From the IMG/VR virus record IMGVR_UViG_3300042326_001281: DNA of 64,000 bases, one strand, 5' to 3'. The stretch comes from an uncultured virus (IMG/VR IMGVR_UViG_3300042326_001281) (Duplodnaviria; Heunggongvirae; Uroviricota; Caudoviricetes). Every line of letters starts with the position of its first letter. Positions within the stretch are counted from its first letter, which is position 1. The notes beneath the pieces were generated by a model, which had not been told where the DNA came from, made no database searches, and saw only the letters and a list, made by a program, of their open reading frames with translations. Below, one piece after another: positions 1 to 64,000 of this stretch. The position numbers and the translations under genes are program-made.

Positions 1-1
1 T

Positions 2-421
2 CGTATTATCACCCACGGAGATTGGACAGACTCTGGTCCATATCTTGGTGAAAAAAAATATGGTCCATATCGATATCGTAAGAATGACACCTTGCGAGAG
101 TTCTATGATCAAAACTTCTGGCGTAATCAGGCTAAAAAGTATCGTCTTAAGGCTCAAACATGGGATGGAACTATTCCTTCCCGCTCTATTGCTACAAAGG
201 CTGCTACAGAAAAACTAAAGAATAAGGCTTCATGGCGTGTAGCCTGCCGCCTACACGATCTTGGATTCCGTAAGCAAAAGCCCCTCGCTGTAGGCAAGCA
301 ATCATTCCCAACAGCCGCTCTTAAGTCATATCAAGAATCGATTGGAATTAAAGAAGATCGCCGTGACGGTCTGCCTAATAAGACCACCTGGATTAAACTA
401 TTTGGAAAGGATAAACCATAA
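2..421 (+). CDS. Endolysin, C-terminal part (amidase_2-like end plus peptidoglycan-binding domain); 5'-truncated by window
   Basis: Frame is open from base 2 (RIITHGDWT...RKNDT, resembling the amidase_2 IxxH...K-x-D motif) into the listed 92..421 ORF. C-terminal ALKSYQESIGI...DGLPNKTTWIKLF resembles a PG-binding helical domain. Confidence 0.7.
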   Translation, partial: RIITHGDWTDSGPYLGEKKYGPYRYRKNDTLREFYDQNFWRNQAKKYRLKAQTWDGTIPSRSIATKAATEKLKNKASWRVACRLHDLGFRKQKPLAVGKQSFPTAALKSYQESIGIKEDRRDGLPNKTTWIKLFGKDKP

Positions 422-445
422 AGTTTAACTTGGAGACAACTTAAT

Positions 446-802
446 ATGAGCAACTGGTTAATAACAGAAAATATTATTGGAGCCGCCGCCCTAATAACAG
501 CAACAACTGTTTTAATAATTGCACTTATCAGAACAAGTAAATTTATTAAAAGAGTCGTCCACTTCTTTGATGATTATTTTGGTGAAGACGAAAGGCCAGG
601 AATAGATGCAAGACCTGGATTTTCCGAAAGAATGTCTAGCATTGAAAAAAGTTTAAAAAAGGGCGAGGAAAGATTCTCTACAATAGAGTATAAATTAGAT
701 AAGATTGACTATGAACTACGTCCCAATTCTGGAATGTCTCTAAGAGATGCAGTCAATAGAATTGAAGGAAGACTTAATGCTTTAGAGTCTAAGGAGGGGT
801 AA
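446..802 (+). CDS. Holin-like single-TM membrane protein
   Basis: N-terminal hydrophobic helix followed by a coiled coil with an LRPNSGMSLRDAV motif; directly after the lysin; GGAG SD. Confidence 0.5.
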   Translation: MSNWLITENIIGAAALITATTVLIIALIRTSKFIKRVVHFFDDYFGEDERPGIDARPGFSERMSSIEKSLKKGEERFSTIEYKLDKIDYELRPNSGMSLRDAVNRIEGRLNALESKEG

Positions 803-1236
803 TGCCTGATCTTAATGAAATTAAAATAGTTGAGTATAATGATGTAGACTCGCTATCTCTTAGCATTCCAGACGACGTAACTAATATCTCTATTAGTTAC
901 GATCAAACTATTGATAATATAGAAGTTGAATATGTAAATGATATTACTGACATTATTATTTCAGTTGGTGAAGGCGTTCAAAGCGTTTACTCTGTAAATA
1001 ATTTTGTTGGTGCAGTTAACCTAACCTACAGCGAGATTCTTTCTTCAGTATCCGCCTCATTGGGGATTTACTCCTACACAATTAATCATAATCTATCTAG
1101 TAATAATGCAATAGCATCAGTTTATAATGAGTCAAACAATCAAGTTATAGCAGATTGCTCAATTTTAGGGTATAATAGCATAAAGATAAATTCTTTAAAA
1201 AATCTTAATGGATATAAGGTGGTAGTACAAGTATGA
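802..1236 (+). CDS. Hypothetical virion-associated protein
   Basis: Acidic beta-rich N-terminus; VYSVNNFVGAVNL fibre-like motif; TINHNL C-terminal domain seen in phage structural proteins. Confidence 0.45.
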   Translation: MPDLNEIKIVEYNDVDSLSLSIPDDVTNISISYDQTIDNIEVEYVNDITDIIISVGEGVQSVYSVNNFVGAVNLTYSEILSSVSASLGIYSYTINHNLSSNNAIASVYNESNNQVIADCSILGYNSIKINSLKNLNGYKVVVQV

Positions 1237-1574
1237 CAATGCCAGCATACAACTCCTTTGAATTATATAAAGGTGATACCCTTAGATTTTCTCTTACTTT
1301 ACAGACTAGTGGAAGCGCCTATTCAATACCTCCTGGAACTACATTCTCAGGAGCAGTTAAACAAAAAAACTCTATCACTTCTACATCTAACTTTGACACA
1401 AATGTAGTAACTGCTTCAATTGGTAAGGTTTTATTTACCTTAGACTCTACTAATTCATCGTTATTATCTTCTAATAAAAGTTGGGTATACGATGTTCAAA
1501 TGACTAGTGCTGCTAGTGTAGTTACAACATTAATGACAGGCAATATCTTCGTTACTGATGAAGTAACCCTTTAA
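1233..1574 (+). CDS. BppU N-terminal-like Ig-fold structural protein
   Basis: LYKGDT...GKVLFTL...WVYDVQM...TLMTGNIFV..EVT pattern. Confidence 0.5.
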   Translation: MTMPAYNSFELYKGDTLRFSLTLQTSGSAYSIPPGTTFSGAVKQKNSITSTSNFDTNVVTASIGKVLFTLDSTNSSLLSSNKSWVYDVQMTSAASVVTTLMTGNIFVTDEVTL

Positions 1575-1764
1575 TATATTTTTCTTTGTTATCTCCAAGG
1601 TACACCTTTGAATTACAAAATATGCACCATAGACATACCACTTCATCCTCATCTATCCAGGGAAATATTTCGTCATGATTAACATCAGATGGACAGACTA
1701 ATTTTGGAAGTATACCTTTGTCCGATAAATTTTTATAGGCATGGAGTTCTTGAATTGTAATCAT
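1552..1764 (-). CDS. Small putative Zn-binding hypothetical protein (start revised to ATG 1764)
   Basis: C-P-x4-H and CIFC motifs; extended -10 TGCTATGAT lies 6 nt upstream of ATG 1764. Confidence 0.55.
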   Translation of the reverse strand: MITIQELHAYKNLSDKGILPKLVCPSDVNHDEIFPWIDEDEVVCLWCIFCNSKVYLGDNKEKYIKGLLHQ

Positions 1765-1770
1765 GTCGAT

Positions 1771-1779
1771 ATCATAGCA
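1771..1779 (-). promoter_or_regulatory. Extended -10 promoter (leaderless transcript)
   Basis: Minus strand reads TGCTATGAT-atcgac-ATG. Confidence 0.55.
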
Positions 1780-1815
1780 CAGCAAAAAATCATAGCGTTT
1801 AAAAAATATAAGTAG

Positions 1816-1852
1816 TAGAATTATAAAGGTCGCCATACTAGAGATGGCGACC
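1816..1852 (+). promoter_or_regulatory. -10 element and 5' stem-loop of the RNR transcript
   Basis: TAGAAT at 1816-1821; perfect 9-bp stem GGTCGCCAT (1828-1836) / ATGGCGACC (1844-1852). Confidence 0.5.
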
Positions 1853-1878
1853 CATTTTATATTTAAACAGGAGTTAAT

Positions 1879-3813
1879 ATGTCAGTTTCTCTACCTACCG
1901 CCTATCAACAGGTAATTCATAAAACAAGATACGCAAGATGGATTGATGAAGAAAACCGTAGAGAGGACTGGCATGAAACGGTAGATCGTTTCATTAAATA
2001 TATTGTCGAGTGTTTAGAAAAATATAATAATTACTCTGTAGACGATAATCTTAAAGAAAAGATCAAAAAGTTTATTTTAGAAACAAGTGTTATGCCTTCT
2101 ATGCGAGCATTAATGACTGCTGGCCCCGCTTTAGAAAGAGATAGCACTTGTTTATATAACTGCTCGTACCTACCAGTTGACTCACTCCGCTCATTTGATG
2201 AGGCGATGTATATTCTCATGTGTGGAACAGGTGTTGGTTACTCAGTAGAGTCAAAGTATGTTAATCAACTTCCTGTAATTAATGAACACTTTGAGAACTC
2301 ATCAACATCTATCGTTGTAGATGATTCTAAGGCTGGATGGGCAAAGGCTTTAAGGGAACTTATCGCTCTTCTTTATCAAGGCCAAGTTCCTTCTTGGGAT
2401 ATGTCAAATGTTCGTCCTGCTGGAGCAAGGCTGAAAACATTTGGCGGTAGGGCCTCTGGCCCAGAGCCATTAGATAGATTGTTTAAATTTACTGTAGAAA
2501 CAGTCAAGGCTGCTTCTGGAAGAAAGTTAACCCCGCTTGAAGCGCATGACATTATGTGCAAGATTGCGGAAGTTGTTGTTGTTGGTGGAGTTCGTAGATC
2601 CGCAATGATTTCCCTGTCCGATCTTGAAGATCGTAATATGGCATCAGCAAAGGCTGGGTCATGGTGGGAGTACAATGGACAACGCGCTCTTGCTAATAAT
2701 TCTGCCGTTTATGAATCAAAGCCCAGTATGGAAGTTTTTATGGCAGAGTGGAAGTCCTTATATGATTCTAAGAGTGGAGAAAGAGGCATCTTTTCTAGAG
2801 ATGCTGCTCGTAAGGTAGCAGCAGTAAATGGTCGCAGAGATGCAACAGCAGAATTTGGCACCAATCCATGCAGCGAAATTATTCTAAGGCCATTTGAGTT
2901 CTGTAATCTTACAGAAATTGTTGTAAGAGAAAATGACACCCTAGAAGACCTTTTAGAAAAAGTTGAGGTGGCGACTATTCTTGGAACCTTCCAGTCTACA
3001 TTCACAAGATTTAAATATCTACGCAAGCAGTGGCAAAAAAATTGTGAAGAGGAAAGATTGCTTGGAGTATCACTAACTGGTCAACTTGGTCACAAAGTTC
3101 TTAATGGTAGCAAGGGTGAGGCAAAACTTATTGATTGGCTTAATTGCATGAGAGAAAAGGCGGTTGAAGTAAATGCAGAATGGGCAAAGACATTAGATAT
3201 TAATCCCGCTGCCGCCATTACCTGTGTGAAGCCTTCTGGAACGGTGTCTCAGTTGGTTGGCTGCTCATCAGGAATGCATCCTTGGCACAATGAATTCTAC
3301 GCCCGTACTATCCGTGGAGATAATAAAGACCCCATTACCACTATGCTAAAAGATTTTGGAATTATCTCTGAGCCAGATGTAATGAAACCTTCAGAGACAA
3401 CAGTGTTTACATTTCCTATTAAGGCTCCAAAAGGTTCTCTTACTAGAAAAGATCTTACTGCTATAGAACACTTAGAACTTTGGCTAACCTATCAACGTCA
3501 TTGGTCAGAGCATAAACCATCAATCACCATATCTGTAAAAGAAAATGAATGGATGGCGGTTGGGGCTTGGGTTTATGATCATATGGATGAATTATCTGGG
3601 GTATCATTCCTTCCATATTCAGACCATACATATCAGCAGGCCCCCTATCAGGACATAACCGAATCGGAGTATAATGAATTATTAGAAAAAACTCCGAATA
3701 GTATTGACTGGACTTGGCTAACTTACTATGAATCATCAGATGGAACTACAGGAAGCCAAGACCTCGCTTGTGTCGCTGGTTATTGTGAGGTAGTCGATAT
3801 TAAATCGGCATAA
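1879..3813 (+). CDS. nrdJ: Class II (adenosylcobalamin-dependent) ribonucleotide reductase
   Basis: MPSMRALM, YNC, VVVGGVRRSA, GTNPCSEI, TCVKPSGTVSQL and C-terminal ACVAGYC motifs; no beta-subunit gene in window; AGGAG SD. Confidence 0.9.
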   Translation: MSVSLPTAYQQVIHKTRYARWIDEENRREDWHETVDRFIKYIVECLEKYNNYSVDDNLKEKIKKFILETSVMPSMRALMTAGPALERDSTCLYNCSYLPVDSLRSFDEAMYILMCGTGVGYSVESKYVNQLPVINEHFENSSTSIVVDDSKAGWAKALRELIALLYQGQVPSWDMSNVRPAGARLKTFGGRASGPEPLDRLFKFTVETVKAASGRKLTPLEAHDIMCKIAEVVVVGGVRRSAMISLSDLEDRNMASAKAGSWWEYNGQRALANNSAVYESKPSMEVFMAEWKSLYDSKSGERGIFSRDAARKVAAVNGRRDATAEFGTNPCSEIILRPFEFCNLTEIVVRENDTLEDLLEKVEVATILGTFQSTFTRFKYLRKQWQKNCEEERLLGVSLTGQLGHKVLNGSKGEAKLIDWLNCMREKAVEVNAEWAKTLDINPAAAITCVKPSGTVSQLVGCSSGMHPWHNEFYARTIRGDNKDPITTMLKDFGIISEPDVMKPSETTVFTFPIKAPKGSLTRKDLTAIEHLELWLTYQRHWSEHKPSITISVKENEWMAVGAWVYDHMDELSGVSFLPYSDHTYQQAPYQDITESEYNELLEKTPNSIDWTWLTYYESSDGTTGSQDLACVAGYCEVVDIKSA

Positions 3814-3823
3814 TGGAGGATAG

Positions 3824-6800
3824 GTGTCTTACAGCAAACTAATTTTGCAAGACTCTGCCAATATCGTATGGCCTTTAGATGATATTAGCCAAAGTTCTTC
3901 TATCTCTCAGTCCATTAATTTTTTGTCTAGTAATCCATTTGCGTATAGTGCATCAATTAATACTTCCAGCACAGACATTATTGAAGTACCAATTTTATTC
4001 GGCGGAGGTAAAGCATTAAACTTTACGTCTTCTGATATTGGTCTTTCTGTACCAGCATTAGATAGATTTTCAGAACTATATAAAAATAAAAATTCTTGTA
4101 TTTCATTTTGGATTCAAGTAGATCAACTAACTACTACAGAAAGACTTATATTTAAAAAAAGGGGAACTGATAACGTTTCTCTTTTAATTAAAGACAATTA
4201 TTTAATATTTAGATATGGTAAAAATAATGACTATATGGAGGCATCTGGATATTTAAATAATCCAGAGGAGCCAAATCATATTGTTCTAGCAAAAACACCA
4301 GAGTCTATTTTTATAATTATTAATGGAAATACATTTAGCCCAAGAGAGTCTAATAATATTTCTTTGGATAAAGATAATTCGCATAATGACAACAATTACT
4401 TAGATTTTTATGGACCATCTATTGGATCATGGGTTATAGATTCTATTGCAATATACTCAAATATTTTAAATGAATCAAGTGCTAAAAGACATTATGTGTA
4501 TGGGCTAGGAAAAAACTTTGGTGACGATATTTTTTATTCAAGAGGCGGAAGCATATACAATCTATCCACCATAGATACTGAAAAACTTTTTAGGGCAAAC
4601 TGGAGATATCCGCAAGAGTGGTACTCTGCAACAATAAATAATTTAAATAATAGTGTAACTGGAATACAACCAGTTAATTTTTCTGAGCCAGACTTTTATA
4701 CATATGAGTCTAATATTCAAACAGCATCTAATAGAATATCATTTAGAACTACCAGCGGTTCAGTTTCTGCTGGTTCATATATAGACATAACATCTTTATT
4801 TAGAAAAATTGGAACTGGAGAAAATCCGTTTTTTGTAAAAGTAAAACTAGATGGACCGCTTCCTAATAATTTTGTAAAACAAAGAATTATGTCTATTGGT
4901 GAAAAGCCAGATAATGAAATTATTAAATTTAATCTGTATAATAATTCTGGTTCCTACCAGTTGATGGTTGAGACTATTGATTCGTCATCCGTTACCTTTA
5001 ATATAGAAAATATTCAAAGTAAGCCAAGTATATATTTAGGTATGCAATTTATTGGAGATTCAATATTTTATTTCTCACAAGAAGGATCTTCATTAATATC
5101 AGAATCATTAAATTATTCTGATGTAGACGGATACGGGATTGACCCACTAACCCCATACTTTCCATTATCATCAAATAAACTTATTCGTATAGGAAGTTCT
5201 ATCTCCTATGATAGAAATAACTTCTCTGTTGATTTGCCCTCCGTAGAACAGTTTGGCGGGTCTTTTGAAAGTTTACTTGTTCACGATAAAGAGTTTACAT
5301 CATCTGTATCGCACGCATATTTAGATAATTATAGAAATTCATCGTACAAACTCACCTTTGATAGTAATTTAAATAGATTTAAAGCATTTAGTTATGGAGA
5401 TGTTACATTTAATATTCATGCAATTAATATAAGTGAATTCATAACCGATACTGAACAAAAAATAGGTGCAAATATTATTAGTGTGGGGTATCCAGATATT
5501 ATTTCATCGTCACAAGTTTTAGTGTATGTTACTCATCTAGACTATAGTGCTTCAGTAATATATCCAAAAACAAGAATTTATCAAAATAATTATCTTCCAT
5601 TTATTAATAATAAAAATATTTCAGGGACATATTTAAAGTTTGATATAGAGGTATATAGTGAAGACAGCAACTACTACCCGCCAATAATAACAAATTTTGT
5701 CATGGAAACGTATAAAGCAAATGATAACAAGGTAGTCATTAGAAGCGATAGCGCTAACTCATACACTTTACATCAAAGCGCTTCATCTATATATCTTCCA
5801 GACATTAAGAGGACTCCTAATATTTTTATAACAAAATTCTCTGGACTAAAACTTTTTAATTCCGTTGCGGATTTTACGGATACATTTTCTGGAAAACCTC
5901 TAGACCCAACAACCATACCATCACTAAAACTTTGGCTAGATTCAAGATTTATTAATGGACTTGGAAAAACTCAGCCAATAGACGACTCTAGAGTTTCATA
6001 CTGGAAAGATCTATCTTTTAATAATAATGATGCATATCAATTAACAGCATCCGTATCTCCTATTTTTAGAATACAGTCACAGAATCTTTTTACTAATAAT
6101 CAGGCCAATGGAACAGAGTCTGGAGAAACAAATGGAATCGTAAGTATTAACTCAATAGCACAGTCCTCTAGTGACGGAGTTATATCTGGTCGTAAGAGTA
6201 TCAAAATTATTCCTAATGAAAGTTCAATAGATTCATATATTAATATGAACCATAACACTGCATCTATATCTGTATCACCAAATCAAAGTTATTCTGTTTT
6301 GGGAACAGTAACTGTCCCTAGAGTTCAATCTGCCTCCGCTTTACATAATATTTCCAGAGGTATTGCGGTATATACGTTTGATGGCAACTCTTTGTCATTT
6401 ACAGCATCGTCACAAGCAAATAATATCCCAGGTGAGTATAACTTAAAAACTACTTTTACAACATCATCAGCAACTAAGTATGCTGAAATAAGATTTTATA
6501 ATGGATCTTATAAAACCTCAGATATTATTTATTGGGATAATTTAGGTCTATATTCCTACACCTCTAGCGCTATAACATCTTCTTGGTCAATACCTGGGGT
6601 TTCATTAAATGATATGCCAGTTATTAAATTTAATGGTAATGAAAGATTATTGTCTACAGCATCATCTAATCAACCATATACATTATATTTAGTTGCAAGG
6701 TCTTTTAATGAAGGTAATTTAATTGGATATACTGCATCTGGTTTATCTCTGTACTCTGCATCTGGATATTTTTATACAAAATCAGTTCTTCCGCTGCTGA

Positions 6801-7060
6801 CCGCCTCATATAATAACTTATTTAATATTTATTCAATATCTGTAACTTCAGGTTCAGCAGATATTTATATAAATAATAACCTAGTTGCTAGTAATACGAT
6901 AGGTCAAAGCAAACTGTCTAATATTATTATTGGATCTGGAAAGGAGGGAAGTTTCAGCGGAGATATATGTGCTGTCCTACTCTATTCAGAGCAGCATAAT
7001 TCTTCAGTAAGAACTTTAGTGAACGAGTGGCTTGAAGAGTCATTTAATATATCATATTAG
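3824..7060 (+). CDS. Large virion protein with LamG/concanavalin-like and carbohydrate-binding-like modules
   Basis: MSY..LILQD..WPLDD N-terminus, ISFWI, LKLWLDS...WKDLS module, YWDNLGL CBM-like module, FSGDICAVLLY ending. Confidence 0.6.
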   Translation: MSYSKLILQDSANIVWPLDDISQSSSISQSINFLSSNPFAYSASINTSSTDIIEVPILFGGGKALNFTSSDIGLSVPALDRFSELYKNKNSCISFWIQVDQLTTTERLIFKKRGTDNVSLLIKDNYLIFRYGKNNDYMEASGYLNNPEEPNHIVLAKTPESIFIIINGNTFSPRESNNISLDKDNSHNDNNYLDFYGPSIGSWVIDSIAIYSNILNESSAKRHYVYGLGKNFGDDIFYSRGGSIYNLSTIDTEKLFRANWRYPQEWYSATINNLNNSVTGIQPVNFSEPDFYTYESNIQTASNRISFRTTSGSVSAGSYIDITSLFRKIGTGENPFFVKVKLDGPLPNNFVKQRIMSIGEKPDNEIIKFNLYNNSGSYQLMVETIDSSSVTFNIENIQSKPSIYLGMQFIGDSIFYFSQEGSSLISESLNYSDVDGYGIDPLTPYFPLSSNKLIRIGSSISYDRNNFSVDLPSVEQFGGSFESLLVHDKEFTSSVSHAYLDNYRNSSYKLTFDSNLNRFKAFSYGDVTFNIHAINISEFITDTEQKIGANIISVGYPDIISSSQVLVYVTHLDYSASVIYPKTRIYQNNYLPFINNKNISGTYLKFDIEVYSEDSNYYPPIITNFVMETYKANDNKVVIRSDSANSYTLHQSASSIYLPDIKRTPNIFITKFSGLKLFNSVADFTDTFSGKPLDPTTIPSLKLWLDSRFINGLGKTQPIDDSRVSYWKDLSFNNNDAYQLTASVSPIFRIQSQNLFTNNQANGTESGETNGIVSINSIAQSSSDGVISGRKSIKIIPNESSIDSYINMNHNTASISVSPNQSYSVLGTVTVPRVQSASALHNISRGIAVYTFDGNSLSFTASSQANNIPGEYNLKTTFTTSSATKYAEIRFYNGSYKTSDIIYWDNLGLYSYTSSAITSSWSIPGVSLNDMPVIKFNGNERLLSTASSNQPYTLYLVARSFNEGNLIGYTASGLSLYSASGYFYTKSVLPLLTASYNNLFNIYSISVTSGSADIYINNNLVASNTIGQSKLSNIIIGSGKEGSFSGDICAVLLYSEQHNSSVRTLVNEWLEESFNISY

Positions 7061-7092
7061 AGTTTTTACCCCCGCTGAGTTATAATTAAATT

Positions 7093-7569
7093 ATGGCTAT
7101 CCCTCCTATTAGAAACCACGGTGAATCAGGACATTTACAGGATCATAATGATTTAAGAAATACTCTATCTACTCATGACTCTTATCTAGATCAACCAGTT
7201 ACAACTAGTAGTTCTCCTACTTTTCAGTCAGTATCATACACACATGCTCAGAGTAAATCTTCAACTATTAATTTAACTACTAATTTAATTACCACCGTAG
7301 ATTCATTTCCAGTATCTACTTTTAGAAGTGCAGAGTACAATATACAGTTAAATCAAGAATCTAAGTTTACTACTGTAAAAGCAGTAGTTGTACACAATAA
7401 CTCAGACTCTGGCATATGTGAATATGGAAAGATAGAACTGGGAGGCAGCATATCATATACGCTTTCATCAGATGTTATCGACTCAAACTGTACTTTAAGA
7501 TTGATAGGGCCAGACGCAGATGTAAACAATATCATTGTCAAGATATATAAAACAATGATAAGCATATAA
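7093..7569 (+). CDS. Small fibre/decoration protein
   Basis: GHLQDHN N-terminus; C-terminal VDSF...FRSAEYxIQ domain is also present at the end of 7609..9273. Confidence 0.5.
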   Translation: MAIPPIRNHGESGHLQDHNDLRNTLSTHDSYLDQPVTTSSSPTFQSVSYTHAQSKSSTINLTTNLITTVDSFPVSTFRSAEYNIQLNQESKFTTVKAVVVHNNSDSGICEYGKIELGGSISYTLSSDVIDSNCTLRLIGPDADVNNIIVKIYKTMISI

Positions 7570-7608
7570 TGATATAATTTTATCAAATCCAATTTATGTG
7601 AGGTTCGT

Positions 7609-9273
7609 ATGGCTACTGTAAATAAAGACTTTGTTGTTAAGAATGGTGTGGTGGCTGGTGCAAACGTTCAAGGCGTACAAATCGTATCAACGACCTCATC
7701 TCTGCCACCATTTACCGTTACATCATCTGCTAATGTAGCGAATTTGAGTGCTGATCTACTTGATGGACTACACTCTGGATACTTTGTTGACTGGAACAAT
7801 ACTACCAATAAGCCAAGCCCCGTCCTTACTTTTGAAGGCGACGTAACTGGAACATTAACCCTTAGTAACCTTACAAATGCTTCAGTATCTCTTACCATTG
7901 CTGCAAATTCTATTGCTCTTGGAACAGATACAACTGGTAATTATCTAGCAGCACTTTCAGCAGGGACTGGTGTAAGCATTAGTTCTTCCGCTGGTGAAGG
8001 TGCTACTCCTACCGTTTCAATTGGTCAGGATGTAGCCACATCAGCCAATGTTTCTTTTAATACTATTACTTCAACAGCACTTACTGGAGCCCCGTTTGTA
8101 GTTTCATCTTCAGTACAAGTAAATAACTTTAACTCACAGTATTTAGGTGGATATACTGTTGATCAACTTCTTTCAATGGGCGGCGTGCAATCTGTAATTG
8201 GAACAGTGGATGAAATTGAAGTTTCTGCATCTGTTGGCAATATTCAGGTGGGACTTCCAGATAGTGTAAGCATTTCTGGAGACCTAACAATTGGTCGAAA
8301 CCTATATGTAAGTGGATCTACTGTTGTTATTAATAGCACTATCGTAGAGATTGATGATCCAATATTTACTTTAGGCGGAGCATCCTTAATAGATGATTCA
8401 AAAGATCGCGGCATCGAATTTAGATGGAATGATAGTCCAAACACTAAGATTGGATTCTTCGGCTTTGACGATTCTACTGGCAAGTTTACCTTTATCCCAG
8501 ATGCAACAAATACTGATGAAGTATTTAGTGGTACAAAGGGAGAAATCGATGCAAGTCTAGATTGGTCTAATGTTTTAAATAAGCCAGACCCCTCACTAAC
8601 ACTACTTGGTGATGTAAGTGGTAACGCTACATTTACAGATCTTGGCTCTGCCTCACTTACTGTCACAGTAGAAAAAGACTTTAACCTAGTATTCACTGGT
8701 GATGTAACTGGTACAGGAACGGTATCCAATCTTAATAGTGCAAGTATCGCTCTTACAATTGCCGCTAATTCAATTACACTCGGAACAGATACTTCTGGAA
8801 ACTATGTAGATGGAATATATGGCACTCCAGATCAGATTTTTGTTGCTGGGTCTGGAACAGAAACTGCATCTGTCGTATTAAGTCTTCCACAGAGCATTGC
8901 TACAACCTCAACACCTACATTTGCTGGTGTAAATCTAAATCAAGGTGGAATAACAAGTAGTTCTGTTACTGTTACTGTAAATAGTACCGATACCACGATT
9001 GATTCTTTTGCAGTAACCTCCTTTACTACTGCTGAATATGTAATTCAAGCAAAGCAAGGAACTAAAATGACATCCACTAAAGTTCTTGTTATGTGGGATG
9101 GAACAAATGTATATATTTCAGAATACGCAATTGTTGATAGTTCCGCTGGAGCAGCAAACATTACACTTAGTGCTAGTGAGTCTAGTGGAACGGTATCGCT
9201 TACTGCATCATCTCCAGACGCTGCATCTACTAACGTTGTAATTAGGGCTATTAGAACTGCATTAGACGTATAA
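7609..9273 (+). CDS. Fibre protein
   Basis: G/S/T-rich; repeated FxGDVTG and LGTDTxGNY motifs; IDDPIFTLG/DRGIEF fibre segment. Confidence 0.65.
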   Translation: MATVNKDFVVKNGVVAGANVQGVQIVSTTSSLPPFTVTSSANVANLSADLLDGLHSGYFVDWNNTTNKPSPVLTFEGDVTGTLTLSNLTNASVSLTIAANSIALGTDTTGNYLAALSAGTGVSISSSAGEGATPTVSIGQDVATSANVSFNTITSTALTGAPFVVSSSVQVNNFNSQYLGGYTVDQLLSMGGVQSVIGTVDEIEVSASVGNIQVGLPDSVSISGDLTIGRNLYVSGSTVVINSTIVEIDDPIFTLGGASLIDDSKDRGIEFRWNDSPNTKIGFFGFDDSTGKFTFIPDATNTDEVFSGTKGEIDASLDWSNVLNKPDPSLTLLGDVSGNATFTDLGSASLTVTVEKDFNLVFTGDVTGTGTVSNLNSASIALTIAANSITLGTDTSGNYVDGIYGTPDQIFVAGSGTETASVVLSLPQSIATTSTPTFAGVNLNQGGITSSSVTVTVNSTDTTIDSFAVTSFTTAEYVIQAKQGTKMTSTKVLVMWDGTNVYISEYAIVDSSAGAANITLSASESSGTVSLTASSPDAASTNVVIRAIRTALDV

Positions 9274-9298
9274 AATTTTAATGAGGGGATAGGGAACC

Positions 9299-11890
9299 TT
9301 GGCAACGGTAGATAAAAACTTTAAAATAAAGAATGGCCTTATAGTAGGAGATTCTACAAATCTTGTTAACTATTCATCTGCCTCCCCCTCAAATCCATTC
9401 ATAGGTCAACTTTGGATTAATGAACCATATCTGTATGCATGGTCATCTGCATCCACATGGGTATTAGTTGGAGATGGAAACTCTGGTGGCGGTGGAGGGG
9501 GTTCTGCCTCAGGAACTCCATTAAATATACCCAATACATTAGTTTCTAGAAGTGCTTCTGGAATATTTTCTATTGGCGGCATCGACCTTGATCTCTCTGG
9601 AACAGTACCTCTAGGCGTAGGTAGATTACAATGGAATTCTTCTGTTGGAACTCCAGAAGTTGGTTTAATTGGCGGTAACGTTACTGCTCATATCGGACAG
9701 CATGTTCATGCATATGTAACAAATGCTGAAGGTTCCCCCCTTGTTAAAGGTGATGTTGTTTATTTATTTGGAGCGTCAGGAGATAGAGCATCTGTTAAAA
9801 AAGCAATTAACACAGGAGATCCCACATCTTCTAAAACTTTGGGGGTAGTTGCAGAGGCAATTGGTACTAATCAAAATGGTTTTGTTACCGAATTTGGCGT
9901 TGTAAATGGACTTAATTTAAGTGCATATTCACCTGGAGATACTTTATGGCTATCTGCTTCTGCTGGTAAATTTACTAATATTAAACCTTCTGCTCCAAAT
10001 CATACAGTTTTTATTGGTGTTGTAGAAAGAGCAAATTCTGGAAATGGTCAACTTTTTGTTAATGTTCAGAACGGTTATGAGTTAAGTGAAATACATGACG
10101 TCTTAATAAATGGCATTGCAGACAACCATATAATTTCATACAATCAATCTTCTAGTTTATGGCTTAATCAAAATCTTGCAACGGCTATACAAGAAGTTGA
10201 CGGATCGGGATCAGGAATAGATGCTGACCTACTTGATGGACACCATGCATCATACTTTTTAGACACTTCTTCAAACACCCAAGAAAAAACAGGAAATATA
10301 ACTTTTCATGGAACTTTAACTGTTAATGAATTAGTAGTATCTGGAAGTTCTGCATTTATAGCAACTCAAGACTTAACTGTTACAGATTCATTAATTTTTC
10401 TAGCATCAGAACAATATACTACAGACGGTTTAGATATTGGTTTTGTTGGTTCCTATGGTGATGGAACTACTTCTTCTGCCAGTCATTACCATGCCTCACT
10501 TGTAAGAGACGCCTCTGAAAATAAATGGAAACTTCTTTCAAATGGTCCTGCTCCAGTTAATAATGTTATAGATTATTCCGATCCATCTGTTGAGTTTGGA
10601 GTATTACAACTTGGCGCTATAGAGATCTCATCCAGCGCTAAGGTAAATAATTTAAACGCTGACTTATTAGACAATCAAGACGGCTCCTACTATCTGGATT
10701 GGACAAATACAACTAATAAACCAGATCCAATTATAGGTGTTGAACTTACTGGTAATACGTCTGGAGCCGCTTCTGTTACATTAACAGATTTAAATAGTGG
10801 TCAAATTACTATTACAACTAATACTACTCATGCCACAACTGCATCCTCTATGAATTGGAGCGGAGTTACAGATAAACCAGACCCCATTATTGGTGTATCT
10901 TTATCTGGTAATACTACTGGTGCCGCTAGTGCCACCCTGACTGATCTTGCTAATGGACAGATATCAATTACGACAAATACAGCACACGCTAATACAGCAT
11001 CTTCAATTAATGCTTTATTAATTACAGGGACTACTCTTCCTGCTGCAATAGTTGGATCAAGTTTAACAAGCGTAGGGACGTTAACAAACCTATCTGTAAC
11101 AAACGTAATTAGTGGAATAGTAGCGTCTGCAAACTTTGCAGTACATGCACTAACTGCTTCTAGTATAGCGGGATCACTAGTTACTGGACCAGTTGGTTCT
11201 GCTAATTTTGCGCTTCATGCATTAACGGCCTCATCTATTGCAGGATCTCTAGTAACAGGCACTGTAGCAAATGCTACTAATGCTACACATGCAGATACAG
11301 CATCAAGTATTAATTCTTCATTACTTACAGGCACAACGCTCCCCTCAAGTGTTGTTGACTCAAGTCTTACTAGCGTTGGAACGTTGACTAATTTATCCGT
11401 AACAAACGTTATTAGTGGCAGAGTTGCATCTGCTAATTTTTCCTTACATTCATTAACTGCATCTTCTATGAATTGGGTGGGAATAACAGATGCACCAGAT
11501 CCAATCATTGGGGTTAATTTAACAGGTGAAGTTACTGGCGCTGCCTCCGCTACTTTGACAAATTTAACTAATGGTCAAATTTCTATAACAACAACCATTG
11601 CTCCAGACTCAGTTATTCTTGGCACAGATACGACAGGAAATTATGTAGCAGGGGCTACTGGTGGTAATGGTATAATTATATCTGGAACAGCAGGAGAAGG
11701 ATGGTCTCCTACAATTACCGTTCATTCATCTGCTCTTACAGCAAGTGTTTCTGGAACATCTCCTACAGGAGCCGCAACAGTTAGTGCATCAACAAGTCCA
11801 GGAGGATTTAGAAATGTCTTTTTCTCTACAGCCTCCGCAGGAACAGGCGGCTTTGGAAATGATGGAGATGTTTGGCTTGTCTATGTTTAA
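9299..11890 (+). CDS. Fibre protein, paralogue of 7609..9273 (TTG start)
   Basis: Shares MATVxKxFxxKNG start, ADLLD, WxNTTNKP and LGTDTTGNY motifs; internal repeats; ends with GNDGDVWLVYV. Confidence 0.65.
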   Translation: MATVDKNFKIKNGLIVGDSTNLVNYSSASPSNPFIGQLWINEPYLYAWSSASTWVLVGDGNSGGGGGGSASGTPLNIPNTLVSRSASGIFSIGGIDLDLSGTVPLGVGRLQWNSSVGTPEVGLIGGNVTAHIGQHVHAYVTNAEGSPLVKGDVVYLFGASGDRASVKKAINTGDPTSSKTLGVVAEAIGTNQNGFVTEFGVVNGLNLSAYSPGDTLWLSASAGKFTNIKPSAPNHTVFIGVVERANSGNGQLFVNVQNGYELSEIHDVLINGIADNHIISYNQSSSLWLNQNLATAIQEVDGSGSGIDADLLDGHHASYFLDTSSNTQEKTGNITFHGTLTVNELVVSGSSAFIATQDLTVTDSLIFLASEQYTTDGLDIGFVGSYGDGTTSSASHYHASLVRDASENKWKLLSNGPAPVNNVIDYSDPSVEFGVLQLGAIEISSSAKVNNLNADLLDNQDGSYYLDWTNTTNKPDPIIGVELTGNTSGAASVTLTDLNSGQITITTNTTHATTASSMNWSGVTDKPDPIIGVSLSGNTTGAASATLTDLANGQISITTNTAHANTASSINALLITGTTLPAAIVGSSLTSVGTLTNLSVTNVISGIVASANFAVHALTASSIAGSLVTGPVGSANFALHALTASSIAGSLVTGTVANATNATHADTASSINSSLLTGTTLPSSVVDSSLTSVGTLTNLSVTNVISGRVASANFSLHSLTASSMNWVGITDAPDPIIGVNLTGEVTGAASATLTNLTNGQISITTTIAPDSVILGTDTTGNYVAGATGGNGIIISGTAGEGWSPTITVHSSALTASVSGTSPTGAATVSASTSPGGFRNVFFSTASAGTGGFGNDGDVWLVYV

Positions 11891-11926
11891 TAGAGTATAA
11901 TATACCTACTAAGAATAGGAAAAATA

Positions 11927-12655
11927 TTGTTAGAATTTAGAGTCGATTGGGAAGAATATGGTCTAGGTGAAGACCATCACCTCCATATGTTTAAGCCTGT
12001 ACCAGCAGTCAAAATGTTGCCAGAATGGTTCAAAAGGCTAGGAGAAGATTCTGGCTGTGAGCATAATAATTGGCCTACCGCTAAAACCTGTAGAGGCGTT
12101 TTTGATTCTATGTCTAGCGGCTACATTATTAAATGGCCTTTTGACGTAAGAATACAAAGGGACGAGAATGGTAGACTTTTCTGCTATAAGTCACGAACGG
12201 GAGACAACCATGACTTCAAGCCTCATCCACACTATCAATTAGAAGGATATCCAGATTTATTATTAGAATCTCAAAGAGACGGTATACAAAAACTCAATCT
12301 ACCGTATAGGGTTAGAACTCCTGCTGGGACCAGTATTTTGATGAAGCAGCCAGCATATAGGCCAGACCTAAAAACTGAAGCAATGGAAGGTATAATAGAT
12401 ACCGATAAATTCTATGGAACCTTTAATGTACTATTTAACATTAAAAAAATAGATACAAAGAGAAAAGTTGTAATTCCCGCTGGAACTCCGTTGGCTCAAG
12501 TTATTCCATTTGTTAGAGGAGAATGGGAGATTTCATATGGAGAGATTGATCAAGATAAAAAAAAGATCAATGATGATCTAGCAGACAATATAGAAAAGTT
12601 TTATCAAAAATATCAATGGGAAAGGAAGATATTTAAAAATGAAGCAGTTGACTAA
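11927..12655 (+). CDS. Conserved phage protein (DUF6065/dUTPase-like fold suspected)
   Basis: PEWFK, KTC..VFD, GIIDTD and IPAGTPLAQVIPFVR motifs; paralogue of 13270..13983. Confidence 0.5.
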   Translation: MLEFRVDWEEYGLGEDHHLHMFKPVPAVKMLPEWFKRLGEDSGCEHNNWPTAKTCRGVFDSMSSGYIIKWPFDVRIQRDENGRLFCYKSRTGDNHDFKPHPHYQLEGYPDLLLESQRDGIQKLNLPYRVRTPAGTSILMKQPAYRPDLKTEAMEGIIDTDKFYGTFNVLFNIKKIDTKRKVVIPAGTPLAQVIPFVRGEWEISYGEIDQDKKKINDDLADNIEKFYQKYQWERKIFKNEAVD

Positions 12656-13295
12656 TTTACCCCCAGGTATTGAAATATTCTCTAATATTATTTCTTACTC
12701 AGAGGCAGATGCCATGGTAGATATTATAGAGAGTGCTATTGATACAAAAAATAACTGTAATTTACAGTGGGGTCTTCCAAAAATGCACTCACCTGACATT
12801 TCTTCACTAAGAAGAAATGATGCTGTCGCTGTTTCAGAGCATACCTTTCTTAACGCAGATTGTTCATGCGGACTTAAAGAAATAGACTCAACATTAGGTA
12901 AATTAATGTTAAAGTGTCTAGAAAAATATGTATCTAAATATGACATTGGAATAACACAAGACGAGGGGTTTTATTGTGTTAAATATGATAAGTCACATGT
13001 TGATTTTGGAGTGGTAGACGATAATCCTTTTGTCAATAGAGTGGTTTCTATGCATATGCCATTAAATATAAATGAGCCAACAGAGTACATTAAATTTAAA
13101 AATTTAGATTTTTCTATTAGTATCTCATCACCATCAATTATTTTATTTCCATCCAATTTTCTTTTTTCATACGAAAAACCCTATACAGAGGGTCTATATG
13201 AAATTCAAAACTTTTTTAATAATAACCCAGACAATCAATTCTTTGATAAAATTTTTGGCGAAGAGGTTTCTATTTCTTTGGAAAAATCTGATTAG
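12639..13295 (+). CDS. Degenerate 2OG-Fe(II) oxygenase-like protein
   Basis: Aligns by eye to 17027..17629 (ITQDE, RVxS, PSIxLFPSN) but has VVD in place of HVD and Y in place of the distal His. Confidence 0.6.
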   Translation: MKQLTNLPPGIEIFSNIISYSEADAMVDIIESAIDTKNNCNLQWGLPKMHSPDISSLRRNDAVAVSEHTFLNADCSCGLKEIDSTLGKLMLKCLEKYVSKYDIGITQDEGFYCVKYDKSHVDFGVVDDNPFVNRVVSMHMPLNINEPTEYIKFKNLDFSISISSPSIILFPSNFLFSYEKPYTEGLYEIQNFFNNNPDNQFFDKIFGEEVSISLEKSD

Positions 13296-13983
13296 TTCTA
13301 AGGTTTCTATAAAAACCAGAGCCAAAACTTTCAACAAAGTGTCGGGTTTGTTGAATAAACCCTTTATCAGAACCAAACTTCTTATAGTTTAAACTAATGC
13401 TATCTCTTTTTACAAAGATTACCTTCATGAATGGAGTTCCCGCATCGATCTTTCCTTCAAAATTGCTATTAACAAGAAAAGGAAAATTAACGGGGGCTTT
13501 ATATTTATCAACCTGCACCATTGCACCTATAAATAAAAGAGGGTATCCAGTATACGGGTAGTAAGGAATATACACAGCAGAATACCCATCTGGGGCTTCA
13601 ATATAAAAAGGAAAATCTACTTTATATGGAGCATAAGAATATTCTTTTGGATATGGTAGTTCTTGCAACTGCTGGGGAGAGTGATGGCCTAGTTTACAGT
13701 TAAAGGACTCAGTGCTAGAACTTAATTGTTGGTTCAGACCAGTTCCCTCTGCATATAGAGAAAATGGAAAGTGAAGGGTCAGCCCATATGATAAATAATC
13801 AAAAACTGGCATACATCTTTTTATAGACTGCGCCTTATCTTTTTTCACAGACTTACTAAGATTATTTACATATGAATCACTTTTTTTATACCATTCAGGA
13901 ATTTCATTATCGCTTTTACGAATACAATATTCCATGAAGTCGCCACCATAAGTTTCTTCAATTGGATAAACATTAATTTCCAT
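13270..13983 (-). CDS. Conserved phage protein, paralogue of 11927..12655
   Basis: IPEWYKK, IKRCMPVFD, NFPF and IDAGTPFMKVIFVKR motifs. Confidence 0.55.
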   Translation of the reverse strand: MEINVYPIEETYGGDFMEYCIRKSDNEIPEWYKKSDSYVNNLSKSVKKDKAQSIKRCMPVFDYLSYGLTLHFPFSLYAEGTGLNQQLSSSTESFNCKLGHHSPQQLQELPYPKEYSYAPYKVDFPFYIEAPDGYSAVYIPYYPYTGYPLLFIGAMVQVDKYKAPVNFPFLVNSNFEGKIDAGTPFMKVIFVKRDSISLNYKKFGSDKGFIQQTRHFVESFGSGFYRNLRTNQIFPKK

Positions 13984-13998
13984 TAAGAGTGTTCCTAT

Positions 13999-14307
13999 CT
14001 ATATTTTAGAAATAAAAGATTGAAGTTCTGGATAATCTTCAACATTAACATTATACTTCTCAGACATATGCAAAACAATATCTTTAAATATTTTTTTTGC
14101 GGAATTCCAAGAAGTAGTAAAACCAGACATATAAATAATATGATCATGTTCAACTGGTTTAAATATGGTATAGAAAGCCTGCTGACCATGAGACCCTATA
14201 ATATTAGAGATAGATAATTCGTACCTTTGATCATTAGAATCAATAAAAAACTTCTTTATCCTATAATCTGATAAAAATCTATTAGTTGATAAGTCTATAT
14301 CTGACAC
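13999..14307 (-). CDS. Hypothetical protein (start revised to GTG 14307)
   Basis: TGCTATAAT lies 6 nt upstream of an in-frame GTG; this start removes the overlap with the 14343 gene. Confidence 0.5.
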   Translation of the reverse strand: MSDIDLSTNRFLSDYRIKKFFIDSNDQRYELSISNIIGSHGQQAFYTIFKPVEHDHIIYMSGFTTSWNSAKKIFKDIVLHMSEKYNVNVEDYPELQSFISKI

Positions 14308-14313
14308 AGAATA

Positions 14314-14336
14314 ATTATAGCATGGCGTGATATAAT
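14314..14336. promoter_or_regulatory. Back-to-back divergent extended -10 promoters
   Basis: Minus-strand TGCTATAAT (14322-14314) and plus-strand TGATATAAT (14328-14336), each exactly 6 nt from a start codon. Confidence 0.7.
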
Positions 14337-14342
14337 TTAGGA

Positions 14343-16064
14343 ATGGCAAATGCAAAAGTTGGAGGAACTTGGCGAACTGTTAAACTGCCATATGCTAGAG
14401 TTTCTGGTCAATGGAAGCCTTGTAAGCAGATGTATGCTAAAGTCGGTGGGGTTTGGAAAATAACATTTGATATCACAGCCGCCGACCCATTTGATGGCAC
14501 TGGATCATTAGATGGACAGTTGACCCCAGGATATGCTCCCTGGGAAGTAATAAGTGGTACTTGGACAGAATCTGGTGGAAATGTATCGTCATCAGATACC
14601 TCCGATAGAGTTGCTGCACTAGAAACTGGGCTAACAGATGTTGAAGTAGAAATTGATAGGACTACGGCAGCAACAGGCGGTGACGGAGTAGCCTTTTGGA
14701 TTCAAGACCAATCGAATTGGTGGGGCGTGAGAGCGTACACTGAAGAATATTTCGTTCCATTCACTAATTTTACTTACTATCCATTTAATTGTACTGATTC
14801 ATTTAGAACAAGAAATATTACACAGAATCCATCCGTTCCAGGAACAGCAATCCCTGGAACTAATAATATTGCAAGCCCAGGAAATGTTGTAACCCCTGGA
14901 AATGTAAGTGCCTTTGGAACATGTACGAATACAACTGGGTGTACAGGAACATGTTGTTTTACCCCAGTTCCTTCTACTCCTGTTCCTGGAAGTAATAATA
15001 TTGTAAATTCTGGAACATTTGTATCCTGTAACTATTCCCTCTCTTATTTCAGTATGATTACTAATAGAAATACATTTCTTGCAACAATTTCAACTAGAAC
15101 TTGTTCATGTAGTGGTAATTCAAATAGTAATTGTAGTCTTTCGTTTGGTAGTGGAGGTAATAACTGCATTAATGGTTGTGGACCAACAAATTATCCAGGC
15201 CCTAGCCCCTTTCCTTGTAATAGAAATCCAGACAATAGATCATTCGCAACAAGAATATCTGGATGTGGGAGCGGGTGCGGACCAGCATGTGGACCAATTT
15301 GTGGAGCCTCGCCTTCGCCTAGTAATGTTAACAGCATATTTCAATTATTCTGCCCTAATGCTTCATCATATAATAATTTCTCATTTAATAATGCAAACTG
15401 TTCTTGTGCATATGGCGTTAGTGCTACTAAAGCAAACTTTACTAATAATCCACCGAATTATAATGCTCCGAATAATAACCCTGCTAGTAATAATGCCCCA
15501 AGGTTTAATAATCCACCGAGTTTTAATACTCCAACTAATAATGTGCCAAATTATAATCCTCCAAATAATAACACCCCTACTCCAGCATCATGCACATGTA
15601 CAGATGGACCAATTACTAACAGTAATTATCTTAGTTTTATATCTAGTAACGTAAGTTTTCCTGTATGTGCTAATAATATTCCATGCTCTTCAACTCAACC
15701 TACAGGAACATTATATTCACGATCATGTGTAGCATGTCCTGCTGGGTCACCTTCTTGTATTACAAGTTTTTCAGGTGTAAATGCAGCATATTACAAACGA
15801 GGTCAAATTATTAGAAAATCTGGCGGAACATTAAATGTAATAACTAATCAAGACTTTGGCGATGTAGGAAACGTCTATGCTTATACCTCTGGGAATACAA
15901 TTGGATTTAGACAATACTCAGCGACAGGTAGAGCAGGAACTTCATCAAATCTAGTAACCTATGACGCTGGTCCAATAAATAAAGGGACTAAGCATGGTAT
16001 AATCGTTACCGCAGTTCCATACACTCAAAGTTATTCTATAAGTAGATTTAAGGTGAATGTTTAA
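14343..16064 (+). CDS. Cys/Asn/Pro-rich putative fibre-tip adhesin
   Basis: Three N-terminal (K/R)V(G/S)GxW repeats; beta-rich domain interrupted by an insert with 26 Cys and NNPP-type repeats. Confidence 0.55.
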   Translation: MANAKVGGTWRTVKLPYARVSGQWKPCKQMYAKVGGVWKITFDITAADPFDGTGSLDGQLTPGYAPWEVISGTWTESGGNVSSSDTSDRVAALETGLTDVEVEIDRTTAATGGDGVAFWIQDQSNWWGVRAYTEEYFVPFTNFTYYPFNCTDSFRTRNITQNPSVPGTAIPGTNNIASPGNVVTPGNVSAFGTCTNTTGCTGTCCFTPVPSTPVPGSNNIVNSGTFVSCNYSLSYFSMITNRNTFLATISTRTCSCSGNSNSNCSLSFGSGGNNCINGCGPTNYPGPSPFPCNRNPDNRSFATRISGCGSGCGPACGPICGASPSPSNVNSIFQLFCPNASSYNNFSFNNANCSCAYGVSATKANFTNNPPNYNAPNNNPASNNAPRFNNPPSFNTPTNNVPNYNPPNNNTPTPASCTCTDGPITNSNYLSFISSNVSFPVCANNIPCSSTQPTGTLYSRSCVACPAGSPSCITSFSGVNAAYYKRGQIIRKSGGTLNVITNQDFGDVGNVYAYTSGNTIGFRQYSATGRAGTSSNLVTYDAGPINKGTKHGIIVTAVPYTQSYSISRFKVNV

Positions 16065-16231
16065 TGTCAGAAAAAATTAATTATATTAAAGAATTACGGT
16101 CTAACAGACTTGATATTTGCAAAAATTGTGAGTTTTTTAATAAAATTACAACTCAATGCAATAAATGTGGGTGTATAATGTCTATGAAAACATTGCTTGC
16201 AGATGCAAAATGTCCTATAGGAAGGTGGTAA
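16064..16231 (+). CDS. 55-aa Cys-rich microprotein (DUF6171-like), not in the ORF track
   Basis: MSEKINYIKELRSNRLDICKNCEFFNKITTQCNKCGCIMSMKTLLADAKCPIGRW; TAATG coupling to the upstream gene. Confidence 0.75.
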   Translation: MSEKINYIKELRSNRLDICKNCEFFNKITTQCNKCGCIMSMKTLLADAKCPIGRW

Positions 16232-16232
16232 C

Positions 16233-16817
16233 ATGAGAATAATATGTACAGTTGATAATTCATTTTTATTAGAAACAGAAGATGGATTAGTCTATCCATT
16301 TAATATGAATAATATTGATGTTCTGGTGGCAGAACTATCTTTAGATATTGATGTTTGCAATGAAATAAAAAATAAAGTGCTTGATATAATGAAAGAAAAA
16401 ATTGATAAGAAGCAACTGACTCAAACACTTTCTATTGAAAAAATTGCACAGTATATTCAAAGCCTTATTTTATTAAATGAATATATGCCAGTCCTTGAAA
16501 TTCTAGATAGATCAACTAGAACACATAAAATGATTACTACAGACAAGCCATATGAAACATGGCAGTGGGACTATCAAAAAGAAGAATATGTAGCACCTAT
16601 GCCATACCCAACAAAATTAGTAGAGTCTGAGCCAGATAAATATATTTGGAATGATGACTCTCTTTCATGGGAACCTGCTGAACCAGCCCCACATAGAGGT
16701 TGGCTGTGGGATTATGCTAAAGAAAAGTATACTTCTCCCGTACCATATCCATTAGATGCAGAACCAGATGAATTTAAGTGGGATGAAGAAAAAATGTTAT
16801 GGGTGGTTAATGACTAA
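16233..16817 (+). CDS. Trp/Pro-repeat phage protein (fibre-associated)
   Basis: Duplicated WxWD....Y..P.PYP.....Y/F.W.D/E....W units in the C-terminal half. Confidence 0.5.
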   Translation: MRIICTVDNSFLLETEDGLVYPFNMNNIDVLVAELSLDIDVCNEIKNKVLDIMKEKIDKKQLTQTLSIEKIAQYIQSLILLNEYMPVLEILDRSTRTHKMITTDKPYETWQWDYQKEEYVAPMPYPTKLVESEPDKYIWNDDSLSWEPAEPAPHRGWLWDYAKEKYTSPVPYPLDAEPDEFKWDEEKMLWVVND

Positions 16818-17025
16818 ATGGGTAAACTTATACATCTTCCTGTTTTTAATTAATATAATTACTTTAATATTTTTTAACCTATCTATAATATTTACATCTT
16901 TACTTGTAATTTCAGCAGGCATTGTGATATATTTTTCATATAAAAATAAAACTACATCTATCGTTCATGTAGTAATGCTACTACTATCAATATTATTGTT
17001 AGTATTATCTATAATAAGGGTTTAA
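16810..17025 (+). CDS. Small multi-TM membrane protein
   Basis: Highly hydrophobic; likely ATG 16810 overlapping the previous stop region. Confidence 0.45.
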   Translation: MTKWVNLYIFLFLINIITLIFFNLSIIFTSLLVISAGIVIYFSYKNKTTSIVHVVMLLLSILLLVLSIIRV

Positions 17026-17026
17026 T

Positions 17027-17629
17027 ATGACTAAAAAAATACTGGCTCCAGGAGTTGTTCAATATCCATTTCCAAAAAAATTAGCCAGAAGTTTAATCGA
17101 TATGCTTGAAAGTGATGATAGTGTACCCTGGGACAGAAGCCTTGTTGGTACTAATGGGCACTCTAGCGATGTAAGAACAAGTGAGCAGATAGCACTTGAA
17201 GCAGAAATGCCAATTGCAGCGTCAAAAATAAAAGAAGTCTTTATTGAGTGTGTTAAAGAATATATGGAAGATTATGAAATTAATATTACTCAGGACGAGT
17301 CGCTAGTTCTACTTAGATATAGCGAGTATAATAAGTACGACTATCATGTAGATGCAAATTGGAATTTATACAGAGTTTTATCAGGTCTTATTTATTTAAA
17401 CCCAACAGAATATGAAGGCGGCGAGACCCACTTTGATCAGTTTGATTTATCAATTAATCCTGAAGAACCATCAATAGTTTTATTTCCATCAAATTATATC
17501 TATAAACATGCTGCTATGCCAGTTACTTCTGGGGTAAAATATATTATTGTTACATGGATGAATGACTTACCACCAGGAATTCATCCAACCATTATAAATT
17601 CTATTGCACATGCGACAGGAAGACATTAG
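17027..17629 (+). CDS. 2OG-Fe(II) oxygenase, prolyl-4-hydroxylase-like
   Basis: HVD...LIYLN..YEGGET.F...LFPS..YKH...VTSGVKY with intact HxD...H triad and a 2OG-binding Lys. Confidence 0.85.
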   Translation: MTKKILAPGVVQYPFPKKLARSLIDMLESDDSVPWDRSLVGTNGHSSDVRTSEQIALEAEMPIAASKIKEVFIECVKEYMEDYEINITQDESLVLLRYSEYNKYDYHVDANWNLYRVLSGLIYLNPTEYEGGETHFDQFDLSINPEEPSIVLFPSNYIYKHAAMPVTSGVKYIIVTWMNDLPPGIHPTIINSIAHATGRH

Positions 17630-17643
17630 TATATAATAATTTT

Positions 17644-18480
17644 ATGATTAAGTATCTAGGCTCACTTGGCACATTTATTCGTCTTAATGATAGCGATAAT
17701 AAAAACTATAATTTAGTTAGAATTTTTTCTTCTTCTGCTGCCTCAAACTTATTATTTTCTGCAAGTGTCAATAATTTAAACGGATCGGTAAGAATCAGCA
17801 CTGCCTCTACATCTGTATATGTTAATGGAGTATCTGGATCTGTTATCCCAAACCAGAAGTGGTCACACCTTTTATTCTCTTTTGATAATAAACTTTATAC
17901 AAAAGATAGCAATGACTTTTTAATTAGATTTGGTGATACAGCAAGTTCTAATTTTAATATACAAAACTTATATATGCTTGAAGCATCAACATCCCCAGAT
18001 GACGCTGAGTATCTACACTATTCTTTTACAGGGGCGGGTGGCAATGTAATTAGAGTAACCGATACTGCATCTTGCTCAATTAATATAATTGACTATCCTG
18101 AAAACAATTTCATATCAGCATCTTCTAATGTCATCTATCAGCCCCTGAAAGATCAAAAAAGATATCTTACCGATATCACAGCGCTTTCTGAATTAAGCCT
18201 AATCAATTATGTTTCTGCATCAGTCCTATCTGCCGACCTTTTATATGTCGATGGTTTTCAATTATCAGAAGGGGATAAAGTTCTTTCAGTATTAGATGAT
18301 CAGATCTATCAGTTAACAGGATCATCTCAACTTATTACAATTAGTAGTTCTGTTGGAGACTTTATTAAAGTTATTTCTGGCAATCAATTTAAAAATTCAT
18401 TCCTAATAAAAACTAGTGAAGGGTTTATTTTTACTAATGCTAGGCAAAAAATTGACTATATGATGAACGTTTTTAACTAA
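17644..18480 (+). CDS. Virion protein with a LamG-like N-terminal portion
   Basis: VYVNG...WSHLLFSF...IRFG...IQNL pattern; TATAAT lies 6 nt upstream of the ATG. Confidence 0.45.
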   Translation: MIKYLGSLGTFIRLNDSDNKNYNLVRIFSSSAASNLLFSASVNNLNGSVRISTASTSVYVNGVSGSVIPNQKWSHLLFSFDNKLYTKDSNDFLIRFGDTASSNFNIQNLYMLEASTSPDDAEYLHYSFTGAGGNVIRVTDTASCSINIIDYPENNFISASSNVIYQPLKDQKRYLTDITALSELSLINYVSASVLSADLLYVDGFQLSEGDKVLSVLDDQIYQLTGSSQLITISSSVGDFIKVISGNQFKNSFLIKTSEGFIFTNARQKIDYMMNVFN

Positions 18481-18510
18481 AATAACGCTCAGTATGGTAC
18501 TATCTGTTAC

Positions 18511-18834
18511 ATGGGACTACAAGTAGTAAGAGATAAGAGCAATTACGGTATATATGTATGGCTTCTGCCAGAAGGCGGAGTTTTTAAGGATGATGATAAT
18601 AACGTTCTTAATATTCCTTCTGAAAAAGGAGATATCACAAAGATGGCGGAGATTCGTAAAGTCGCCGCTCATTATGGACAGCCAGAAGGACAAGCAGTAT
18701 TCATTCCTGGAATTGGTCGGGTAACAGAAGAAGAATACCAAGAAGACAAGTATAGAATGGAAAATGGCCTTCTATCTTATGGAGATACGGGAGCGTGGAG
18801 AGATGCAGCAAGAGCAAAAAGATCTCTGGATTGA
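18511..18834 (+). CDS. Conserved hypothetical protein upstream of portal
   Basis: Clean ORF; TGGTACTAT lies 7 nt upstream of the ATG. Confidence 0.6.
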   Translation: MGLQVVRDKSNYGIYVWLLPEGGVFKDDDNNVLNIPSEKGDITKMAEIRKVAAHYGQPEGQAVFIPGIGRVTEEEYQEDKYRMENGLLSYGDTGAWRDAARAKRSLD

Positions 18835-20404
18835 TAGTGTTGGCTTAGATAAAGCCATAGGTTCAAGTTCATTTAATGCAAATGAAAAAGATGACTTCAA
18901 TCAGGATGCCGAAAGTATCCTTAACTTAAATGGATTATCACAAAACTTTAAACGTTCTGCTCGTAGAAAAATGAGCAAAGGTTTAGTTACTGCTGGCGGA
19001 GTTATTGTAGAAGCAGAAGACAACATGTATGCTGGTGACGGGGCATCCTCTAAACAAATTATTCCAGACAAGTACGGATATGGACTGTTTGATGTTGTGG
19101 AGCCTTTATACAATCAACATGCATTAGCAAAAATTTATGAACTTTCTGCTCCAAACTATGCAGCAATTAATGCTAAGGTAGCAAATATTGTTGGCCTTGG
19201 ATATGATTTAGTTCCAACTTTAAACGTTATGGAAAAGATAGAATCTATCTCTGATACAGAAGAATTAGGAAGAGTAAGAAGAAATCTTGCTCGTCAAAAG
19301 AGTAGAATTATTGACTGGCTAGAAACAAGAAATGACGATGATACTCTTACGATGACCCTAATGAAAGCGTATATTGACGCTGAAACTACAGGAAATGGAT
19401 ACATTGAAGTTGGTAGAAAAACAACTGGGGAGATTGGTTATATTGGACATATACCCGCTCCAACAATGCGAGTCCGCCGCCTACGCGATGGCTTTGTACA
19501 GATTGTGAGTGGAAAAGCCGTATATTTTCGTAATTTCCAGGGTGAGGAAAAAAATCCTATTACCACTGATCCACGACCAAATGAAATTATTCATATTAAA
19601 AATTACACTCCAACAAACACATACTATGGAGTTCCAGCCATTGTAGCCGCCAAAAATGCTATGGCTGGCAATGAATTTGCCTCAAGATTCAACCTTGAGT
19701 ATTTTGAAAATAAAGCAGTTCCTCGTTATATTTTCTGGCTTAAAGGTGCAAAAATGTCTCGTCAGGCAGAAGAAAGACTATTTGAATTTTTCCAGGGTAG
19801 TCTAAGGGGTCAAAGCCATAGAACTGCTGTTATACCTATCCCAGGAGACACCCCTGATAATAAAGTAGAAATGAAGATGGAGCCCATTGAAACTAATATT
19901 CAGGATTCATCATTTAATAACTATAAGAAGATGAATAAGGATGAAATTCTTATGGCTCATCGCGTGCCTGCATCTAAGGTGGGGGCAGCAGAAGGTATTG
20001 GTCTTGCAGCAGCAAGAGAGGCAGATAGAACATTTAAAGAGCAAGTTTGCCGCCCAGCACAGGATTCTCTAGAAAAGAAAATTAACAAAATTATTGCAGA
20101 AAAAACAGACGCATTCAGATTTGAGTTTAATGAACTTACCCTAACAGATGAAGAAACTCGCTCAAAAATTGATGAACGATATTTGAGGATGCAAGTAATT
20201 GTTCCGAATGAAGTAAGAGAACGTCTTGGAATGTCAACACTTCCTAGTGGCGATACTCCAATTGTTCTAGGCCCACAGCAACGTGCGGAGCAAACTGCAC
20301 AGGCAACGGGTAATAGATTAAGAGATCAAGAGCGGTCGGCTAACCAGTCTGACGCCGCTGAACTTCCAAGAGCAACACAGGGCGATGGGAGACAGCAGAA
20401 TTAA
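18803..20404 (+). CDS. Portal protein (likely start ATG 18803)
   Basis: GNGYIE, NEIIHIK, YYGVP, YFENKAVP, ILMAHRVP and PNEVRERLG motifs; GGAG before 18803. Confidence 0.9.
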   Translation: MQQEQKDLWIDSVGLDKAIGSSSFNANEKDDFNQDAESILNLNGLSQNFKRSARRKMSKGLVTAGGVIVEAEDNMYAGDGASSKQIIPDKYGYGLFDVVEPLYNQHALAKIYELSAPNYAAINAKVANIVGLGYDLVPTLNVMEKIESISDTEELGRVRRNLARQKSRIIDWLETRNDDDTLTMTLMKAYIDAETTGNGYIEVGRKTTGEIGYIGHIPAPTMRVRRLRDGFVQIVSGKAVYFRNFQGEEKNPITTDPRPNEIIHIKNYTPTNTYYGVPAIVAAKNAMAGNEFASRFNLEYFENKAVPRYIFWLKGAKMSRQAEERLFEFFQGSLRGQSHRTAVIPIPGDTPDNKVEMKMEPIETNIQDSSFNNYKKMNKDEILMAHRVPASKVGAAEGIGLAAAREADRTFKEQVCRPAQDSLEKKINKIIAEKTDAFRFEFNELTLTDEETRSKIDERYLRMQVIVPNEVRERLGMSTLPSGDTPIVLGPQQRAEQTAQATGNRLRDQERSANQSDAAELPRATQGDGRQQN

Positions 20405-20434
20405 TAAGATAGAATATAATATAATTTAATTGTT

Positions 20435-22678
20435 ATGATTATTAATAAAGCGCATTTCGATGTAGACGGAGACAGTCTTCGTCTTACAATGCCTATTGCT
20501 AAAGTCGATGAAGAACGTCGAATTGTTAGCGGATTTGCTACATTAGATAATGTAGATCGTCAGGGGGATGTTTTATTAACAGAGGCTTCTCGTAAAGCAT
20601 TTGAAAATTTCCGAGGTAATGTACGTTTAATGCACCAACCAATTCCTGCTGGAAAGATTGTTTCATTTAGAGAGAATACCTTCTATGATAAGCAATCTGG
20701 AAAAATGTACAGCGGCATCTTTGTTGATGCATATATTTCTAAAGGTGCTGAAAACATCTGGCAAATGGTTCTAGACGGTACGCTTACAGGTTTTTCAATT
20801 GGTGGCAGGATTGTAGACTACGAAACAAAAATGGATGACGGTGAAGAACATCCAGGGGTAAGAGTCGTAAAAGAATATGAACTAATGGAACTATCTCTAG
20901 TCGATTCCCCCGCAAATCAATTTGCTAATATTCTTTCTATCCAAAAACTTGGTGATGAAGTTATCACTTCAGGCATCGCTACTGAATTTTCTACTGAAAA
21001 TGTATTCTGGTGCAGCGCAGATAAAATTGCGCTAACTGAAAAATCAGACTCATTCAAATGCCCAGCATGTAATTCAGAAATGATTGAAATTGGCTGGGTA
21101 GAATCATCAGACGTTAATAAAAATCAAGAGATAGGCAAACTTGTTGACGCTCTCATTAAAGCAGAATCTTTAAGTGTAGGGGACTTTGTTTCATGGAATT
21201 CAAGTGGTGGAACGGCTAGAGGTAAAGTAGAGAGAATTGCCCGTTCTGGCTCCATCAATGTCCCCGATTCAGATTTTACTATTAATGCAGAGGAAGGAGA
21301 TGCAGCCGTACTTATTAGGGTTTATCGTAAAGGTGCAGAAGGCTGGGCAGCATCAGATACTCGCGTCGGACATAAAATGAGTACGCTTAGAAGAATCTCC
21401 TCCCTTGATAAAATGCATCATGAAGATATGGAAGATGATGTAGAGGATGATATGGATGATGAGGATGTAAGAAAAGAAACTGTTACTAATGAAGTAACTC
21501 CTAATCGTAATGCTCAACAGGGCCTTCCTAGTGGCATTGCCCGTCCATCTAAAAAGAAAAAGATTAAGTATAAGAAAGAAGCAGGAGATATTGTTTCTGG
21601 AGACTATGTTGCCTTTACAGAAAATGCTAAATTAGTAAAGGGTCGTGTCGATGTATTAGAAAATACTGTGGCGGCAGTAAGAGTGTATAACAATGAGTCA
21701 GACAATAGATTCCGTCCGACAGATACACTAATAACAAAAAATATTTCAGACTTAACAAAAATTAAATTAGCCAGCAAAGTAGTTATTAAATCACTTGCGG
21801 CAGAGGATGAAGATCATCTAAATTCCTTAATTTCTCAGCATAATGAAAAATATGGTAATGTTGCTTTTAAGAGTGTCACATTTGATGCCATTCGTCAAGT
21901 TTTTGAAAGAGGGGTTGCTGCATTTAAAAGCAACCCCATGATGAATAAATCAAATGAGTACTCACCTGAACAATGGGCGTATGCAAGAGTAAATGCTTTC
22001 TTGCAGGCGGTAAGAACAGGGAAATACAAAAATAGACCATATGACACAGATTTGTTGCCAAAGGGTCACCCATTGACAACGGAAAAGTCAGACGAACTAG
22101 AGGAAAACAGTTTGGCTTTACAAAAAAGAGAAGGAGGTGTTGAAATGGCTGAAGATACAACAAGCCATGAAGAACTTGACACCGCCGAGGCTGCAATCGA
22201 GGCTTCTGAAGAAGTTACGTTTGAGGTAGAAGAAACTGTAGAGGACGTAGTTACGGAAGCCCTTGCAATGGCTAAGTCCGATGGTGTTGAGGCTGAAGTT
22301 GCCGAGGACACCACCTCTGACGTTTTCGATATGGAAAAGGCCCTTGGCGAGGTTAAGTCCTTCGTAGAAGAGACAATTACCAAGTCCACTGAAACAAATA
22401 CCGAGTCACTTGACAAGATTTCCAGTGCAGTAGTCGAACTTGCTAAGGCAGTCGATGAAAAAATTGGACAACTACAAGCCAAGTATGAAGAGGTTACAAA
22501 AAGTTTATCCGATCTCAATTCCGCCGCGACTGAAATCGCTACCCGCGTGGAGTCTGTAGAGGAAGAGACGGCTATGAAGAAGTCTGGTGAACTGGAATCC
22601 AGTATCCCAGAGCAACCCGTAATGAAGAAATCATTATGGGGCGGACGCTTCCTCAGTTCCGCAGAATTATTTAACTAA
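20435..22678 (+). CDS. Capsid maturation protease (HK97-like) fused to accessory domains and scaffold
   Basis: GFAT..VDRQGD, MH, GFSIGG and ELSLVDSPAN motifs; CPAC; acidic coiled-coil C-terminus. Confidence 0.85.
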   Translation: MIINKAHFDVDGDSLRLTMPIAKVDEERRIVSGFATLDNVDRQGDVLLTEASRKAFENFRGNVRLMHQPIPAGKIVSFRENTFYDKQSGKMYSGIFVDAYISKGAENIWQMVLDGTLTGFSIGGRIVDYETKMDDGEEHPGVRVVKEYELMELSLVDSPANQFANILSIQKLGDEVITSGIATEFSTENVFWCSADKIALTEKSDSFKCPACNSEMIEIGWVESSDVNKNQEIGKLVDALIKAESLSVGDFVSWNSSGGTARGKVERIARSGSINVPDSDFTINAEEGDAAVLIRVYRKGAEGWAASDTRVGHKMSTLRRISSLDKMHHEDMEDDVEDDMDDEDVRKETVTNEVTPNRNAQQGLPSGIARPSKKKKIKYKKEAGDIVSGDYVAFTENAKLVKGRVDVLENTVAAVRVYNNESDNRFRPTDTLITKNISDLTKIKLASKVVIKSLAAEDEDHLNSLISQHNEKYGNVAFKSVTFDAIRQVFERGVAAFKSNPMMNKSNEYSPEQWAYARVNAFLQAVRTGKYKNRPYDTDLLPKGHPLTTEKSDELEENSLALQKREGGVEMAEDTTSHEELDTAEAAIEASEEVTFEVEETVEDVVTEALAMAKSDGVEAEVAEDTTSDVFDMEKALGEVKSFVEETITKSTETNTESLDKISSAVVELAKAVDEKIGQLQAKYEEVTKSLSDLNSAATEIATRVESVEEETAMKKSGELESSIPEQPVMKKSLWGGRFLSSAELFN
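22145..22678 (+). CDS. Nested in-frame scaffolding protein (internal start)
   Basis: AAGGAGGT at 22131-22138 precedes in-frame ATG 22145; product is acidic and coiled-coil. Confidence 0.6.
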   Translation: MAEDTTSHEELDTAEAAIEASEEVTFEVEETVEDVVTEALAMAKSDGVEAEVAEDTTSDVFDMEKALGEVKSFVEETITKSTETNTESLDKISSAVVELAKAVDEKIGQLQAKYEEVTKSLSDLNSAATEIATRVESVEEETAMKKSGELESSIPEQPVMKKSLWGGRFLSSAELFN

Positions 22679-22710
22679 CTAAAATAAGAAAGAGAGGTGT
22701 AAAGAAAAGC

Positions 22711-23829
22711 ATGAGTGACATTATCAATAAAGCCGCTGCCGCTGTAAACGTTGGTACTGGTGCAATCATCTCAGATCTCGCTTCAAGCGGTGATATGGAG
22801 AACTTGACCAGCAACCCACTAACTCAGAACGGTGGCGTGCTACTTCCAGAACAATCCCGTCAGTTCCTAGACTATGTGTTTGATCAGATGGTCCTAGGCA
22901 ATGACGGTCGTAGACAAGTTATGCGTTCAAACACCGCTGAATTCGATAAGATTCAGGTCGGTACACGTTTGATCCGCAAGGCATCACAAGCAAGTGAGAA
23001 CATCTTTGATGCTGGCGCAGGCACAATCGACTATGCAAACCGTGGTGCTCAATTCACCAAGGTTGAAATCGTCACTACTAAGTTCCGCTTGGACTACGAA
23101 CTCTCAACTGAGGCACTTGAGGATAACATTGAAGGCTCCGCCCTTGAAGATCACATTGTCCGCCTAATGGCTGGTCAATTCGGTAACGATCTTGAAGACA
23201 TTGCCATCAATGGTCTTGCTGCTCAGGGAACTGCATCCTACGCTGGTACGACTTACCCATACACAATTGATGGTTTCGTCAAACTCGCTGACGGTGCTGC
23301 TGGTGGTACCCACTTTGGTACTGCTGCAACTGTTACCACAGCATCCACATTCTTCACTGCAGCAACCACCGCAGGTCAACTGAAGTCAGGTTCTGCAATT
23401 GCCTTCTTTGAGAATCTCTACAACAGCCTTGGTCGTAAGTACAAGGCTCGTCGTGGCGAATTGAAGTTCTATGCTTCAACAAAGAACGTTCAAACCCTTC
23501 TTACGGATCTTCGTCAGATTGGTTCAGGTGGTGTTCCTGAGGATATCGCTTCTGGCATCCTTCGTGGCACTCCCCCTCGCGTAGGTGGTCCCGCTGGTAT
23601 GACAACTTCTATTTACGGTATTCCCGTGATGGAAGTTCCACTATACCCAGATCACTACGTTGATCTCACATTCCCCCAAAACAGAATCTGGGGCTTCCAG
23701 AGAGACGTTACGGTTCACCGTGAGTTCAAGCCAAAGAAAGACACCGTAGAATACACAGTTTACGTCCGCATGGGTCTTAACATTGAAGAACTTTCTGCAA
23801 TGGCTAAGGCTAACGCCGTAACTGGCTAA
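22711..23829 (+). CDS. Major capsid protein (HK97 fold)
   Basis: GGVLLPEQ, LEDNIEG, FGNDLEDIAING, YGIPVMEVP and NRIWGFQRDV motifs; follows protease; strong codon bias; terminator downstream. Confidence 0.9.
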   Translation: MSDIINKAAAAVNVGTGAIISDLASSGDMENLTSNPLTQNGGVLLPEQSRQFLDYVFDQMVLGNDGRRQVMRSNTAEFDKIQVGTRLIRKASQASENIFDAGAGTIDYANRGAQFTKVEIVTTKFRLDYELSTEALEDNIEGSALEDHIVRLMAGQFGNDLEDIAINGLAAQGTASYAGTTYPYTIDGFVKLADGAAGGTHFGTAATVTTASTFFTAATTAGQLKSGSAIAFFENLYNSLGRKYKARRGELKFYASTKNVQTLLTDLRQIGSGGVPEDIASGILRGTPPRVGGPAGMTTSIYGIPVMEVPLYPDHYVDLTFPQNRIWGFQRDVTVHREFKPKKDTVEYTVYVRMGLNIEELSAMAKANAVTG

Positions 23830-23848
23830 TAAAAATTTAATATTGGTT

Positions 23849-23874
23849 AAGGGGCCGAGAAATCGGCCCCTTTT
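23849..23874 (+). terminator. Rho-independent terminator
   Basis: AAGGGGCCGA-GAAA-TCGGCCCCTT followed by TT. Confidence 0.85.
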
Positions 23875-23924
23875 CCATATTCAATGTATAGTAAAATAGA
23901 AATATCTTATATCGGCGGTGCTGA

Positions 23925-24842
23925 ATGATTGAATATCTAAGGTCTGACAATTTACCATTAACGTTATCATATTCTGCTAGCGCCTATGCTGGCAACGTTT
24001 ATTTTGAAGTATATGATTTAGATACAGAGGAATTTATTCAAGGCGGTAAAGGTGTTCCTAGGGCATCCTCCGCATTCTCTATAACGCTTAATGCCGACTC
24101 AACTGCATATGATAGAAATCTAAAAATAGAGTATGTAACAACAAGCGCATCTGGAGCATTTAATGATATCCAATATGTCTCTTTAATTAGACCCTATGCT
24201 TCCATTAATAGAATTGTTGACCTAGCAGAAATAGATGTAACTACTCTAGGATCTGCTTCTGCAAGCAAATTACAAAGATTAGAGCGTAGAGCAAGGTTAA
24301 GCATTAATTCGTACCTTGGCTTTAACTTTTATAAAGAAAAAAGAACAGCAACCGTCTATGGGAATAATACAGATGTTTTGACTTTGCCGTACCCAATATA
24401 TAGAATTGATGCAATATATGAAGATGACATTTTAATTTATCAAAGAGATAGCGAAACAGAACAACTGGAGTTTCCAGTTGAAATTGGACCATCTTCTAAT
24501 AGAATTAAAATAGTAAATTCATCTGAAAAAAATAAAGAAACATTAGAGTTTCCAAAGTTTTCTGTCTTCTACTATGATGGACTTTTCAAAAAAGATTTTT
24601 CTTATAAAATTGATGGAATTTGGGGATGGGAATATATTCCTTCAGAAATAGAAGAGGCTACTGCCCTGCTAGTCAATGATTATTTATGCAATGACTTTAA
24701 TGTAAGAAATAAGAATATTTCACAACTTTCAAATGATTCATATAATATTAAATATAATGCAGATTTCGCAACAGGTATAGGTAATTTATTGGTAGACAAT
24801 CTATTGGCTCCATATAGAGAACCAAGATATATGGTGATTTAA
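23925..24842 (+). CDS. Head-tail adaptor
   Basis: ARLSINSYLG and GWEYIPSEIEEATALL...VDNLLAPY adaptor-like motifs; position after MCP. Confidence 0.65.
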   Translation: MIEYLRSDNLPLTLSYSASAYAGNVYFEVYDLDTEEFIQGGKGVPRASSAFSITLNADSTAYDRNLKIEYVTTSASGAFNDIQYVSLIRPYASINRIVDLAEIDVTTLGSASASKLQRLERRARLSINSYLGFNFYKEKRTATVYGNNTDVLTLPYPIYRIDAIYEDDILIYQRDSETEQLEFPVEIGPSSNRIKIVNSSEKNKETLEFPKFSVFYYDGLFKKDFSYKIDGIWGWEYIPSEIEEATALLVNDYLCNDFNVRNKNISQLSNDSYNIKYNADFATGIGNLLVDNLLAPYREPRYMVI

Positions 24843-25283
24843 ATGAGTGGATGCATACCGTCTACATCATACAACATGAAGGCCGATATCTACAAGCCAA
24901 CCATATCTCAGGATTCTACTGGTGCTGTGGTAAAGTCATGGGCTCTAGAAAAAACAATTAATTGTGTTGCTAGAGGCGTAGTAAGAAAAGGTGTAGGGGA
25001 AAATTCAACAGCAGTAGAAGTTAACAATTATTTAAATATATTACATTCTATGGTTAAAGTAAGAGCCTCAGAAATTATTCCATCAGATAGAAGAGTTGTT
25101 AGAGTAAGAAACTCTCAGGGAATTATTTTTCTTGAAAACCAAGATCCATCTTCAGATGGTGGATTTCAGGGCTCTACCATATTTGAACCTAGAGGAAGCA
25201 CCCCCCTATTAAATTTTGATGGCAGCGTTATTGAATATGAAACAGTGCTAATGCGTCAAGAAATACAAAGGATAGATGTTTAA
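24843..25283 (+). CDS. Head closure/stopper protein
   Basis: Position; QDSTGAVVKSW...INC pattern. Confidence 0.55.
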   Translation: MSGCIPSTSYNMKADIYKPTISQDSTGAVVKSWALEKTINCVARGVVRKGVGENSTAVEVNNYLNILHSMVKVRASEIIPSDRRVVRVRNSQGIIFLENQDPSSDGGFQGSTIFEPRGSTPLLNFDGSVIEYETVLMRQEIQRIDV

Positions 25284-25987
25284 TGGCTAAATTAAAAGCA
25301 TTTAACACTGGTATGTTTTCTGAAAAAGTTTTAGCCTTGTCTAACTATGATAGTACAATGATCACAAACTTATACCAAAATCCAGCAAATAAACAAAAAA
25401 TAACTCGCGGCGCAGCCTTCATAATTAAAAATTATTTTGACCAGTATCTTGATCAGCGTGCTAGACAAACTCCTAGTGCATACCACCATGTTTATGAGTT
25501 TAATAAAACAGGTAAAACAAATTCTCGTTTATTTAAAGGAACAGTGTCTAATGTTGGAGACTCCGCTGTAATAACATATAATTTTACTGTTGCAAAAGAA
25601 CCAAATAGAAATGGATATAACTTCCCAAATAAAGCAGAAGTTATGGAAGAAGGAAAAACTTTAATTATCACTCCAAAAAGAGGAAAATACTTAAAGTATC
25701 AACTAGAAGATGGAAAGTTTGTTACTTCAGAAAAATCTATTGTTGAAAATCCTGGCGGACCAGAAGTAGCAGGCACCTTTGAAGAGACCTTTAATAACTT
25801 TATGAATACAACTGGAAGAACCGTACTTGATAAATTTGGATTCTTTAAGAAGATAGAAAGAACTATGATAGAGAAAAGAAGACTGGCTATACCAAGAATT
25901 AATTCAGGCATGGTTTCAGATGCTATTAGTTCTGCAAAAAGAGATTCAGATCAAATTGCTGGAGGTGTATCAACATACTATGTCTGA
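25283..25987 (+). CDS. Neck/tail-completion protein
   Basis: Position in the neck operon; HHVYE and ENPGG motifs. Confidence 0.45.
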   Translation: MAKLKAFNTGMFSEKVLALSNYDSTMITNLYQNPANKQKITRGAAFIIKNYFDQYLDQRARQTPSAYHHVYEFNKTGKTNSRLFKGTVSNVGDSAVITYNFTVAKEPNRNGYNFPNKAEVMEEGKTLIITPKRGKYLKYQLEDGKFVTSEKSIVENPGGPEVAGTFEETFNNFMNTTGRTVLDKFGFFKKIERTMIEKRRLAIPRINSGMVSDAISSAKRDSDQIAGGVSTYYV

Positions 25988-26489
25988 TCCAAGAGAATTA
26001 GCGGTTGTTCATATAAATAATTATTTATGGGATTTAGCAACAGGAAATGTTGCTGGGCAGCCAGCGGTGGCTAGTGCAGTCTGGGACACATCAATCTATA
26101 CATCAGCGTCTTTAAATTTTAAACCATTCTATCCAGTTAGTGAAAATCTAGCAGTTGACTCATCTAAAATGCCTTACATACTTTATGATTATATTTTTAT
26201 GAGGAAGGCGGGAACGTTCTGGCCTATTCAAAAGGAAGAGGTAGATTATATTATTGTCGGGGATCTGCCACAAATTTTTTATATAAAAAATTATATAGTT
26301 GATGCTCTGGAAAGATTTGACGAGTCTGCCCAGGATGTTAACAGACACCTTTTAAGCGCTCGCCCAACAATTAAATTTAAATATATAACTGTAGACCAGG
26401 ACAGTTATATTGCCGATGAAAAAAGAATTGATAGTTTTAAACCTAAGTTTATTACATGCTTGAAAATATGCTATGAATACACAAAATAA
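25980..26489 (+). CDS. Tail terminator-like protein (likely start ATG 25980)
   Basis: Position before the tail tube; PYILYD motif. Confidence 0.45.
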   Translation: MSDPRELAVVHINNYLWDLATGNVAGQPAVASAVWDTSIYTSASLNFKPFYPVSENLAVDSSKMPYILYDYIFMRKAGTFWPIQKEEVDYIIVGDLPQIFYIKNYIVDALERFDESAQDVNRHLLSARPTIKFKYITVDQDSYIADEKRIDSFKPKFITCLKICYEYTK

Positions 26490-26557
26490 TCTCTAACATG
26501 ATAATATAATTTATGAGGAAGCGCAATATCTTTTCGCTCCAAGGAGGTGAAAATTAA

Positions 26558-27337
26558 ATGGCTAGAGACTTTAATGCAAAAAATATTATCGTTGGTGCTG
26601 CCGTTGTTTATGTCGGTAAAGAAGGTGTCGAAAACAATCTAATTAACGTTGGATCTTCTTCTCAATCCGCACAGAAGCCCTCAAACGTTACTAACGTTTC
26701 TGGCGGCAACTGGTACCATCTTGGCTACACAATGGAGGGTGTCACCCTGAACATTGAACCAACATTCAATGACGTCATGGTTGACCAACTTCTTGACACT
26801 GCTCGCCTATTCAAAACTTCTCAGAGAGTTACTGTTGCAACAAGTCTTACAGAAGCAACTCTAGAAAATCTTTATGTTGCTATTGGTGGTAAGGCTGGCG
26901 GTGAAGGTGACTACCTAACCGCATCTGCTGGCGCATCATTCAATCAGATTGCTAATGCAGATGGTTCTAACACTACTTCATCTGCAACTCCAGGTGTATC
27001 AGTAGGTGGAACAACTGCTTCTGCTCAAACACAGAATGTACTCCATCTTAACGGTGGTGCGTTGGGTGTTTCTCCTGTAGAACGTTCAGTATGTTTCGTT
27101 GGTTCTGCTCCAACTTCAGTTGCAGAATTAGGTTCAGTACCCGCAGGACAATCAACAGGTAGCGCAGAAAGAATTTACATGCTCTACCGCGCAGTTTCTG
27201 TAGAGGCAGTTGGCGTTGGTGTTCGTCGTGACGATTCCACAGTATTCCCAATTAACTTCCGAGTTATGCCTTCAACTTCATACACTGCTCCAGATGGTAA
27301 CGCCGCATATGGTAAGATCATCGACAGAGTTTTCTAA
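26558..27337 (+). CDS. Major tail (tube) protein
   Basis: NIIVGAA, LGYTMEG, VDQLLD and EATLENL motifs; AAGGAGGTG SD; followed by terminator and chaperones. Confidence 0.85.
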   Translation: MARDFNAKNIIVGAAVVYVGKEGVENNLINVGSSSQSAQKPSNVTNVSGGNWYHLGYTMEGVTLNIEPTFNDVMVDQLLDTARLFKTSQRVTVATSLTEATLENLYVAIGGKAGGEGDYLTASAGASFNQIANADGSNTTSSATPGVSVGGTTASAQTQNVLHLNGGALGVSPVERSVCFVGSAPTSVAELGSVPAGQSTGSAERIYMLYRAVSVEAVGVGVRRDDSTVFPINFRVMPSTSYTAPDGNAAYGKIIDRVF

Positions 27338-27354
27338 TAACTAAATAAGTTTTG

Positions 27355-27393
27355 TGATAAAGACGCAGTATTTGCTGCGTCTTTATCATTTTT
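27355..27393 (+). terminator. Rho-independent terminator
   Basis: 14-bp stem TGATAAAGACGCAG / CTGCGTCTTTATCA followed by TTTTT. Confidence 0.85.
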
Positions 27394-27428
27394 AATGTAT
27401 AATATTTCTAAGGAGCGAAAGGAATAAA

Positions 27429-27764
27429 ATGGCAACAAAAGTTTATGAAACTATTGAATTAGAACTTCTTGATGGTCGAACCATTACCGTAAAACCACTT
27501 AATCTAAAGAATCTAAGATTGGTTATGAAAGAATGGCAAAAGGCATCAAATGTAAAGAACGAAGATGAGTTCCTTGACATTCTCATCAAATGTACTTCAA
27601 TTGCTTTCCGTCAGTTCGCGCCAGATCTTGCGGAAACAAAAGAAGAACTTGAAGAAGCAGTAGACCTTCAAACTATGTATAAAATTCTTGAAATTGCTGC
27701 TGATATCAAGTTGAATGACCCAAACCTAGTAGCGACGGCTCAGGAACTCGCTGGGACGATCTAG
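27429..27764 (+). CDS. Tail assembly chaperone (gpG-like)
   Basis: Between tail tube and tape measure; ends over a slippery site. Confidence 0.8.
   Translation: MATKVYETIELELLDGRTITVKPLNLKNLRLVMKEWQKASNVKNEDEFLDILIKCTSIAFRQFAPDLAETKEELEEAVDLQTMYKILEIAADIKLNDPNLVATAQELAGTI
27719..27725 (+). other. Programmed -1 ribosomal frameshift site C-CCA-AAC
   Basis: XXXYYYZ heptamer in correct phase; the -1 frame opens immediately after TGA 27716-27718. Confidence 0.75.
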
Positions 27765-28117
27765 ACCTAGCCTCCATGTTGGGGGAAGTATTTCTTCTGG
27801 GACACTGGAAGGATTACGATGAACTTGAATCGTCGCTATCAATGCCAGAACTTGCTGCAACACTAAAAGCAGTATATGAATCTGAACGTAGGAGGCAAAA
27901 GTTTATGGCTGCTCTGCAAGGAATCGATATTGATGAGAAAGATGATAGCGATACCAGTGAGCAAAAGAGTGACAGGGTGCCCACTATTGAGGAAATCCAG
28001 GCAAGAGCGGTGGCGCGCTTGACTGGCAATAGAGATATGGCGGGTGCTATTAGCCAAGGTTTCACTCCAGACATGGGAGTAGAATATAAAATAGCGGAGG
28101 GTACAGTTCTTGGCTAA
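27719..28117 (+). CDS. Tail assembly chaperone extension (gpGT-like, -1 frame)
   Basis: -1 frame reads PSSDGSGTRWDDLDLASMLGEVFLLGHW..., continuous with the listed 27776..28117 ORF. Confidence 0.7.
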   Translation, partial: PKPSSDGSGTRWDDLDLASMLGEVFLLGHWKDYDELESSLSMPELAATLKAVYESERRRQKFMAALQGIDIDEKDDSDTSEQKSDRVPTIEEIQARAVARLTGNRDMAGAISQGFTPDMGVEYKIAEGTVLG

Positions 28118-31100
28118 CATTAATTCCGTCATAACTTATAATGCTAATTTGTCGCCTGCTCAGGCGCAAATTAAGGCTTTAACAGGGCAAATTGCTGGCC
28201 TTACTGCTGCATTTAATACCCTTGATAAATCTGCTCTTTCTGCTCAAAGAAATCTTGCTGGAGCATTTGCGAGAGATGTTGGAAATATTGGCGGCTTTAC
28301 CACTCAAATGGTACAGGCCCATAATGCCGTAGAAAATTTTGGAAAACAAATTGCCGCCAATAAACTTACAATGCGTGAGTCATTTCGTGAAGCAATTGCA
28401 GGATATACAAAACAAAATAGTTTGATGAAACGACTTGCTGAACAGCAAGTAAAGTATCAACAGTCTGTTGCTGTTCCCGTTGGTGGAGGACAGGCAATGA
28501 TGATGACCCCCGCTGCACTTTCTGCAACGGGAACATCTGCTGCTATGGCTGCTCAAAAATTCTCTATATTTAATCAATTAATTGATAATGGTGCGACTTC
28601 CATGCTTAACTGGGGCAAAAATACTCAGTGGGCTGGTCGTCAACTTATGGTAGGTTTTACTTTACCCCTTGCTATGCTTGCTGCGGTTACGTCTAAACAA
28701 TTCCGAGACTTGGATAAAGAATTAACAAGGTTCCAAAAGGTTTATGGGTCTGATCTTGGCGGCGCTATTAGTGAATCTACTTCTCGCATGAGAGAACAGG
28801 TAAAGCAACTAGCCTTTGATATTTCTCGTACATATGGTATTGCTGCTCAAGAAACCGCTGCTCTCGCCGCCGATATTGCTGCCACAGGAGCAGAAGGCGA
28901 ACAGTTAATGGAATCTGTCCAACAGACGACAAGGTTAGCAGTATTAGGTGAAGTAGATAGACAAGAGGCTATGAAGGCTACTCTGGCTCTTCAGTCAGCA
29001 TTTAAATTGAATACTAATGAATTAGCAGAATCTATCAACTTCTTGAATGCTGTAGAAAACCAAACATCTGCAACACTAGAGGATTTAGCAACTGCTATTC
29101 CTAAGGTTGGCCCTGTTGTTAGAAGTCTTGGCGGAGATGTAGAAGACCTAGCAGCACTTCTTGTTGCTATGCGTGAAGGCGGTATTCCAGCAGCAGAAGC
29201 AGCAAATGCATTAAAATCTGGTTTAGCATCACTTATCAATCCAACAAAACAAGCAAGTGAGGTGGCAAAGAAATTTGGAATTGATTTAGTGAGTATAGTA
29301 GAGGCAAACAAAGGGCAACTGATGCCTACTATTTTTGCTATGCAAAATGCTCTATCAGGACTGGACGATTTTGGTCGTGCAAGAGTTATTGAACAAATTT
29401 TTGGTAAGTACCAATTTGCTAGAATTTCAGCCCTTTTTGATAATATTGGAAAAACTGGCTCACAGACGCAGGCAGTATTAGAACTTGCTGCAAAGAGTTC
29501 TACAGAATTAGCGGCAGTTGCAAATCAAGAAATTAAGACACTTACAGAATCAACTGCTGTTAGATTCCAAAGAGCCATAGAAGATTTAAAGAATGCAGTT
29601 ATGCCTCTTGGCGAAGTCCTAACTGAAACATTAATTCCCATTTTCCAAAAAATTGGAGAGGGGGTTAGAATATTTGCTGATTTCTTCCAGGCTTTACCAG
29701 AACCAGTAAAGAATTTTACTAAATATGTTGTTGCTTTAACCGCTCTTGCAGGTCCAATTATCATGTTGGTGGGTCTATTTGGAAACCTTATTGCCAATGG
29801 TTTAAAGATTGGCATGGTTATCATGCGTCTTGGGGCAAGAATGGCTGGGCTTAGAGTAGATAAATTTGAACTTCTTAATGCAGAGGTTATGGCGGCTAAA
29901 TTAGGAGTAGACAACCTTACATTATCATTCACTAGCCAAGAGGCTGCAATGAGAAAACTTGTTGCAATTATGTCTCAATACCAAACATCTTTAAGGCAGT
30001 TAGCCACTACAAACCCAGCATTATTTATTCCTGGGGCCATTCCTGGTCGCGGCGGCTCAGTTCCAATTAAAAGACAATCTGGATCTTCTAGGCCAGAATT
30101 TGTTCCTGGTTCAGGTCGGGGAGATAAGATTCCCGCCATGCTTGAGCCTGGTGAATTTATTGTTAATCGTGCTGCTACAGAAAAATATGCTCCAGTCCTA
30201 ATGCAAATGAATCGTGGGACGTTACAAGGATTTCAACAAGGTACACAATTGTCACATCTTTATAGTGCAAAAGATCAAAATGTTGGCTCACTGCTTCAAC
30301 TACCATTTTTAGATCAAGGTGCAAGAGCCATGTTAATGCTTATACAATCTATTCATGGCGCGGACTTCCAGGTTAAAACTTATAGCAATGCAGTAGTTGG
30401 CCTAAGCACTACTCTTAATCAATCTATGGAAAGAGGAGAAGCCTCCATAGAAATGTTTAGAAGAGAAATTTCAGATACGGGAATGGCATTCGATCCATTA
30501 AGAGAACAATTAAGAGTAATGATATCTGAAACAGGAGAGTTCAATGGTGATCTTAATCTAGCGGAACAAGCAGTTGGTAGTTTTGCTCAACAGATGAGGG
30601 CTCAGGCGGCAGGATTTAAGGGCTCTACTTTTAATGCCGCCCAACTTGAATCAATGAGCATGGCAGCCCTAGCAGGGGTATCTGACCCTAGACAACGTGC
30701 TGCTTTAATGAGATTATTTGAAACCCCCACAGCATTTTCTGCTGGTAGAGGTCTAACAGCATCTAACATGTATATGTTTGGTCAAGCGTCTGGCGTGCCA
30801 ATGTATTCTGGTGGTGAAGGTAAAAGTAAAAGAATTTATGCTCAATTAGGACCAGAGGAATATTTAGGAGTAAGGCCAAGGAGTGAAAGAATTCCTCTTG
30901 GGAATATGCCAACATATCAAGGCGCACAAATTTCACCTCTTAGTTTTGCCCTACCAGTAGGGGCCAGACCCCTTTCTCAGCCATACTCTACTCCAACAAT
31001 GTACACCCCAGAGGGTCAAAGAATAACAAAGTCTATGGCCTCTTCTATGGGTGGAACCCAAAGAGAACTGTTTATGAAGCAGATAGAAACAAATGCCGCT

Positions 31101-34100
31101 ACATTTATAGATGATTTAGCAAAAGCATTTGTGAGTACTGTTGCTAGAACATTAGAGGCAGCATCTCCGTCTAAAAGAGCAGATAGAGAAATGGCTATAC
31201 AAGGTAAAAACTTTGGAGACGGTGCATCACAAGGTTTTATTAAAGGGTACAAATCTTCTGCCGCTGGAAAGCCAATAATTTCTGGTCCTGTGGGTGGCAC
31301 GGGCATTGAATCTATTTCTAATGCTCAAAAAATTGCTCAGGCAGATCAATCAATATTGAAGATGAAGACTCTTCAGCAGAAGTTCACCGCCGACAGAGTA
31401 AGAACAGAGATTGAACTGGGCGTACTAGATGATAGGTTATTGCAAATTAGAAATAGTGAAACAATGACTGCCCAAGAAAAACTTAGAGCAACATTAGCAT
31501 TAAATCAAGAACGTATTGCTTTAGAAAAAACTCATCAAACTGCTTTACAAAATGAAACTCGTATTCAAAATATTATTAATGGGCACAAGCAAAGAATTGC
31601 AGATGCTGATCAAGCACAGGCAAGATCTGAACAAGAAGAGGCTAAAAATGCTGCTCGTCGTGCGACTGCATCTATGGTCTCTCCTGGCGGACTTTATGGG
31701 CCTGGAGGATATGCTGCCTTTGGAACTGTTGGAAGAATGCCAAAGCCAGAAGATGTACAAAGTGGACCTGGAGACTCTTTAATAGATGCGATGGGGGAAC
31801 TGGATCTTGAAAAAGATGACCAGGACACTAGGAAAAAGGGTAGAATGGGGAGTCTTTCCTCTGGTGGAACAAACGCACTTCTAGGTCTTTCTATGCTTAC
31901 ATCAACAATGACTATGTTTAGTGGTGCTAGTGGAGATGCTGCTAATAAACTAATGATGTTTAGCACAGCCCTAATGACGGCAACCATGGCTGCACAAATG
32001 TTTGGAGGGATGGGCATTGGTGGAGCAATGGTTGGTGGTGTTAAGAAGATTGGCGGAGGTCTGACCTCCCTTGGAGGCAAATTAGCCCCTGCTGGTCGTC
32101 ACGCTGCTCCTGGATTACTTTCTAGAGGCTTAATGGGAGCAGGAGGAGCATTGGCAGGCGGTGGCGCAGCGGCAGCAGGAACTGTAGCAGCAGTAGCAAT
32201 TCCATTAGTTATTACTGCTGCTGGTCTATACATGTATAAGAAATCTCTTGATGAAGCAAAAGAAAAAGCAAATGCCGCCTTTGCTGAACCAACAAAGACA
32301 GCAGAATTCTTTGGTAAGACTATTGACGGTCTTGGAAATGCGCTGGAGAACATTCAAGCAGCAGGCGTATCAAAAGAACTATCCTCAATAAACTCTGAAT
32401 TGCGTATGGCTGTTAGTGAAGACTATGCAGGACTTATTGAAAAGTTGAAAACTTCAGTCACTACTGTTGGAGCAGCCGACCTTGGTGCTGCATATACCAA
32501 GATGATTATTTCTGGAATGAGTGCAGAAGAGGCTCAGGATTCAATTAAGGCTATTGCAGCAGAGGCTGGATATAAGGGTGGCATTGCATTTGCTAGCGCA
32601 TTCTCTAATGGTTTGCTAGAAGCAAAAACAATAGAAGAGGCGTATCAACAAACAATAGATAATATTAGTCCAGAGTCAGTAGCAGGCCAACAAACAGCAG
32701 CAAGTGAAGCAATGAAACAGCAAGCAATTGCTAATCCTGGGTTATATGGAAGAAGTACACCTCAGGTTGCTAGTCGTAATTTTAAGAATGTTCTGGCTGG
32801 TGGGCCAGAGTTTGTTCAAGCATTAAAGAGTTCTATAGAAATATCTCAGACTGCGCCAGAACTAGTTGCTCAAAATCTAGATAAAATTAGAGAATCTTAC
32901 TTAGCGCTAAATGAAGATGCGGGTGATATTCTTGGACTGGGAACGTCTGCCCGTGAGATGGCATTTGATGAATTTAAAAATATGATGGGCGAGTTAGATG
33001 ATCCAGTAATTAATCAACTTTTAGATCAGTTACAAAATTCTACGGCAGAGACTCAAGCATTAGCCATTCAAATGACTGCGCTAGGGGTTCCACTAGCAGA
33101 AGCAAAAAATCGCGCAGGGCAATTTGATGATGCTCTTGCAAGAGCAGCAATAGATAATGCTAGCAGATTGGCTCAACTGGAGGTTGCAGTAGATGATGCA
33201 AAACAGGCATTATTAGACTTTGCAGACTCTGGTCCTATAACAGCAGCACTAGATAAAATTGGCAACTCTGTTGAAGTAATGCAAGAAAAAATTAAAGATT
33301 ACGCTAAGTCTAGAGAAGATGAAAGAGAGGCCGTCGAAGAAAGTTTTGAGGCAGAGCAAAAGTCAAGAGAAGATTCAATTGAAGCCATACAGGATGAAAT
33401 GGAAACAAAGAGAGAGTCTTTTGATGAAGAGATGGATCAACTTGATGAGAAGTCAGACAAAATTAAAAAATCTTCTGATGCTTATATTAAATCTTTACAA
33501 AAGAATCAAAAGGCAGATTCATTCTATGCTCAACAAAGAAAAACTGCTTTTGGAGCCTTGCAAAAACTTGCTTCTGGTGACGTTTTTGGATTCCTCCAAG
33601 AACGTGAAGCCATGTCAGAGGATGCTAGACAATTCTCTTATGATCAAACTATTGAAGGTATAGAAGAAAAAACTGATCTTGAATTAGAGGCAATAGATAA
33701 AGTTCGTGAAAGACGGCAACAAGAGCAAGATGAGTATGAAAAAATGATGGAAGATAAAATTGATGGTGTCCAAAAATTAATGGATAAAGAATCTGAAATG
33801 CATGAAAATAATATGAAAGCATTTGATGATGAAACTGAAGAGCATTCGACACAACTAGAAAGAAGATTAGCCAACAGAACTAGTAATAATACTAGGGCAA
33901 AAAATTTAATTGATGATATTAAAGAAGGAGAAACTAAAAGTTATAGAGAAGTTACTAGAGTTTTTGGCGAGGAGACTGGTAAAAGATACGAAGAACTAGT
34001 TAAAGCAGAAATGGCTGCCCTCCAACTAAAACTACAAGCGCAAGTTTCAGCCAAAGACATTGAACTAAAGGCGGCGGAGCAACAACTAATAGATATTTAT

Positions 34101-35921
34101 AATTCTTTAATTGGCTTTGGTAATATTCCATCTAATTATCAGTCTGCTACAACATATCAAACAGTAAGTCAAACAGTGGGTATCCCTGGATTTGTCAGTC
34201 CACCACCTATTCCAAGGCGTGCAAGCGGAGGGAGCATAAAGGGTCCAGGCGGACCCAAGTCTGATGTAATTCCAGCCCTTCTCTCTAATGGTGAATATGT
34301 TATTCAAGCATCTAGTGTAAGCAAATATGGTAAGGGAATGATGGATACCATTAATGCTGGAAAGTTTGCTGAAGGCGGCATTGTCAAATTAGATAAAGAC
34401 TTACTGGAAAGTGAGGGAGTATCAGTAAAAACTGCTAGAAATACTGTTAAGTCTATTGTTGATGGTGGGTGGCCTGACGATAGAGTAAGACTTGCGTATG
34501 CGATTGCCATGCGTGAATCTAACGGCAATCCAAATGCTTTTAGCAGATACAGCCCGACTAATTCAGACACTGGACTATTCCAGATTAATGAAAAAGCCTA
34601 TGGAGGTCAAAGATGGTTTGATTTAAATAAATTAAAAGACCCAGTTTATAACTCTTCCATGGCATATAAATATGTTTCTAGAAAAGGAGAATTTTTCCTA
34701 CCATGGGCGTTGACTCCACAATTTAATGGTAAAACTGGGTGGGACTGGTCATATTATGCAAATTCATCATATTTTGCTCCAGGATCAGAGGCAAGAAATG
34801 AAACAATCAGAAGAACAGAGTTATTCTGGAATTCATTCAAAGGTTTAAATAATAAAGGAAACACTGGTAATAACCCTGGGGCTGGTAATAAACCTGGGGC
34901 TGGTAATAAACCTGGGGCTGGTATTGGGCCGTTATCTTCTACAATACAGGGCCCAGGTGGAGGAGAAGGTTCTAGATCTTCATCAAGAGTTCAATTTGGC
35001 AAAGCAAGCCCACAATTTGTTACTGGAAGAATGCTTCCAATTCCTTCCAGACCAGGAAAGCCAGGAAAGCCAGGAAAGCCAGAAAAACCAGGAAATGGCG
35101 GCGGTAGTAGAGGAAATACTGATGGAGCCCTAGCGGTAGCATTTGCTAAACAACAACTAGGAGAGCCATATGTATCTAATTCAGATGGTCCAGATTCATG
35201 GGATTGTTCTGGTCTTACTGCTGCCGCATATAATCAAGGAGTTCCTGGTGGAAGCACAAAATATGCCCTGGCATCATATTCTACCTCTCAGGCGGATAGA
35301 TTAAGAATCGTTGCAAGAAGGACTTCTGGCAACCCAGGTGACGGTGGTATGCCAGAAATTCCAAATAAATTTAGTGTTGGTGATCTTCTATACTTTACCA
35401 ATACACCATATCCAGAATCTTATAAACATATTTCTATGTATGCAGGTAATGGTCAAGTAATAGAGGCCGGAAATCCAGTTAAAATGAGTCCATTAAATAA
35501 TGATTTTAATAAAAAATATTTTACTTTTGGCGGACCTCCAAAGGCAAGGCTTGCAGCAGGAGGTATGGTCCTAGGCTTAGGTGGCCCTAGATCTGATTCT
35601 ATTCCCGCTATGCTTTCAAATGGTGAATATGTAGTTAAGGCTTCTAGTGTTGCTAAATATGGAAAGTCATTCTTAGATCAGGTAAATGCTGGATCTTTTT
35701 CACTTAATCAAGATACTTCCTCTATGGCTCAACCAGCATTTAATCTACCAAGCATGTCAACAAATAGTTCAAATGTAAATAATTATGGCGGAAACAGTTC
35801 AAATAATGTTAGAATTATTATTAATGGTGCTGGTGGAAAGAGTGCCGCAGCAATTGCTAATAAGGTTGCCAGTATGATAAATAGTTCTGGTAATCGTAGA
35901 AATCATAGTAGGAGTATTTAA
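28110..35921 (+). CDS. Tape measure protein with lytic transglycosylase-like and NlpC/P60 domains (TTG start)
   Basis: 2603 aa, Ala-rich and helical; WGKNTQWAGRQL; MRESNGNP..GLFQIN; DCSGL...HISMY. Confidence 0.92.
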   Translation: MANINSVITYNANLSPAQAQIKALTGQIAGLTAAFNTLDKSALSAQRNLAGAFARDVGNIGGFTTQMVQAHNAVENFGKQIAANKLTMRESFREAIAGYTKQNSLMKRLAEQQVKYQQSVAVPVGGGQAMMMTPAALSATGTSAAMAAQKFSIFNQLIDNGATSMLNWGKNTQWAGRQLMVGFTLPLAMLAAVTSKQFRDLDKELTRFQKVYGSDLGGAISESTSRMREQVKQLAFDISRTYGIAAQETAALAADIAATGAEGEQLMESVQQTTRLAVLGEVDRQEAMKATLALQSAFKLNTNELAESINFLNAVENQTSATLEDLATAIPKVGPVVRSLGGDVEDLAALLVAMREGGIPAAEAANALKSGLASLINPTKQASEVAKKFGIDLVSIVEANKGQLMPTIFAMQNALSGLDDFGRARVIEQIFGKYQFARISALFDNIGKTGSQTQAVLELAAKSSTELAAVANQEIKTLTESTAVRFQRAIEDLKNAVMPLGEVLTETLIPIFQKIGEGVRIFADFFQALPEPVKNFTKYVVALTALAGPIIMLVGLFGNLIANGLKIGMVIMRLGARMAGLRVDKFELLNAEVMAAKLGVDNLTLSFTSQEAAMRKLVAIMSQYQTSLRQLATTNPALFIPGAIPGRGGSVPIKRQSGSSRPEFVPGSGRGDKIPAMLEPGEFIVNRAATEKYAPVLMQMNRGTLQGFQQGTQLSHLYSAKDQNVGSLLQLPFLDQGARAMLMLIQSIHGADFQVKTYSNAVVGLSTTLNQSMERGEASIEMFRREISDTGMAFDPLREQLRVMISETGEFNGDLNLAEQAVGSFAQQMRAQAAGFKGSTFNAAQLESMSMAALAGVSDPRQRAALMRLFETPTAFSAGRGLTASNMYMFGQASGVPMYSGGEGKSKRIYAQLGPEEYLGVRPRSERIPLGNMPTYQGAQISPLSFALPVGARPLSQPYSTPTMYTPEGQRITKSMASSMGGTQRELFMKQIETNAATFIDDLAKAFVSTVARTLEAASPSKRADREMAIQGKNFGDGASQGFIKGYKSSAAGKPIISGPVGGTGIESISNAQKIAQADQSILKMKTLQQKFTADRVRTEIELGVLDDRLLQIRNSETMTAQEKLRATLALNQERIALEKTHQTALQNETRIQNIINGHKQRIADADQAQARSEQEEAKNAARRATASMVSPGGLYGPGGYAAFGTVGRMPKPEDVQSGPGDSLIDAMGELDLEKDDQDTRKKGRMGSLSSGGTNALLGLSMLTSTMTMFSGASGDAANKLMMFSTALMTATMAAQMFGGMGIGGAMVGGVKKIGGGLTSLGGKLAPAGRHAAPGLLSRGLMGAGGALAGGGAAAAGTVAAVAIPLVITAAGLYMYKKSLDEAKEKANAAFAEPTKTAEFFGKTIDGLGNALENIQAAGVSKELSSINSELRMAVSEDYAGLIEKLKTSVTTVGAADLGAAYTKMIISGMSAEEAQDSIKAIAAEAGYKGGIAFASAFSNGLLEAKTIEEAYQQTIDNISPESVAGQQTAASEAMKQQAIANPGLYGRSTPQVASRNFKNVLAGGPEFVQALKSSIEISQTAPELVAQNLDKIRESYLALNEDAGDILGLGTSAREMAFDEFKNMMGELDDPVINQLLDQLQNSTAETQALAIQMTALGVPLAEAKNRAGQFDDALARAAIDNASRLAQLEVAVDDAKQALLDFADSGPITAALDKIGNSVEVMQEKIKDYAKSREDEREAVEESFEAEQKSREDSIEAIQDEMETKRESFDEEMDQLDEKSDKIKKSSDAYIKSLQKNQKADSFYAQQRKTAFGALQKLASGDVFGFLQEREAMSEDARQFSYDQTIEGIEEKTDLELEAIDKVRERRQQEQDEYEKMMEDKIDGVQKLMDKESEMHENNMKAFDDETEEHSTQLERRLANRTSNNTRAKNLIDDIKEGETKSYREVTRVFGEETGKRYEELVKAEMAALQLKLQAQVSAKDIELKAAEQQLIDIYNSLIGFGNIPSNYQSATTYQTVSQTVGIPGFVSPPPIPRRASGGSIKGPGGPKSDVIPALLSNGEYVIQASSVSKYGKGMMDTINAGKFAEGGIVKLDKDLLESEGVSVKTARNTVKSIVDGGWPDDRVRLAYAIAMRESNGNPNAFSRYSPTNSDTGLFQINEKAYGGQRWFDLNKLKDPVYNSSMAYKYVSRKGEFFLPWALTPQFNGKTGWDWSYYANSSYFAPGSEARNETIRRTELFWNSFKGLNNKGNTGNNPGAGNKPGAGNKPGAGIGPLSSTIQGPGGGEGSRSSSRVQFGKASPQFVTGRMLPIPSRPGKPGKPGKPEKPGNGGGSRGNTDGALAVAFAKQQLGEPYVSNSDGPDSWDCSGLTAAAYNQGVPGGSTKYALASYSTSQADRLRIVARRTSGNPGDGGMPEIPNKFSVGDLLYFTNTPYPESYKHISMYAGNGQVIEAGNPVKMSPLNNDFNKKYFTFGGPPKARLAAGGMVLGLGGPRSDSIPAMLSNGEYVVKASSVAKYGKSFLDQVNAGSFSLNQDTSSMAQPAFNLPSMSTNSSNVNNYGGNSSNNVRIIINGAGGKSAAAIANKVASMINSSGNRRNHSRSI

Positions 35922-35923
35922 TC

Positions 35924-36463
35924 ATGCCAACGACTACTTTACAAAAAGTATGGACTAGACCAGCATTAATGATTTTTACAGAGTCTCAGCCTACTGTTGT
36001 TAATGCGGCTATTGGACAATATGATCTTGGAACGGCAGGAACAAATTTCTTGTATCTAACAGATGATAGTAGATCAGAGTTACAGATATCTATCGATCGA
36101 ATTGAGTTTAAAAAACGCATGATTAATGGTAGAATGAGATCTTATCATGTTGCAGATAAGAAAAGTTTTTCTGTTAACTGGAGAGATCTTCCCTCAGTAA
36201 AAACTGAAATATCAGAAAGTCAGTTTCAGGCAAGTCCAAGCGGCTGGGCCTCATGTCAAGAAATGCTTCTATGGCATAAAAATCATTCAGACAGTTTTTA
36301 CTTAACACTAGTTTACGATACTCCCTTGGCGGCAGCAGAGATACCTTTAAAGTATTCATTAGAAACGTATAATGTATTTTTTGAGGACTTTTCATATGTT
36401 GTAAAAAAGCGCGGTCCATTGCATGATCTTTGGGACATTAGTATGACACTAGTGGAGGTGTAA
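35924..36463 (+). CDS. Distal tail / minor tail protein
   Basis: Immediately after TMP; RMINGRMRSYHVADK motif. Confidence 0.6.
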   Translation: MPTTTLQKVWTRPALMIFTESQPTVVNAAIGQYDLGTAGTNFLYLTDDSRSELQISIDRIEFKKRMINGRMRSYHVADKKSFSVNWRDLPSVKTEISESQFQASPSGWASCQEMLLWHKNHSDSFYLTLVYDTPLAAAEIPLKYSLETYNVFFEDFSYVVKKRGPLHDLWDISMTLVEV

Positions 36464-39400
36464 TGTTAAATTACGGGTCTCTGAGAAATTTATACAGAAA
36501 AGCAGACTCTGTTACTAGCAGCCACCTTGTTGTTGCTGAGTGGAATATGAATAAGTATCAGCAACTAAAATATTATGGAGTTTATAAGAATCCTACTACT
36601 GCCGCTGCCAACACGACATTTAATTCATCAGACGCGAACATAGTAACAGGTGAAAACTTTTTCATATATGATGATAAAACTAAGAAATTAGACTCTACAT
36701 CAGATTATTTTTCTAGCCTTACTTCAATATTTTTTCCAAATAGACCAAACCCAGGAATTGTTTTACTTCAAAACTATGGAAGCAATATTATTGTAAAACA
36801 AATAGAATCAATAAAATCTGAAAATATTAACTCAAGTTCACCAAGATACTATCCATTTTCATTTAATAGAGAATATGATTATTTTAATACTGCTAAAGCA
36901 ATGGGTGAAAATACTAATGATAGAGGGGTAAAGGCACCAAACGGAAATATTTTATGTGCTAACCCATATGTTGTTTATAAAGATTCTGGAGAAGATCCAT
37001 TTCCAGTTAATAAAATTACTATTAAAGTACAAAATCATTTAACAGTTCCAGATAAATTTATTGTTCAATACTTAAATTCAAGTAATGTTTGGACAACAGC
37101 GTATAATTCGGGAGATAACGCTTCAGCATTATTTAATACGGGAATTTTGGATTTATATTTCAACAGTAGCACATGGTCAACTACTGTAAGTAGAGTTACA
37201 GATCTATCTCAGATATCCTCTGTGTCACCTACACAATTAGTAAAGATTAAAGGTTTACGCTTACTTGTATTTAAAATGAGTACTAATAATCCTGGTAGCC
37301 AAGGTCTTGAAATTATTGAATTATCTCCCAGGCTGGAGGTAGATCTGACTGACTACACAGAGTCTTTTTCTTTTGACTCATCTATTGGTGATTCAACTAG
37401 TATAGGTTTGCCAGTAGGATCAATTGTTTCTAGTACAGGAAATATTTCTTTATCTAATGAAGATAATCAATTCTTATTTTCTAGCGTCTTAAATGATTTA
37501 AATATGTTAAACCCAGATACAAAGTTTACGTTTTATCAAATTGTTAATGATGGAACAACAAATACAACAATACCTTTAAAAATTATGTATTCTAATGAGT
37601 GGAATGTTGGTCAAGATTATTCAGTATCTATCACACTAGAGGATAAGTTTAAATTTTTAAGAGAAACGGCAGCAACAGATCTATTACTTGTATCTTCTAC
37701 TGGAACAAAACTATCAACAATTATTTTAACATTATTAGATAATGCTGGTATAACTGGACTAGAGTTTGTCACCAGTTCACTTGGGGCGGATAAAACTGGT
37801 GAAGATGTTAAAATTAGAACATTCTTTTGCAAGAAAGAACAAACAGTGGCAGAGGTGCTAGAGCAACTTGCTATTGCAACACAATGCTCAATGTTCTTTG
37901 ACGAAACAGATAATTTAAATATCTTAACCAAAGAAAGACTTACTGAAAAGGTTACTCAGTCTCAATCAACTAGTTCAACCAGCGGTGGCACAGACATGTG
38001 GATGGTTTTTGATGAAGACTATACCAATCTTGCTGGAACAGGAAATTGTTTAGAGTATAACTTCACAGCATCATATAACTCTAATGTTATTTCATATAAT
38101 GAAATTAAATTAAATCCCGTAACGGATGGTGATGTTATTTATCACACCTATGGTCCAAGAAAAGTCCCAGGTATAAATAACCTTCCAGAAAAAGTACTAG
38201 CACCACTTACGAGTGATATTCCTGCTGCCACCCTTGCATTCTCAAACTATACTTATGCTACTAAAATTTTGTGGACAGTTGGAAACGATAACTCTTCCGT
38301 TTTAGGATGCGCTAATCTTGTTGTAGATTTACCAGATACGCAACTTAAAAATCAATTTACGTCTACTTATACAGCCTTGAATGAAGAAGAGGCAATCAGA
38401 CTTATTTATAGTACAACTAATTTGGCAGGGACTACATATTTTCCAAACGATGCTGCAAAATTAACTGCTAAAAAATCTCTAGTCATATTTATTGATAGAA
38501 ATGAAGGATTTACTATTCCAGATTATGAGGGATATATTTTAATAGATAGAGAATATATTAAATATCGTGGTAAATTATTTTCAATAAATGGGCAGTTAAA
38601 AATTCTATTTAGTGATGAAGAACTTCAGCAAGAAATGCGTTTTCTTCCAAAAGGATCTTCTATATCTATTATTGGACTCATAGTAAATGTAGTCTTAGAA
38701 GTTATCAATCAGTCCAATGGTCAATATACATATAAAGTTGTTGGCGACGGACGTTCAAAGTTTAGCAGCGAACTTGCTAAACATGTGGCCCTTGCTGAAA
38801 ATAATGACGGGATTAGCCCATCTAAACAATTTAAACTTACCCTTGGAGAAAAAAAACAATACTCAACTCCAGGGGCGGTAAGAGCAACAACTAAGTTTAA
38901 TTTTATTGATAAAAATACCTACAGGTCGGCAAGAGAGGCTTTAGGAAGTATAGGATATGACGACCTACAATCCTATTTAGGGTTCTTAAAACTTTCTGGA
39001 CCTAATTCACCTCAAGGCGATATAAGTCTACTTAATAGACTTGATCAATCTGGCCCAACAGAAGATGTAATAGCAGCATTAAATCAAATGAATAAACAGG
39101 TTGATGAGGCCGTTACAGGGAATAGTTTTGTTCCAGGAATAAGTTTTGACGACTATGTTTTTATGCAAGGAGAAAGAAATATTTATGGTCAGTGGATAGA
39201 TTTACCATTTATTCCAAACAGTATTTCAACAAGAATGCGTCTTTTTTCTTCTATTAAAAAGATAAAAAATAATCAATATATTATGTCAACAAACTCATCA
39301 ATTGCTGGTATAGGTTTTGGTTTAAATTCAAATAACGAAGGGTACTTTGTTGAGGTAGAGTCTGTAGGTGCGGGAAAAGATAATATATCTAAAAAGGCCG

Positions 39401-40494
39401 CTCGTCAGAATTTAAGGATGTATAAAGTTAGTTTAAATAAAGATGGTAAATACGAACCTACGCTACTTTTTACCGCTCCAGTAGGTGCATATACTGTTAG
39501 CAATACAGAAGTCCAGGTAGTAAAAAATACCAATACAGCGGACCCAGTGTTTGAGTTAGAGATAAGAATAGAAAAATATCAAAACGGTATGAAATATGAC
39601 GTTTATTATGGAAGTAAATATGTTAATTCTTTTATCGAAGCATCTGGTCCAGCCATTAATGTAGATAGCAGAAGAATATTCATGTTTGTTAGAAATGACT
39701 CACAGGCTATTTATGAATGGGTCGCTGCCGCAGCCAGACCAGTGGGGCGAGTCTCTAATTCATACTTTAAATCAAATACTGCTCTGGATCAAGCAATTCA
39801 AAGTGGCATCATCCCTGTTAATCAAGACTTTATCTTTAAGGATAACACTATTCAATACTATTTTAATGATTTTGCTAAGTTAGTTAGACAGGTAAAGGAA
39901 TATGATATTAGGTATGAAACACCCGCATATGTTGTAAGGTTAATAGATATTTCTAGTGTAAACCCAGAATATTTAATTAAACAGTTTGACTATACTTCTT
40001 TTGGAGCAAAACTTGTTGTTGCTAATACATCATCTGGCCCAATACTATTAGGAGAAGAAAGCAACCTACCACTGTATCTTGTCGGTATTGGTATAGAAGA
40101 ATTAAGCACAGGCAAGATCTCTATGAAAGACTACTATGACCTGATAGATGAAAAGAAGAAAAGGGTGACAACCAGGGAAAGAAATCTATCAACATATGGG
40201 GCCCAGACCTTTAGTTTTGACAGCCAGTATATACAAACAATGGCTCAGGCTAAAAATATGATGAGGTGGATTAATCAATATTGCAGTAGACAAAGATTAA
40301 AAATGTCTTTAGAAATTTTTCCAAATCCAATTTTACAATTGGGTGATAAAATAAGAATATATGATAAAAGTCGTGGATACATTCAAGAGAATACTAATTT
40401 TAATGATAAAGTATTTGTCGTATCATCTATTTCGCACTCAGTATCATCAGATGGACCTTCTATGAATATTGAAATTGTTGAGGTAGGTCAGTAA
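36463..40494 (+). CDS. Large minor tail / baseplate-hub protein
   Basis: 1343 aa; LEQLAIATQCSMFFDE and NPILQLGD hub-like motifs; position. Confidence 0.65.
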   Translation: MLNYGSLRNLYRKADSVTSSHLVVAEWNMNKYQQLKYYGVYKNPTTAAANTTFNSSDANIVTGENFFIYDDKTKKLDSTSDYFSSLTSIFFPNRPNPGIVLLQNYGSNIIVKQIESIKSENINSSSPRYYPFSFNREYDYFNTAKAMGENTNDRGVKAPNGNILCANPYVVYKDSGEDPFPVNKITIKVQNHLTVPDKFIVQYLNSSNVWTTAYNSGDNASALFNTGILDLYFNSSTWSTTVSRVTDLSQISSVSPTQLVKIKGLRLLVFKMSTNNPGSQGLEIIELSPRLEVDLTDYTESFSFDSSIGDSTSIGLPVGSIVSSTGNISLSNEDNQFLFSSVLNDLNMLNPDTKFTFYQIVNDGTTNTTIPLKIMYSNEWNVGQDYSVSITLEDKFKFLRETAATDLLLVSSTGTKLSTIILTLLDNAGITGLEFVTSSLGADKTGEDVKIRTFFCKKEQTVAEVLEQLAIATQCSMFFDETDNLNILTKERLTEKVTQSQSTSSTSGGTDMWMVFDEDYTNLAGTGNCLEYNFTASYNSNVISYNEIKLNPVTDGDVIYHTYGPRKVPGINNLPEKVLAPLTSDIPAATLAFSNYTYATKILWTVGNDNSSVLGCANLVVDLPDTQLKNQFTSTYTALNEEEAIRLIYSTTNLAGTTYFPNDAAKLTAKKSLVIFIDRNEGFTIPDYEGYILIDREYIKYRGKLFSINGQLKILFSDEELQQEMRFLPKGSSISIIGLIVNVVLEVINQSNGQYTYKVVGDGRSKFSSELAKHVALAENNDGISPSKQFKLTLGEKKQYSTPGAVRATTKFNFIDKNTYRSAREALGSIGYDDLQSYLGFLKLSGPNSPQGDISLLNRLDQSGPTEDVIAALNQMNKQVDEAVTGNSFVPGISFDDYVFMQGERNIYGQWIDLPFIPNSISTRMRLFSSIKKIKNNQYIMSTNSSIAGIGFGLNSNNEGYFVEVESVGAGKDNISKKAARQNLRMYKVSLNKDGKYEPTLLFTAPVGAYTVSNTEVQVVKNTNTADPVFELEIRIEKYQNGMKYDVYYGSKYVNSFIEASGPAINVDSRRIFMFVRNDSQAIYEWVAAAARPVGRVSNSYFKSNTALDQAIQSGIIPVNQDFIFKDNTIQYYFNDFAKLVRQVKEYDIRYETPAYVVRLIDISSVNPEYLIKQFDYTSFGAKLVVANTSSGPILLGEESNLPLYLVGIGIEELSTGKISMKDYYDLIDEKKKRVTTRERNLSTYGAQTFSFDSQYIQTMAQAKNMMRWINQYCSRQRLKMSLEIFPNPILQLGDKIRIYDKSRGYIQENTNFNDKVFVVSSISHSVSSDGPSMNIEIVEVGQ

Positions 40495-42164
40495 TGGCAA
40501 AGAATCCTCCTACACCGCCCAAGCCTCCTACACCGCCCAAGCCTCCCACACCGCCCAAGCCTCCCACACCGCCCAAGCCTCCCACACCGCCTCCCACACC
40601 GCCCAAGCCTCCCGCGCCGCCTCCTACACCGCCTACTCCTATTACGCCTGCTCCACCACCGCCTGCTCCTATTACGCCTGCTCCACCACCGCCTGCTCCA
40701 CCCCCTCCTCCTACAGGAGCAACAGGTCTATCAGAAGCACAAATAAGAGCAATTGTTCAAAATCAAATTACCTCTATGAAAGTAGTAACGCAAGATGTTG
40801 TTAGGAATATTGTTTCTAATCAAATTGGTTCTGCCATTGCTGAAAATACTTTTACAAAAAAAGAAGCAAACGATAAGTTTACAACTAAAGCAGAGGTTAG
40901 AGGCGTTGTTGAATCACTTTCTATAACAAAGGAAGATGCTAATAATAGGTTTACAACTAAAGCAGAAGTTCGCCAGGTTGTTGAATCACTTTCTATAACA
41001 AAGGAAGATGCTAATAAAAGATTTATTGATAAAAATGAATTAAACGTTAAATTAAACGACTGGTGGGATAGTAAAAATCCTTCCAGGTGGGTTACACAAC
41101 CTGATTTAGATAAATGGTGGTCTATAAAAAATGTTGGTAAATTTACTACAGAAAATGAAGTTAAAGGAATTATAGATAAATGGTGGGACAGTAAAAATCC
41201 TTCTAGGTGGGTTACAGAATCGGAACTGAGTGATGCATTAAAAGGAATTAAAAAAGATACAGGAAAAGTCACTGCTGATGATGTTAAAGGTGTTCTAGAT
41301 GAAGTTATGAGAAGTAATAAATTTAAGAGTAATTTAGCCAATATCTTTGACATAAATCAAAACAATCTTAAAATTAAAGATTTTATGAAAGAAGGTCTAT
41401 TCTCTTACTATGGTGCTAGTAAGAATGCTGAAGATCAAAAAGAGATTACAGATTTACTTAAAACTATTAAAACAATACGGGACGATCTTGAAACTTTATC
41501 AGAACTTGGAATTGGTGTTGGTGGAGGTGGAGAAGAACCAGGGGATGGAACCTATGATGTTGAGCCTGAAGGTGAAACTTCTCTAGAGGCTATATTAAAT
41601 ATTCCTGTAACAACTAGAAGTGCTGGAGGAGGGGTATTGTCAAAGATTAAAATACCTCCATCAAACACTAATCCAGCAGACATTACCTACCCTAATGACG
41701 CTCAACCTATCTTTATGCCAAATATAAATAGAAAAGTAAAAGTAGAAATTGATAGAATTACTATGTCATTAGTTAAAACAGCCAAAGAATTTTTAGAGGC
41801 GGGAATAGATTTTAATGCTATTAACTATGTACCGAATAATCAGACAGTAGATGCTGAAAATGGTCTAGTATATTACGATCCTACCGAACTTAACGCTCCA
41901 GGCAATCCAACCAGTAGTTTTGCATCAGAAATTATTAATGGAGTTGTTGATGAATTAATTAAATTATTAAATTACGGTGACAGGGCGAATAATAAATTTA
42001 ACTATTTCGAGTACCTTAACCTATTTGATTTGACCTATGACAATAATGGCAACCCCTCATATGTTCTTAACGTGGAGATAGAAGATGTTATAATAGATAA
42101 TCTTAAAGCGATAAAAGTAGATGAAAACAATAATAATGCGTCCGTTAATCCAGAACCTGCTTAG
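40494..42164 (+). CDS. Tail-associated protein with polyproline N-terminus and internal duplications
   Basis: (PPTPPK)n; duplicated FTTKAEVR.VVESLSITKEDAN and WWDSKNPSRWVT. Confidence 0.55.
   Translation: MAKNPPTPPKPPTPPKPPTPPKPPTPPKPPTPPPTPPKPPAPPPTPPTPITPAPPPPAPITPAPPPPAPPPPPTGATGLSEAQIRAIVQNQITSMKVVTQDVVRNIVSNQIGSAIAENTFTKKEANDKFTTKAEVRGVVESLSITKEDANNRFTTKAEVRQVVESLSITKEDANKRFIDKNELNVKLNDWWDSKNPSRWVTQPDLDKWWSIKNVGKFTTENEVKGIIDKWWDSKNPSRWVTESELSDALKGIKKDTGKVTADDVKGVLDEVMRSNKFKSNLANIFDINQNNLKIKDFMKEGLFSYYGASKNAEDQKEITDLLKTIKTIRDDLETLSELGIGVGGGGEEPGDGTYDVEPEGETSLEAILNIPVTTRSAGGGVLSKIKIPPSNTNPADITYPNDAQPIFMPNINRKVKVEIDRITMSLVKTAKEFLEAGIDFNAINYVPNNQTVDAENGLVYYDPTELNAPGNPTSSFASEIINGVVDELIKLLNYGDRANNKFNYFEYLNLFDLTYDNNGNPSYVLNVEIEDVIIDNLKAIKVDENNNNASVNPEPA
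40506..40712 (+). repeat. Coding tandem repeats (18-nt CCTCCYACACCGCCCAAG and 30-nt units)
   Basis: Four consecutive full 18-nt units plus partial and further copies, then two PITPAPPPPA units. Confidence 0.9.
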
Positions 42165-42175
42165 GAGGAAATTTA

Positions 42176-43129
42176 ATGTATGGTGTATATAAATTTTATC
42201 TAAATGATAAATTAATTCACGAAGAAAAAAATGCCCTCACTATTGCAGGAAGATCAATTATTGTTAAATCTTTACTAGGAATTATACCGAGTTTTGCTAA
42301 TTCAATTGCCTATGGATTAGGTGATTCTGCTAATATTCTTAGCGCATCAACCAATCTAATTACTAATAACTCCCTGCAATTTGAAACAGGAAGAACTAGA
42401 GTTATTGCTTCCTCTATTTCATTAGAAAATGGTAATGATATTTTAATATACTCTGGAACAATAGATGATACGTTTCAATCAGAAATTAGGGAAGTAGGTT
42501 TATATCCTTCAATTCTGGCGGACGCAAGCGTGGGCATTGATGGATCACTCATCTTTAACTTTGATAATGTTGCTAATTTTATTAAATTAGGAACGGCCTC
42601 AGGATCAAATCTAGTTACTTCTACATATGCTCGCATAGGATCAGACCTATTTAGAGTTCCTTCTACTTCTAGTGCAAATAATTATTTGCAATATTCTACT
42701 ACAGACGGATCTTTTTCATACTTAGATAAATATACATCTCAAGATCTTTTTAAACTGGCGGGGTACAATACAAACAGCGCATCATGTAATATTTTCTTTA
42801 GATTCTTTACTAATGATACAAGTTATTATGATGTTAAGTTTGTATCTCCAACATCTTCTGGATACTTTTTGTCTGAGATAGAAAAGGGTCAGGCTGTAAT
42901 TACAGGAAATCCTTCATGGGGATCAATTAACTATGTAAGAATATGGCAAGAAGAAATTCCTGATATTTACTTAGATGGCCTTAAACTAGATATTGGTTCA
43001 TACTTTATTGACTCCAACTATGGCCTGATCTCCAGAGCAGTTTTAGCGCAACCAATTAGAAAGCCTCCGTCCATACCTATGACGATTGAATATTCATTAT
43101 CACTAGGGTTTAACTATGGAGTGGCATGA
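42176..43129 (+). CDS. Minor tail protein
   Basis: NALTIAGR and IREVGLY motifs typical of fibre-attachment/baseplate proteins. Confidence 0.5.
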   Translation: MYGVYKFYLNDKLIHEEKNALTIAGRSIIVKSLLGIIPSFANSIAYGLGDSANILSASTNLITNNSLQFETGRTRVIASSISLENGNDILIYSGTIDDTFQSEIREVGLYPSILADASVGIDGSLIFNFDNVANFIKLGTASGSNLVTSTYARIGSDLFRVPSTSSANNYLQYSTTDGSFSYLDKYTSQDLFKLAGYNTNSASCNIFFRFFTNDTSYYDVKFVSPTSSGYFLSEIEKGQAVITGNPSWGSINYVRIWQEEIPDIYLDGLKLDIGSYFIDSNYGLISRAVLAQPIRKPPSIPMTIEYSLSLGFNYGVA

Positions 43130-44040
43130 GTAAATTAGTAATTCCTGGGCTAAAACCAGAAGATTCTGTTAAGTTCTATTTGACTGGTGAATTTTATGGA
43201 GAAAATCCATCATCTATTTCTTTTAATATTGATATTCCAAAAGCCTGCCCACTAATCAGTAAAACTAATATCGGACTGAATGTTAAGGCGACCTCTGATG
43301 AAATTGTAAGAAATGATGCAAGTATTTTCCCTTTTAACTATTATAGTAAATTAACTTTGTCTAAGAAAAATCATTATAAAATTAGGCTTAGACTAGGGCA
43401 AAGAAAAAATCGTGGCACCCTAAAAGTAAAAAATACAGTTTTAATTAATGTTCCAGGTGGATCTCCTTTATCTAATTTAGATGGACAGGTTTTTCCTATT
43501 ATTGCTTCAGGCCCTACATCTAACAATGAGGCTTTCATTGTAGACTTAGAAATTCCAAATTCTAGGGTTGTGAGTCAAGCACGCGGGTCAGTGACAAACT
43601 CTAGTATTACTGAAGACTATGCTATTAGAAAATTCAAAGAATTTCAAGTAACGATCACAAAAAACGTATTCGATAATTTAATTAATGTTAGAAATCCACT
43701 TAAAGGTACATTAGTTAGCCAGATTATTGATATTCCTATCTATGCTTATAAAAATTTTGAAGGAGAGAATTCTGCAAAAGAGCCCCGTTTATTATTTTTA
43801 AATAATGCTGAAATTAATGAAAAAACTCCTCCAGCCTATAGTCAAAATCTTGTTGATGCCTATCTTGCAGGGAACTCATATAAAAAACGTTTAAGAAGTG
43901 ATGAAAAAAGAAATTTTCTTTTTTATGTTGCAATTGCAAGATATAGTTATGCAAATAATAAATGGAGCGGTCAATGGCTTCAAGTCAATAAAGAAAATAA
44001 GGCTATTTGGGGAAAGGCGGTCCTAGCCAGTGGCAACTGA
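43126..44040 (+). CDS. Hypothetical tail-region protein
   Basis: Clean ORF coupled to its neighbours. Confidence 0.4.
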   Translation: MSKLVIPGLKPEDSVKFYLTGEFYGENPSSISFNIDIPKACPLISKTNIGLNVKATSDEIVRNDASIFPFNYYSKLTLSKKNHYKIRLRLGQRKNRGTLKVKNTVLINVPGGSPLSNLDGQVFPIIASGPTSNNEAFIVDLEIPNSRVVSQARGSVTNSSITEDYAIRKFKEFQVTITKNVFDNLINVRNPLKGTLVSQIIDIPIYAYKNFEGENSAKEPRLLFLNNAEINEKTPPAYSQNLVDAYLAGNSYKKRLRSDEKRNFLFYVAIARYSYANNKWSGQWLQVNKENKAIWGKAVLASGN

Positions 44041-46504
44041 AAATTTTGATTCAGAAATTGACGATGTTGGGATTAGCCCACTAGAAGGAATTCTGGATGA
44101 CGCTGGTGTATTTAGACTTCAAACTCCAAACATCTCTTCATATAATTTTGACGGCGTGATTGGCAATCAACAATTAAATATTGCAGCCTCTGCCGTCCAG
44201 CCTGGAATGCAGATATCTCTTACTGGATCAGTTGGAACTCAAACATACTATACAGTTTTGTTTGTTAATGACAGCGATGAAGAATTATCTGCTTCCCCAT
44301 CAGAACTAGTAACCATTCAGTATATCGATGAGGAGGGCTTTCCAGAAATATTATCAATTGGGGCTTCTGCAATTATTTCCATACAGAAGGAAAATTGGGA
44401 AGATAAATATCTTGGTGAAAACGGTTGGTATATTGGCACCTCTGGAAATGCTATTTTTTCTAATGTTGCAATCCGTGGTGAAATTGAGGCAACAACCATG
44501 GATATTGGCGGCGCAGAAGGAATTATCTATGACGGAAACACAGTAACTATTGGAGCATCTGTTGTCATTAATGCCGCCCTTACAGTTGGTGCTTCTGGCA
44601 ATTTTATTGTTTCTGGATCGGCGGCTCAAGACATTATCAGCAATAACACAACTATTACTGGTGGAAATATTGCTACAGGAAATATTAAATCTACTGGATA
44701 TTCTGGGCCAGGAACAGGTAGCGCGTTTTCTACGACAGGAATGTCTATTAATTTAGATGATGGATCTATTGTTGCACCTAATTTTAAAATAGACAATGGG
44801 GGAAATGCTCATTTTAAAGGTGTTGTACAATCTGCATCTGGTGCTATTGGTGGATTTACTGTAAGTGCAAGCCAGATATCTATTGCTGGATTTACTATGT
44901 CTACTGCTTCTGGTATATTCCTTGGTGATAATAGACAGTTTAGCGTAAACACTCAGGGGAATTTAATTGCAACCTCGGCATCTATAGTTGGAGATATTCG
45001 CGCTCGCTCTGGAACATTCTCTGGTTCTGTCTCTGCTGCTGGAATATATGGGGCCTCTGTCTCTGGAGGTATTATTACAGGGCAGCAGATAGTCGGCGGA
45101 ACTATAACGGGGGCGAGTGGAACATTTACAGGGAATCTAATTGCTACATCATTAACTGCATCAAATGGAAATATTGGCGGATTTACTATTACAAATAATT
45201 CATTGAATGCTAATAATTTTGCCATATCAACACAGGGTGGGCTATCCCTAGGAACATCTAACCAATTCTCTGTAGATACATTAGGAAGCCTTAGAGCAAC
45301 CTCTGCCTCCATCACTGGAAATATTATTGCAACTAGTGGAAGTTTTACTGGAGCCCTAAATGCTGCGGCAGGCACATTTGCAGGAAATCTATCTGCCGCA
45401 GGAGGTACATTTGCAGGTTCATTGTCTGCAGCAGGAGGCACATTTGCAGGAAATCTATCTGCAGCAGGAGGTACATTTTCAGGAAATCTATCTGCAGCAG
45501 GAGGTACATTTGCAGGCTCATTGTCTGCAGCAACAGGCACATTTGCAGGCTCATTATCTGCAGCAACAGGCACATTTGCAGGCTCATTATCTGCAGCAAC
45601 AGGCACATTTTCAGGCACACTTTCTGCAAATAGCATAACCAGTGGATCAATAAATGCAAGTCTTATTAGTGTCACTAATATTAACGCAAATAATATTACA
45701 TCAGGGACCATTTCTGGAGACAAAATTACTGGTGGGACTATTACTGGAACACTTATTTCAACAGGTGGTAGCAATAGGGTTACGTTAAATGATAGTTCTT
45801 CAACTTTTGGAAAAGATAGTCTTAGTTTTTATTCTGGAAATGTGCAAAGAGGCATTGTGTACTGGGATACAATTGGTAACGAACTTCTTGTTGGTGGAAT
45901 TACTAGACCAGTTAGAATAGACCCTTCTTTAAAGGTAAATGGAAATACAGATGTTTTTGGAACATTATATACTGGAAATAAAATCACAATTGCTTTTGGT
46001 GGATTACAAGTAGACAATGGAGGCATTACAAACTCAGCGGGTGCAATAACATCTCTTCCTACATATAACAATGATGCATCTCTTACAAATAATGTTCATA
46101 TAAACGCTTCTGGGGTGTTTAGAAGAAACTCTTCAACTCAAAAGAAAAAATATAACATTATTCCAATTTCTGGAGAATTAAGTAACCTAGTCTCCCCTGA
46201 AAAAATTTCAAATGCCAGCCCAGAAATCAATTATAAAAATATTTTAAATCTTACTCCAGTACAATTTAGTCCTATAGAAAATGAAGAATATTTAAATAAA
46301 AATATATTAGGATTTATTGCAGAAGATATAGCAGATAAAATGCCAGAAATTGCATCATATGATGCAAATAATGAACCAGAGTACTACGATGTTAATGGAA
46401 TTGTAGCGGCTCTTCTTGCAGTAGTTAAAGATCAGGTTGAAGAAATAAATGAATTAAAAAATAGAATAAATACTTTAGAAAGGGTTGTAGGTATAGATGG
46501 CTAA
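44030..46504 (+). CDS. Tail fibre/spike with C-terminal intramolecular chaperone (peptidase S74-like)
   Basis: G/S/T-rich beta repeats; SSTQKKKYNI...GFIAED...coiled-coil end. Confidence 0.7.
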   Translation: MATENFDSEIDDVGISPLEGILDDAGVFRLQTPNISSYNFDGVIGNQQLNIAASAVQPGMQISLTGSVGTQTYYTVLFVNDSDEELSASPSELVTIQYIDEEGFPEILSIGASAIISIQKENWEDKYLGENGWYIGTSGNAIFSNVAIRGEIEATTMDIGGAEGIIYDGNTVTIGASVVINAALTVGASGNFIVSGSAAQDIISNNTTITGGNIATGNIKSTGYSGPGTGSAFSTTGMSINLDDGSIVAPNFKIDNGGNAHFKGVVQSASGAIGGFTVSASQISIAGFTMSTASGIFLGDNRQFSVNTQGNLIATSASIVGDIRARSGTFSGSVSAAGIYGASVSGGIITGQQIVGGTITGASGTFTGNLIATSLTASNGNIGGFTITNNSLNANNFAISTQGGLSLGTSNQFSVDTLGSLRATSASITGNIIATSGSFTGALNAAAGTFAGNLSAAGGTFAGSLSAAGGTFAGNLSAAGGTFSGNLSAAGGTFAGSLSAATGTFAGSLSAATGTFAGSLSAATGTFSGTLSANSITSGSINASLISVTNINANNITSGTISGDKITGGTITGTLISTGGSNRVTLNDSSSTFGKDSLSFYSGNVQRGIVYWDTIGNELLVGGITRPVRIDPSLKVNGNTDVFGTLYTGNKITIAFGGLQVDNGGITNSAGAITSLPTYNNDASLTNNVHINASGVFRRNSSTQKKKYNIIPISGELSNLVSPEKISNASPEINYKNILNLTPVQFSPIENEEYLNKNILGFIAEDIADKMPEIASYDANNEPEYYDVNGIVAALLAVVKDQVEEINELKNRINTLERVVGIDG
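45356..45628 (+). repeat. Eight tandem 33-nt coding repeats (LSAAGGTFAGN-like)
   Basis: Read directly in both DNA and protein. Confidence 0.9.
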
Positions 46505-46799
46505 TGTAAATTATATAATTAATTCAGAACTCAATATCCCCAGAGTTATTATGGAACTGGAGTCTGAAGAAGGTAATGAAATTGCATATATAGAAATTGA
46601 ATATATTGAGCAATTTTATAAAGTACTTTCTCGGGCCACCCTAGAGGAATATTTAGCATCTTTAGACAATAAAATGATTGAATATGCTTCTAACATAGTG
46701 TACGATAATTCAAGCAGGGATACTATATCTCAGATATATGTTCTTGCAAACATTAGAGATAACTTGAGGGTATACTTATATCCGCCCGAACAACAATGA
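46497..46799 (+). CDS. Hypothetical protein
   Basis: Coupled ORF after the fibre gene. Confidence 0.45.
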   Translation: MANVNYIINSELNIPRVIMELESEEGNEIAYIEIEYIEQFYKVLSRATLEEYLASLDNKMIEYASNIVYDNSSRDTISQIYVLANIRDNLRVYLYPPEQQ

Positions 46800-46808
46800 G
46801 GAGAATAA

Positions 46809-46985
46809 ATGTCACAAACACTAGAACTTATTATTCAAGAACTACAGCAGCGTATTGGTCAAATGACCAGCGATTATGAAACAAAACTAGCAGTTATGAA
46901 GGCTCAGGCTACTGAGCAAATTCAGGCACGCGACAAGAAAATTATTGAACTAGAGGCTCAATTAGATGACAATTCAGATTCCTAG
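46809..46985 (+). CDS. 58-aa coiled-coil protein, not in the ORF track
   Basis: GAGGAG SD; MSQTLELIIQELQQRIGQMTSDYETKLAVMKAQATEQIQARDKKIIELEAQLDDNSDS. Confidence 0.7.
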   Translation: MSQTLELIIQELQQRIGQMTSDYETKLAVMKAQATEQIQARDKKIIELEAQLDDNSDS

Positions 46986-47415
46986 TGACGGTCAACCGTT
47001 AACATATGAACTGCTTAAACAGATTATCGATCAGGTCAACAGGGTATCATCTTCTGATCTCAATGATGTTAAGCAAATTGTAAATGTATATGGAGAAGGA
47101 ATTAGTCAGCAAGAAGATGCCAAGGCTGCTATCGTAACGGGGCAAAGAGTTATTACTTTACAAAAAGGAAATAACTCCAGAACAACACAGACAATTACAT
47201 TTCCAGCAGTGTTTTCTGCAAATCCATATGTAACTGTAACCATTGTAGATATTAATACTGCTAAGGCAGAGGGCGGAGTGAATGGTGCAGTTGCTACCGT
47301 TGTTGGGCTAAATAAAAATGGAATGACAGTAAAGATAGAACTTTTGAAAGAAGTTCCAGTAAATACTTCTGTGAGATTGAACTATATAGCAGTAGGTCCA
47401 GGCATAAATACTTAA
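46966..47415 (+). CDS. Small virion protein with H-type lectin-like beta domain
   Basis: ITFPAVFSANPYVTVT...LNYIAVG pattern. Confidence 0.5.
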   Translation: MTIQIPSDGQPLTYELLKQIIDQVNRVSSSDLNDVKQIVNVYGEGISQQEDAKAAIVTGQRVITLQKGNNSRTTQTITFPAVFSANPYVTVTIVDINTAKAEGGVNGAVATVVGLNKNGMTVKIELLKEVPVNTSVRLNYIAVGPGINT

Positions 47416-47876
47416 TGTCAAAGTATACTTTGATTCCTTCTAATCATAAAAAAGCAATAAATAAGTTATATTATGAACATATTCTAATAATAGAAGATTA
47501 TATTGGAAGAGAATTGAAAGAGTATGAGTCAGTTCATCATATTAATGGAATAAAAACAGATAATAGAATAGAAAATCTTTTTTTATGCCACCGTAGAGAA
47601 CACGATAAAGCCCACGGCATGAAGACTGTATCTATGTACAAGTTATATCCCTCATGGGTTAAAAAAAAATGTAAGTATTGCGGTGTTGATTTTTATGGCT
47701 ATCCATCCATAATGAAGAAAAGAGTAAAATGTAGGTCAACTTGTAAGTCAATAAAGGTTGACAAGATTTGTGGCTGGTGTGATAAGATTTATACCGTCCC
47801 TGTGATTAAAGAACATCTATGGGATTATTGTTCTCGCTTATGCCGACGAAAGGCTAATAATGACAAACGATCTTAA
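47415..47876 (+). CDS. HNH endonuclease (putative homing endonuclease)
   Basis: EH...VHHINGIKTDNRIENL..H...H plus C-terminal CxxC repeats. Confidence 0.8.
   Translation: MSKYTLIPSNHKKAINKLYYEHILIIEDYIGRELKEYESVHHINGIKTDNRIENLFLCHRREHDKAHGMKTVSMYKLYPSWVKKKCKYCGVDFYGYPSIMKKRVKCRSTCKSIKVDKICGWCDKIYTVPVIKEHLWDYCSRLCRRKANNDKRS
47758..47788 (+). promoter_or_regulatory. Possible sigma70-type promoter for the replication block
   Basis: TTGACA at 47758-47763 and TGaTAAGAT at 47780-47788; the 19-nt spacer is long. Confidence 0.4.
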
Positions 47877-48615
47877 GTGGATGATGGTATCAGACATTCA
47901 CTTTCCTAGGCACGACCCCCGTAAGGTAGAACTATTCCTTAAGGTAATGAAGTGGTGGAAGCCAGACGCAGTTGATCTGCTAGGAGATATTGATGATGCT
48001 GATTCTACAAGTCGCTGGGCAGCAGATAAGCCCCTAGAAATGTCAGTATCTATAGATGATGGAGGAGTTCGTGAAACAAGGCAGTTCCTTAAAGATATCA
48101 GAAAGATCGTCCCCAGTGCTGATTGTCATTTTCACGATGGGAATCATGGCTGGACTCGCCACGGCGAATACCTTGCTAAGAAAGCGCCGCAGTTCCTTGA
48201 AATAGTAACAGCAGACACATTATATGATTATTCTAATGCTGGATTTGAGTGGCATAATTGGAATGAACCACCCGTAAAACGATTCGGAGATATCTATGGT
48301 CATCATGGAGAATCTATTTCAAAGCACGCAGGGGAGTCAGTCCGTAACGATGTTAATAACTGGGGCGTTTCTCTTGTCCGTGGTCATTCACATCGTATGG
48401 GTGCATACTTTCAAACATATAACATTACAGGCCAAGAACTTAGGGGATATGAGATTGGTCATCTTTGTGATGAGGATCAAATGGATTACTCTATTCAAAA
48501 GAATTGGCAGGCGGGATTTGCTGTAGCCCATGTAGTAAATGATTATCCACACATTCAATTAATTCAAATTCATGATTATACCTGTGTAGTGGATGGAAAG
48601 ATCTTTACTGCATAA
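47860..48615 (+). CDS. Calcineurin-like metallophosphoesterase
   Basis: SDIH, GDIDD, GNH, HG and GHSH motifs. Confidence 0.85.
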   Translation: MTNDLKWMMVSDIHFPRHDPRKVELFLKVMKWWKPDAVDLLGDIDDADSTSRWAADKPLEMSVSIDDGGVRETRQFLKDIRKIVPSADCHFHDGNHGWTRHGEYLAKKAPQFLEIVTADTLYDYSNAGFEWHNWNEPPVKRFGDIYGHHGESISKHAGESVRNDVNNWGVSLVRGHSHRMGAYFQTYNITGQELRGYEIGHLCDEDQMDYSIQKNWQAGFAVAHVVNDYPHIQLIQIHDYTCVVDGKIFTA

Positions 48616-48806
48616 TGTTTTGTAAAAAATGTAACGGTAAGGTGATGATAGATAGAACATTAAGTTCTGAGATCCATATTGAGTTATACTGTTTAAGATG
48701 TGGTAAAAGATGGCCGATGCGGTATCCTGAAAAATATGGAGGCTTTGGAGTATGGATAATGAATCAAGAGACTCTGTATCAAATGGGAAGAGATATGGGG
48801 TACTAA
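48615..48806 (+). CDS. Small Zn-ribbon protein
   Basis: CKKC...CLRCG. Confidence 0.6.
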   Translation: MFCKKCNGKVMIDRTLSSEIHIELYCLRCGKRWPMRYPEKYGGFGVWIMNQETLYQMGRDMGY

Positions 48807-49285
48807 AAACTTCTAAGTACCGAAGAAAATTATTTATTAATAATGAATTGCATCAAATTATTCATATAAATATACCAGCAGATGTTGTAACAACATGGAA
48901 TTTTATACAAAATAAATTAATTAGATATCCATATAAAAGCACAAAAAAACATGCTCAAAAAGCATATTTAATTAATGAGGTCGGTAAGATGGTAGATCGT
49001 CATCCAGAAAGAATTAGATTTGCCATTAAAGAAGGGCATATAAAAAGACCCCAACAGTCTGGCCCAAAGGGTAAGTTTTATTTTAACGATAATGACATAT
49101 TAGATATTCAAAATTATTTTGCCAACATTCATTATGGTCGTCCTAGAAATGACGGTTCTATAACACCTTTGAAAAGAACCGTGACAAAAGAAGAGGTAGA
49201 TGCTAGACTAGGGCGCAGAGATGTTTTGTACGTTCAAAATGACAAGGGCGAATATATTCCTGTATGGAGGACGGTGGAATTTTAG
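48752..49285 (+). CDS. Putative HTH DNA-binding protein (MerR-like)
   Basis: YLINEVGKMVDRHPERIR...G.I..P...YF..NDI pattern. Confidence 0.5.
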   Translation: MDNESRDSVSNGKRYGVLKTSKYRRKLFINNELHQIIHINIPADVVTTWNFIQNKLIRYPYKSTKKHAQKAYLINEVGKMVDRHPERIRFAIKEGHIKRPQQSGPKGKFYFNDNDILDIQNYFANIHYGRPRNDGSITPLKRTVTKEEVDARLGRRDVLYVQNDKGEYIPVWRTVEF

Positions 49286-49599
49286 TGGTTAAAAAGAAAA
49301 CTGAAGAAGATGAATTAGTAAATTTTATTGGTGAAACAATTAGTACAGAAAGTGCGTTGCTTGCTTGCTCAATTAATCTTATGCGTGCAGGAGATATTGC
49401 AAAGGCAACCGCCGACTCTGAAGGCTTGCTCAAGGTGGCTAAGGCGTGGTATGATTTGGCTAAGTATTTAGGCGGAGAGCAAGATGATGATAAAGGAAAT
49501 CCAATTGGATTCCTTGCTGAATTGGAGACATTAGATGACCCAGGAAGTGAGCCCGACGAGGGTGAGAGTGGGATTGAAATTCGTTCGAAATCTTGGTAA
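49264..49599 (+). CDS. Hypothetical protein
   Basis: Clean ORF; alternative GTG start at 49285. Confidence 0.45.
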   Translation: MEDGGILVVKKKTEEDELVNFIGETISTESALLACSINLMRAGDIAKATADSEGLLKVAKAWYDLAKYLGGEQDDDKGNPIGFLAELETLDDPGSEPDEGESGIEIRSKSW

Positions 49600-49753
49600 T
49601 TATGAGAACATCCATGTTGACGTAGGTGTTGAAGATAACGTCAGGCAGGGAGAAAATGTATCTCAGGCTATGGATCGTGTATACGATTTTGTAGAAGAAC
49701 AACTCATTCAGCGCGTGCAGGAGATTGAGGCTGATTTAAGTGGCAGCAAGTAA
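49535..49753 (+). CDS. Hypothetical protein
   Basis: GGAG SD; RNLGNYENI motif. Confidence 0.5.
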   Translation: MTQEVSPTRVRVGLKFVRNLGNYENIHVDVGVEDNVRQGENVSQAMDRVYDFVEEQLIQRVQEIEADLSGSK

Positions 49754-50078
49754 AAACGATAAGCAATCATACGCCTTACTATCAGAATACATTGGGCTAT
49801 ACCGTAATAAATACGGCACTGCTCCAGTAATTAATAAGTATAAAGAAAAGTGGGGGATGCTATCCCTCATTGAAGATTTTGGTGTAGAGGCTGTTGGATA
49901 TACACTAGAGTTTTATTTTAAACTATCTAAAGACATGCACCCGCTACCTTGGTTCTATAATAATTTTTCCACCATACATAATTCTAGACTGGCTGCGGAA
50001 AAAGATGATAGGATAAGGTCGGCAGCAAGAGAGCAGACTCAAAAATTACGAGCGGAGTATTTGAATGGCGTACACTGA
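49740..50078 (+). CDS. Hypothetical protein (possible helicase loader)
   Basis: Directly upstream of and overlapping dnaB. Confidence 0.45.
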   Translation: MAASKNDKQSYALLSEYIGLYRNKYGTAPVINKYKEKWGMLSLIEDFGVEAVGYTLEFYFKLSKDMHPLPWFYNNFSTIHNSRLAAEKDDRIRSAAREQTQKLRAEYLNGVH

Positions 50079-51288
50079 GGAAGTAGAGGTAATCTCTTCA
50101 GTCTGTAAGAATAAAGATATCCATGTGCTGTTTGATAACAATGCTGATGAGTTAATTAAAGACTGTGCAGATGTATGGGGATTTATCAAAGACTACTACG
50201 ATCAGACCCGTCAAATTCCCGACTCCGATTTGCTCGTAACAAGATTCAAAGACTTTGAGCCAGTACAGTCGGGCCCTACTATCTACCATGTTGATAGATT
50301 ACGTCAAGCGTACCTTCATGAGTCTTTAAGCAACTCTTTACGCCGTGCTGCCAATTTAGTAAATAATAATGAATCTGGTAATGCGCTAAAAGAATTGTCT
50401 AAAGATATTACTGTCATGTCTCGCTTGGGGGCGAAAGTAAGAGACATTGATGTAACAGATGTTGATAGCGCGCTCTCCTATTTTGAACAGACCAGAAAGT
50501 CGGCGGAGAATGGGGAGGTAGGTATTAAAACAGGTATTACCTCGTTTGATGTGTGCCTGCCTATGGGTATTGCTAAGGGGCAACTTGGAATTTTGATGGC
50601 CTACCCTGGAATTGGAAAGTCATGGCTAGCCCTTTATTTTGCTGTACAGGCATGGAAGCATGGGTACAAGCCCATGATTGTGAGTCTTGAAATGACTGAG
50701 ACTGAAGTTCGTAATAGAATCTTTGCAATCATTGGTGATGGATTTTTTAGCCATAGGGCCTTGAGTGCTGGCAGAGTAAGTGATAATGAGTTTAGGCTTT
50801 GGGCGGAGAAGACTTTAGAAGGCCGTCCTCCGTTTAAAATCATCTCTAATGATACTGGCGCAGAGATGACTCCTAACGTTATTACATCTAAGATTGATCA
50901 GTACCGTCCAGATATAGTTATTGTTGATTACCTACAGTTGATGAATGATAATTCAGGTACATCAAACAATGAGACGGTTAAGATTAAAAATCTATCAAGA
51001 GAATTAAAACTCTTAGCAATCTCTCAAAAACTTCCTATCATTGCTATTGCTTCTGCTACACCAGATGATGCAACAGATCTAGAATCTGTACCACAACTTG
51101 GACAGGTTGCATGGTCACGACAAATTGCATATGACAGTGATTGGGTATTGGGCATGGGGCGTAAGGCTAACTCTACTGTTCTAGAAGCGGTGCTACGAAA
51201 AAATCGTAGTGGATATATGGGCGCGTTCTACTTAGACATAGATTTAGATAGAGGAATCTTTAAAGAAATTATTGATCCAATTGAATAG
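50065..51288 (+). CDS. dnaB: DnaB-like replicative helicase
   Basis: Walker A AYPGIGKS; SLEM; IVDYLQLM; LSRELKLLA; KNR. Confidence 0.9.
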   Translation: MAYTEEVEVISSVCKNKDIHVLFDNNADELIKDCADVWGFIKDYYDQTRQIPDSDLLVTRFKDFEPVQSGPTIYHVDRLRQAYLHESLSNSLRRAANLVNNNESGNALKELSKDITVMSRLGAKVRDIDVTDVDSALSYFEQTRKSAENGEVGIKTGITSFDVCLPMGIAKGQLGILMAYPGIGKSWLALYFAVQAWKHGYKPMIVSLEMTETEVRNRIFAIIGDGFFSHRALSAGRVSDNEFRLWAEKTLEGRPPFKIISNDTGAEMTPNVITSKIDQYRPDIVIVDYLQLMNDNSGTSNNETVKIKNLSRELKLLAISQKLPIIAIASATPDDATDLESVPQLGQVAWSRQIAYDSDWVLGMGRKANSTVLEAVLRKNRSGYMGAFYLDIDLDRGIFKEIIDPIE

Positions 51289-51310
51289 TTAACTACAGTA
51301 TAATAGACAT

Positions 51311-51613
51311 GTGGAGTATGTCGGACATAAAAGAATAAAAGAATTTCATATCGATGGAATGATCGAAGATGATGCTGTCATTCCACAAATTCGTGAGAGA
51401 TATGAAAACATTCTTATCGACATGATGAGATCAAATGGTTATGTCCCGCATCTTGACGTAGATCCAGCCTTTAGCCTAGAATATAAGGGTGAGAACTATA
51501 CGTTCCTGTTGACTATCTATGGAGTATATGTTGGAAAGGCTAAGGCACAATGCTATCTAGCAGTAAGCGGAAACAATCTTATACCAATGAATTTTATACA
51601 GAAGGACAGATAG
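51311..51613 (+). CDS. Conserved hypothetical protein (GTG start, likely leaderless)
   Basis: TATAAT at 51299-51304 lies 6 nt before the GTG. Confidence 0.55.
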   Translation: MEYVGHKRIKEFHIDGMIEDDAVIPQIRERYENILIDMMRSNGYVPHLDVDPAFSLEYKGENYTFLLTIYGVYVGKAKAQCYLAVSGNNLIPMNFIQKDR

Positions 51614-52497
51614 AGTCTATTCTTAGGTCTTCCGACATTAAAATCGGCGGAGAAATCGATACTCACTTCCTTCTGTTTTGCCCATTTCACTATAACGTTC
51701 ATACCCCTGCATGTGAGATTGATAAATCTAACGGAATGTTTATTTGCTTCTCATGTGGTGAGTCGGGGTCGCTAGTGGATATGGTTATGAGTGTCACTAA
51801 TAGAAACTATTTTGAGGCCACCCGACTAATTAATTCTAAGAAAGACGACGTTGATATCAAGCGTGTCATAGATGAAGAAATTGATAGGCCACTAGATTCA
51901 CCAGAGTTTGATATGAATCTTATTAGCCGCCTACATGATGATTTAAAATGTAACAGTCGTGCTAAAGAGTATTTTCTAGGCAGGAATATTAGCGAATCGT
52001 CTATGGAAGAATTTTTATTAGGCTACTCTCCTAAGCAGGATATGGTAACAGTCCCAGTTTTTGATGAATTCAACAAATGCTTAGGATTTGTTGGTAGGTC
52101 GGTAGAAGGAAAAGCCTTTAAAAATAGTACAGGTCTTCCTAAGAGTAAGGCTTTATTTAATCTTAATAAATCTAAGCGAGGAAGCATAATCGTTGTAGAG
52201 TCGTCGTTCGATGCAATCAGATTACATCAAGTAGGGTTAAAGGCGGTGGCTACGTTAGGAGCAACGGTAAGTAGATACCAAATTTCCTTGCTTCAAAAAT
52301 ACGCAACCAGTATCATTATATGTCCAGACAATGATGACGCGGGGGTAAAGATGATTGATAAGATCACTACTAATATCAAAAATAAGTCAGTAGAAGTAAT
52401 TAATCTAAAGACTGGTAAAGATGTAGGTGATCTCAATGATGATGAGATCAAAAATATGTTTAGAAATGCTGGAAATAGTTTAATATTAGCGCTATAA
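51550..52497 (+). CDS. dnaG: DNA primase
   Basis: CPFH...CFSCG zinc finger; TOPRIM VESSFD and DNDDAG. Confidence 0.9.
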   Translation: MLSSSKRKQSYTNEFYTEGQIESILRSSDIKIGGEIDTHFLLFCPFHYNVHTPACEIDKSNGMFICFSCGESGSLVDMVMSVTNRNYFEATRLINSKKDDVDIKRVIDEEIDRPLDSPEFDMNLISRLHDDLKCNSRAKEYFLGRNISESSMEEFLLGYSPKQDMVTVPVFDEFNKCLGFVGRSVEGKAFKNSTGLPKSKALFNLNKSKRGSIIVVESSFDAIRLHQVGLKAVATLGATVSRYQISLLQKYATSIIICPDNDDAGVKMIDKITTNIKNKSVEVINLKTGKDVGDLNDDEIKNMFRNAGNSLILAL

Positions 52498-52547
52498 TAT
52501 TTATATCGGCCCATGTATAGGGTCAAATACTTTTTAGGAGAACTATC

Positions 52548-53201
52548 ATGTCAGTTATTACAGGTCTAAAGAATATTAAGAGTAAGATGGAGCGTCCTCA
52601 GACAGAGGAAGGCACCCGCGCACGTTGGCTCAAGTTGGAAGATGGTCAGAGCGTGAAGATCCGCTTTGTTAATGAACTTGATCCCGATTCCCCAAGTTAT
52701 GATAAAGATCGTGGACTTGCCATTGTTGTCGCAGAACACACTAACCCCAGAGATTATCGCCGTAAGGGTCTTTGCAGCCTGGATGATGAGGGTCGTTGCT
52801 TTGGATGCGAGATGCACCGTAAGGACCCCAAGGCTGGATGGAAGGCACGCTTGCGTTTCTACACCAACGTACTAGTTGATGACGGTACTGAGCAGTATGT
52901 TGCCGTATGGTCACAAGGCGTAGGTCAGAAGTCACCCGCCACAAACATGCTAATTGAGTATGCTGGAGATACAGGATCTATTTCCAATCTCCAGTGGCGT
53001 CTCAAGCGCAGCGGTACTGGTACACAAACAAGTTACACACTTATCCCACTTGCTACCGACACAGAAAAGTTTGAGTGGAAGAACGTAGAGCCTTTTGAAC
53101 TAGAAAAGGTCGCGGTTCGTAATGTTTCCTATCCAGACCAGGAAGCATTCTACATGGGCGTAGATGTTGATACCTCGTCTAGTACTAATGTCGATTGGTA
53201 A
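52548..53201 (+). CDS. Single-stranded DNA-binding protein (phage gp32-like)
   Basis: H...C...CxxC; KRSGTGTQTSY; acidic C-terminus ending in W; located between primase and polymerase. Confidence 0.7.
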   Translation: MSVITGLKNIKSKMERPQTEEGTRARWLKLEDGQSVKIRFVNELDPDSPSYDKDRGLAIVVAEHTNPRDYRRKGLCSLDDEGRCFGCEMHRKDPKAGWKARLRFYTNVLVDDGTEQYVAVWSQGVGQKSPATNMLIEYAGDTGSISNLQWRLKRSGTGTQTSYTLIPLATDTEKFEWKNVEPFELEKVAVRNVSYPDQEAFYMGVDVDTSSSTNVDW

Positions 53202-53216
53202 TAAAATCTTGATCGT

Positions 53217-53256
53217 TGAGTAAGCAGTAGGATATACTCCTACTGCTTACTCATTT
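53217..53256 (+). terminator. 16-bp perfect inverted repeat (terminator overlapping a promoter)
   Basis: TGAGTAAGCAGTAGGA-TATAC-TCCTACTGCTTACTCA-TTT. Confidence 0.7.
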
Positions 53257-53267
53257 ATTGGAGGACC

Positions 53268-56200
53268 GTGTTTCATAATCATCATTCACACTCTTACTAT
53301 TCTCTTCTAGACGGATATTCTTCTCCAGAAGAACTAGTAAAGCGTGCAGCAGAAGTAGGCATGAGCAGCCTAAGTATTACCGACCACGGGACATTGAGTG
53401 GTCACAGGGATATGATAAAGGCAGGCCGCGACAATAACATTAAACCTATTCTTGGTCTAGAGGCGTATTTCACTACTGATCGACTAGATAAAAGGTCTAG
53501 GAAAGAACGCACTCCAGATGATCAAATCTATAACCATCTTATCGTACTAGCCAAGAATGATGTTGGTTTAGATAATCTGAACCTTATTTCCAGGAATGCC
53601 TGGGAAGAAGGATTTTTTGTTAAGCCACGCACCGACTTTGACATGCTTGAGTCTAATAAAAACGGTTTAGTTATTCTATCGGGTTGTATGAATAGTATTA
53701 TTGCTAAGGCATTTGAGAACGATAACCCTACTGCCGCCCGACAATATGCTGGATGGTTCAAGGATGTATTTGGCGATGATTTTTACATGGAAATTCAGCC
53801 CCACAACCCTGCTGATTTGAACCATAATTTGTTAGATCTTGCAGACTCTATGGGGATTAAGTCTGTGGTAACTCTAGATTGTCACTTTGCCTCTCCAAAA
53901 GATCGGATAGCGGAAGAGATCATGCTCATCCTTGGAACTCATCCTAATGTGCTTAAGGAAGCAGATTTTAATAAGAGTCGTAAGATTAAAGATCTTATGG
54001 AGAGACTAGACTATCTATATGGTGATAGGCAAATGTCATTTAAGGATCTAGATATTTGGCTTATGGGGTATCAGGATGTTAAGGACCGTATGCTCGCTCA
54101 GGGTATTGAGCGTGAAGATATCTATGAACACAGCCTAGAGATCTCAGATAAGATCAGCGGCTATGATATTAAAGAGAACCTTGATCTACTTCCTGTTAAG
54201 CATAAAGATCCTGACGAGGAATTAAAGAAGAGAGTCATGGATGGGCTCCGCGAAAAAGAACTTATTGAATTAGAATATCTTGATCGTGTCAAGGAAGAAT
54301 TGCAGATTATTAAAGAGAAAAACTTTGCATCATACTTTCTTGTTGTAGCAAATATGATTAGTTGGGCTAAGAATAATGGAATCCTTGTAGGCCCTGGTCG
54401 TGGATCAGCGGCGGGGAGTCTAATCTGCTACGCTCTGGGAATCACTGATGTTGATCCTATTGAGCATGGGCTACTATTCTTTCGATTTATTAATCCAGAA
54501 AGAAATGACTTTCCTGATATCGATACAGATTATGAAGACCGCCGTCGAACGGAGGTAAAAGACTACCTAATCTCTGAGTATCAGCATGTCGCTGCTATCG
54601 CTACATTCAATACTTTTAGGGATAAGGGAGTCGTTAGAGACGTTGCTAGAGCCTTTGGCATCCCACTTACAGAGGTAAATAAAGCATTGAAGGGCGTTGA
54701 GACCTGGGAAGAATTCATGCGTAGTTCTACTGCCTCAGACTTCCGCTCACGTTACCCAGAAGTTGTTGAGTATGCTGATAGATTGCGTGGTCGTATTCGT
54801 GGCACAGGTTTACATGCGGCAGGTATTGTAACTTCCAAAGATGATATCTCTAAGTACGCCCCCATTGAAACTCGTAAAGATTCTCACAGCGATAATAGAA
54901 TTTCTGTTGTCGCAGTAGATATGGAACAGGCGGCAGAGATTGGATTGATTAAGATCGATGCTCTTGGACTCAAGACTCTCACTGTTGTAAAAGATACGTT
55001 GGAAAGCGTGAAAGAGCGTAAAGGTATTGAGATTAATCTTAAAGATATTCCAATGGATGATTCAGAGGTTTATGCGGATCTTTCTGCTGGATTTACTAAA
55101 GGCGTTTTCCAGGCAGAAGCGACTCCTTATACCAACCTTCTCATAAAAATGGGGGTAAGTAATCTTAATGAACTTTCTGCTTCAAACGCTCTCGTACGCC
55201 CAGGGGCTATGAATACTATTGGTGCAGATTATATTAAAAGAAAGAAGGGCCGTCAGGCAGTATCTTATATTCATCCAATTGTTAAGGAGTTCACAGAAGA
55301 TACTTATGGGTGTATCCTTTACCAGGAACAAGTTATGCAAGCCTGTGTTTACTTGGGTGGAATGACGATGGCAGAGGCAGATAAGGTTCGTAAGATTATT
55401 GGAAAGAAGAAGGATGCAAAAGAATTTGACCAGTTCAAGGATCAATTTGTTTCTGGCGCTTCACGACACATTTCTAAGGAATCCGCCGAAAAACTCTGGC
55501 ATACTTTTGAGGCCCATGCTGGATACTCCTTTAATAAGAGTCATGCTGTGGCCTACTCTACGCTATCTTATTGGACGGCTTGGCTTAAGAGATACTACCC
55601 AATAGAGTTCATGTATTCATTGCTTAAGAATGAATTAGATAAAGATAAGAGAACTGATTATCTTATTGAAGCCAAAAGAATGAATATTAAGATTCGCCTC
55701 CCACACATCAATGAGTCTGGAGAAGACTTCACACTTGAGGGTGATGCTATTAGATTTGGGCTTGGAAATATTAAATACTTATCTGCTGGGATTTCTAAAA
55801 AGATTCTTGCTGGACGCCCGTTTAGTTCATACAAAGAGTTTATTGAATTCACTAGTAAAAAGGGTTCTGGTATTAATAGTCGTGCTGTCGATGCACTTAA
55901 TAGAATTGGCGCTGCGGCATTTGAGGATAATCCAAGAACTGGCGATGAAAGAGAAAGCCTATATGAATTCTTAAATATTCCAGAGTTTGTTACTAATATT
56001 CCTCGTTGGGTAGAATCATACTTTAGACCTCTAGAAGAATATGATGAAAATGGTGCCTTCATTGTTATGGGGATGGTCAAATCTATTAAGCGAGGGGAGG
56101 GGTGGAGTAGAGTAGAAATAGTCGATAAGACAGGCAGTGTGGGGGTATTCCATAATCAAGATACAACGATTGAGCCTGGAAAGATGTATATCCTACTAAT

Positions 56201-56525
56201 ATCAGATAACAGGATTCTATCTTATCTAGCCCCAGATTCCCTTGACTCTAGCACTAGTTCTTTTGTACAATTTCTAAAGGCAAAGACTATGACTCTTGGA
56301 CCAGAAGAATATTTTGTTGTAGACATGGAGCCAAGAAGAACTAAAAAAGGTGACAAAATGGCTAATGCAGTCCTTGCTAATGAAGACAAAGAACTTATGT
56401 CTATTGTAATTTTTCCTTCTATGTACGCAGAAGCATTAGCAAAAATGAGGCCAGGGATGCACTGTAAGCCTATATTCAGTGAAACAACTTCTGGCGCTAC
56501 AACACTTAAAGGATTTATTAGATGA
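53268..56525 (+). CDS. dnaE: DNA polymerase III alpha subunit (family C)
   Basis: PHP motifs HSHSYYSLLDG and ITDHG; GPGRGSAAGS; FPDIDTD; HAAG; KIDALGL; YSFNKSHA. Confidence 0.95.
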   Translation: MFHNHHSHSYYSLLDGYSSPEELVKRAAEVGMSSLSITDHGTLSGHRDMIKAGRDNNIKPILGLEAYFTTDRLDKRSRKERTPDDQIYNHLIVLAKNDVGLDNLNLISRNAWEEGFFVKPRTDFDMLESNKNGLVILSGCMNSIIAKAFENDNPTAARQYAGWFKDVFGDDFYMEIQPHNPADLNHNLLDLADSMGIKSVVTLDCHFASPKDRIAEEIMLILGTHPNVLKEADFNKSRKIKDLMERLDYLYGDRQMSFKDLDIWLMGYQDVKDRMLAQGIEREDIYEHSLEISDKISGYDIKENLDLLPVKHKDPDEELKKRVMDGLREKELIELEYLDRVKEELQIIKEKNFASYFLVVANMISWAKNNGILVGPGRGSAAGSLICYALGITDVDPIEHGLLFFRFINPERNDFPDIDTDYEDRRRTEVKDYLISEYQHVAAIATFNTFRDKGVVRDVARAFGIPLTEVNKALKGVETWEEFMRSSTASDFRSRYPEVVEYADRLRGRIRGTGLHAAGIVTSKDDISKYAPIETRKDSHSDNRISVVAVDMEQAAEIGLIKIDALGLKTLTVVKDTLESVKERKGIEINLKDIPMDDSEVYADLSAGFTKGVFQAEATPYTNLLIKMGVSNLNELSASNALVRPGAMNTIGADYIKRKKGRQAVSYIHPIVKEFTEDTYGCILYQEQVMQACVYLGGMTMAEADKVRKIIGKKKDAKEFDQFKDQFVSGASRHISKESAEKLWHTFEAHAGYSFNKSHAVAYSTLSYWTAWLKRYYPIEFMYSLLKNELDKDKRTDYLIEAKRMNIKIRLPHINESGEDFTLEGDAIRFGLGNIKYLSAGISKKILAGRPFSSYKEFIEFTSKKGSGINSRAVDALNRIGAAAFEDNPRTGDERESLYEFLNIPEFVTNIPRWVESYFRPLEEYDENGAFIVMGMVKSIKRGEGWSRVEIVDKTGSVGVFHNQDTTIEPGKMYILLISDNRILSYLAPDSLDSSTSSFVQFLKAKTMTLGPEEYFVVDMEPRRTKKGDKMANAVLANEDKELMSIVIFPSMYAEALAKMRPGMHCKPIFSETTSGATTLKGFIR

Positions 56526-56860
56526 ACTTAGATTATTTAGCAGATAAATTGCATGAAACAGCAGTAGAAAAAGGTTTTTGGGACGCACTAGGATCTCTAC
56601 CAGAAGAGGATAAGTTTATCTTCTATGCAAAACAGATTGCAATGATTCATTCAGAAGCAACAGAGGTACTAGAGGCTCTTAGAAAATCAAAAGGGCACGA
56701 TCAAGTTGTAGAAGAACTAGCAGACATTATCATTAGAGTTCTTGATTTGTATCAAGGTCTTTTAGATAACGGAGAAGTAGTTTATAGTCTGCATAAAACA
56801 GTTAAGTCCAAAGCAGAAGTAAATAAAAGAAGGGCACGGCTGCACGGCACCCGTGGATGA
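56522..56860 (+). CDS. MazG-like NTP pyrophosphohydrolase
   Basis: IHSEATEVLEA...EELADIIIRVLD. Confidence 0.75.
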   Translation: MNLDYLADKLHETAVEKGFWDALGSLPEEDKFIFYAKQIAMIHSEATEVLEALRKSKGHDQVVEELADIIIRVLDLYQGLLDNGEVVYSLHKTVKSKAEVNKRRARLHGTRG

Positions 56861-57095
56861 TATAATGGATGCTTACTTTCTGCATGGTTCAGATGGAGAA
56901 AAACTTCTTGTTATTCGTGGACACGATGAAGAACTTATGCAGCAAATAATATCAACATTAGGTCGTTCTAGAAACGACGAGATAAAAAATTTATCGGAAG
57001 TATTGGAGAATCACTTTAATGAGCGACATGATGATGGAGGAAGTTCTATCCAAATTAGATCCAAAAATAAGAAAGATGGTGGGAAGCGCCGCTAA
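56853..57095 (+). CDS. Hypothetical protein
   Basis: Fills the gap between the MazG-like gene and recA. Confidence 0.4.
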   Translation: MDDIMDAYFLHGSDGEKLLVIRGHDEELMQQIISTLGRSRNDEIKNLSEVLENHFNERHDDGGSSIQIRSKNKKDGGKRR

Positions 57096-58026
57096 TGTAG
57101 AAATACATAAGCAGAAAACTCCAAGTCTTTCTCTAAACGTTGCTCTAAAAGGAGGGCTAGCGTATGGTCGGCAAGTTCTTATCTGGGGCAATAAAAGTGC
57201 TGGAAAGTCCTCATTCTGCCTGCAACTTATTGCAGATGCCCAGAAAGAAGGGAAGACATGCGCGTGGATCGATTCCGAACAGTCATATTCTCCTGAATGG
57301 GCTGAAAAACTTGGAGTCGATTCCTCAAAACTTATTTATTCCTCCGCAAAAACAATTAACGACATGGTTGATATTGGGACGCAACTTATCCAGTCGGGAG
57401 TGGACCTCCTTGTTGTAGACTCCATCTCTGCACTACTGCCAGCAATCTACTTTGAAAAAGATGGCTCTGAACTAAAGCAGTTGCAAGATACTAAACAAAT
57501 TGGAGCGGAGGCAAAGGATATGACTCACGCGGTCAAAATGTTGAACTACGTTAATGATAAAACCCTTCTCATCCTTATCTCTCAACAACGCAACCAGTTT
57601 GGCTCTATGCACGCTAGCCATATTCCCACAGGTGGAATGGCTGTAAAGTTCTTTTCTAGTACAATTGTTAAACTATGGTCAAGTGAAGCAGAGGCTTCAA
57701 GCATCAAGGATAAAATTGCAGTAGGAGATAAGTTAATTGAACAGAAGGTTGGTCGCCCCGTTAATTGGACTATTGACTATAACAAAACTGGTCCACAGTT
57801 TATTACGGGGTCATACGATTTTTATTTCCAGGGATCACATGTAGGAGTAGATCAGGTCGCGGACCTAGTTGATAGCGCCGAAATGCTAGGCGTTATTGAG
57901 CGTGGCGGTGCGTGGTATACAGTCCTAGGTGATCGCATCCAAGGTCGCGCTAATGTTATTGACAGGGTAAGAGAAGACCTTGATATGCAAGAAGAACTTA
58001 CAAAATTGGTGTATGAAAAAATATGA
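57019..58026 (+). CDS. recA: RecA/UvsX-like recombinase
   Basis: GNKSAGKS Walker A; WIDSE; VVDSI; TGGMAVKF; GAWY. Confidence 0.9.
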   Translation: MSDMMMEEVLSKLDPKIRKMVGSAANVEIHKQKTPSLSLNVALKGGLAYGRQVLIWGNKSAGKSSFCLQLIADAQKEGKTCAWIDSEQSYSPEWAEKLGVDSSKLIYSSAKTINDMVDIGTQLIQSGVDLLVVDSISALLPAIYFEKDGSELKQLQDTKQIGAEAKDMTHAVKMLNYVNDKTLLILISQQRNQFGSMHASHIPTGGMAVKFFSSTIVKLWSSEAEASSIKDKIAVGDKLIEQKVGRPVNWTIDYNKTGPQFITGSYDFYFQGSHVGVDQVADLVDSAEMLGVIERGGAWYTVLGDRIQGRANVIDRVREDLDMQEELTKLVYEKI

Positions 58027-58214
58027 TCGATCCTAAAACATTTATTAAAAATCCATCAAAAAGTAAAACTACATATAAAGATATAGACGGAAGTTTCTCC
58101 TGCTCTGAATGCTTTGAAACAACTCGTATGGGCAAATATGATTCAGAGAATAAAAAAGTTTTTTGGGTATGTTCTAATGGACATGAGAATAGTGCTAGGC
58201 TAGTTTATGAGTGA
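58023..58214 (+). CDS. Small Zn-ribbon protein
   Basis: CSEC...CSNGH. Confidence 0.55.
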   Translation: MIDPKTFIKNPSKSKTTYKDIDGSFSCSECFETTRMGKYDSENKKVFWVCSNGHENSARLVYE

Positions 58215-58515
58215 ACGGTCTGAATTAAAACGAATGGGTGCAAAGGCTCATAAAAATAGTGGTCGCGGTCAATATCAAAAAGCCGATGGAAACATAGATA
58301 GGTTTGTAATCGATGTAAAAGAATATGGTAAGTCAATATCACTAAACCAAGATATGTGGGCTAAGATTGTTACCGATTGCCTTAAGACAGATAATACAAA
58401 GAATCCTTTGCTTCAGGCTGTATTAGGTAGCGGCGGAAGAAGGACTAGGCTCGCCGTTATTGAGTGGGAAGTACTAGAGGAATTATTGGAGGAGATAGAT
58501 GGAAAATACAATTGA
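58207..58515 (+). CDS. Hjc-like Holliday junction resolvase / PD-(D/E)xK nuclease
   Basis: NSGRG..KADG...IDVKE. Confidence 0.6.
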   Translation: MSERSELKRMGAKAHKNSGRGQYQKADGNIDRFVIDVKEYGKSISLNQDMWAKIVTDCLKTDNTKNPLLQAVLGSGGRRTRLAVIEWEVLEELLEEIDGKYN

Positions 58516-58831
58516 TCTTATTAATCAGGTGTCGGAGTTCGCTGACATTCATGATTTTGTCAGCGATGACGGGCTTGATGAGGCGATGGCTGCTATTGTA
58601 AAAATTATTTCAAAGCCAGACATTCCTCCTGTCCAGGCACTTACTTTAATTGCAAAACTTCAGGCTTTATCTGCTAAGTTTGGAATTCTTGCAGCATGGT
58701 ATTCGACGGCGGCTAAAGGCCCTACTGGATCTCCAAATAACATTAAAAAGAATATCTACTATTCAACAAAGGATGCCCTAGACAAATTAGTAGACAGTTT
58801 GAAGTACATCGTAAGATATAATTTAGGTTAA
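58499..58831 (+). CDS. Hypothetical helical protein
   Basis: Coupled ORF with GGAG SD. Confidence 0.5.
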   Translation: MENTIDLINQVSEFADIHDFVSDDGLDEAMAAIVKIISKPDIPPVQALTLIAKLQALSAKFGILAAWYSTAAKGPTGSPNNIKKNIYYSTKDALDKLVDSLKYIVRYNLG

Positions 58832-58832
58832 T

Positions 58833-59609
58833 ATGACAAAGAATCTATTATCATCACTGATGACTAAACCTAAGAATACTAAATTGAATGCACGCAAGTT
58901 TGTTAAGATGCTTAACTCTGCATATCAAAACTCTAATACAAATAAAGAGTTTAAGAAGAAAGTTTCTTTTGCTCCTAGCACTATTGGATATGGGCATGGT
59001 ACATGCGCTAGATACTGGTGGATTGCTTTTAATGGGGCGGAATTTACAGAAAATATTCCTGCCGCTAATATTGCATCAATGCGATCTGGAACTGCCGCTC
59101 ATGAACGCATAGAAAAACTTGTTGAATCTACAGGTTTATTAAAACAGAATGAAAGAGAGATTAAAAACACCGACCCTCCTATAAGAGGATTCGCTGACCT
59201 AGTACTGGAGGTTGATAATGAAGAGATTATCGGTGAAATCAAAACGATCAAAGACCAATATTTCATTCAAAGAAAGGGTGAAGGACACCCTTCTCCAAGC
59301 CATCTTCTTCAATTATTAGTTTATATGAAAATTGAGGGGGTAGATGAGGGATTCATTTTGTATGAAAATAAAAATGACAATGAATTACTTTGCCTTCCCA
59401 TTGAGATGAATGATAAGAATAAAGAATATATTGAGTATGTGTTTTCTTGGATGCAAGAGGTTCGTGAATCATATAAAAACAATACTCCCCCCAAACGAGG
59501 GTACACAAAGTCTACCTGGACCTGTAAAGGATGCCCAGTATCAGAGGCATGTGAAGAGCGTGAGGATGGTCAGGTAAAGATTACTAATCTCAAAGTGGGT
59601 GTTGAGTGA
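58833..59609 (+). CDS. Cas4-like PD-(D/E)xK exonuclease
   Basis: C...GTAAH...D...EIKT...QxxxY...CKGCPVSEAC (1+3 Cys pattern). Confidence 0.8.
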   Translation: MTKNLLSSLMTKPKNTKLNARKFVKMLNSAYQNSNTNKEFKKKVSFAPSTIGYGHGTCARYWWIAFNGAEFTENIPAANIASMRSGTAAHERIEKLVESTGLLKQNEREIKNTDPPIRGFADLVLEVDNEEIIGEIKTIKDQYFIQRKGEGHPSPSHLLQLLVYMKIEGVDEGFILYENKNDNELLCLPIEMNDKNKEYIEYVFSWMQEVRESYKNNTPPKRGYTKSTWTCKGCPVSEACEEREDGQVKITNLKVGVE

Positions 59610-59902
59610 AAAACTGTGCCAATTGTGGGCAGCCATTTGAATCTAATAAAAAGAATCAAAAATATTGCACTCCAGCCTGTTGTCGTTTAGCGACAAACAA
59701 AAAAATAATGACCAAGTATTATGAAAATAAAAGAAGGCTAAGTGGAGAAAAAAGATACTGTGAGTGTGGTCAATTACTTAGTAGGTATAATGAAGATGTT
59801 AAATGTTTTATCTGTAGCGATAATGAAAAAACAAAAGATAGAAATGAAATCCTAGAGGTTATTAAAAGTGTCATTAAAAAAACTAATAAAACAAAACGCT
59901 AG
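59606..59902 (+). CDS. Zn-finger protein
   Basis: CANC...YC...C, CEC and CFIC. Confidence 0.6.
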   Translation: MKNCANCGQPFESNKKNQKYCTPACCRLATNKKIMTKYYENKRRLSGEKRYCECGQLLSRYNEDVKCFICSDNEKTKDRNEILEVIKSVIKKTNKTKR

Positions 59903-60434
59903 TACAGTCTTGGGAGTGGATTCATCTACTAATTCCTTTGCCTTCTGCCTGTTTGACGGCAAGCCAATTAAATGGGGCAAGGTAGAATTTCATGGAAACA
60001 ATATCTATGACAAAGTAATTGATTGTAGGGATAAGATTCCTTTTATTAAAGAGGAAGTCAAGCCAGATTATATTTGTATAGAGTCCGCCATCATGGTAAA
60101 ATCTCAAGCAGTTGCTATTCACATGGCTATGATTGTAGGGGCATTAGTTGGAGGATTGGCTAAGGATTCTAATAGCATTATTACAGTCCCTCCGATTCAA
60201 TGGCAGTCATATATAGGTAATAAAAATTTAACAAAGGCTGATAAAGAGGGAATTAAATTAGAATTTCCTGGCAAATCAGACAATTGGTACAGAAATTATT
60301 CAAGAACTTTAAGAAAGCAAAAAACTTTAGATTATTTTAATAATAAATTTAATATTAATGTGACTGATAACGATGTTGGAGATGCATTTGGATTAGCCTA
60401 TTATGCACATATGAATTTGGTTAATCATGTCTAA
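59868..60434 (+). CDS. RuvC-like resolvase
   Basis: VLGVDSS, CIE and DVGDA acidic motifs. Confidence 0.75.
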   Translation: MSLKKLIKQNASTVLGVDSSTNSFAFCLFDGKPIKWGKVEFHGNNIYDKVIDCRDKIPFIKEEVKPDYICIESAIMVKSQAVAIHMAMIVGALVGGLAKDSNSIITVPPIQWQSYIGNKNLTKADKEGIKLEFPGKSDNWYRNYSRTLRKQKTLDYFNNKFNINVTDNDVGDAFGLAYYAHMNLVNHV

Positions 60435-60594
60435 ATTATATGAAAATAAAAGTTATCTTGCTAAAAGATACCTTGTAGATAAAAAATCTTTAGAAGAGAT
60501 TGCTAAAGAATGTGGGGTAAGTCATCAGACTATCTATCGCTACTTAGTAAAACATAATCTCATCCGTGACCCTAGAAAGTTTGGTAAAAAATGA
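60427..60594 (+). CDS. 55-aa HTH protein, not in the ORF track
   Basis: MSKLYENKSYLAKRYLVDKKSLEEIAKECGVSHQTIYRYLVKHNLIRDPRKFGKK. Confidence 0.75.
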   Translation: MSKLYENKSYLAKRYLVDKKSLEEIAKECGVSHQTIYRYLVKHNLIRDPRKFGKK

Positions 60595-60935
60595 TTGAAC
60601 AAAACCTACAGCGCATGTATGCTGAGAAAATTATGGACGATATAAAAGAAGGTGTGCAGTTAATTCCTCGCAACACTGTTGAGATGGCAATTCAAGATGA
60701 ATGCCATAGGGTTACCACCCTACTGATAGAAAAAAATCGATCATATGGTAATTCAGCACTTAACCCCGTAAGAGTATTTTCACGGTCGGACACAACTGAG
60801 CAATTGAAAGTTCGTATAGATGATAAGTTATCTAGATTTATGAATGGTGATGACACCTTTAAAGAAAATGATCTTGACGATCTTATGGGTTATCTGGTAT
60901 TATTGAGTATTGCACTAAAGGAGACATGGAAGTAA
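60591..60935 (+). CDS. DUF1599 / nucleotide-modification-associated domain 1-like protein
   Basis: KNRSYGNS...RIDDKLSR...DLMGY. Confidence 0.65.
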   Translation: MIEQNLQRMYAEKIMDDIKEGVQLIPRNTVEMAIQDECHRVTTLLIEKNRSYGNSALNPVRVFSRSDTTEQLKVRIDDKLSRFMNGDDTFKENDLDDLMGYLVLLSIALKETWK

Positions 60936-61111
60936 TGCCTTTATATACATACTATTGTAATGTTTGTGATAAAGATCTAGAGGTTATTTCTAGTATTGAA
61001 AAAAGAGACACACAAAAATGCGATAGTTGTGGTTACTCATTAATTAGAAATATCGATAGGCCAGGTTTAGTATGGGCACCAACTCGCGGCGGTAGCGGAT
61101 TCGCTACCTGA
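60935..61111 (+). CDS. FmdB-family Zn-ribbon protein
   Basis: MPLYTYYCNVC...CDSCG; TAATG coupling. Confidence 0.7.
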   Translation: MPLYTYYCNVCDKDLEVISSIEKRDTQKCDSCGYSLIRNIDRPGLVWAPTRGGSGFAT

Positions 61112-61122
61112 TAGGAGATAGC

Positions 61123-61425
61123 ATGTCTAGAAAGAAAAGTGAACCTATAGAGGAACGAACCCACTATGGGGTAAACTCAGACATATCTGTTTTCCATGAA
61201 CTAAAGTTTGGCAAGGAATTAATTAAACCAGGGGACATGCTTAAGTTTAAAGATGTTAAAGGTACATTTAGATTTATTCAACTTGCCCACAATGTTAAAA
61301 AAGATATTACCTGGATCGACTGCTACAGCCCTTCTACTGGAGAGTACCGATCATTTTATGTAGATCGACTAAAGGGTCCAGTGTATGCTAAAAAAAGTAT
61401 TAGAAAGAAGATGAATGTCAACTGA
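61123..61425 (+). CDS. Hypothetical protein
   Basis: AGGAG SD; SH3-like beta pattern. Confidence 0.5.
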   Translation: MSRKKSEPIEERTHYGVNSDISVFHELKFGKELIKPGDMLKFKDVKGTFRFIQLAHNVKKDITWIDCYSPSTGEYRSFYVDRLKGPVYAKKSIRKKMNVN

Positions 61426-61933
61426 AATAGTTCTAGCAGAACGCTGGGAGAAAATTAATAGAGTTGTTGATGTGTTCTTAAAAGGAACAACTAATCCTGC
61501 TGCTATTGCTAAAACTACTGGATTTAAAAGAACGGAAGTTCAAGAGTATTTAAATGAGTGGCGTTCAGTCATTCAAAGTGATAGACAGGTTCAGATGCGT
61601 GCTAGAGAGGCTTTAGCAGGAGCCGACAGACACTACTCTATGCTTATTGAAGAGGGTTGGGATGTAATTAATCAGGCGGGTCTGACTTCAGACCTTGCTA
61701 AAAAAACAGCGGGAATCAAGATCGTAGCAGACATTCAGCAAAAGCAAATTGATATGTTGCAAAAAGCAGGACTAATTGAAGATAGCGAGATTGCTCAACA
61801 GATCATTGAAACAGAGCGTAAGCAAGAAGTTCTTGTTAAAATTCTTAAAGAAGTGGTGGCGGACTGTGATCATTGTAAGCGTGATGTTGCAAAAAGACTT
61901 GAAGAAGTAACTGGGAAGGCAGAAGGATTCTAG
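61415..61933 (+). CDS. Putative terminase small subunit
   Basis: N-terminal HTH-like segment, helical, coupled to the large terminase. Confidence 0.5.
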   Translation: MSTEIVLAERWEKINRVVDVFLKGTTNPAAIAKTTGFKRTEVQEYLNEWRSVIQSDRQVQMRAREALAGADRHYSMLIEEGWDVINQAGLTSDLAKKTAGIKIVADIQQKQIDMLQKAGLIEDSEIAQQIIETERKQEVLVKILKEVVADCDHCKRDVAKRLEEVTGKAEGF

Positions 61934-63708
61934 TGTTTGATGATTTTTTATCCGCGCTAGAAGAGGATGAGTTTGATGAACATCCAGTAGCAATTGAAGA
62001 ATTTGTTACAAATGAACAATATCTACACCTACCTCCATTATCTTCCTATCAATATCATTCTATTAAAGCAATGACTCAAATCTATAAAAAAGAAACTCTC
62101 ATTAAATTATATGGTGAAGAAGAAGGTGTTAAGAGATACCGACAAACTTGTAATGAAGTTATCCTGCAATTAGGAAAGGGTTCTGGAAAAGATTACCTTT
62201 CTACTATTTCTGTTACCTATCTTGTATATTTATTACTATGCCTTAAAGATCCCGCCAAGTATTTTGGTAAACCTCCAGGTGATGCAATTGATATTATTAA
62301 TATTGCTATTAACTCAGAGCAGGCAAAAAATGTTTTCTTCAAGGGTTTCCGTAAAAGAATTGAGGACTCTCCTTGGTTTACTGGAAAGTTTAGTATTACC
62401 GCCCAAAGCGTAACATTTGATAAATCTATTACTTGTCACTCAGGGCATTCAGAGAGAGAGTCTTGGGAGGGATATAATGTTATCTGTGTGATCCTTGATG
62501 AGATTTCTGGGTTTAGTACAGTATCTACCAGTGGAAATGAACAGTCAAAGACTGGTCAGGCGATCTATGACATGTATAGGGCCTCTGTAGATTCCCGATT
62601 CCCTGACTTTGGAAAGGTCGTGTTATTATCTTTTCCACGATATAAAAATGATTTTATTCAACAACGATATGATGCAGTTGTGGCGGACAAAGAAGTTATC
62701 ATTAAGTCATATACCTTTAAACTAGATGATGAACTAGACGATGTGAAAGAAAATGAATTCTCTATTGAGTGGGAAGAAGATCAAATTAATGCATACAAAT
62801 ATCCAAAAGTTTTTGCATTAAAAAGACCAACTTGGGACATTAATCCTACCCGATCGATCAACGATTTTAAGATTGCATTCTATAATAATCCAGTAGATGC
62901 TTTAGGTAGATTTGCCTGTATGCCACCAGACGCTGTTGATGCATTCTTTAAATCAAAAGAAAAGATTATGACATGCTTTAATCAACCAATGAATGGCGTG
63001 GACGATGATGGAAGGTTTAAAGACTGGTTCCTTCCACAAGAGGGTAAAGAATACTACATACATGTTGACCTAGCCCAAAAACATGACCATTGTGCAGTAT
63101 CTATGGCGCACGTTGACAGATGGGTGCATATTAAAAGTTTTATGCAGCATAATGTAGTTAGCCCAGTAGTAGTTGTTGATTGTGTGAGATGGTGGACTCC
63201 AACGTCAGATAAATCTGTAGACTTTTCTGAAGTAAAACAATTCATTGTTGACCTAAGATCAAGAGGGTTTAATATTAGAAAAGTAACATTTGATAGATGG
63301 AACTCTCACGACATTATGACAGAATTAAAAATGATTGGTATTGACGCAGAGACTCTTTCCGTAGCCAAAAAACACTATGACGATATGGCTATGTTAGTTG
63401 GAGAAGAAAGAATTATTGGGCCAAGCATTAAACTTCTTACAGATGAATTACTTCAATTAAGAATTTTAAGGGATAAAGTAGACCACCCCAGAAAGGGAAG
63501 TAAAGACCTCTCTGACGCAGTATGCGGAGCAATATATAACGCAATATCAAATACTAGAAAGCAGTCAGAAGAAGCAGAGATTGAAGTTCATACATATAAA
63601 CAATTTATTAGAGACCAGCAGCGGGAGGAAGCAGAAAAAAATGTTATTCGACCCCCAGCACAAAACTCTAATATCGATGACTACATAAATAGCATTGGAA
63701 TGATTTAA
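61933..63708 (+). CDS. Terminase large subunit
   Basis: LGKGSGKD Walker A; ILDE Walker B; HVDLA; FDRWNS; KDLSDA. Confidence 0.9.
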   Translation: MFDDFLSALEEDEFDEHPVAIEEFVTNEQYLHLPPLSSYQYHSIKAMTQIYKKETLIKLYGEEEGVKRYRQTCNEVILQLGKGSGKDYLSTISVTYLVYLLLCLKDPAKYFGKPPGDAIDIINIAINSEQAKNVFFKGFRKRIEDSPWFTGKFSITAQSVTFDKSITCHSGHSERESWEGYNVICVILDEISGFSTVSTSGNEQSKTGQAIYDMYRASVDSRFPDFGKVVLLSFPRYKNDFIQQRYDAVVADKEVIIKSYTFKLDDELDDVKENEFSIEWEEDQINAYKYPKVFALKRPTWDINPTRSINDFKIAFYNNPVDALGRFACMPPDAVDAFFKSKEKIMTCFNQPMNGVDDDGRFKDWFLPQEGKEYYIHVDLAQKHDHCAVSMAHVDRWVHIKSFMQHNVVSPVVVVDCVRWWTPTSDKSVDFSEVKQFIVDLRSRGFNIRKVTFDRWNSHDIMTELKMIGIDAETLSVAKKHYDDMAMLVGEERIIGPSIKLLTDELLQLRILRDKVDHPRKGSKDLSDAVCGAIYNAISNTRKQSEEAEIEVHTYKQFIRDQQREEAEKNVIRPPAQNSNIDDYINSIGMI

Positions 63709-64000
63709 ATGGATATGAATGAAGAACTCATAGAAATTTTTCTAGAAAAAGGGTACATTGAAGTAGTAGGATATAATCCTGTAGGAGATCCAGTATATAA
63801 AATTACTAAAAAGTTTTATGAAGAACAAAAAGAACTCTTAGCCGATATGAAAAAAATGGATTCAGACATTTTAAATTCTATATGGTTTAAGGGATACATA
63901 GATTTAAAGATGGATGAGGAAGGAAATGCTTTTGTTTATCTAACAGATAAATCAGAAGTCTGGGTTGACTCAGAAGATTTAACAGAAGATGAAAAATCAA
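63709..64000 (+). CDS. Hypothetical protein, 3'-truncated
   Basis: ATG 63709 opens MDMNEELIEIFLEKGYIEVVG..., which runs to the window end. Confidence 0.55.
   Translation, partial: MDMNEELIEIFLEKGYIEVVGYNPVGDPVYKITKKFYEEQKELLADMKKMDSDILNSIWFKGYIDLKMDEEGNAFVYLTDKSEVWVDSEDLTEDEKS

Follow-up and report, generated by a model that had tools for sequence, protein, structure and literature searches.

What do the genes between the fibre genes and the portal gene of an uncultured tailed phage do? We analyzed a 64,000-nt stretch of IMG/VR record IMGVR_UViG_3300042326_001281 (hereafter, the window), focusing on positions 11,927-17,629, where a previous sequence-only reading had proposed a cassette for the folding and post-translational modification of one Cys-rich receptor-binding protein. 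The nine ORFs that it had listed (A to I) were all recovered at the same positions (Table 1).

Gene Organization of the Region

Table 1. Features of the focus region and its flanks (window coordinates).
Feature	Coordinates	Strand	Description	Match or remark
RNR	1879-3813		Class II ribonucleotide reductase	within window
Fibre-like gene	7609-9273		Fibre-like	upstream of A
fibB	9299-11890	+	863-aa fibre protein	phrog_19602 tail fibre
A	11927-12655	+	DUF6065, dUTPase/dCTP-deaminase-like fold	phrog_7084
B	12639-13295	+	Degenerate paralogue of oxygenase I	
C	13270-13983	-	Second DUF6065 paralogue, inverted	phrog_7084
D	13999-14355	-	118-aa ORF, lineage-specific	
E	14343-16064	+	573 aa, receptor-binding-type protein	
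F	16064-16231	+	Six-Cys microprotein	DUF6171
G	16233-16817	+	194-aa Trp/Pro-repeat protein	
H	16756-17025	+	Small hydrophobic (membrane-type) ORF, lineage-specific	translation
I	17027-17629	+	P4H-type 2OG/Fe(II) oxygenase, intact	PF13640
Portal	18764-20404		Portal, downstream of I	PF04860, E 1.1e-35

The window genome is of the siphovirus type, with a portal 53% identical to those of Streptomyces phages and replication genes at 50-58 kb, and the same 5.5-kb stretch was present at 100% identity on two IMG/VR contigs. ORFs E to I all run in the same direction, and their ends abut or overlap. D had no match in Pfam, PHROG or NCBIfam, and the homologues of D, H and J retrieved by jackhmmer were limited to near-identical contigs. 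The translation of H was strongly hydrophobic, in agreement with the small membrane protein assigned previously; translation probably begins at an internal Met, since the ORF as listed shares 62 nt with G. G was likewise as described before, carrying WxWD...PxPYP repeats, and matched phrog_7759 (E 2.4e-5). The C-terminal ~50 aa of G are a domain shared with ORFs of ~100 aa situated immediately upstream of DUF6065 genes, and at 8 of the 12 non-self loci retrieved by jackhmmer, a match was located 3-188 bp from a DUF6065 gene.

E Is Predicted to Be a Receptor-Binding Protein

As the sequence-only reading had noted, E is rich in Cys, Asn and Pro (27 Cys, 48 Pro and 69 Asn), and residues 146-470 hold 25, 40 and 57 of the Cys, Pro and Asn residues, respectively. 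Pro-Gly dipeptides numbered 7, close to the ~5 expected from composition by a hand estimate. The AlphaFold2 (AF2) model comprised N-terminal beta-hairpin repeats (1-43) and a ConA-like lectin sandwich (~45-145 plus ~470-573), the latter interrupted by a ~320-aa hypervariable insert rich in Cys, Asn, Pro, Ser and Thr; pLDDT was 85-98 at the ends and <50 in the insert. The best fold matches by VIA-align were CBM66 (Z 17.4), the receptor-binding domain of TM4 gp23 (16.1) and the Douge baseplate (15.1), and thus included mycobacteriophage receptor-binding proteins. The Cys-rich middle also varied among the 126 representatives of the E family. The modelled lectin fold agrees with the receptor-binding role that had been assigned to E. 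Judged from the model, this receptor-binding protein is predicted to be anchored by its N-terminal hairpins and to bind carbohydrate through the ConA-like sandwich, into which the hypervariable insert is set.

The last ~60 aa of fibB were homologous (jackhmmer) to a separate gene located directly upstream of E-family genes, which in relatives encodes 76-78 aa (or 177-310 aa) and at many loci has a gap of 0 to the E-family gene. Because the gene just upstream of E-family genes resembles the fibB C-terminus, E belongs to the fibre set; from this gene order, A-D look like an insertion separating fibB from E.

DUF6171 Accompanies E-Family Genes and Is Fused to Tailoring Enzymes

F matched DUF6171 (27.1 bits, Pfam cut-off 27) and phrog_13558 (E 7.8e-15). 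The six-Cys character reported previously was evident, with invariant C19, C22, C32, C35, C37 and C50 arranged as C-x2-C ... C-x2-C-x-C ... C-P-x2-K-W. F can thus be described as zinc-finger-like.

We then compared gene neighbourhoods at 78 E-family, 78 DUF6065-anchored and 77 2OG-anchored loci. At 62 of the 78 E-family loci, in 21 of 24 clusters, the E-family gene was followed by a DUF6171 gene within 300 bp; with the distance extended to 5 kb, these numbers rose to 75 loci and 24 of 24 clusters. On this genomic evidence, the F family behaves as an obligate partner of E-family genes. Furthermore, 6 protein clusters contained fusions of DUF6171 with GT60, in either domain order, 2 contained fusions with GT2+Methyltransf_24 and 1, weakly, a fusion with a sulfotransferase-like region; the fusion junctions contained no Met and no stop-like residue. 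DUF6171 exists as a stand-alone protein next to E-family genes and also as a part of glycosyl-, methyl- and sulfo-transferase-type enzymes. For this reason, F may serve as a small docking domain, probably one that binds metal, by which tailoring enzymes are brought to the receptor-binding protein, and E and F would constitute one module. A comparable arrangement is known for the RiPP recognition element, which is free-standing or fused to tailoring enzymes, just as DUF6171 either stands alone next to a putative substrate gene or forms the N- or C-terminal part of an enzyme. However, the six-Cys domain DUF6171 did not have a PqqD-like fold in the comparisons made, and the putative precursor, a virion protein of 300-690 aa, lacks a leader peptide.

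A GT2+TPR protein was encoded four genes upstream of the E-family gene at 21 of 78 loci. As a raw count, 41 of 78 E-family loci carried GT2-TPR, GT60 or a P4H-type 2OG gene within 5 kb, and 37 carried none of the three, including loci whose flanks were complete.

I Is an Intact P4H-Type Oxygenase with a Degenerate Paralogue

I matched 2OG-FeII_Oxy_3 (PF13640; E 2.8e-13, 51.1 bits, cut-off 27) and phrog_61 (E 2.7e-31) and retained H107, D109, H161 and K171, confirming the intact P4H-like 2OG-Fe(II) oxygenase suggested earlier. B was 33% identical to I over 141 aa (BLAST, E 2e-17) and was matched by our own 2OG HMM (E 4.4e-36). Compared with 44 of 44 intact relatives, B was without the distal His (Tyr178) and without the 2OG-binding Lys/Arg in BLAST and MAFFT alignments alike. 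On the other hand, H107 of I was paired with Val in B by BLAST but with 'HVD' (B 120-122) by MAFFT. Hence, the previous description of B as a ligand-less paralogue stands for the paralogy and the missing distal His and Lys/Arg, but it was slightly too strong for the first ligand, which depends on the aligner. Given these residues, B is presumed to be catalytically dead.

The solved structures nearest to I were those of Bacillus anthracis collagen P4H (5iax/3itq/5hv0, E ~1e-6); PBCV-1 P4H (5c5t) was matched at E 0.027 and LH3 weakly at E 0.03 in the PDB. I shares PF13640, the HxD...H triad and the 2OG-binding Lys with the collagen-type P4H of B. anthracis and PBCV-1. Unlike these enzymes, it has only ~200 aa and a shorter loop after HxD, and it is accompanied by DUF6065 proteins and the presumably dead paralogue, with no collagen-repeat protein in the window.

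Parallels to collagen modification were found in relatives. L078 encodes collagen, DUF6065 and 2OG proteins together with a 585-aa GT25+PLOD-GT+2OG fusion (L078:11232-12989) that resembles LH3/PLOD3-type enzymes and lies beside the collagen-repeat protein. Mimivirus L230 is a multifunctional collagen lysyl hydroxylase/glycosyltransferase. The present genome differs from both in that no such fusion, glycosyltransferase or collagen repeat was found within the 64-kb window, and in being that of a tailed phage, not a giant virus. In the protist Skp1 pathway, prolyl hydroxylation by P4H is combined with a GT60 GlcNAc-transferase. Similarly, a P4H-type oxygenase and PF11397 'Glycosyltransferase (GlcNAc)' were found together in L010, L012, L013, L055, L057 and L168; however, the window has no PF11397 gene, and the DUF6065 and DUF6171 partners are without counterpart in the Skp1 pathway.

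DUF6065 Proteins Have a dUTPase-Like Fold

A matched DUF6065 (26.8 bits, Pfam cut-off 26.6), and both A and C matched phrog_7084 (E 4.9e-39 and 1.2e-23, respectively) and were 24% identical over 193 aa (E 4e-8), in line with the two paralogous conserved proteins recognized previously. In a Foldseek search of the PDB with the AF2 model of A (pLDDT 90.7), all 7 matches at E<=0.001 were dUTPase or dCTP deaminase, and VIA-align ranks 1-21 were all within the dUTPase superfamily (Z 8.8 to 3t60_A, rmsd 3.8, 130 aligned). Profile comparison with the PDB also aligned dUTPase motif III/IV-like stretches (E 0.035). These results indicate that A and C have a dUTPase-like fold, and neither is recognizable as a folding factor. 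DUF6065 has a ~100-aa N-terminal elaboration and the conserved residues C55, H100, S136, D158, D160, Q191 and R197. The model of A also aligned to HCMV pp71 (8qdo, Z 5.9), MHV-68 ORF10 (7byf, 5.6) and staphylococcal phage Dut (3zez, 7.8), which are precedents for reuse of the dUTPase fold without dUTP hydrolysis, although A has no detectable sequence relationship to them and DUF6065 has conserved residues of its own.

DUF6065 genes formed tandem pairs at 23 of 78 related loci and were present in 49 haloarchaeal virus records. In HJTV-3, the one haloarchaeal virus examined, no oxygenase was annotated within 6 kb on either side of DUF6065.

The Two Gene Sets Mostly Recur Separately in Relatives

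Both the E-family/DUF6171 and the DUF6065/2OG neighbourhoods recurred, supporting the previous view that these genes were not juxtaposed by chance. DUF6065 was within 300 bp of a 2OG gene at 24 of 78 DUF6065-anchored and 26 of 77 2OG-anchored loci; P4H-type oxygenases and DUF6065 genes recurred jointly beside fibre genes, and the fibre-to-portal position was kept across siphovirus-like relatives. At the loci with the homologues closest to A and I (44-52% identity), the gene order was collagen-repeat proteins, GT60, DUF6065, DUF6065, 2OG, then GT25 or a methyltransferase. An E-family gene was found within 5 kb at only 1 of 78 DUF6065-anchored loci (DUF6171 at 2 of 78), and 2OG-anchored loci had E-family genes in 3, collagen-like ORFs in 7 and GT60 in 4 of 77 cases. 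The enzyme module thus occurs independently of Cys/Pro-rich fibre genes, an outcome that the sequence-only reading had itself named as counting against it, and 55 of 78 E-family loci had no P4H-type oxygenase within 5 kb.

Discussion

Our preferred explanation, to which we tentatively assign a probability of about 40%, is that the region is made up, mosaic-like, of two recurring phage modules within the host-recognition block immediately before the portal gene, with F coupling tailoring enzymes and I hydroxylating fibre or receptor-binding proteins. The folds, catalytic residues, paralogy, neighbourhood statistics and domain fusions on which it draws were observed; from them we infer binding, hydroxylation and the identity of the substrate. 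The second module would comprise the oxygenase I and its paralogue B, the DUF6065 proteins A and C, and the C-terminal domain of G. In it, I would act on nearby fibre or receptor-binding proteins by hydroxylating their side chains, most probably those of Pro, with the Pro/Asn-rich insert of E as the most plausible target in this phage, and A, C and B may be non-catalytic or accessory subunits. In work attributed to Freeman et al. in 2023, mycobacteriophage-encoded transferases are said to glycosylate the phages' own capsid and tail-tube proteins, a precedent for modification of structural proteins by phage transferases, although in other phages and with no oxygenase, DUF6171 or DUF6065. According to PMC12801897, CsCl-purified virions of cyanophage S-SCSM2R contained a 2OG oxygenase; this enzyme is the product of a gene other than the best homologue of I in that phage. 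Counting against the preferred explanation are the lack of a glycosyltransferase and of collagen repeats in the window, the near-expected number of Pro-Gly dipeptides in E, the 37 E-family loci with none of the three enzyme types nearby, the rarity of E-family genes at DUF6065- and 2OG-anchored loci, and the occurrence of DUF6065 in HJTV-3 with no oxygenase annotated close to it.

It is also quite possible that the two modules lie side by side in a hypervariable island and are unconnected in function, E and F being a receptor-binding protein with its private folding or metal-loading factor, and the 2OG/DUF6065 genes being cyanophage-type cargo with targets outside the virion (proteins of the host, small molecules, envelope glycans or even 2-oxoglutarate). 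The absence of E-family genes from 77 of 78 DUF6065-anchored and 74 of 77 2OG-anchored loci is consistent with this explanation. In addition, these oxygenases were found in arrays, the largest with 11 paralogues, that also contained Trp halogenases, TauD, carbamoyltransferase and glutathione peroxidase, and therefore small-molecule or multi-target chemistry fits as well. The only isolated-phage homologues of I were cyanophage 2OG-Fe(II) oxygenases (328 records; 25-32% identity among the matches listed), known as 'auxiliary metabolic genes'; in S-RIM44 and P-TIM40, tail-fibre and neck genes flank 2OG clusters that include DUF6065 and Trp halogenases. PMC3037559 reads such oxygenases as metabolic (nitrogen-stress/2OG modulation) or as DNA repair enzymes, not as virion tailoring enzymes, PMC9602691 calls their function 'not specifically investigated', and the fibre-adjacent region is a variable island in freshwater actinophages according to PMC10202952. 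However, unrelated neighbours would leave unexplained the fusions of DUF6171 to GT60, GT2-MT and other tailoring enzymes, as well as the presence of GT60, GT25, PLOD-GT and GT2+TPR, families that act on proteins, and of collagen-repeat fibres in the closest relatives, and the conserved fibre-to-portal position also argues against them.

The strict version of the earlier claim, a single maturation pathway made up of the nine genes, D, G and H among them, with E as its sole substrate, is improbable. The tight, co-directional packing of E-I fits it, as do L168 and the L111 group, where E-family, DUF6171, 2OG, GT60 and DUF6065 genes occur in one run (in L168, E-family, DUF6171, DUF6065, GT60, DUF6065, 2OG, DUF6065 ahead of the portal). 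Against it stand the restriction of D, H and J to near-identical contigs, the insertion-like appearance of A-D and the rarity of E-family genes near the enzyme module. What gains support from the claim is the tailoring of fibre or receptor-binding proteins; E as a dedicated substrate does not, because most loci with the DUF6065/2OG module lack E-family genes.

Nucleotide or DNA chemistry of the TET/JBP kind, in which a dUTPase-like protein handles a pyrimidine nucleotide, the oxygenase hydroxylates the base and, in relatives, a glycosyltransferase follows, is likewise unlikely: the fold and motif III/IV-like stretches of A, the class II ribonucleotide reductase gene in the window and next to DUF6065 in HJTV-3 and relatives L032, L049-L054 and L064, and sub-threshold Tet_JBP matches of the oxygenases of two relatives speak for it, but I and its relatives match PF13640 with P4H, not TET/JBP or AlkB, as nearest structures, the accompanying GT60, GT25 and PLOD are types that we take to be protein-directed, the DUF6065 consensus has no Arg at motif II/IV-aligned positions and no Gly-rich C-terminal motif, as we assume these motifs to be defined, and the genes are embedded among structural genes, well away from those for replication.

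Under the preferred two-module explanation, the recurring neighbourhood hints, short of proof, that phages chemically tailor their host-recognition proteins.

Genomic setting of the nine ORFs

The window has the make-up of a siphovirus-type phage, with a GC content of ~30-46% (roughly 37% around the region) and a portal protein that shares 53% identity with Streptomyces phage portals. All nine ORFs called in the sequence-only reading (A to I) were recovered with the same boundaries, placed between two fibre-like genes (fibA and fibB) and the portal/prohead-protease genes. The region is present at 100% identity on two IMG/VR contigs, and no match to it was found among isolated phages by blastn. 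An NCBIfam scan of A to H gave nothing further, and a promoter/terminator scan of the sequence was uninformative (promoter-like sites: 36 observed, 33.9 expected; terminator-like sites: 4 observed, 3.6 expected). D, H and J had no relatives in any of the related loci that we fetched (L-numbers below), and the C-terminal domain of G reappears in ORFs of ~100 aa directly upstream of DUF6065 genes. In relatives, the gene immediately upstream of E-family genes is a homologue of the last ~60 aa of fibB, so that in this phage A to D seem to have been inserted between fibB and E.

Features of the window discussed in the text (positions in nucleotides)
Feature	Position	Remarks
Class II (adenosylcobalamin-type) ribonucleotide reductase	1879-3813	TIGR02505 E 6.1e-94, just under cut-off
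p3824	3824-7060	1078 aa; sub-threshold Laminin_G_3 match
fibA	7609-9273	Fibre-like
fibB	9299-11890	Fibre-like
A	11927-12655	DUF6065
B	12639-13295	Paralogue of I
C	13270-13983	Paralogue of A
D	13999-14355	
E	14343-16064	E family
F	16064-16231	DUF6171
G	16233-16817	
H	16756-17025	
I	17027-17629	P4H-type 2OG oxygenase
J	17644-18480	278 aa; Laminin_G_3 match, weaker than that of p3824
Tape-measure protein	28110-35921	2603 aa; SLT/lysozyme-like and NlpC/P60 peptidoglycan-hydrolase domains near C-terminus
Tail-fibre-like H-type-lectin protein	46966-47415	
HNH endonuclease	47415-47876	Between H-type-lectin protein and replication module

The class II ribonucleotide reductase (RNR) gene of the window is placed among the structural genes, ahead of those for the fibres. 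A class II RNR directly follows DUF6065 genes in L032, L049-L054, L064 and L074. In relatives, a LamG/CBM protein of 580-1240 aa always precedes a ~110-aa gene and the portal.

Conserved neighbourhoods in related phages

When E or A was used as a single query protein, only the two identical viral contigs matched, and alignment-based scans were therefore needed. We performed three alignment-seeded scans of IMG/VR and kept 80 loci from each. The DUF6065-anchored scan gave 546 relatives (78 non-self loci analysed, in 41 clusters at 60% identity), the E-family-anchored scan gave 184 (78 non-self loci, 24 clusters), and the 2OG-anchored scan gave at least 630 (77 non-self loci). The last was seeded with a narrower alignment, the wide 2OG alignment being too divergent. 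Note that our own 2OG HMM is conservative and missed the annotated oxygenases of S-RIM44 and P-TIM40.

Co-occurrence in the three scans (raw counts, without a background for enzyme density in these genomes)
Scan	Neighbour	Distance	Loci	Clusters
DUF6065	Second DUF6065	<=300 bp	23/78	15/41
DUF6065	P4H-type 2OG	<=300 bp	24/78	8/41
DUF6065	P4H-type 2OG	<=5 kb	38/78	15/41
DUF6065	GT60	<=5 kb	15/78	
DUF6065	Collagen-like ORF	<=5 kb	25/78	
DUF6065	E-family gene	<=5 kb	1/78	
DUF6065	DUF6171	<=5 kb	2/78	
E family	DUF6171	<=300 bp	62/78	21/24
E family	DUF6171	<=5 kb	75/78	24/24
E family	2OG	<=5 kb	23/78	
E family	DUF6065	<=5 kb	24/78	
E family	GT60	<=5 kb	10/78	
2OG	DUF6065	Locus stretch analysed	36/77	
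2OG	DUF6065	<=300 bp of an oxygenase	26/77	
2OG	DUF6171	Locus stretch analysed	10/77	
2OG	Collagen-like ORF	Locus stretch analysed	7/77	
2OG	GT60	Locus stretch analysed	4/77	
2OG	E-family gene	Locus stretch analysed	3/77	

The three scans resolved two modules. The first, an E-family gene with DUF6171, is tight, and of the three E-family loci lacking DUF6171 within 5 kb, two (L132 and L133) stop at the E-family gene. The second, DUF6065 (often as a pair) with a P4H-type 2OG oxygenase, is recurrent but facultative, and each module mostly occurs without the other. A protein combining GT2 and TPR is encoded four genes upstream of the E-family gene in 21 of the 78 loci, representing 11 of the 24 clusters. 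In 41 loci one or more of the three enzyme types GT2-TPR, GT60 and 2OG was found within 5 kb of the E-family gene, and in 37 of the 78 none was. The 2OG-anchored loci held up to 11 oxygenase paralogues each.

In siphovirus-like relatives, both modules follow Mtd_N/collagen/fn3 fibre genes and precede the LamG/CBM protein, the ~110-aa protein and the portal. In the T4-like cyanophages S-RIM44 and P-TIM40, a DUF6065/2OG/halogenase cluster lies between tail-fibre and neck genes.

Some loci, including L220, L183, L184 and L187, carry 5-11 paralogous P4H-type 2OG genes in ~16 kb, often with an embedded DUF6065 pair; these arrays are flanked by Mtd_N-type fibre genes on one side and the portal on the other. 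On a T4-like contig with a gp15 homologue upstream (L178:5712-13617), three Trp-halogenase genes, a carbamoyltransferase and several 2OG-FeII_Oxy_5 genes form one run. Halogenases beside DUF6065 were also seen in L026, L237, S-RIM44 and P-TIM40.

The E family and DUF6171

The 27 Cys, 48 Pro and 69 Asn residues of E are concentrated in residues 146-470. In an alignment-based AlphaFold model, residues 1-145 and 470-573 were confident (pLDDT 85-98), and residues 160-450 were unstructured or unpredictable. The ordered parts form a single ConA-like lectin sandwich, whose best fold match was CBM66 (4b1m; Z 17.4, rmsd 2.6, 150 aligned), with further matches to the receptor-binding domain of mycobacteriophage TM4 gp23 (9n6a; Z 16.1), the Douge baseplate protein (8zdo; Z 15.1) and CBM2 of the phage J-1 Dit (Z 13.0). 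Given these matches to CBM66 and to phage receptor-binding proteins (RBPs), E is, as modelled, a receptor-binding-type protein whose lectin sandwich is split by an insert of ~320 aa.

Exhaustive searching with HMMER gave 126 representative relatives of E at E<=0.001, 15 of them at <=1e-30, with conserved ends and a hypervariable middle. Cys counts in the first 45 relatives inspected ranged from 0 to 46, most being at least 12. Judged by these sequences, Cys and Ser/Thr richness is a trait of the E family, and Pro richness is not. X-Pro-Gly motifs as a mark of E being a P4H substrate were dropped, since E has 7 Pro-Gly against ~5 hand-estimated from composition. The sole tblastn match of E among isolated phages was a 39-aa N-terminal stretch in one Burkholderia phage.

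F matched DUF6171 (PF19668) at 27.1 bits (cut-off 27), and C19, C22, C32, C35, C37 and C50 of this domain were invariant across 27 sequences. We then surveyed 66 longer proteins for DUF6171 fusions, scanning 66/66 with our own HMMs and 22 with Pfam. Six protein clusters were fusions with GT60, DUF6171 being at the N-terminus in P0236 and P0237 and at the C-terminus in P0220, P0222, P0226 and P0230. Two more (P0274 and P0279) combined DUF6171 with GT2 and Methyltransf_24, and P0231 combined it with a sulfotransferase-like region (weak). The DUF6171-GT junctions were continuous sequence. P0263 and P0266 hold DUF6171 and a 2OG domain with a Met within the junction, and the DUF6171-2OG fusion was therefore counted as possible only. 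DUF6171 thus occurs either as a free protein next to the gene of the putative substrate or joined to tailoring enzymes of various kinds, a pattern resembling that of a recognition element, and by this analogy it behaves like one.

Apparent fusions of the E family with DUF6171 (P0215-P0218) were rejected. Their junctions read '...(I or SG) Q ... N M', with Gln at the usual E-family end followed by a normal Met-initiated DUF6171 N-terminus, which suggests that the gene caller translated a stop codon to Gln, or that these phages truly recode it.

DUF6065 and the P4H-type oxygenases

A matched DUF6065 (PF19541) marginally, at 26.8 bits (cut-off 26.6), and phrog_7084 with an E of 4.9e-39. Its paralogue C (E 4e-8) matched phrog_7084 (E 1.2e-23) and had no Pfam match. 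When the model of A (pLDDT 90.7) was used in Foldseek, all 7 matches at E<=0.001 were dUTPase or dCTP deaminase. With VIA-align (48,161 chains), ranks 1-21 all belonged to the dUTPase/dCTP deaminase superfamily (Z 8.8-4.7; next match Z 4.4), among them pp71 and ORF10, dUTPase-related proteins of herpesviruses that are non-enzymatic. By two independent structure searches, the model of A thus has the superfamily's beta jelly-roll fold. Furthermore, the DUF6065 profile aligned to dUTPase motif III/IV-like stretches (GIIDTD..., GTPLAQVI) with an E of 0.035, and D158, D160 and Q191 are conserved in the family. The fold searches and the profile alignment together indicate that DUF6065 is, at the level of the model, a dUTPase-fold protein. 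It does not resemble any recognisable chaperone.

The catalytic motifs I-V of dUTPases include a phosphate-binding Arg in II and IV, Asp and Tyr in III, and a Gly-rich V. By these definitions, no Arg was evident at the motif II/IV positions of the DUF6065 consensus sequence, and no Gly-rich C-terminus.

The exact sequence of A is in the Atlas, where a feature search with it returned DUF6065-type clusters only. The only long DUF6065 relative, P0281 (499 aa, on 5 contigs), has in its C-terminal half an HxD...H-like pattern and sub-threshold matches to PhyH (E 0.11) and Gig2 (E 0.022), and the hhalign match of this half was non-significant; P0281 may be a DUF6065-oxygenase fusion. In halovirus HJTV-3, a DUF6065 gene lies between adhesin/fibre genes and class II RNR, with no oxygenase annotated.

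I is a member of PF13640 in Pfam (E 2.8e-13; 51.1 bits, cut-off 27) and retains the iron triad H107, D109 and H161 plus K171, the basic residue expected for the 2OG C5 carboxylate. All 44 representative relatives (44/44) have H, D/E, H and K/R at the four aligned positions. The best solved relative was the collagen P4H of Bacillus anthracis (E ~1e-6), followed by the PBCV-1 P4H (0.027), LH3 (0.03) and PiuC (0.09). By homology, I is a P4H-type 2OG/Fe(II) oxygenase with all four residues intact. B is a paralogue of I (33% identity, E 2e-17) that had been described as ligand-less. This held for the distal His, replaced by Tyr178, and for the 2OG-binding Lys/Arg, whose column is a gap, but the loss of HxD depended on the alignment used. 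Since all 44 related oxygenases keep the four residues, B is an unusual copy, homologous to the 2OG family yet presumably dead rather than a competent member.

Among isolated phages, I has its best homologue in Synechococcus phage S-SCSM2R (L245, 228299-234573), where it forms the C-terminal domain within a protein of 428 aa. After this protein come three glycosyltransferases, one of them GT25, then an AHBA-synthase-like gene, a radical-SAM maturase of the SkfB/NifB/PqqE family and a further oxygenase. A passage of the S-SCSM2R report (PMC12801897) gives a 2OG oxygenase as detected in CsCl-purified virions; its gene is a different one from that most similar to I.

Glycosyltransferases and collagen-like proteins in related loci

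No Collagen, GT25, GT60 or GT2 match was found among the Pfam-scanned ORFs of the 64-kb window, and no run of at least four G-X-Y triplets in fibA, fibB, p3824, J or G. Compared with the viral collagen hydroxylation/glycosylation system (PLOD / L230-like), the collagen substrate gene and the glycosyltransferase were seen in relatives only, not in the window. L009-L016, which carry the relatives closest to A and I (44-52% identity), have the gene order collagen-repeat proteins, PF11397 (GT60), DUF6065, DUF6065 and 2OG, and then GT25, methyltransferase or epimerase. On a contig with an SU10-type adaptor protein, L078 has a collagen-repeat protein, DUF6065, 2OG, a 585-aa fusion of GT25, PLOD-GT and 2OG (11232-12989; GT_PLOD E 1.4e-43) and then an FkbM methyltransferase; this fusion has the architecture of an LH3-like collagen lysyl hydroxylase/glycosyltransferase. 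In L168, E-family, DUF6171, DUF6065, GT60, DUF6065, 2OG and DUF6065 genes form a single run before the portal.

Discussion

The reading that we prefer, tentatively and with a probability of about 0.4, is that virion fibre/RBP proteins are tailored, DUF6171 serving as docking domain and I as hydroxylase. The sequence-only reading had taken the nine genes for a dedicated modification cassette. What remains of it is the recurrent association of a lectin-type RBP, DUF6171, P4H-type oxygenases, DUF6065 and, in relatives, protein-type glycosyltransferases; this association is, however, modular. Conservation gives no support to a cassette dedicated to maturing E, the enzyme module occurring overwhelmingly without E-family genes. 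The comparison with a RiPP-like cluster holds only as a functional analogy, for which the free or fused pattern of DUF6171 among the sequences is the strongest support. On the other hand, RiPP clusters have a short leader-core precursor whereas E is a 573-aa folded protein, and Pfam detected no leader-core precursor, PqqD-like element or core maturase families in the region.

A bolder reading, in which tailed phages of aquatic bacteria carry out RiPP-like tailoring of their own RBPs, seems unlikely at present. In it, DUF6171 would be a new substrate-docking domain that brings hydroxylases and glycosyl-, methyl- and sulfo-transferases to lectin-type RBPs, at their hypervariable Cys-rich insert. 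Virion-protein hydroxylation would be the role of the P4H-type 2OG oxygenases seen in cyanophage-like genomes together with dUTPase-fold DUF6065 proteins, and host range would depend in part on post-translational chemistry encoded by the phage.

The main rival, that these genes are unrelated cargo in a variable island, is only slightly less likely. Genes for Trp halogenases, TauD, carbamoyltransferase and glutathione peroxidase were seen within the oxygenase arrays, and small-molecule or multi-target chemistry would fit them too. For freshwater actinophages, a passage of PMC10202952 describes a variable island in which tail-fibre and collagen-like genes lie. A nucleotide-directed reading of the DUF6065/2OG genes also survives, given the dUTPase fold of DUF6065 and the class II RNR genes that sometimes lie beside it.

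DUF6065 and DUF6171 were not mentioned by name in the literature searched, and 'prolyl 4-hydroxylase' was absent among the matches listed for phage collagen-like/tail-fiber literature. Judged by title and abstract start, none of the publications found on bacteriophage hydroxyproline, glycosyltransferases and virions dealt with phage fibre hydroxylation. Cyanophage 2OG oxygenases are linked to 2OG/nitrogen stress and DNA repair in the text cited from Sullivan et al. 2010 (PMC3037559), and an excerpt of a 2022 study of one phage with 24 such genes states that their functions 'have not been specifically investigated' (PMC9602691).

Viral structural-protein modification systems are already known; what is new is the first structural or contextual assignment for three uncharacterised components, namely DUF6171 as a putative enzyme-linked docking domain, DUF6065 as a predicted dUTPase-fold protein, and the E family as probable lectin-type RBPs with a Cys-rich insert. 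The role of the many cyanophage-type 2OG-Fe(II) oxygenase genes has been an open question since they were first catalogued. If phages do chemically tailor their RBPs, host-range prediction from sequence alone would miss a layer.
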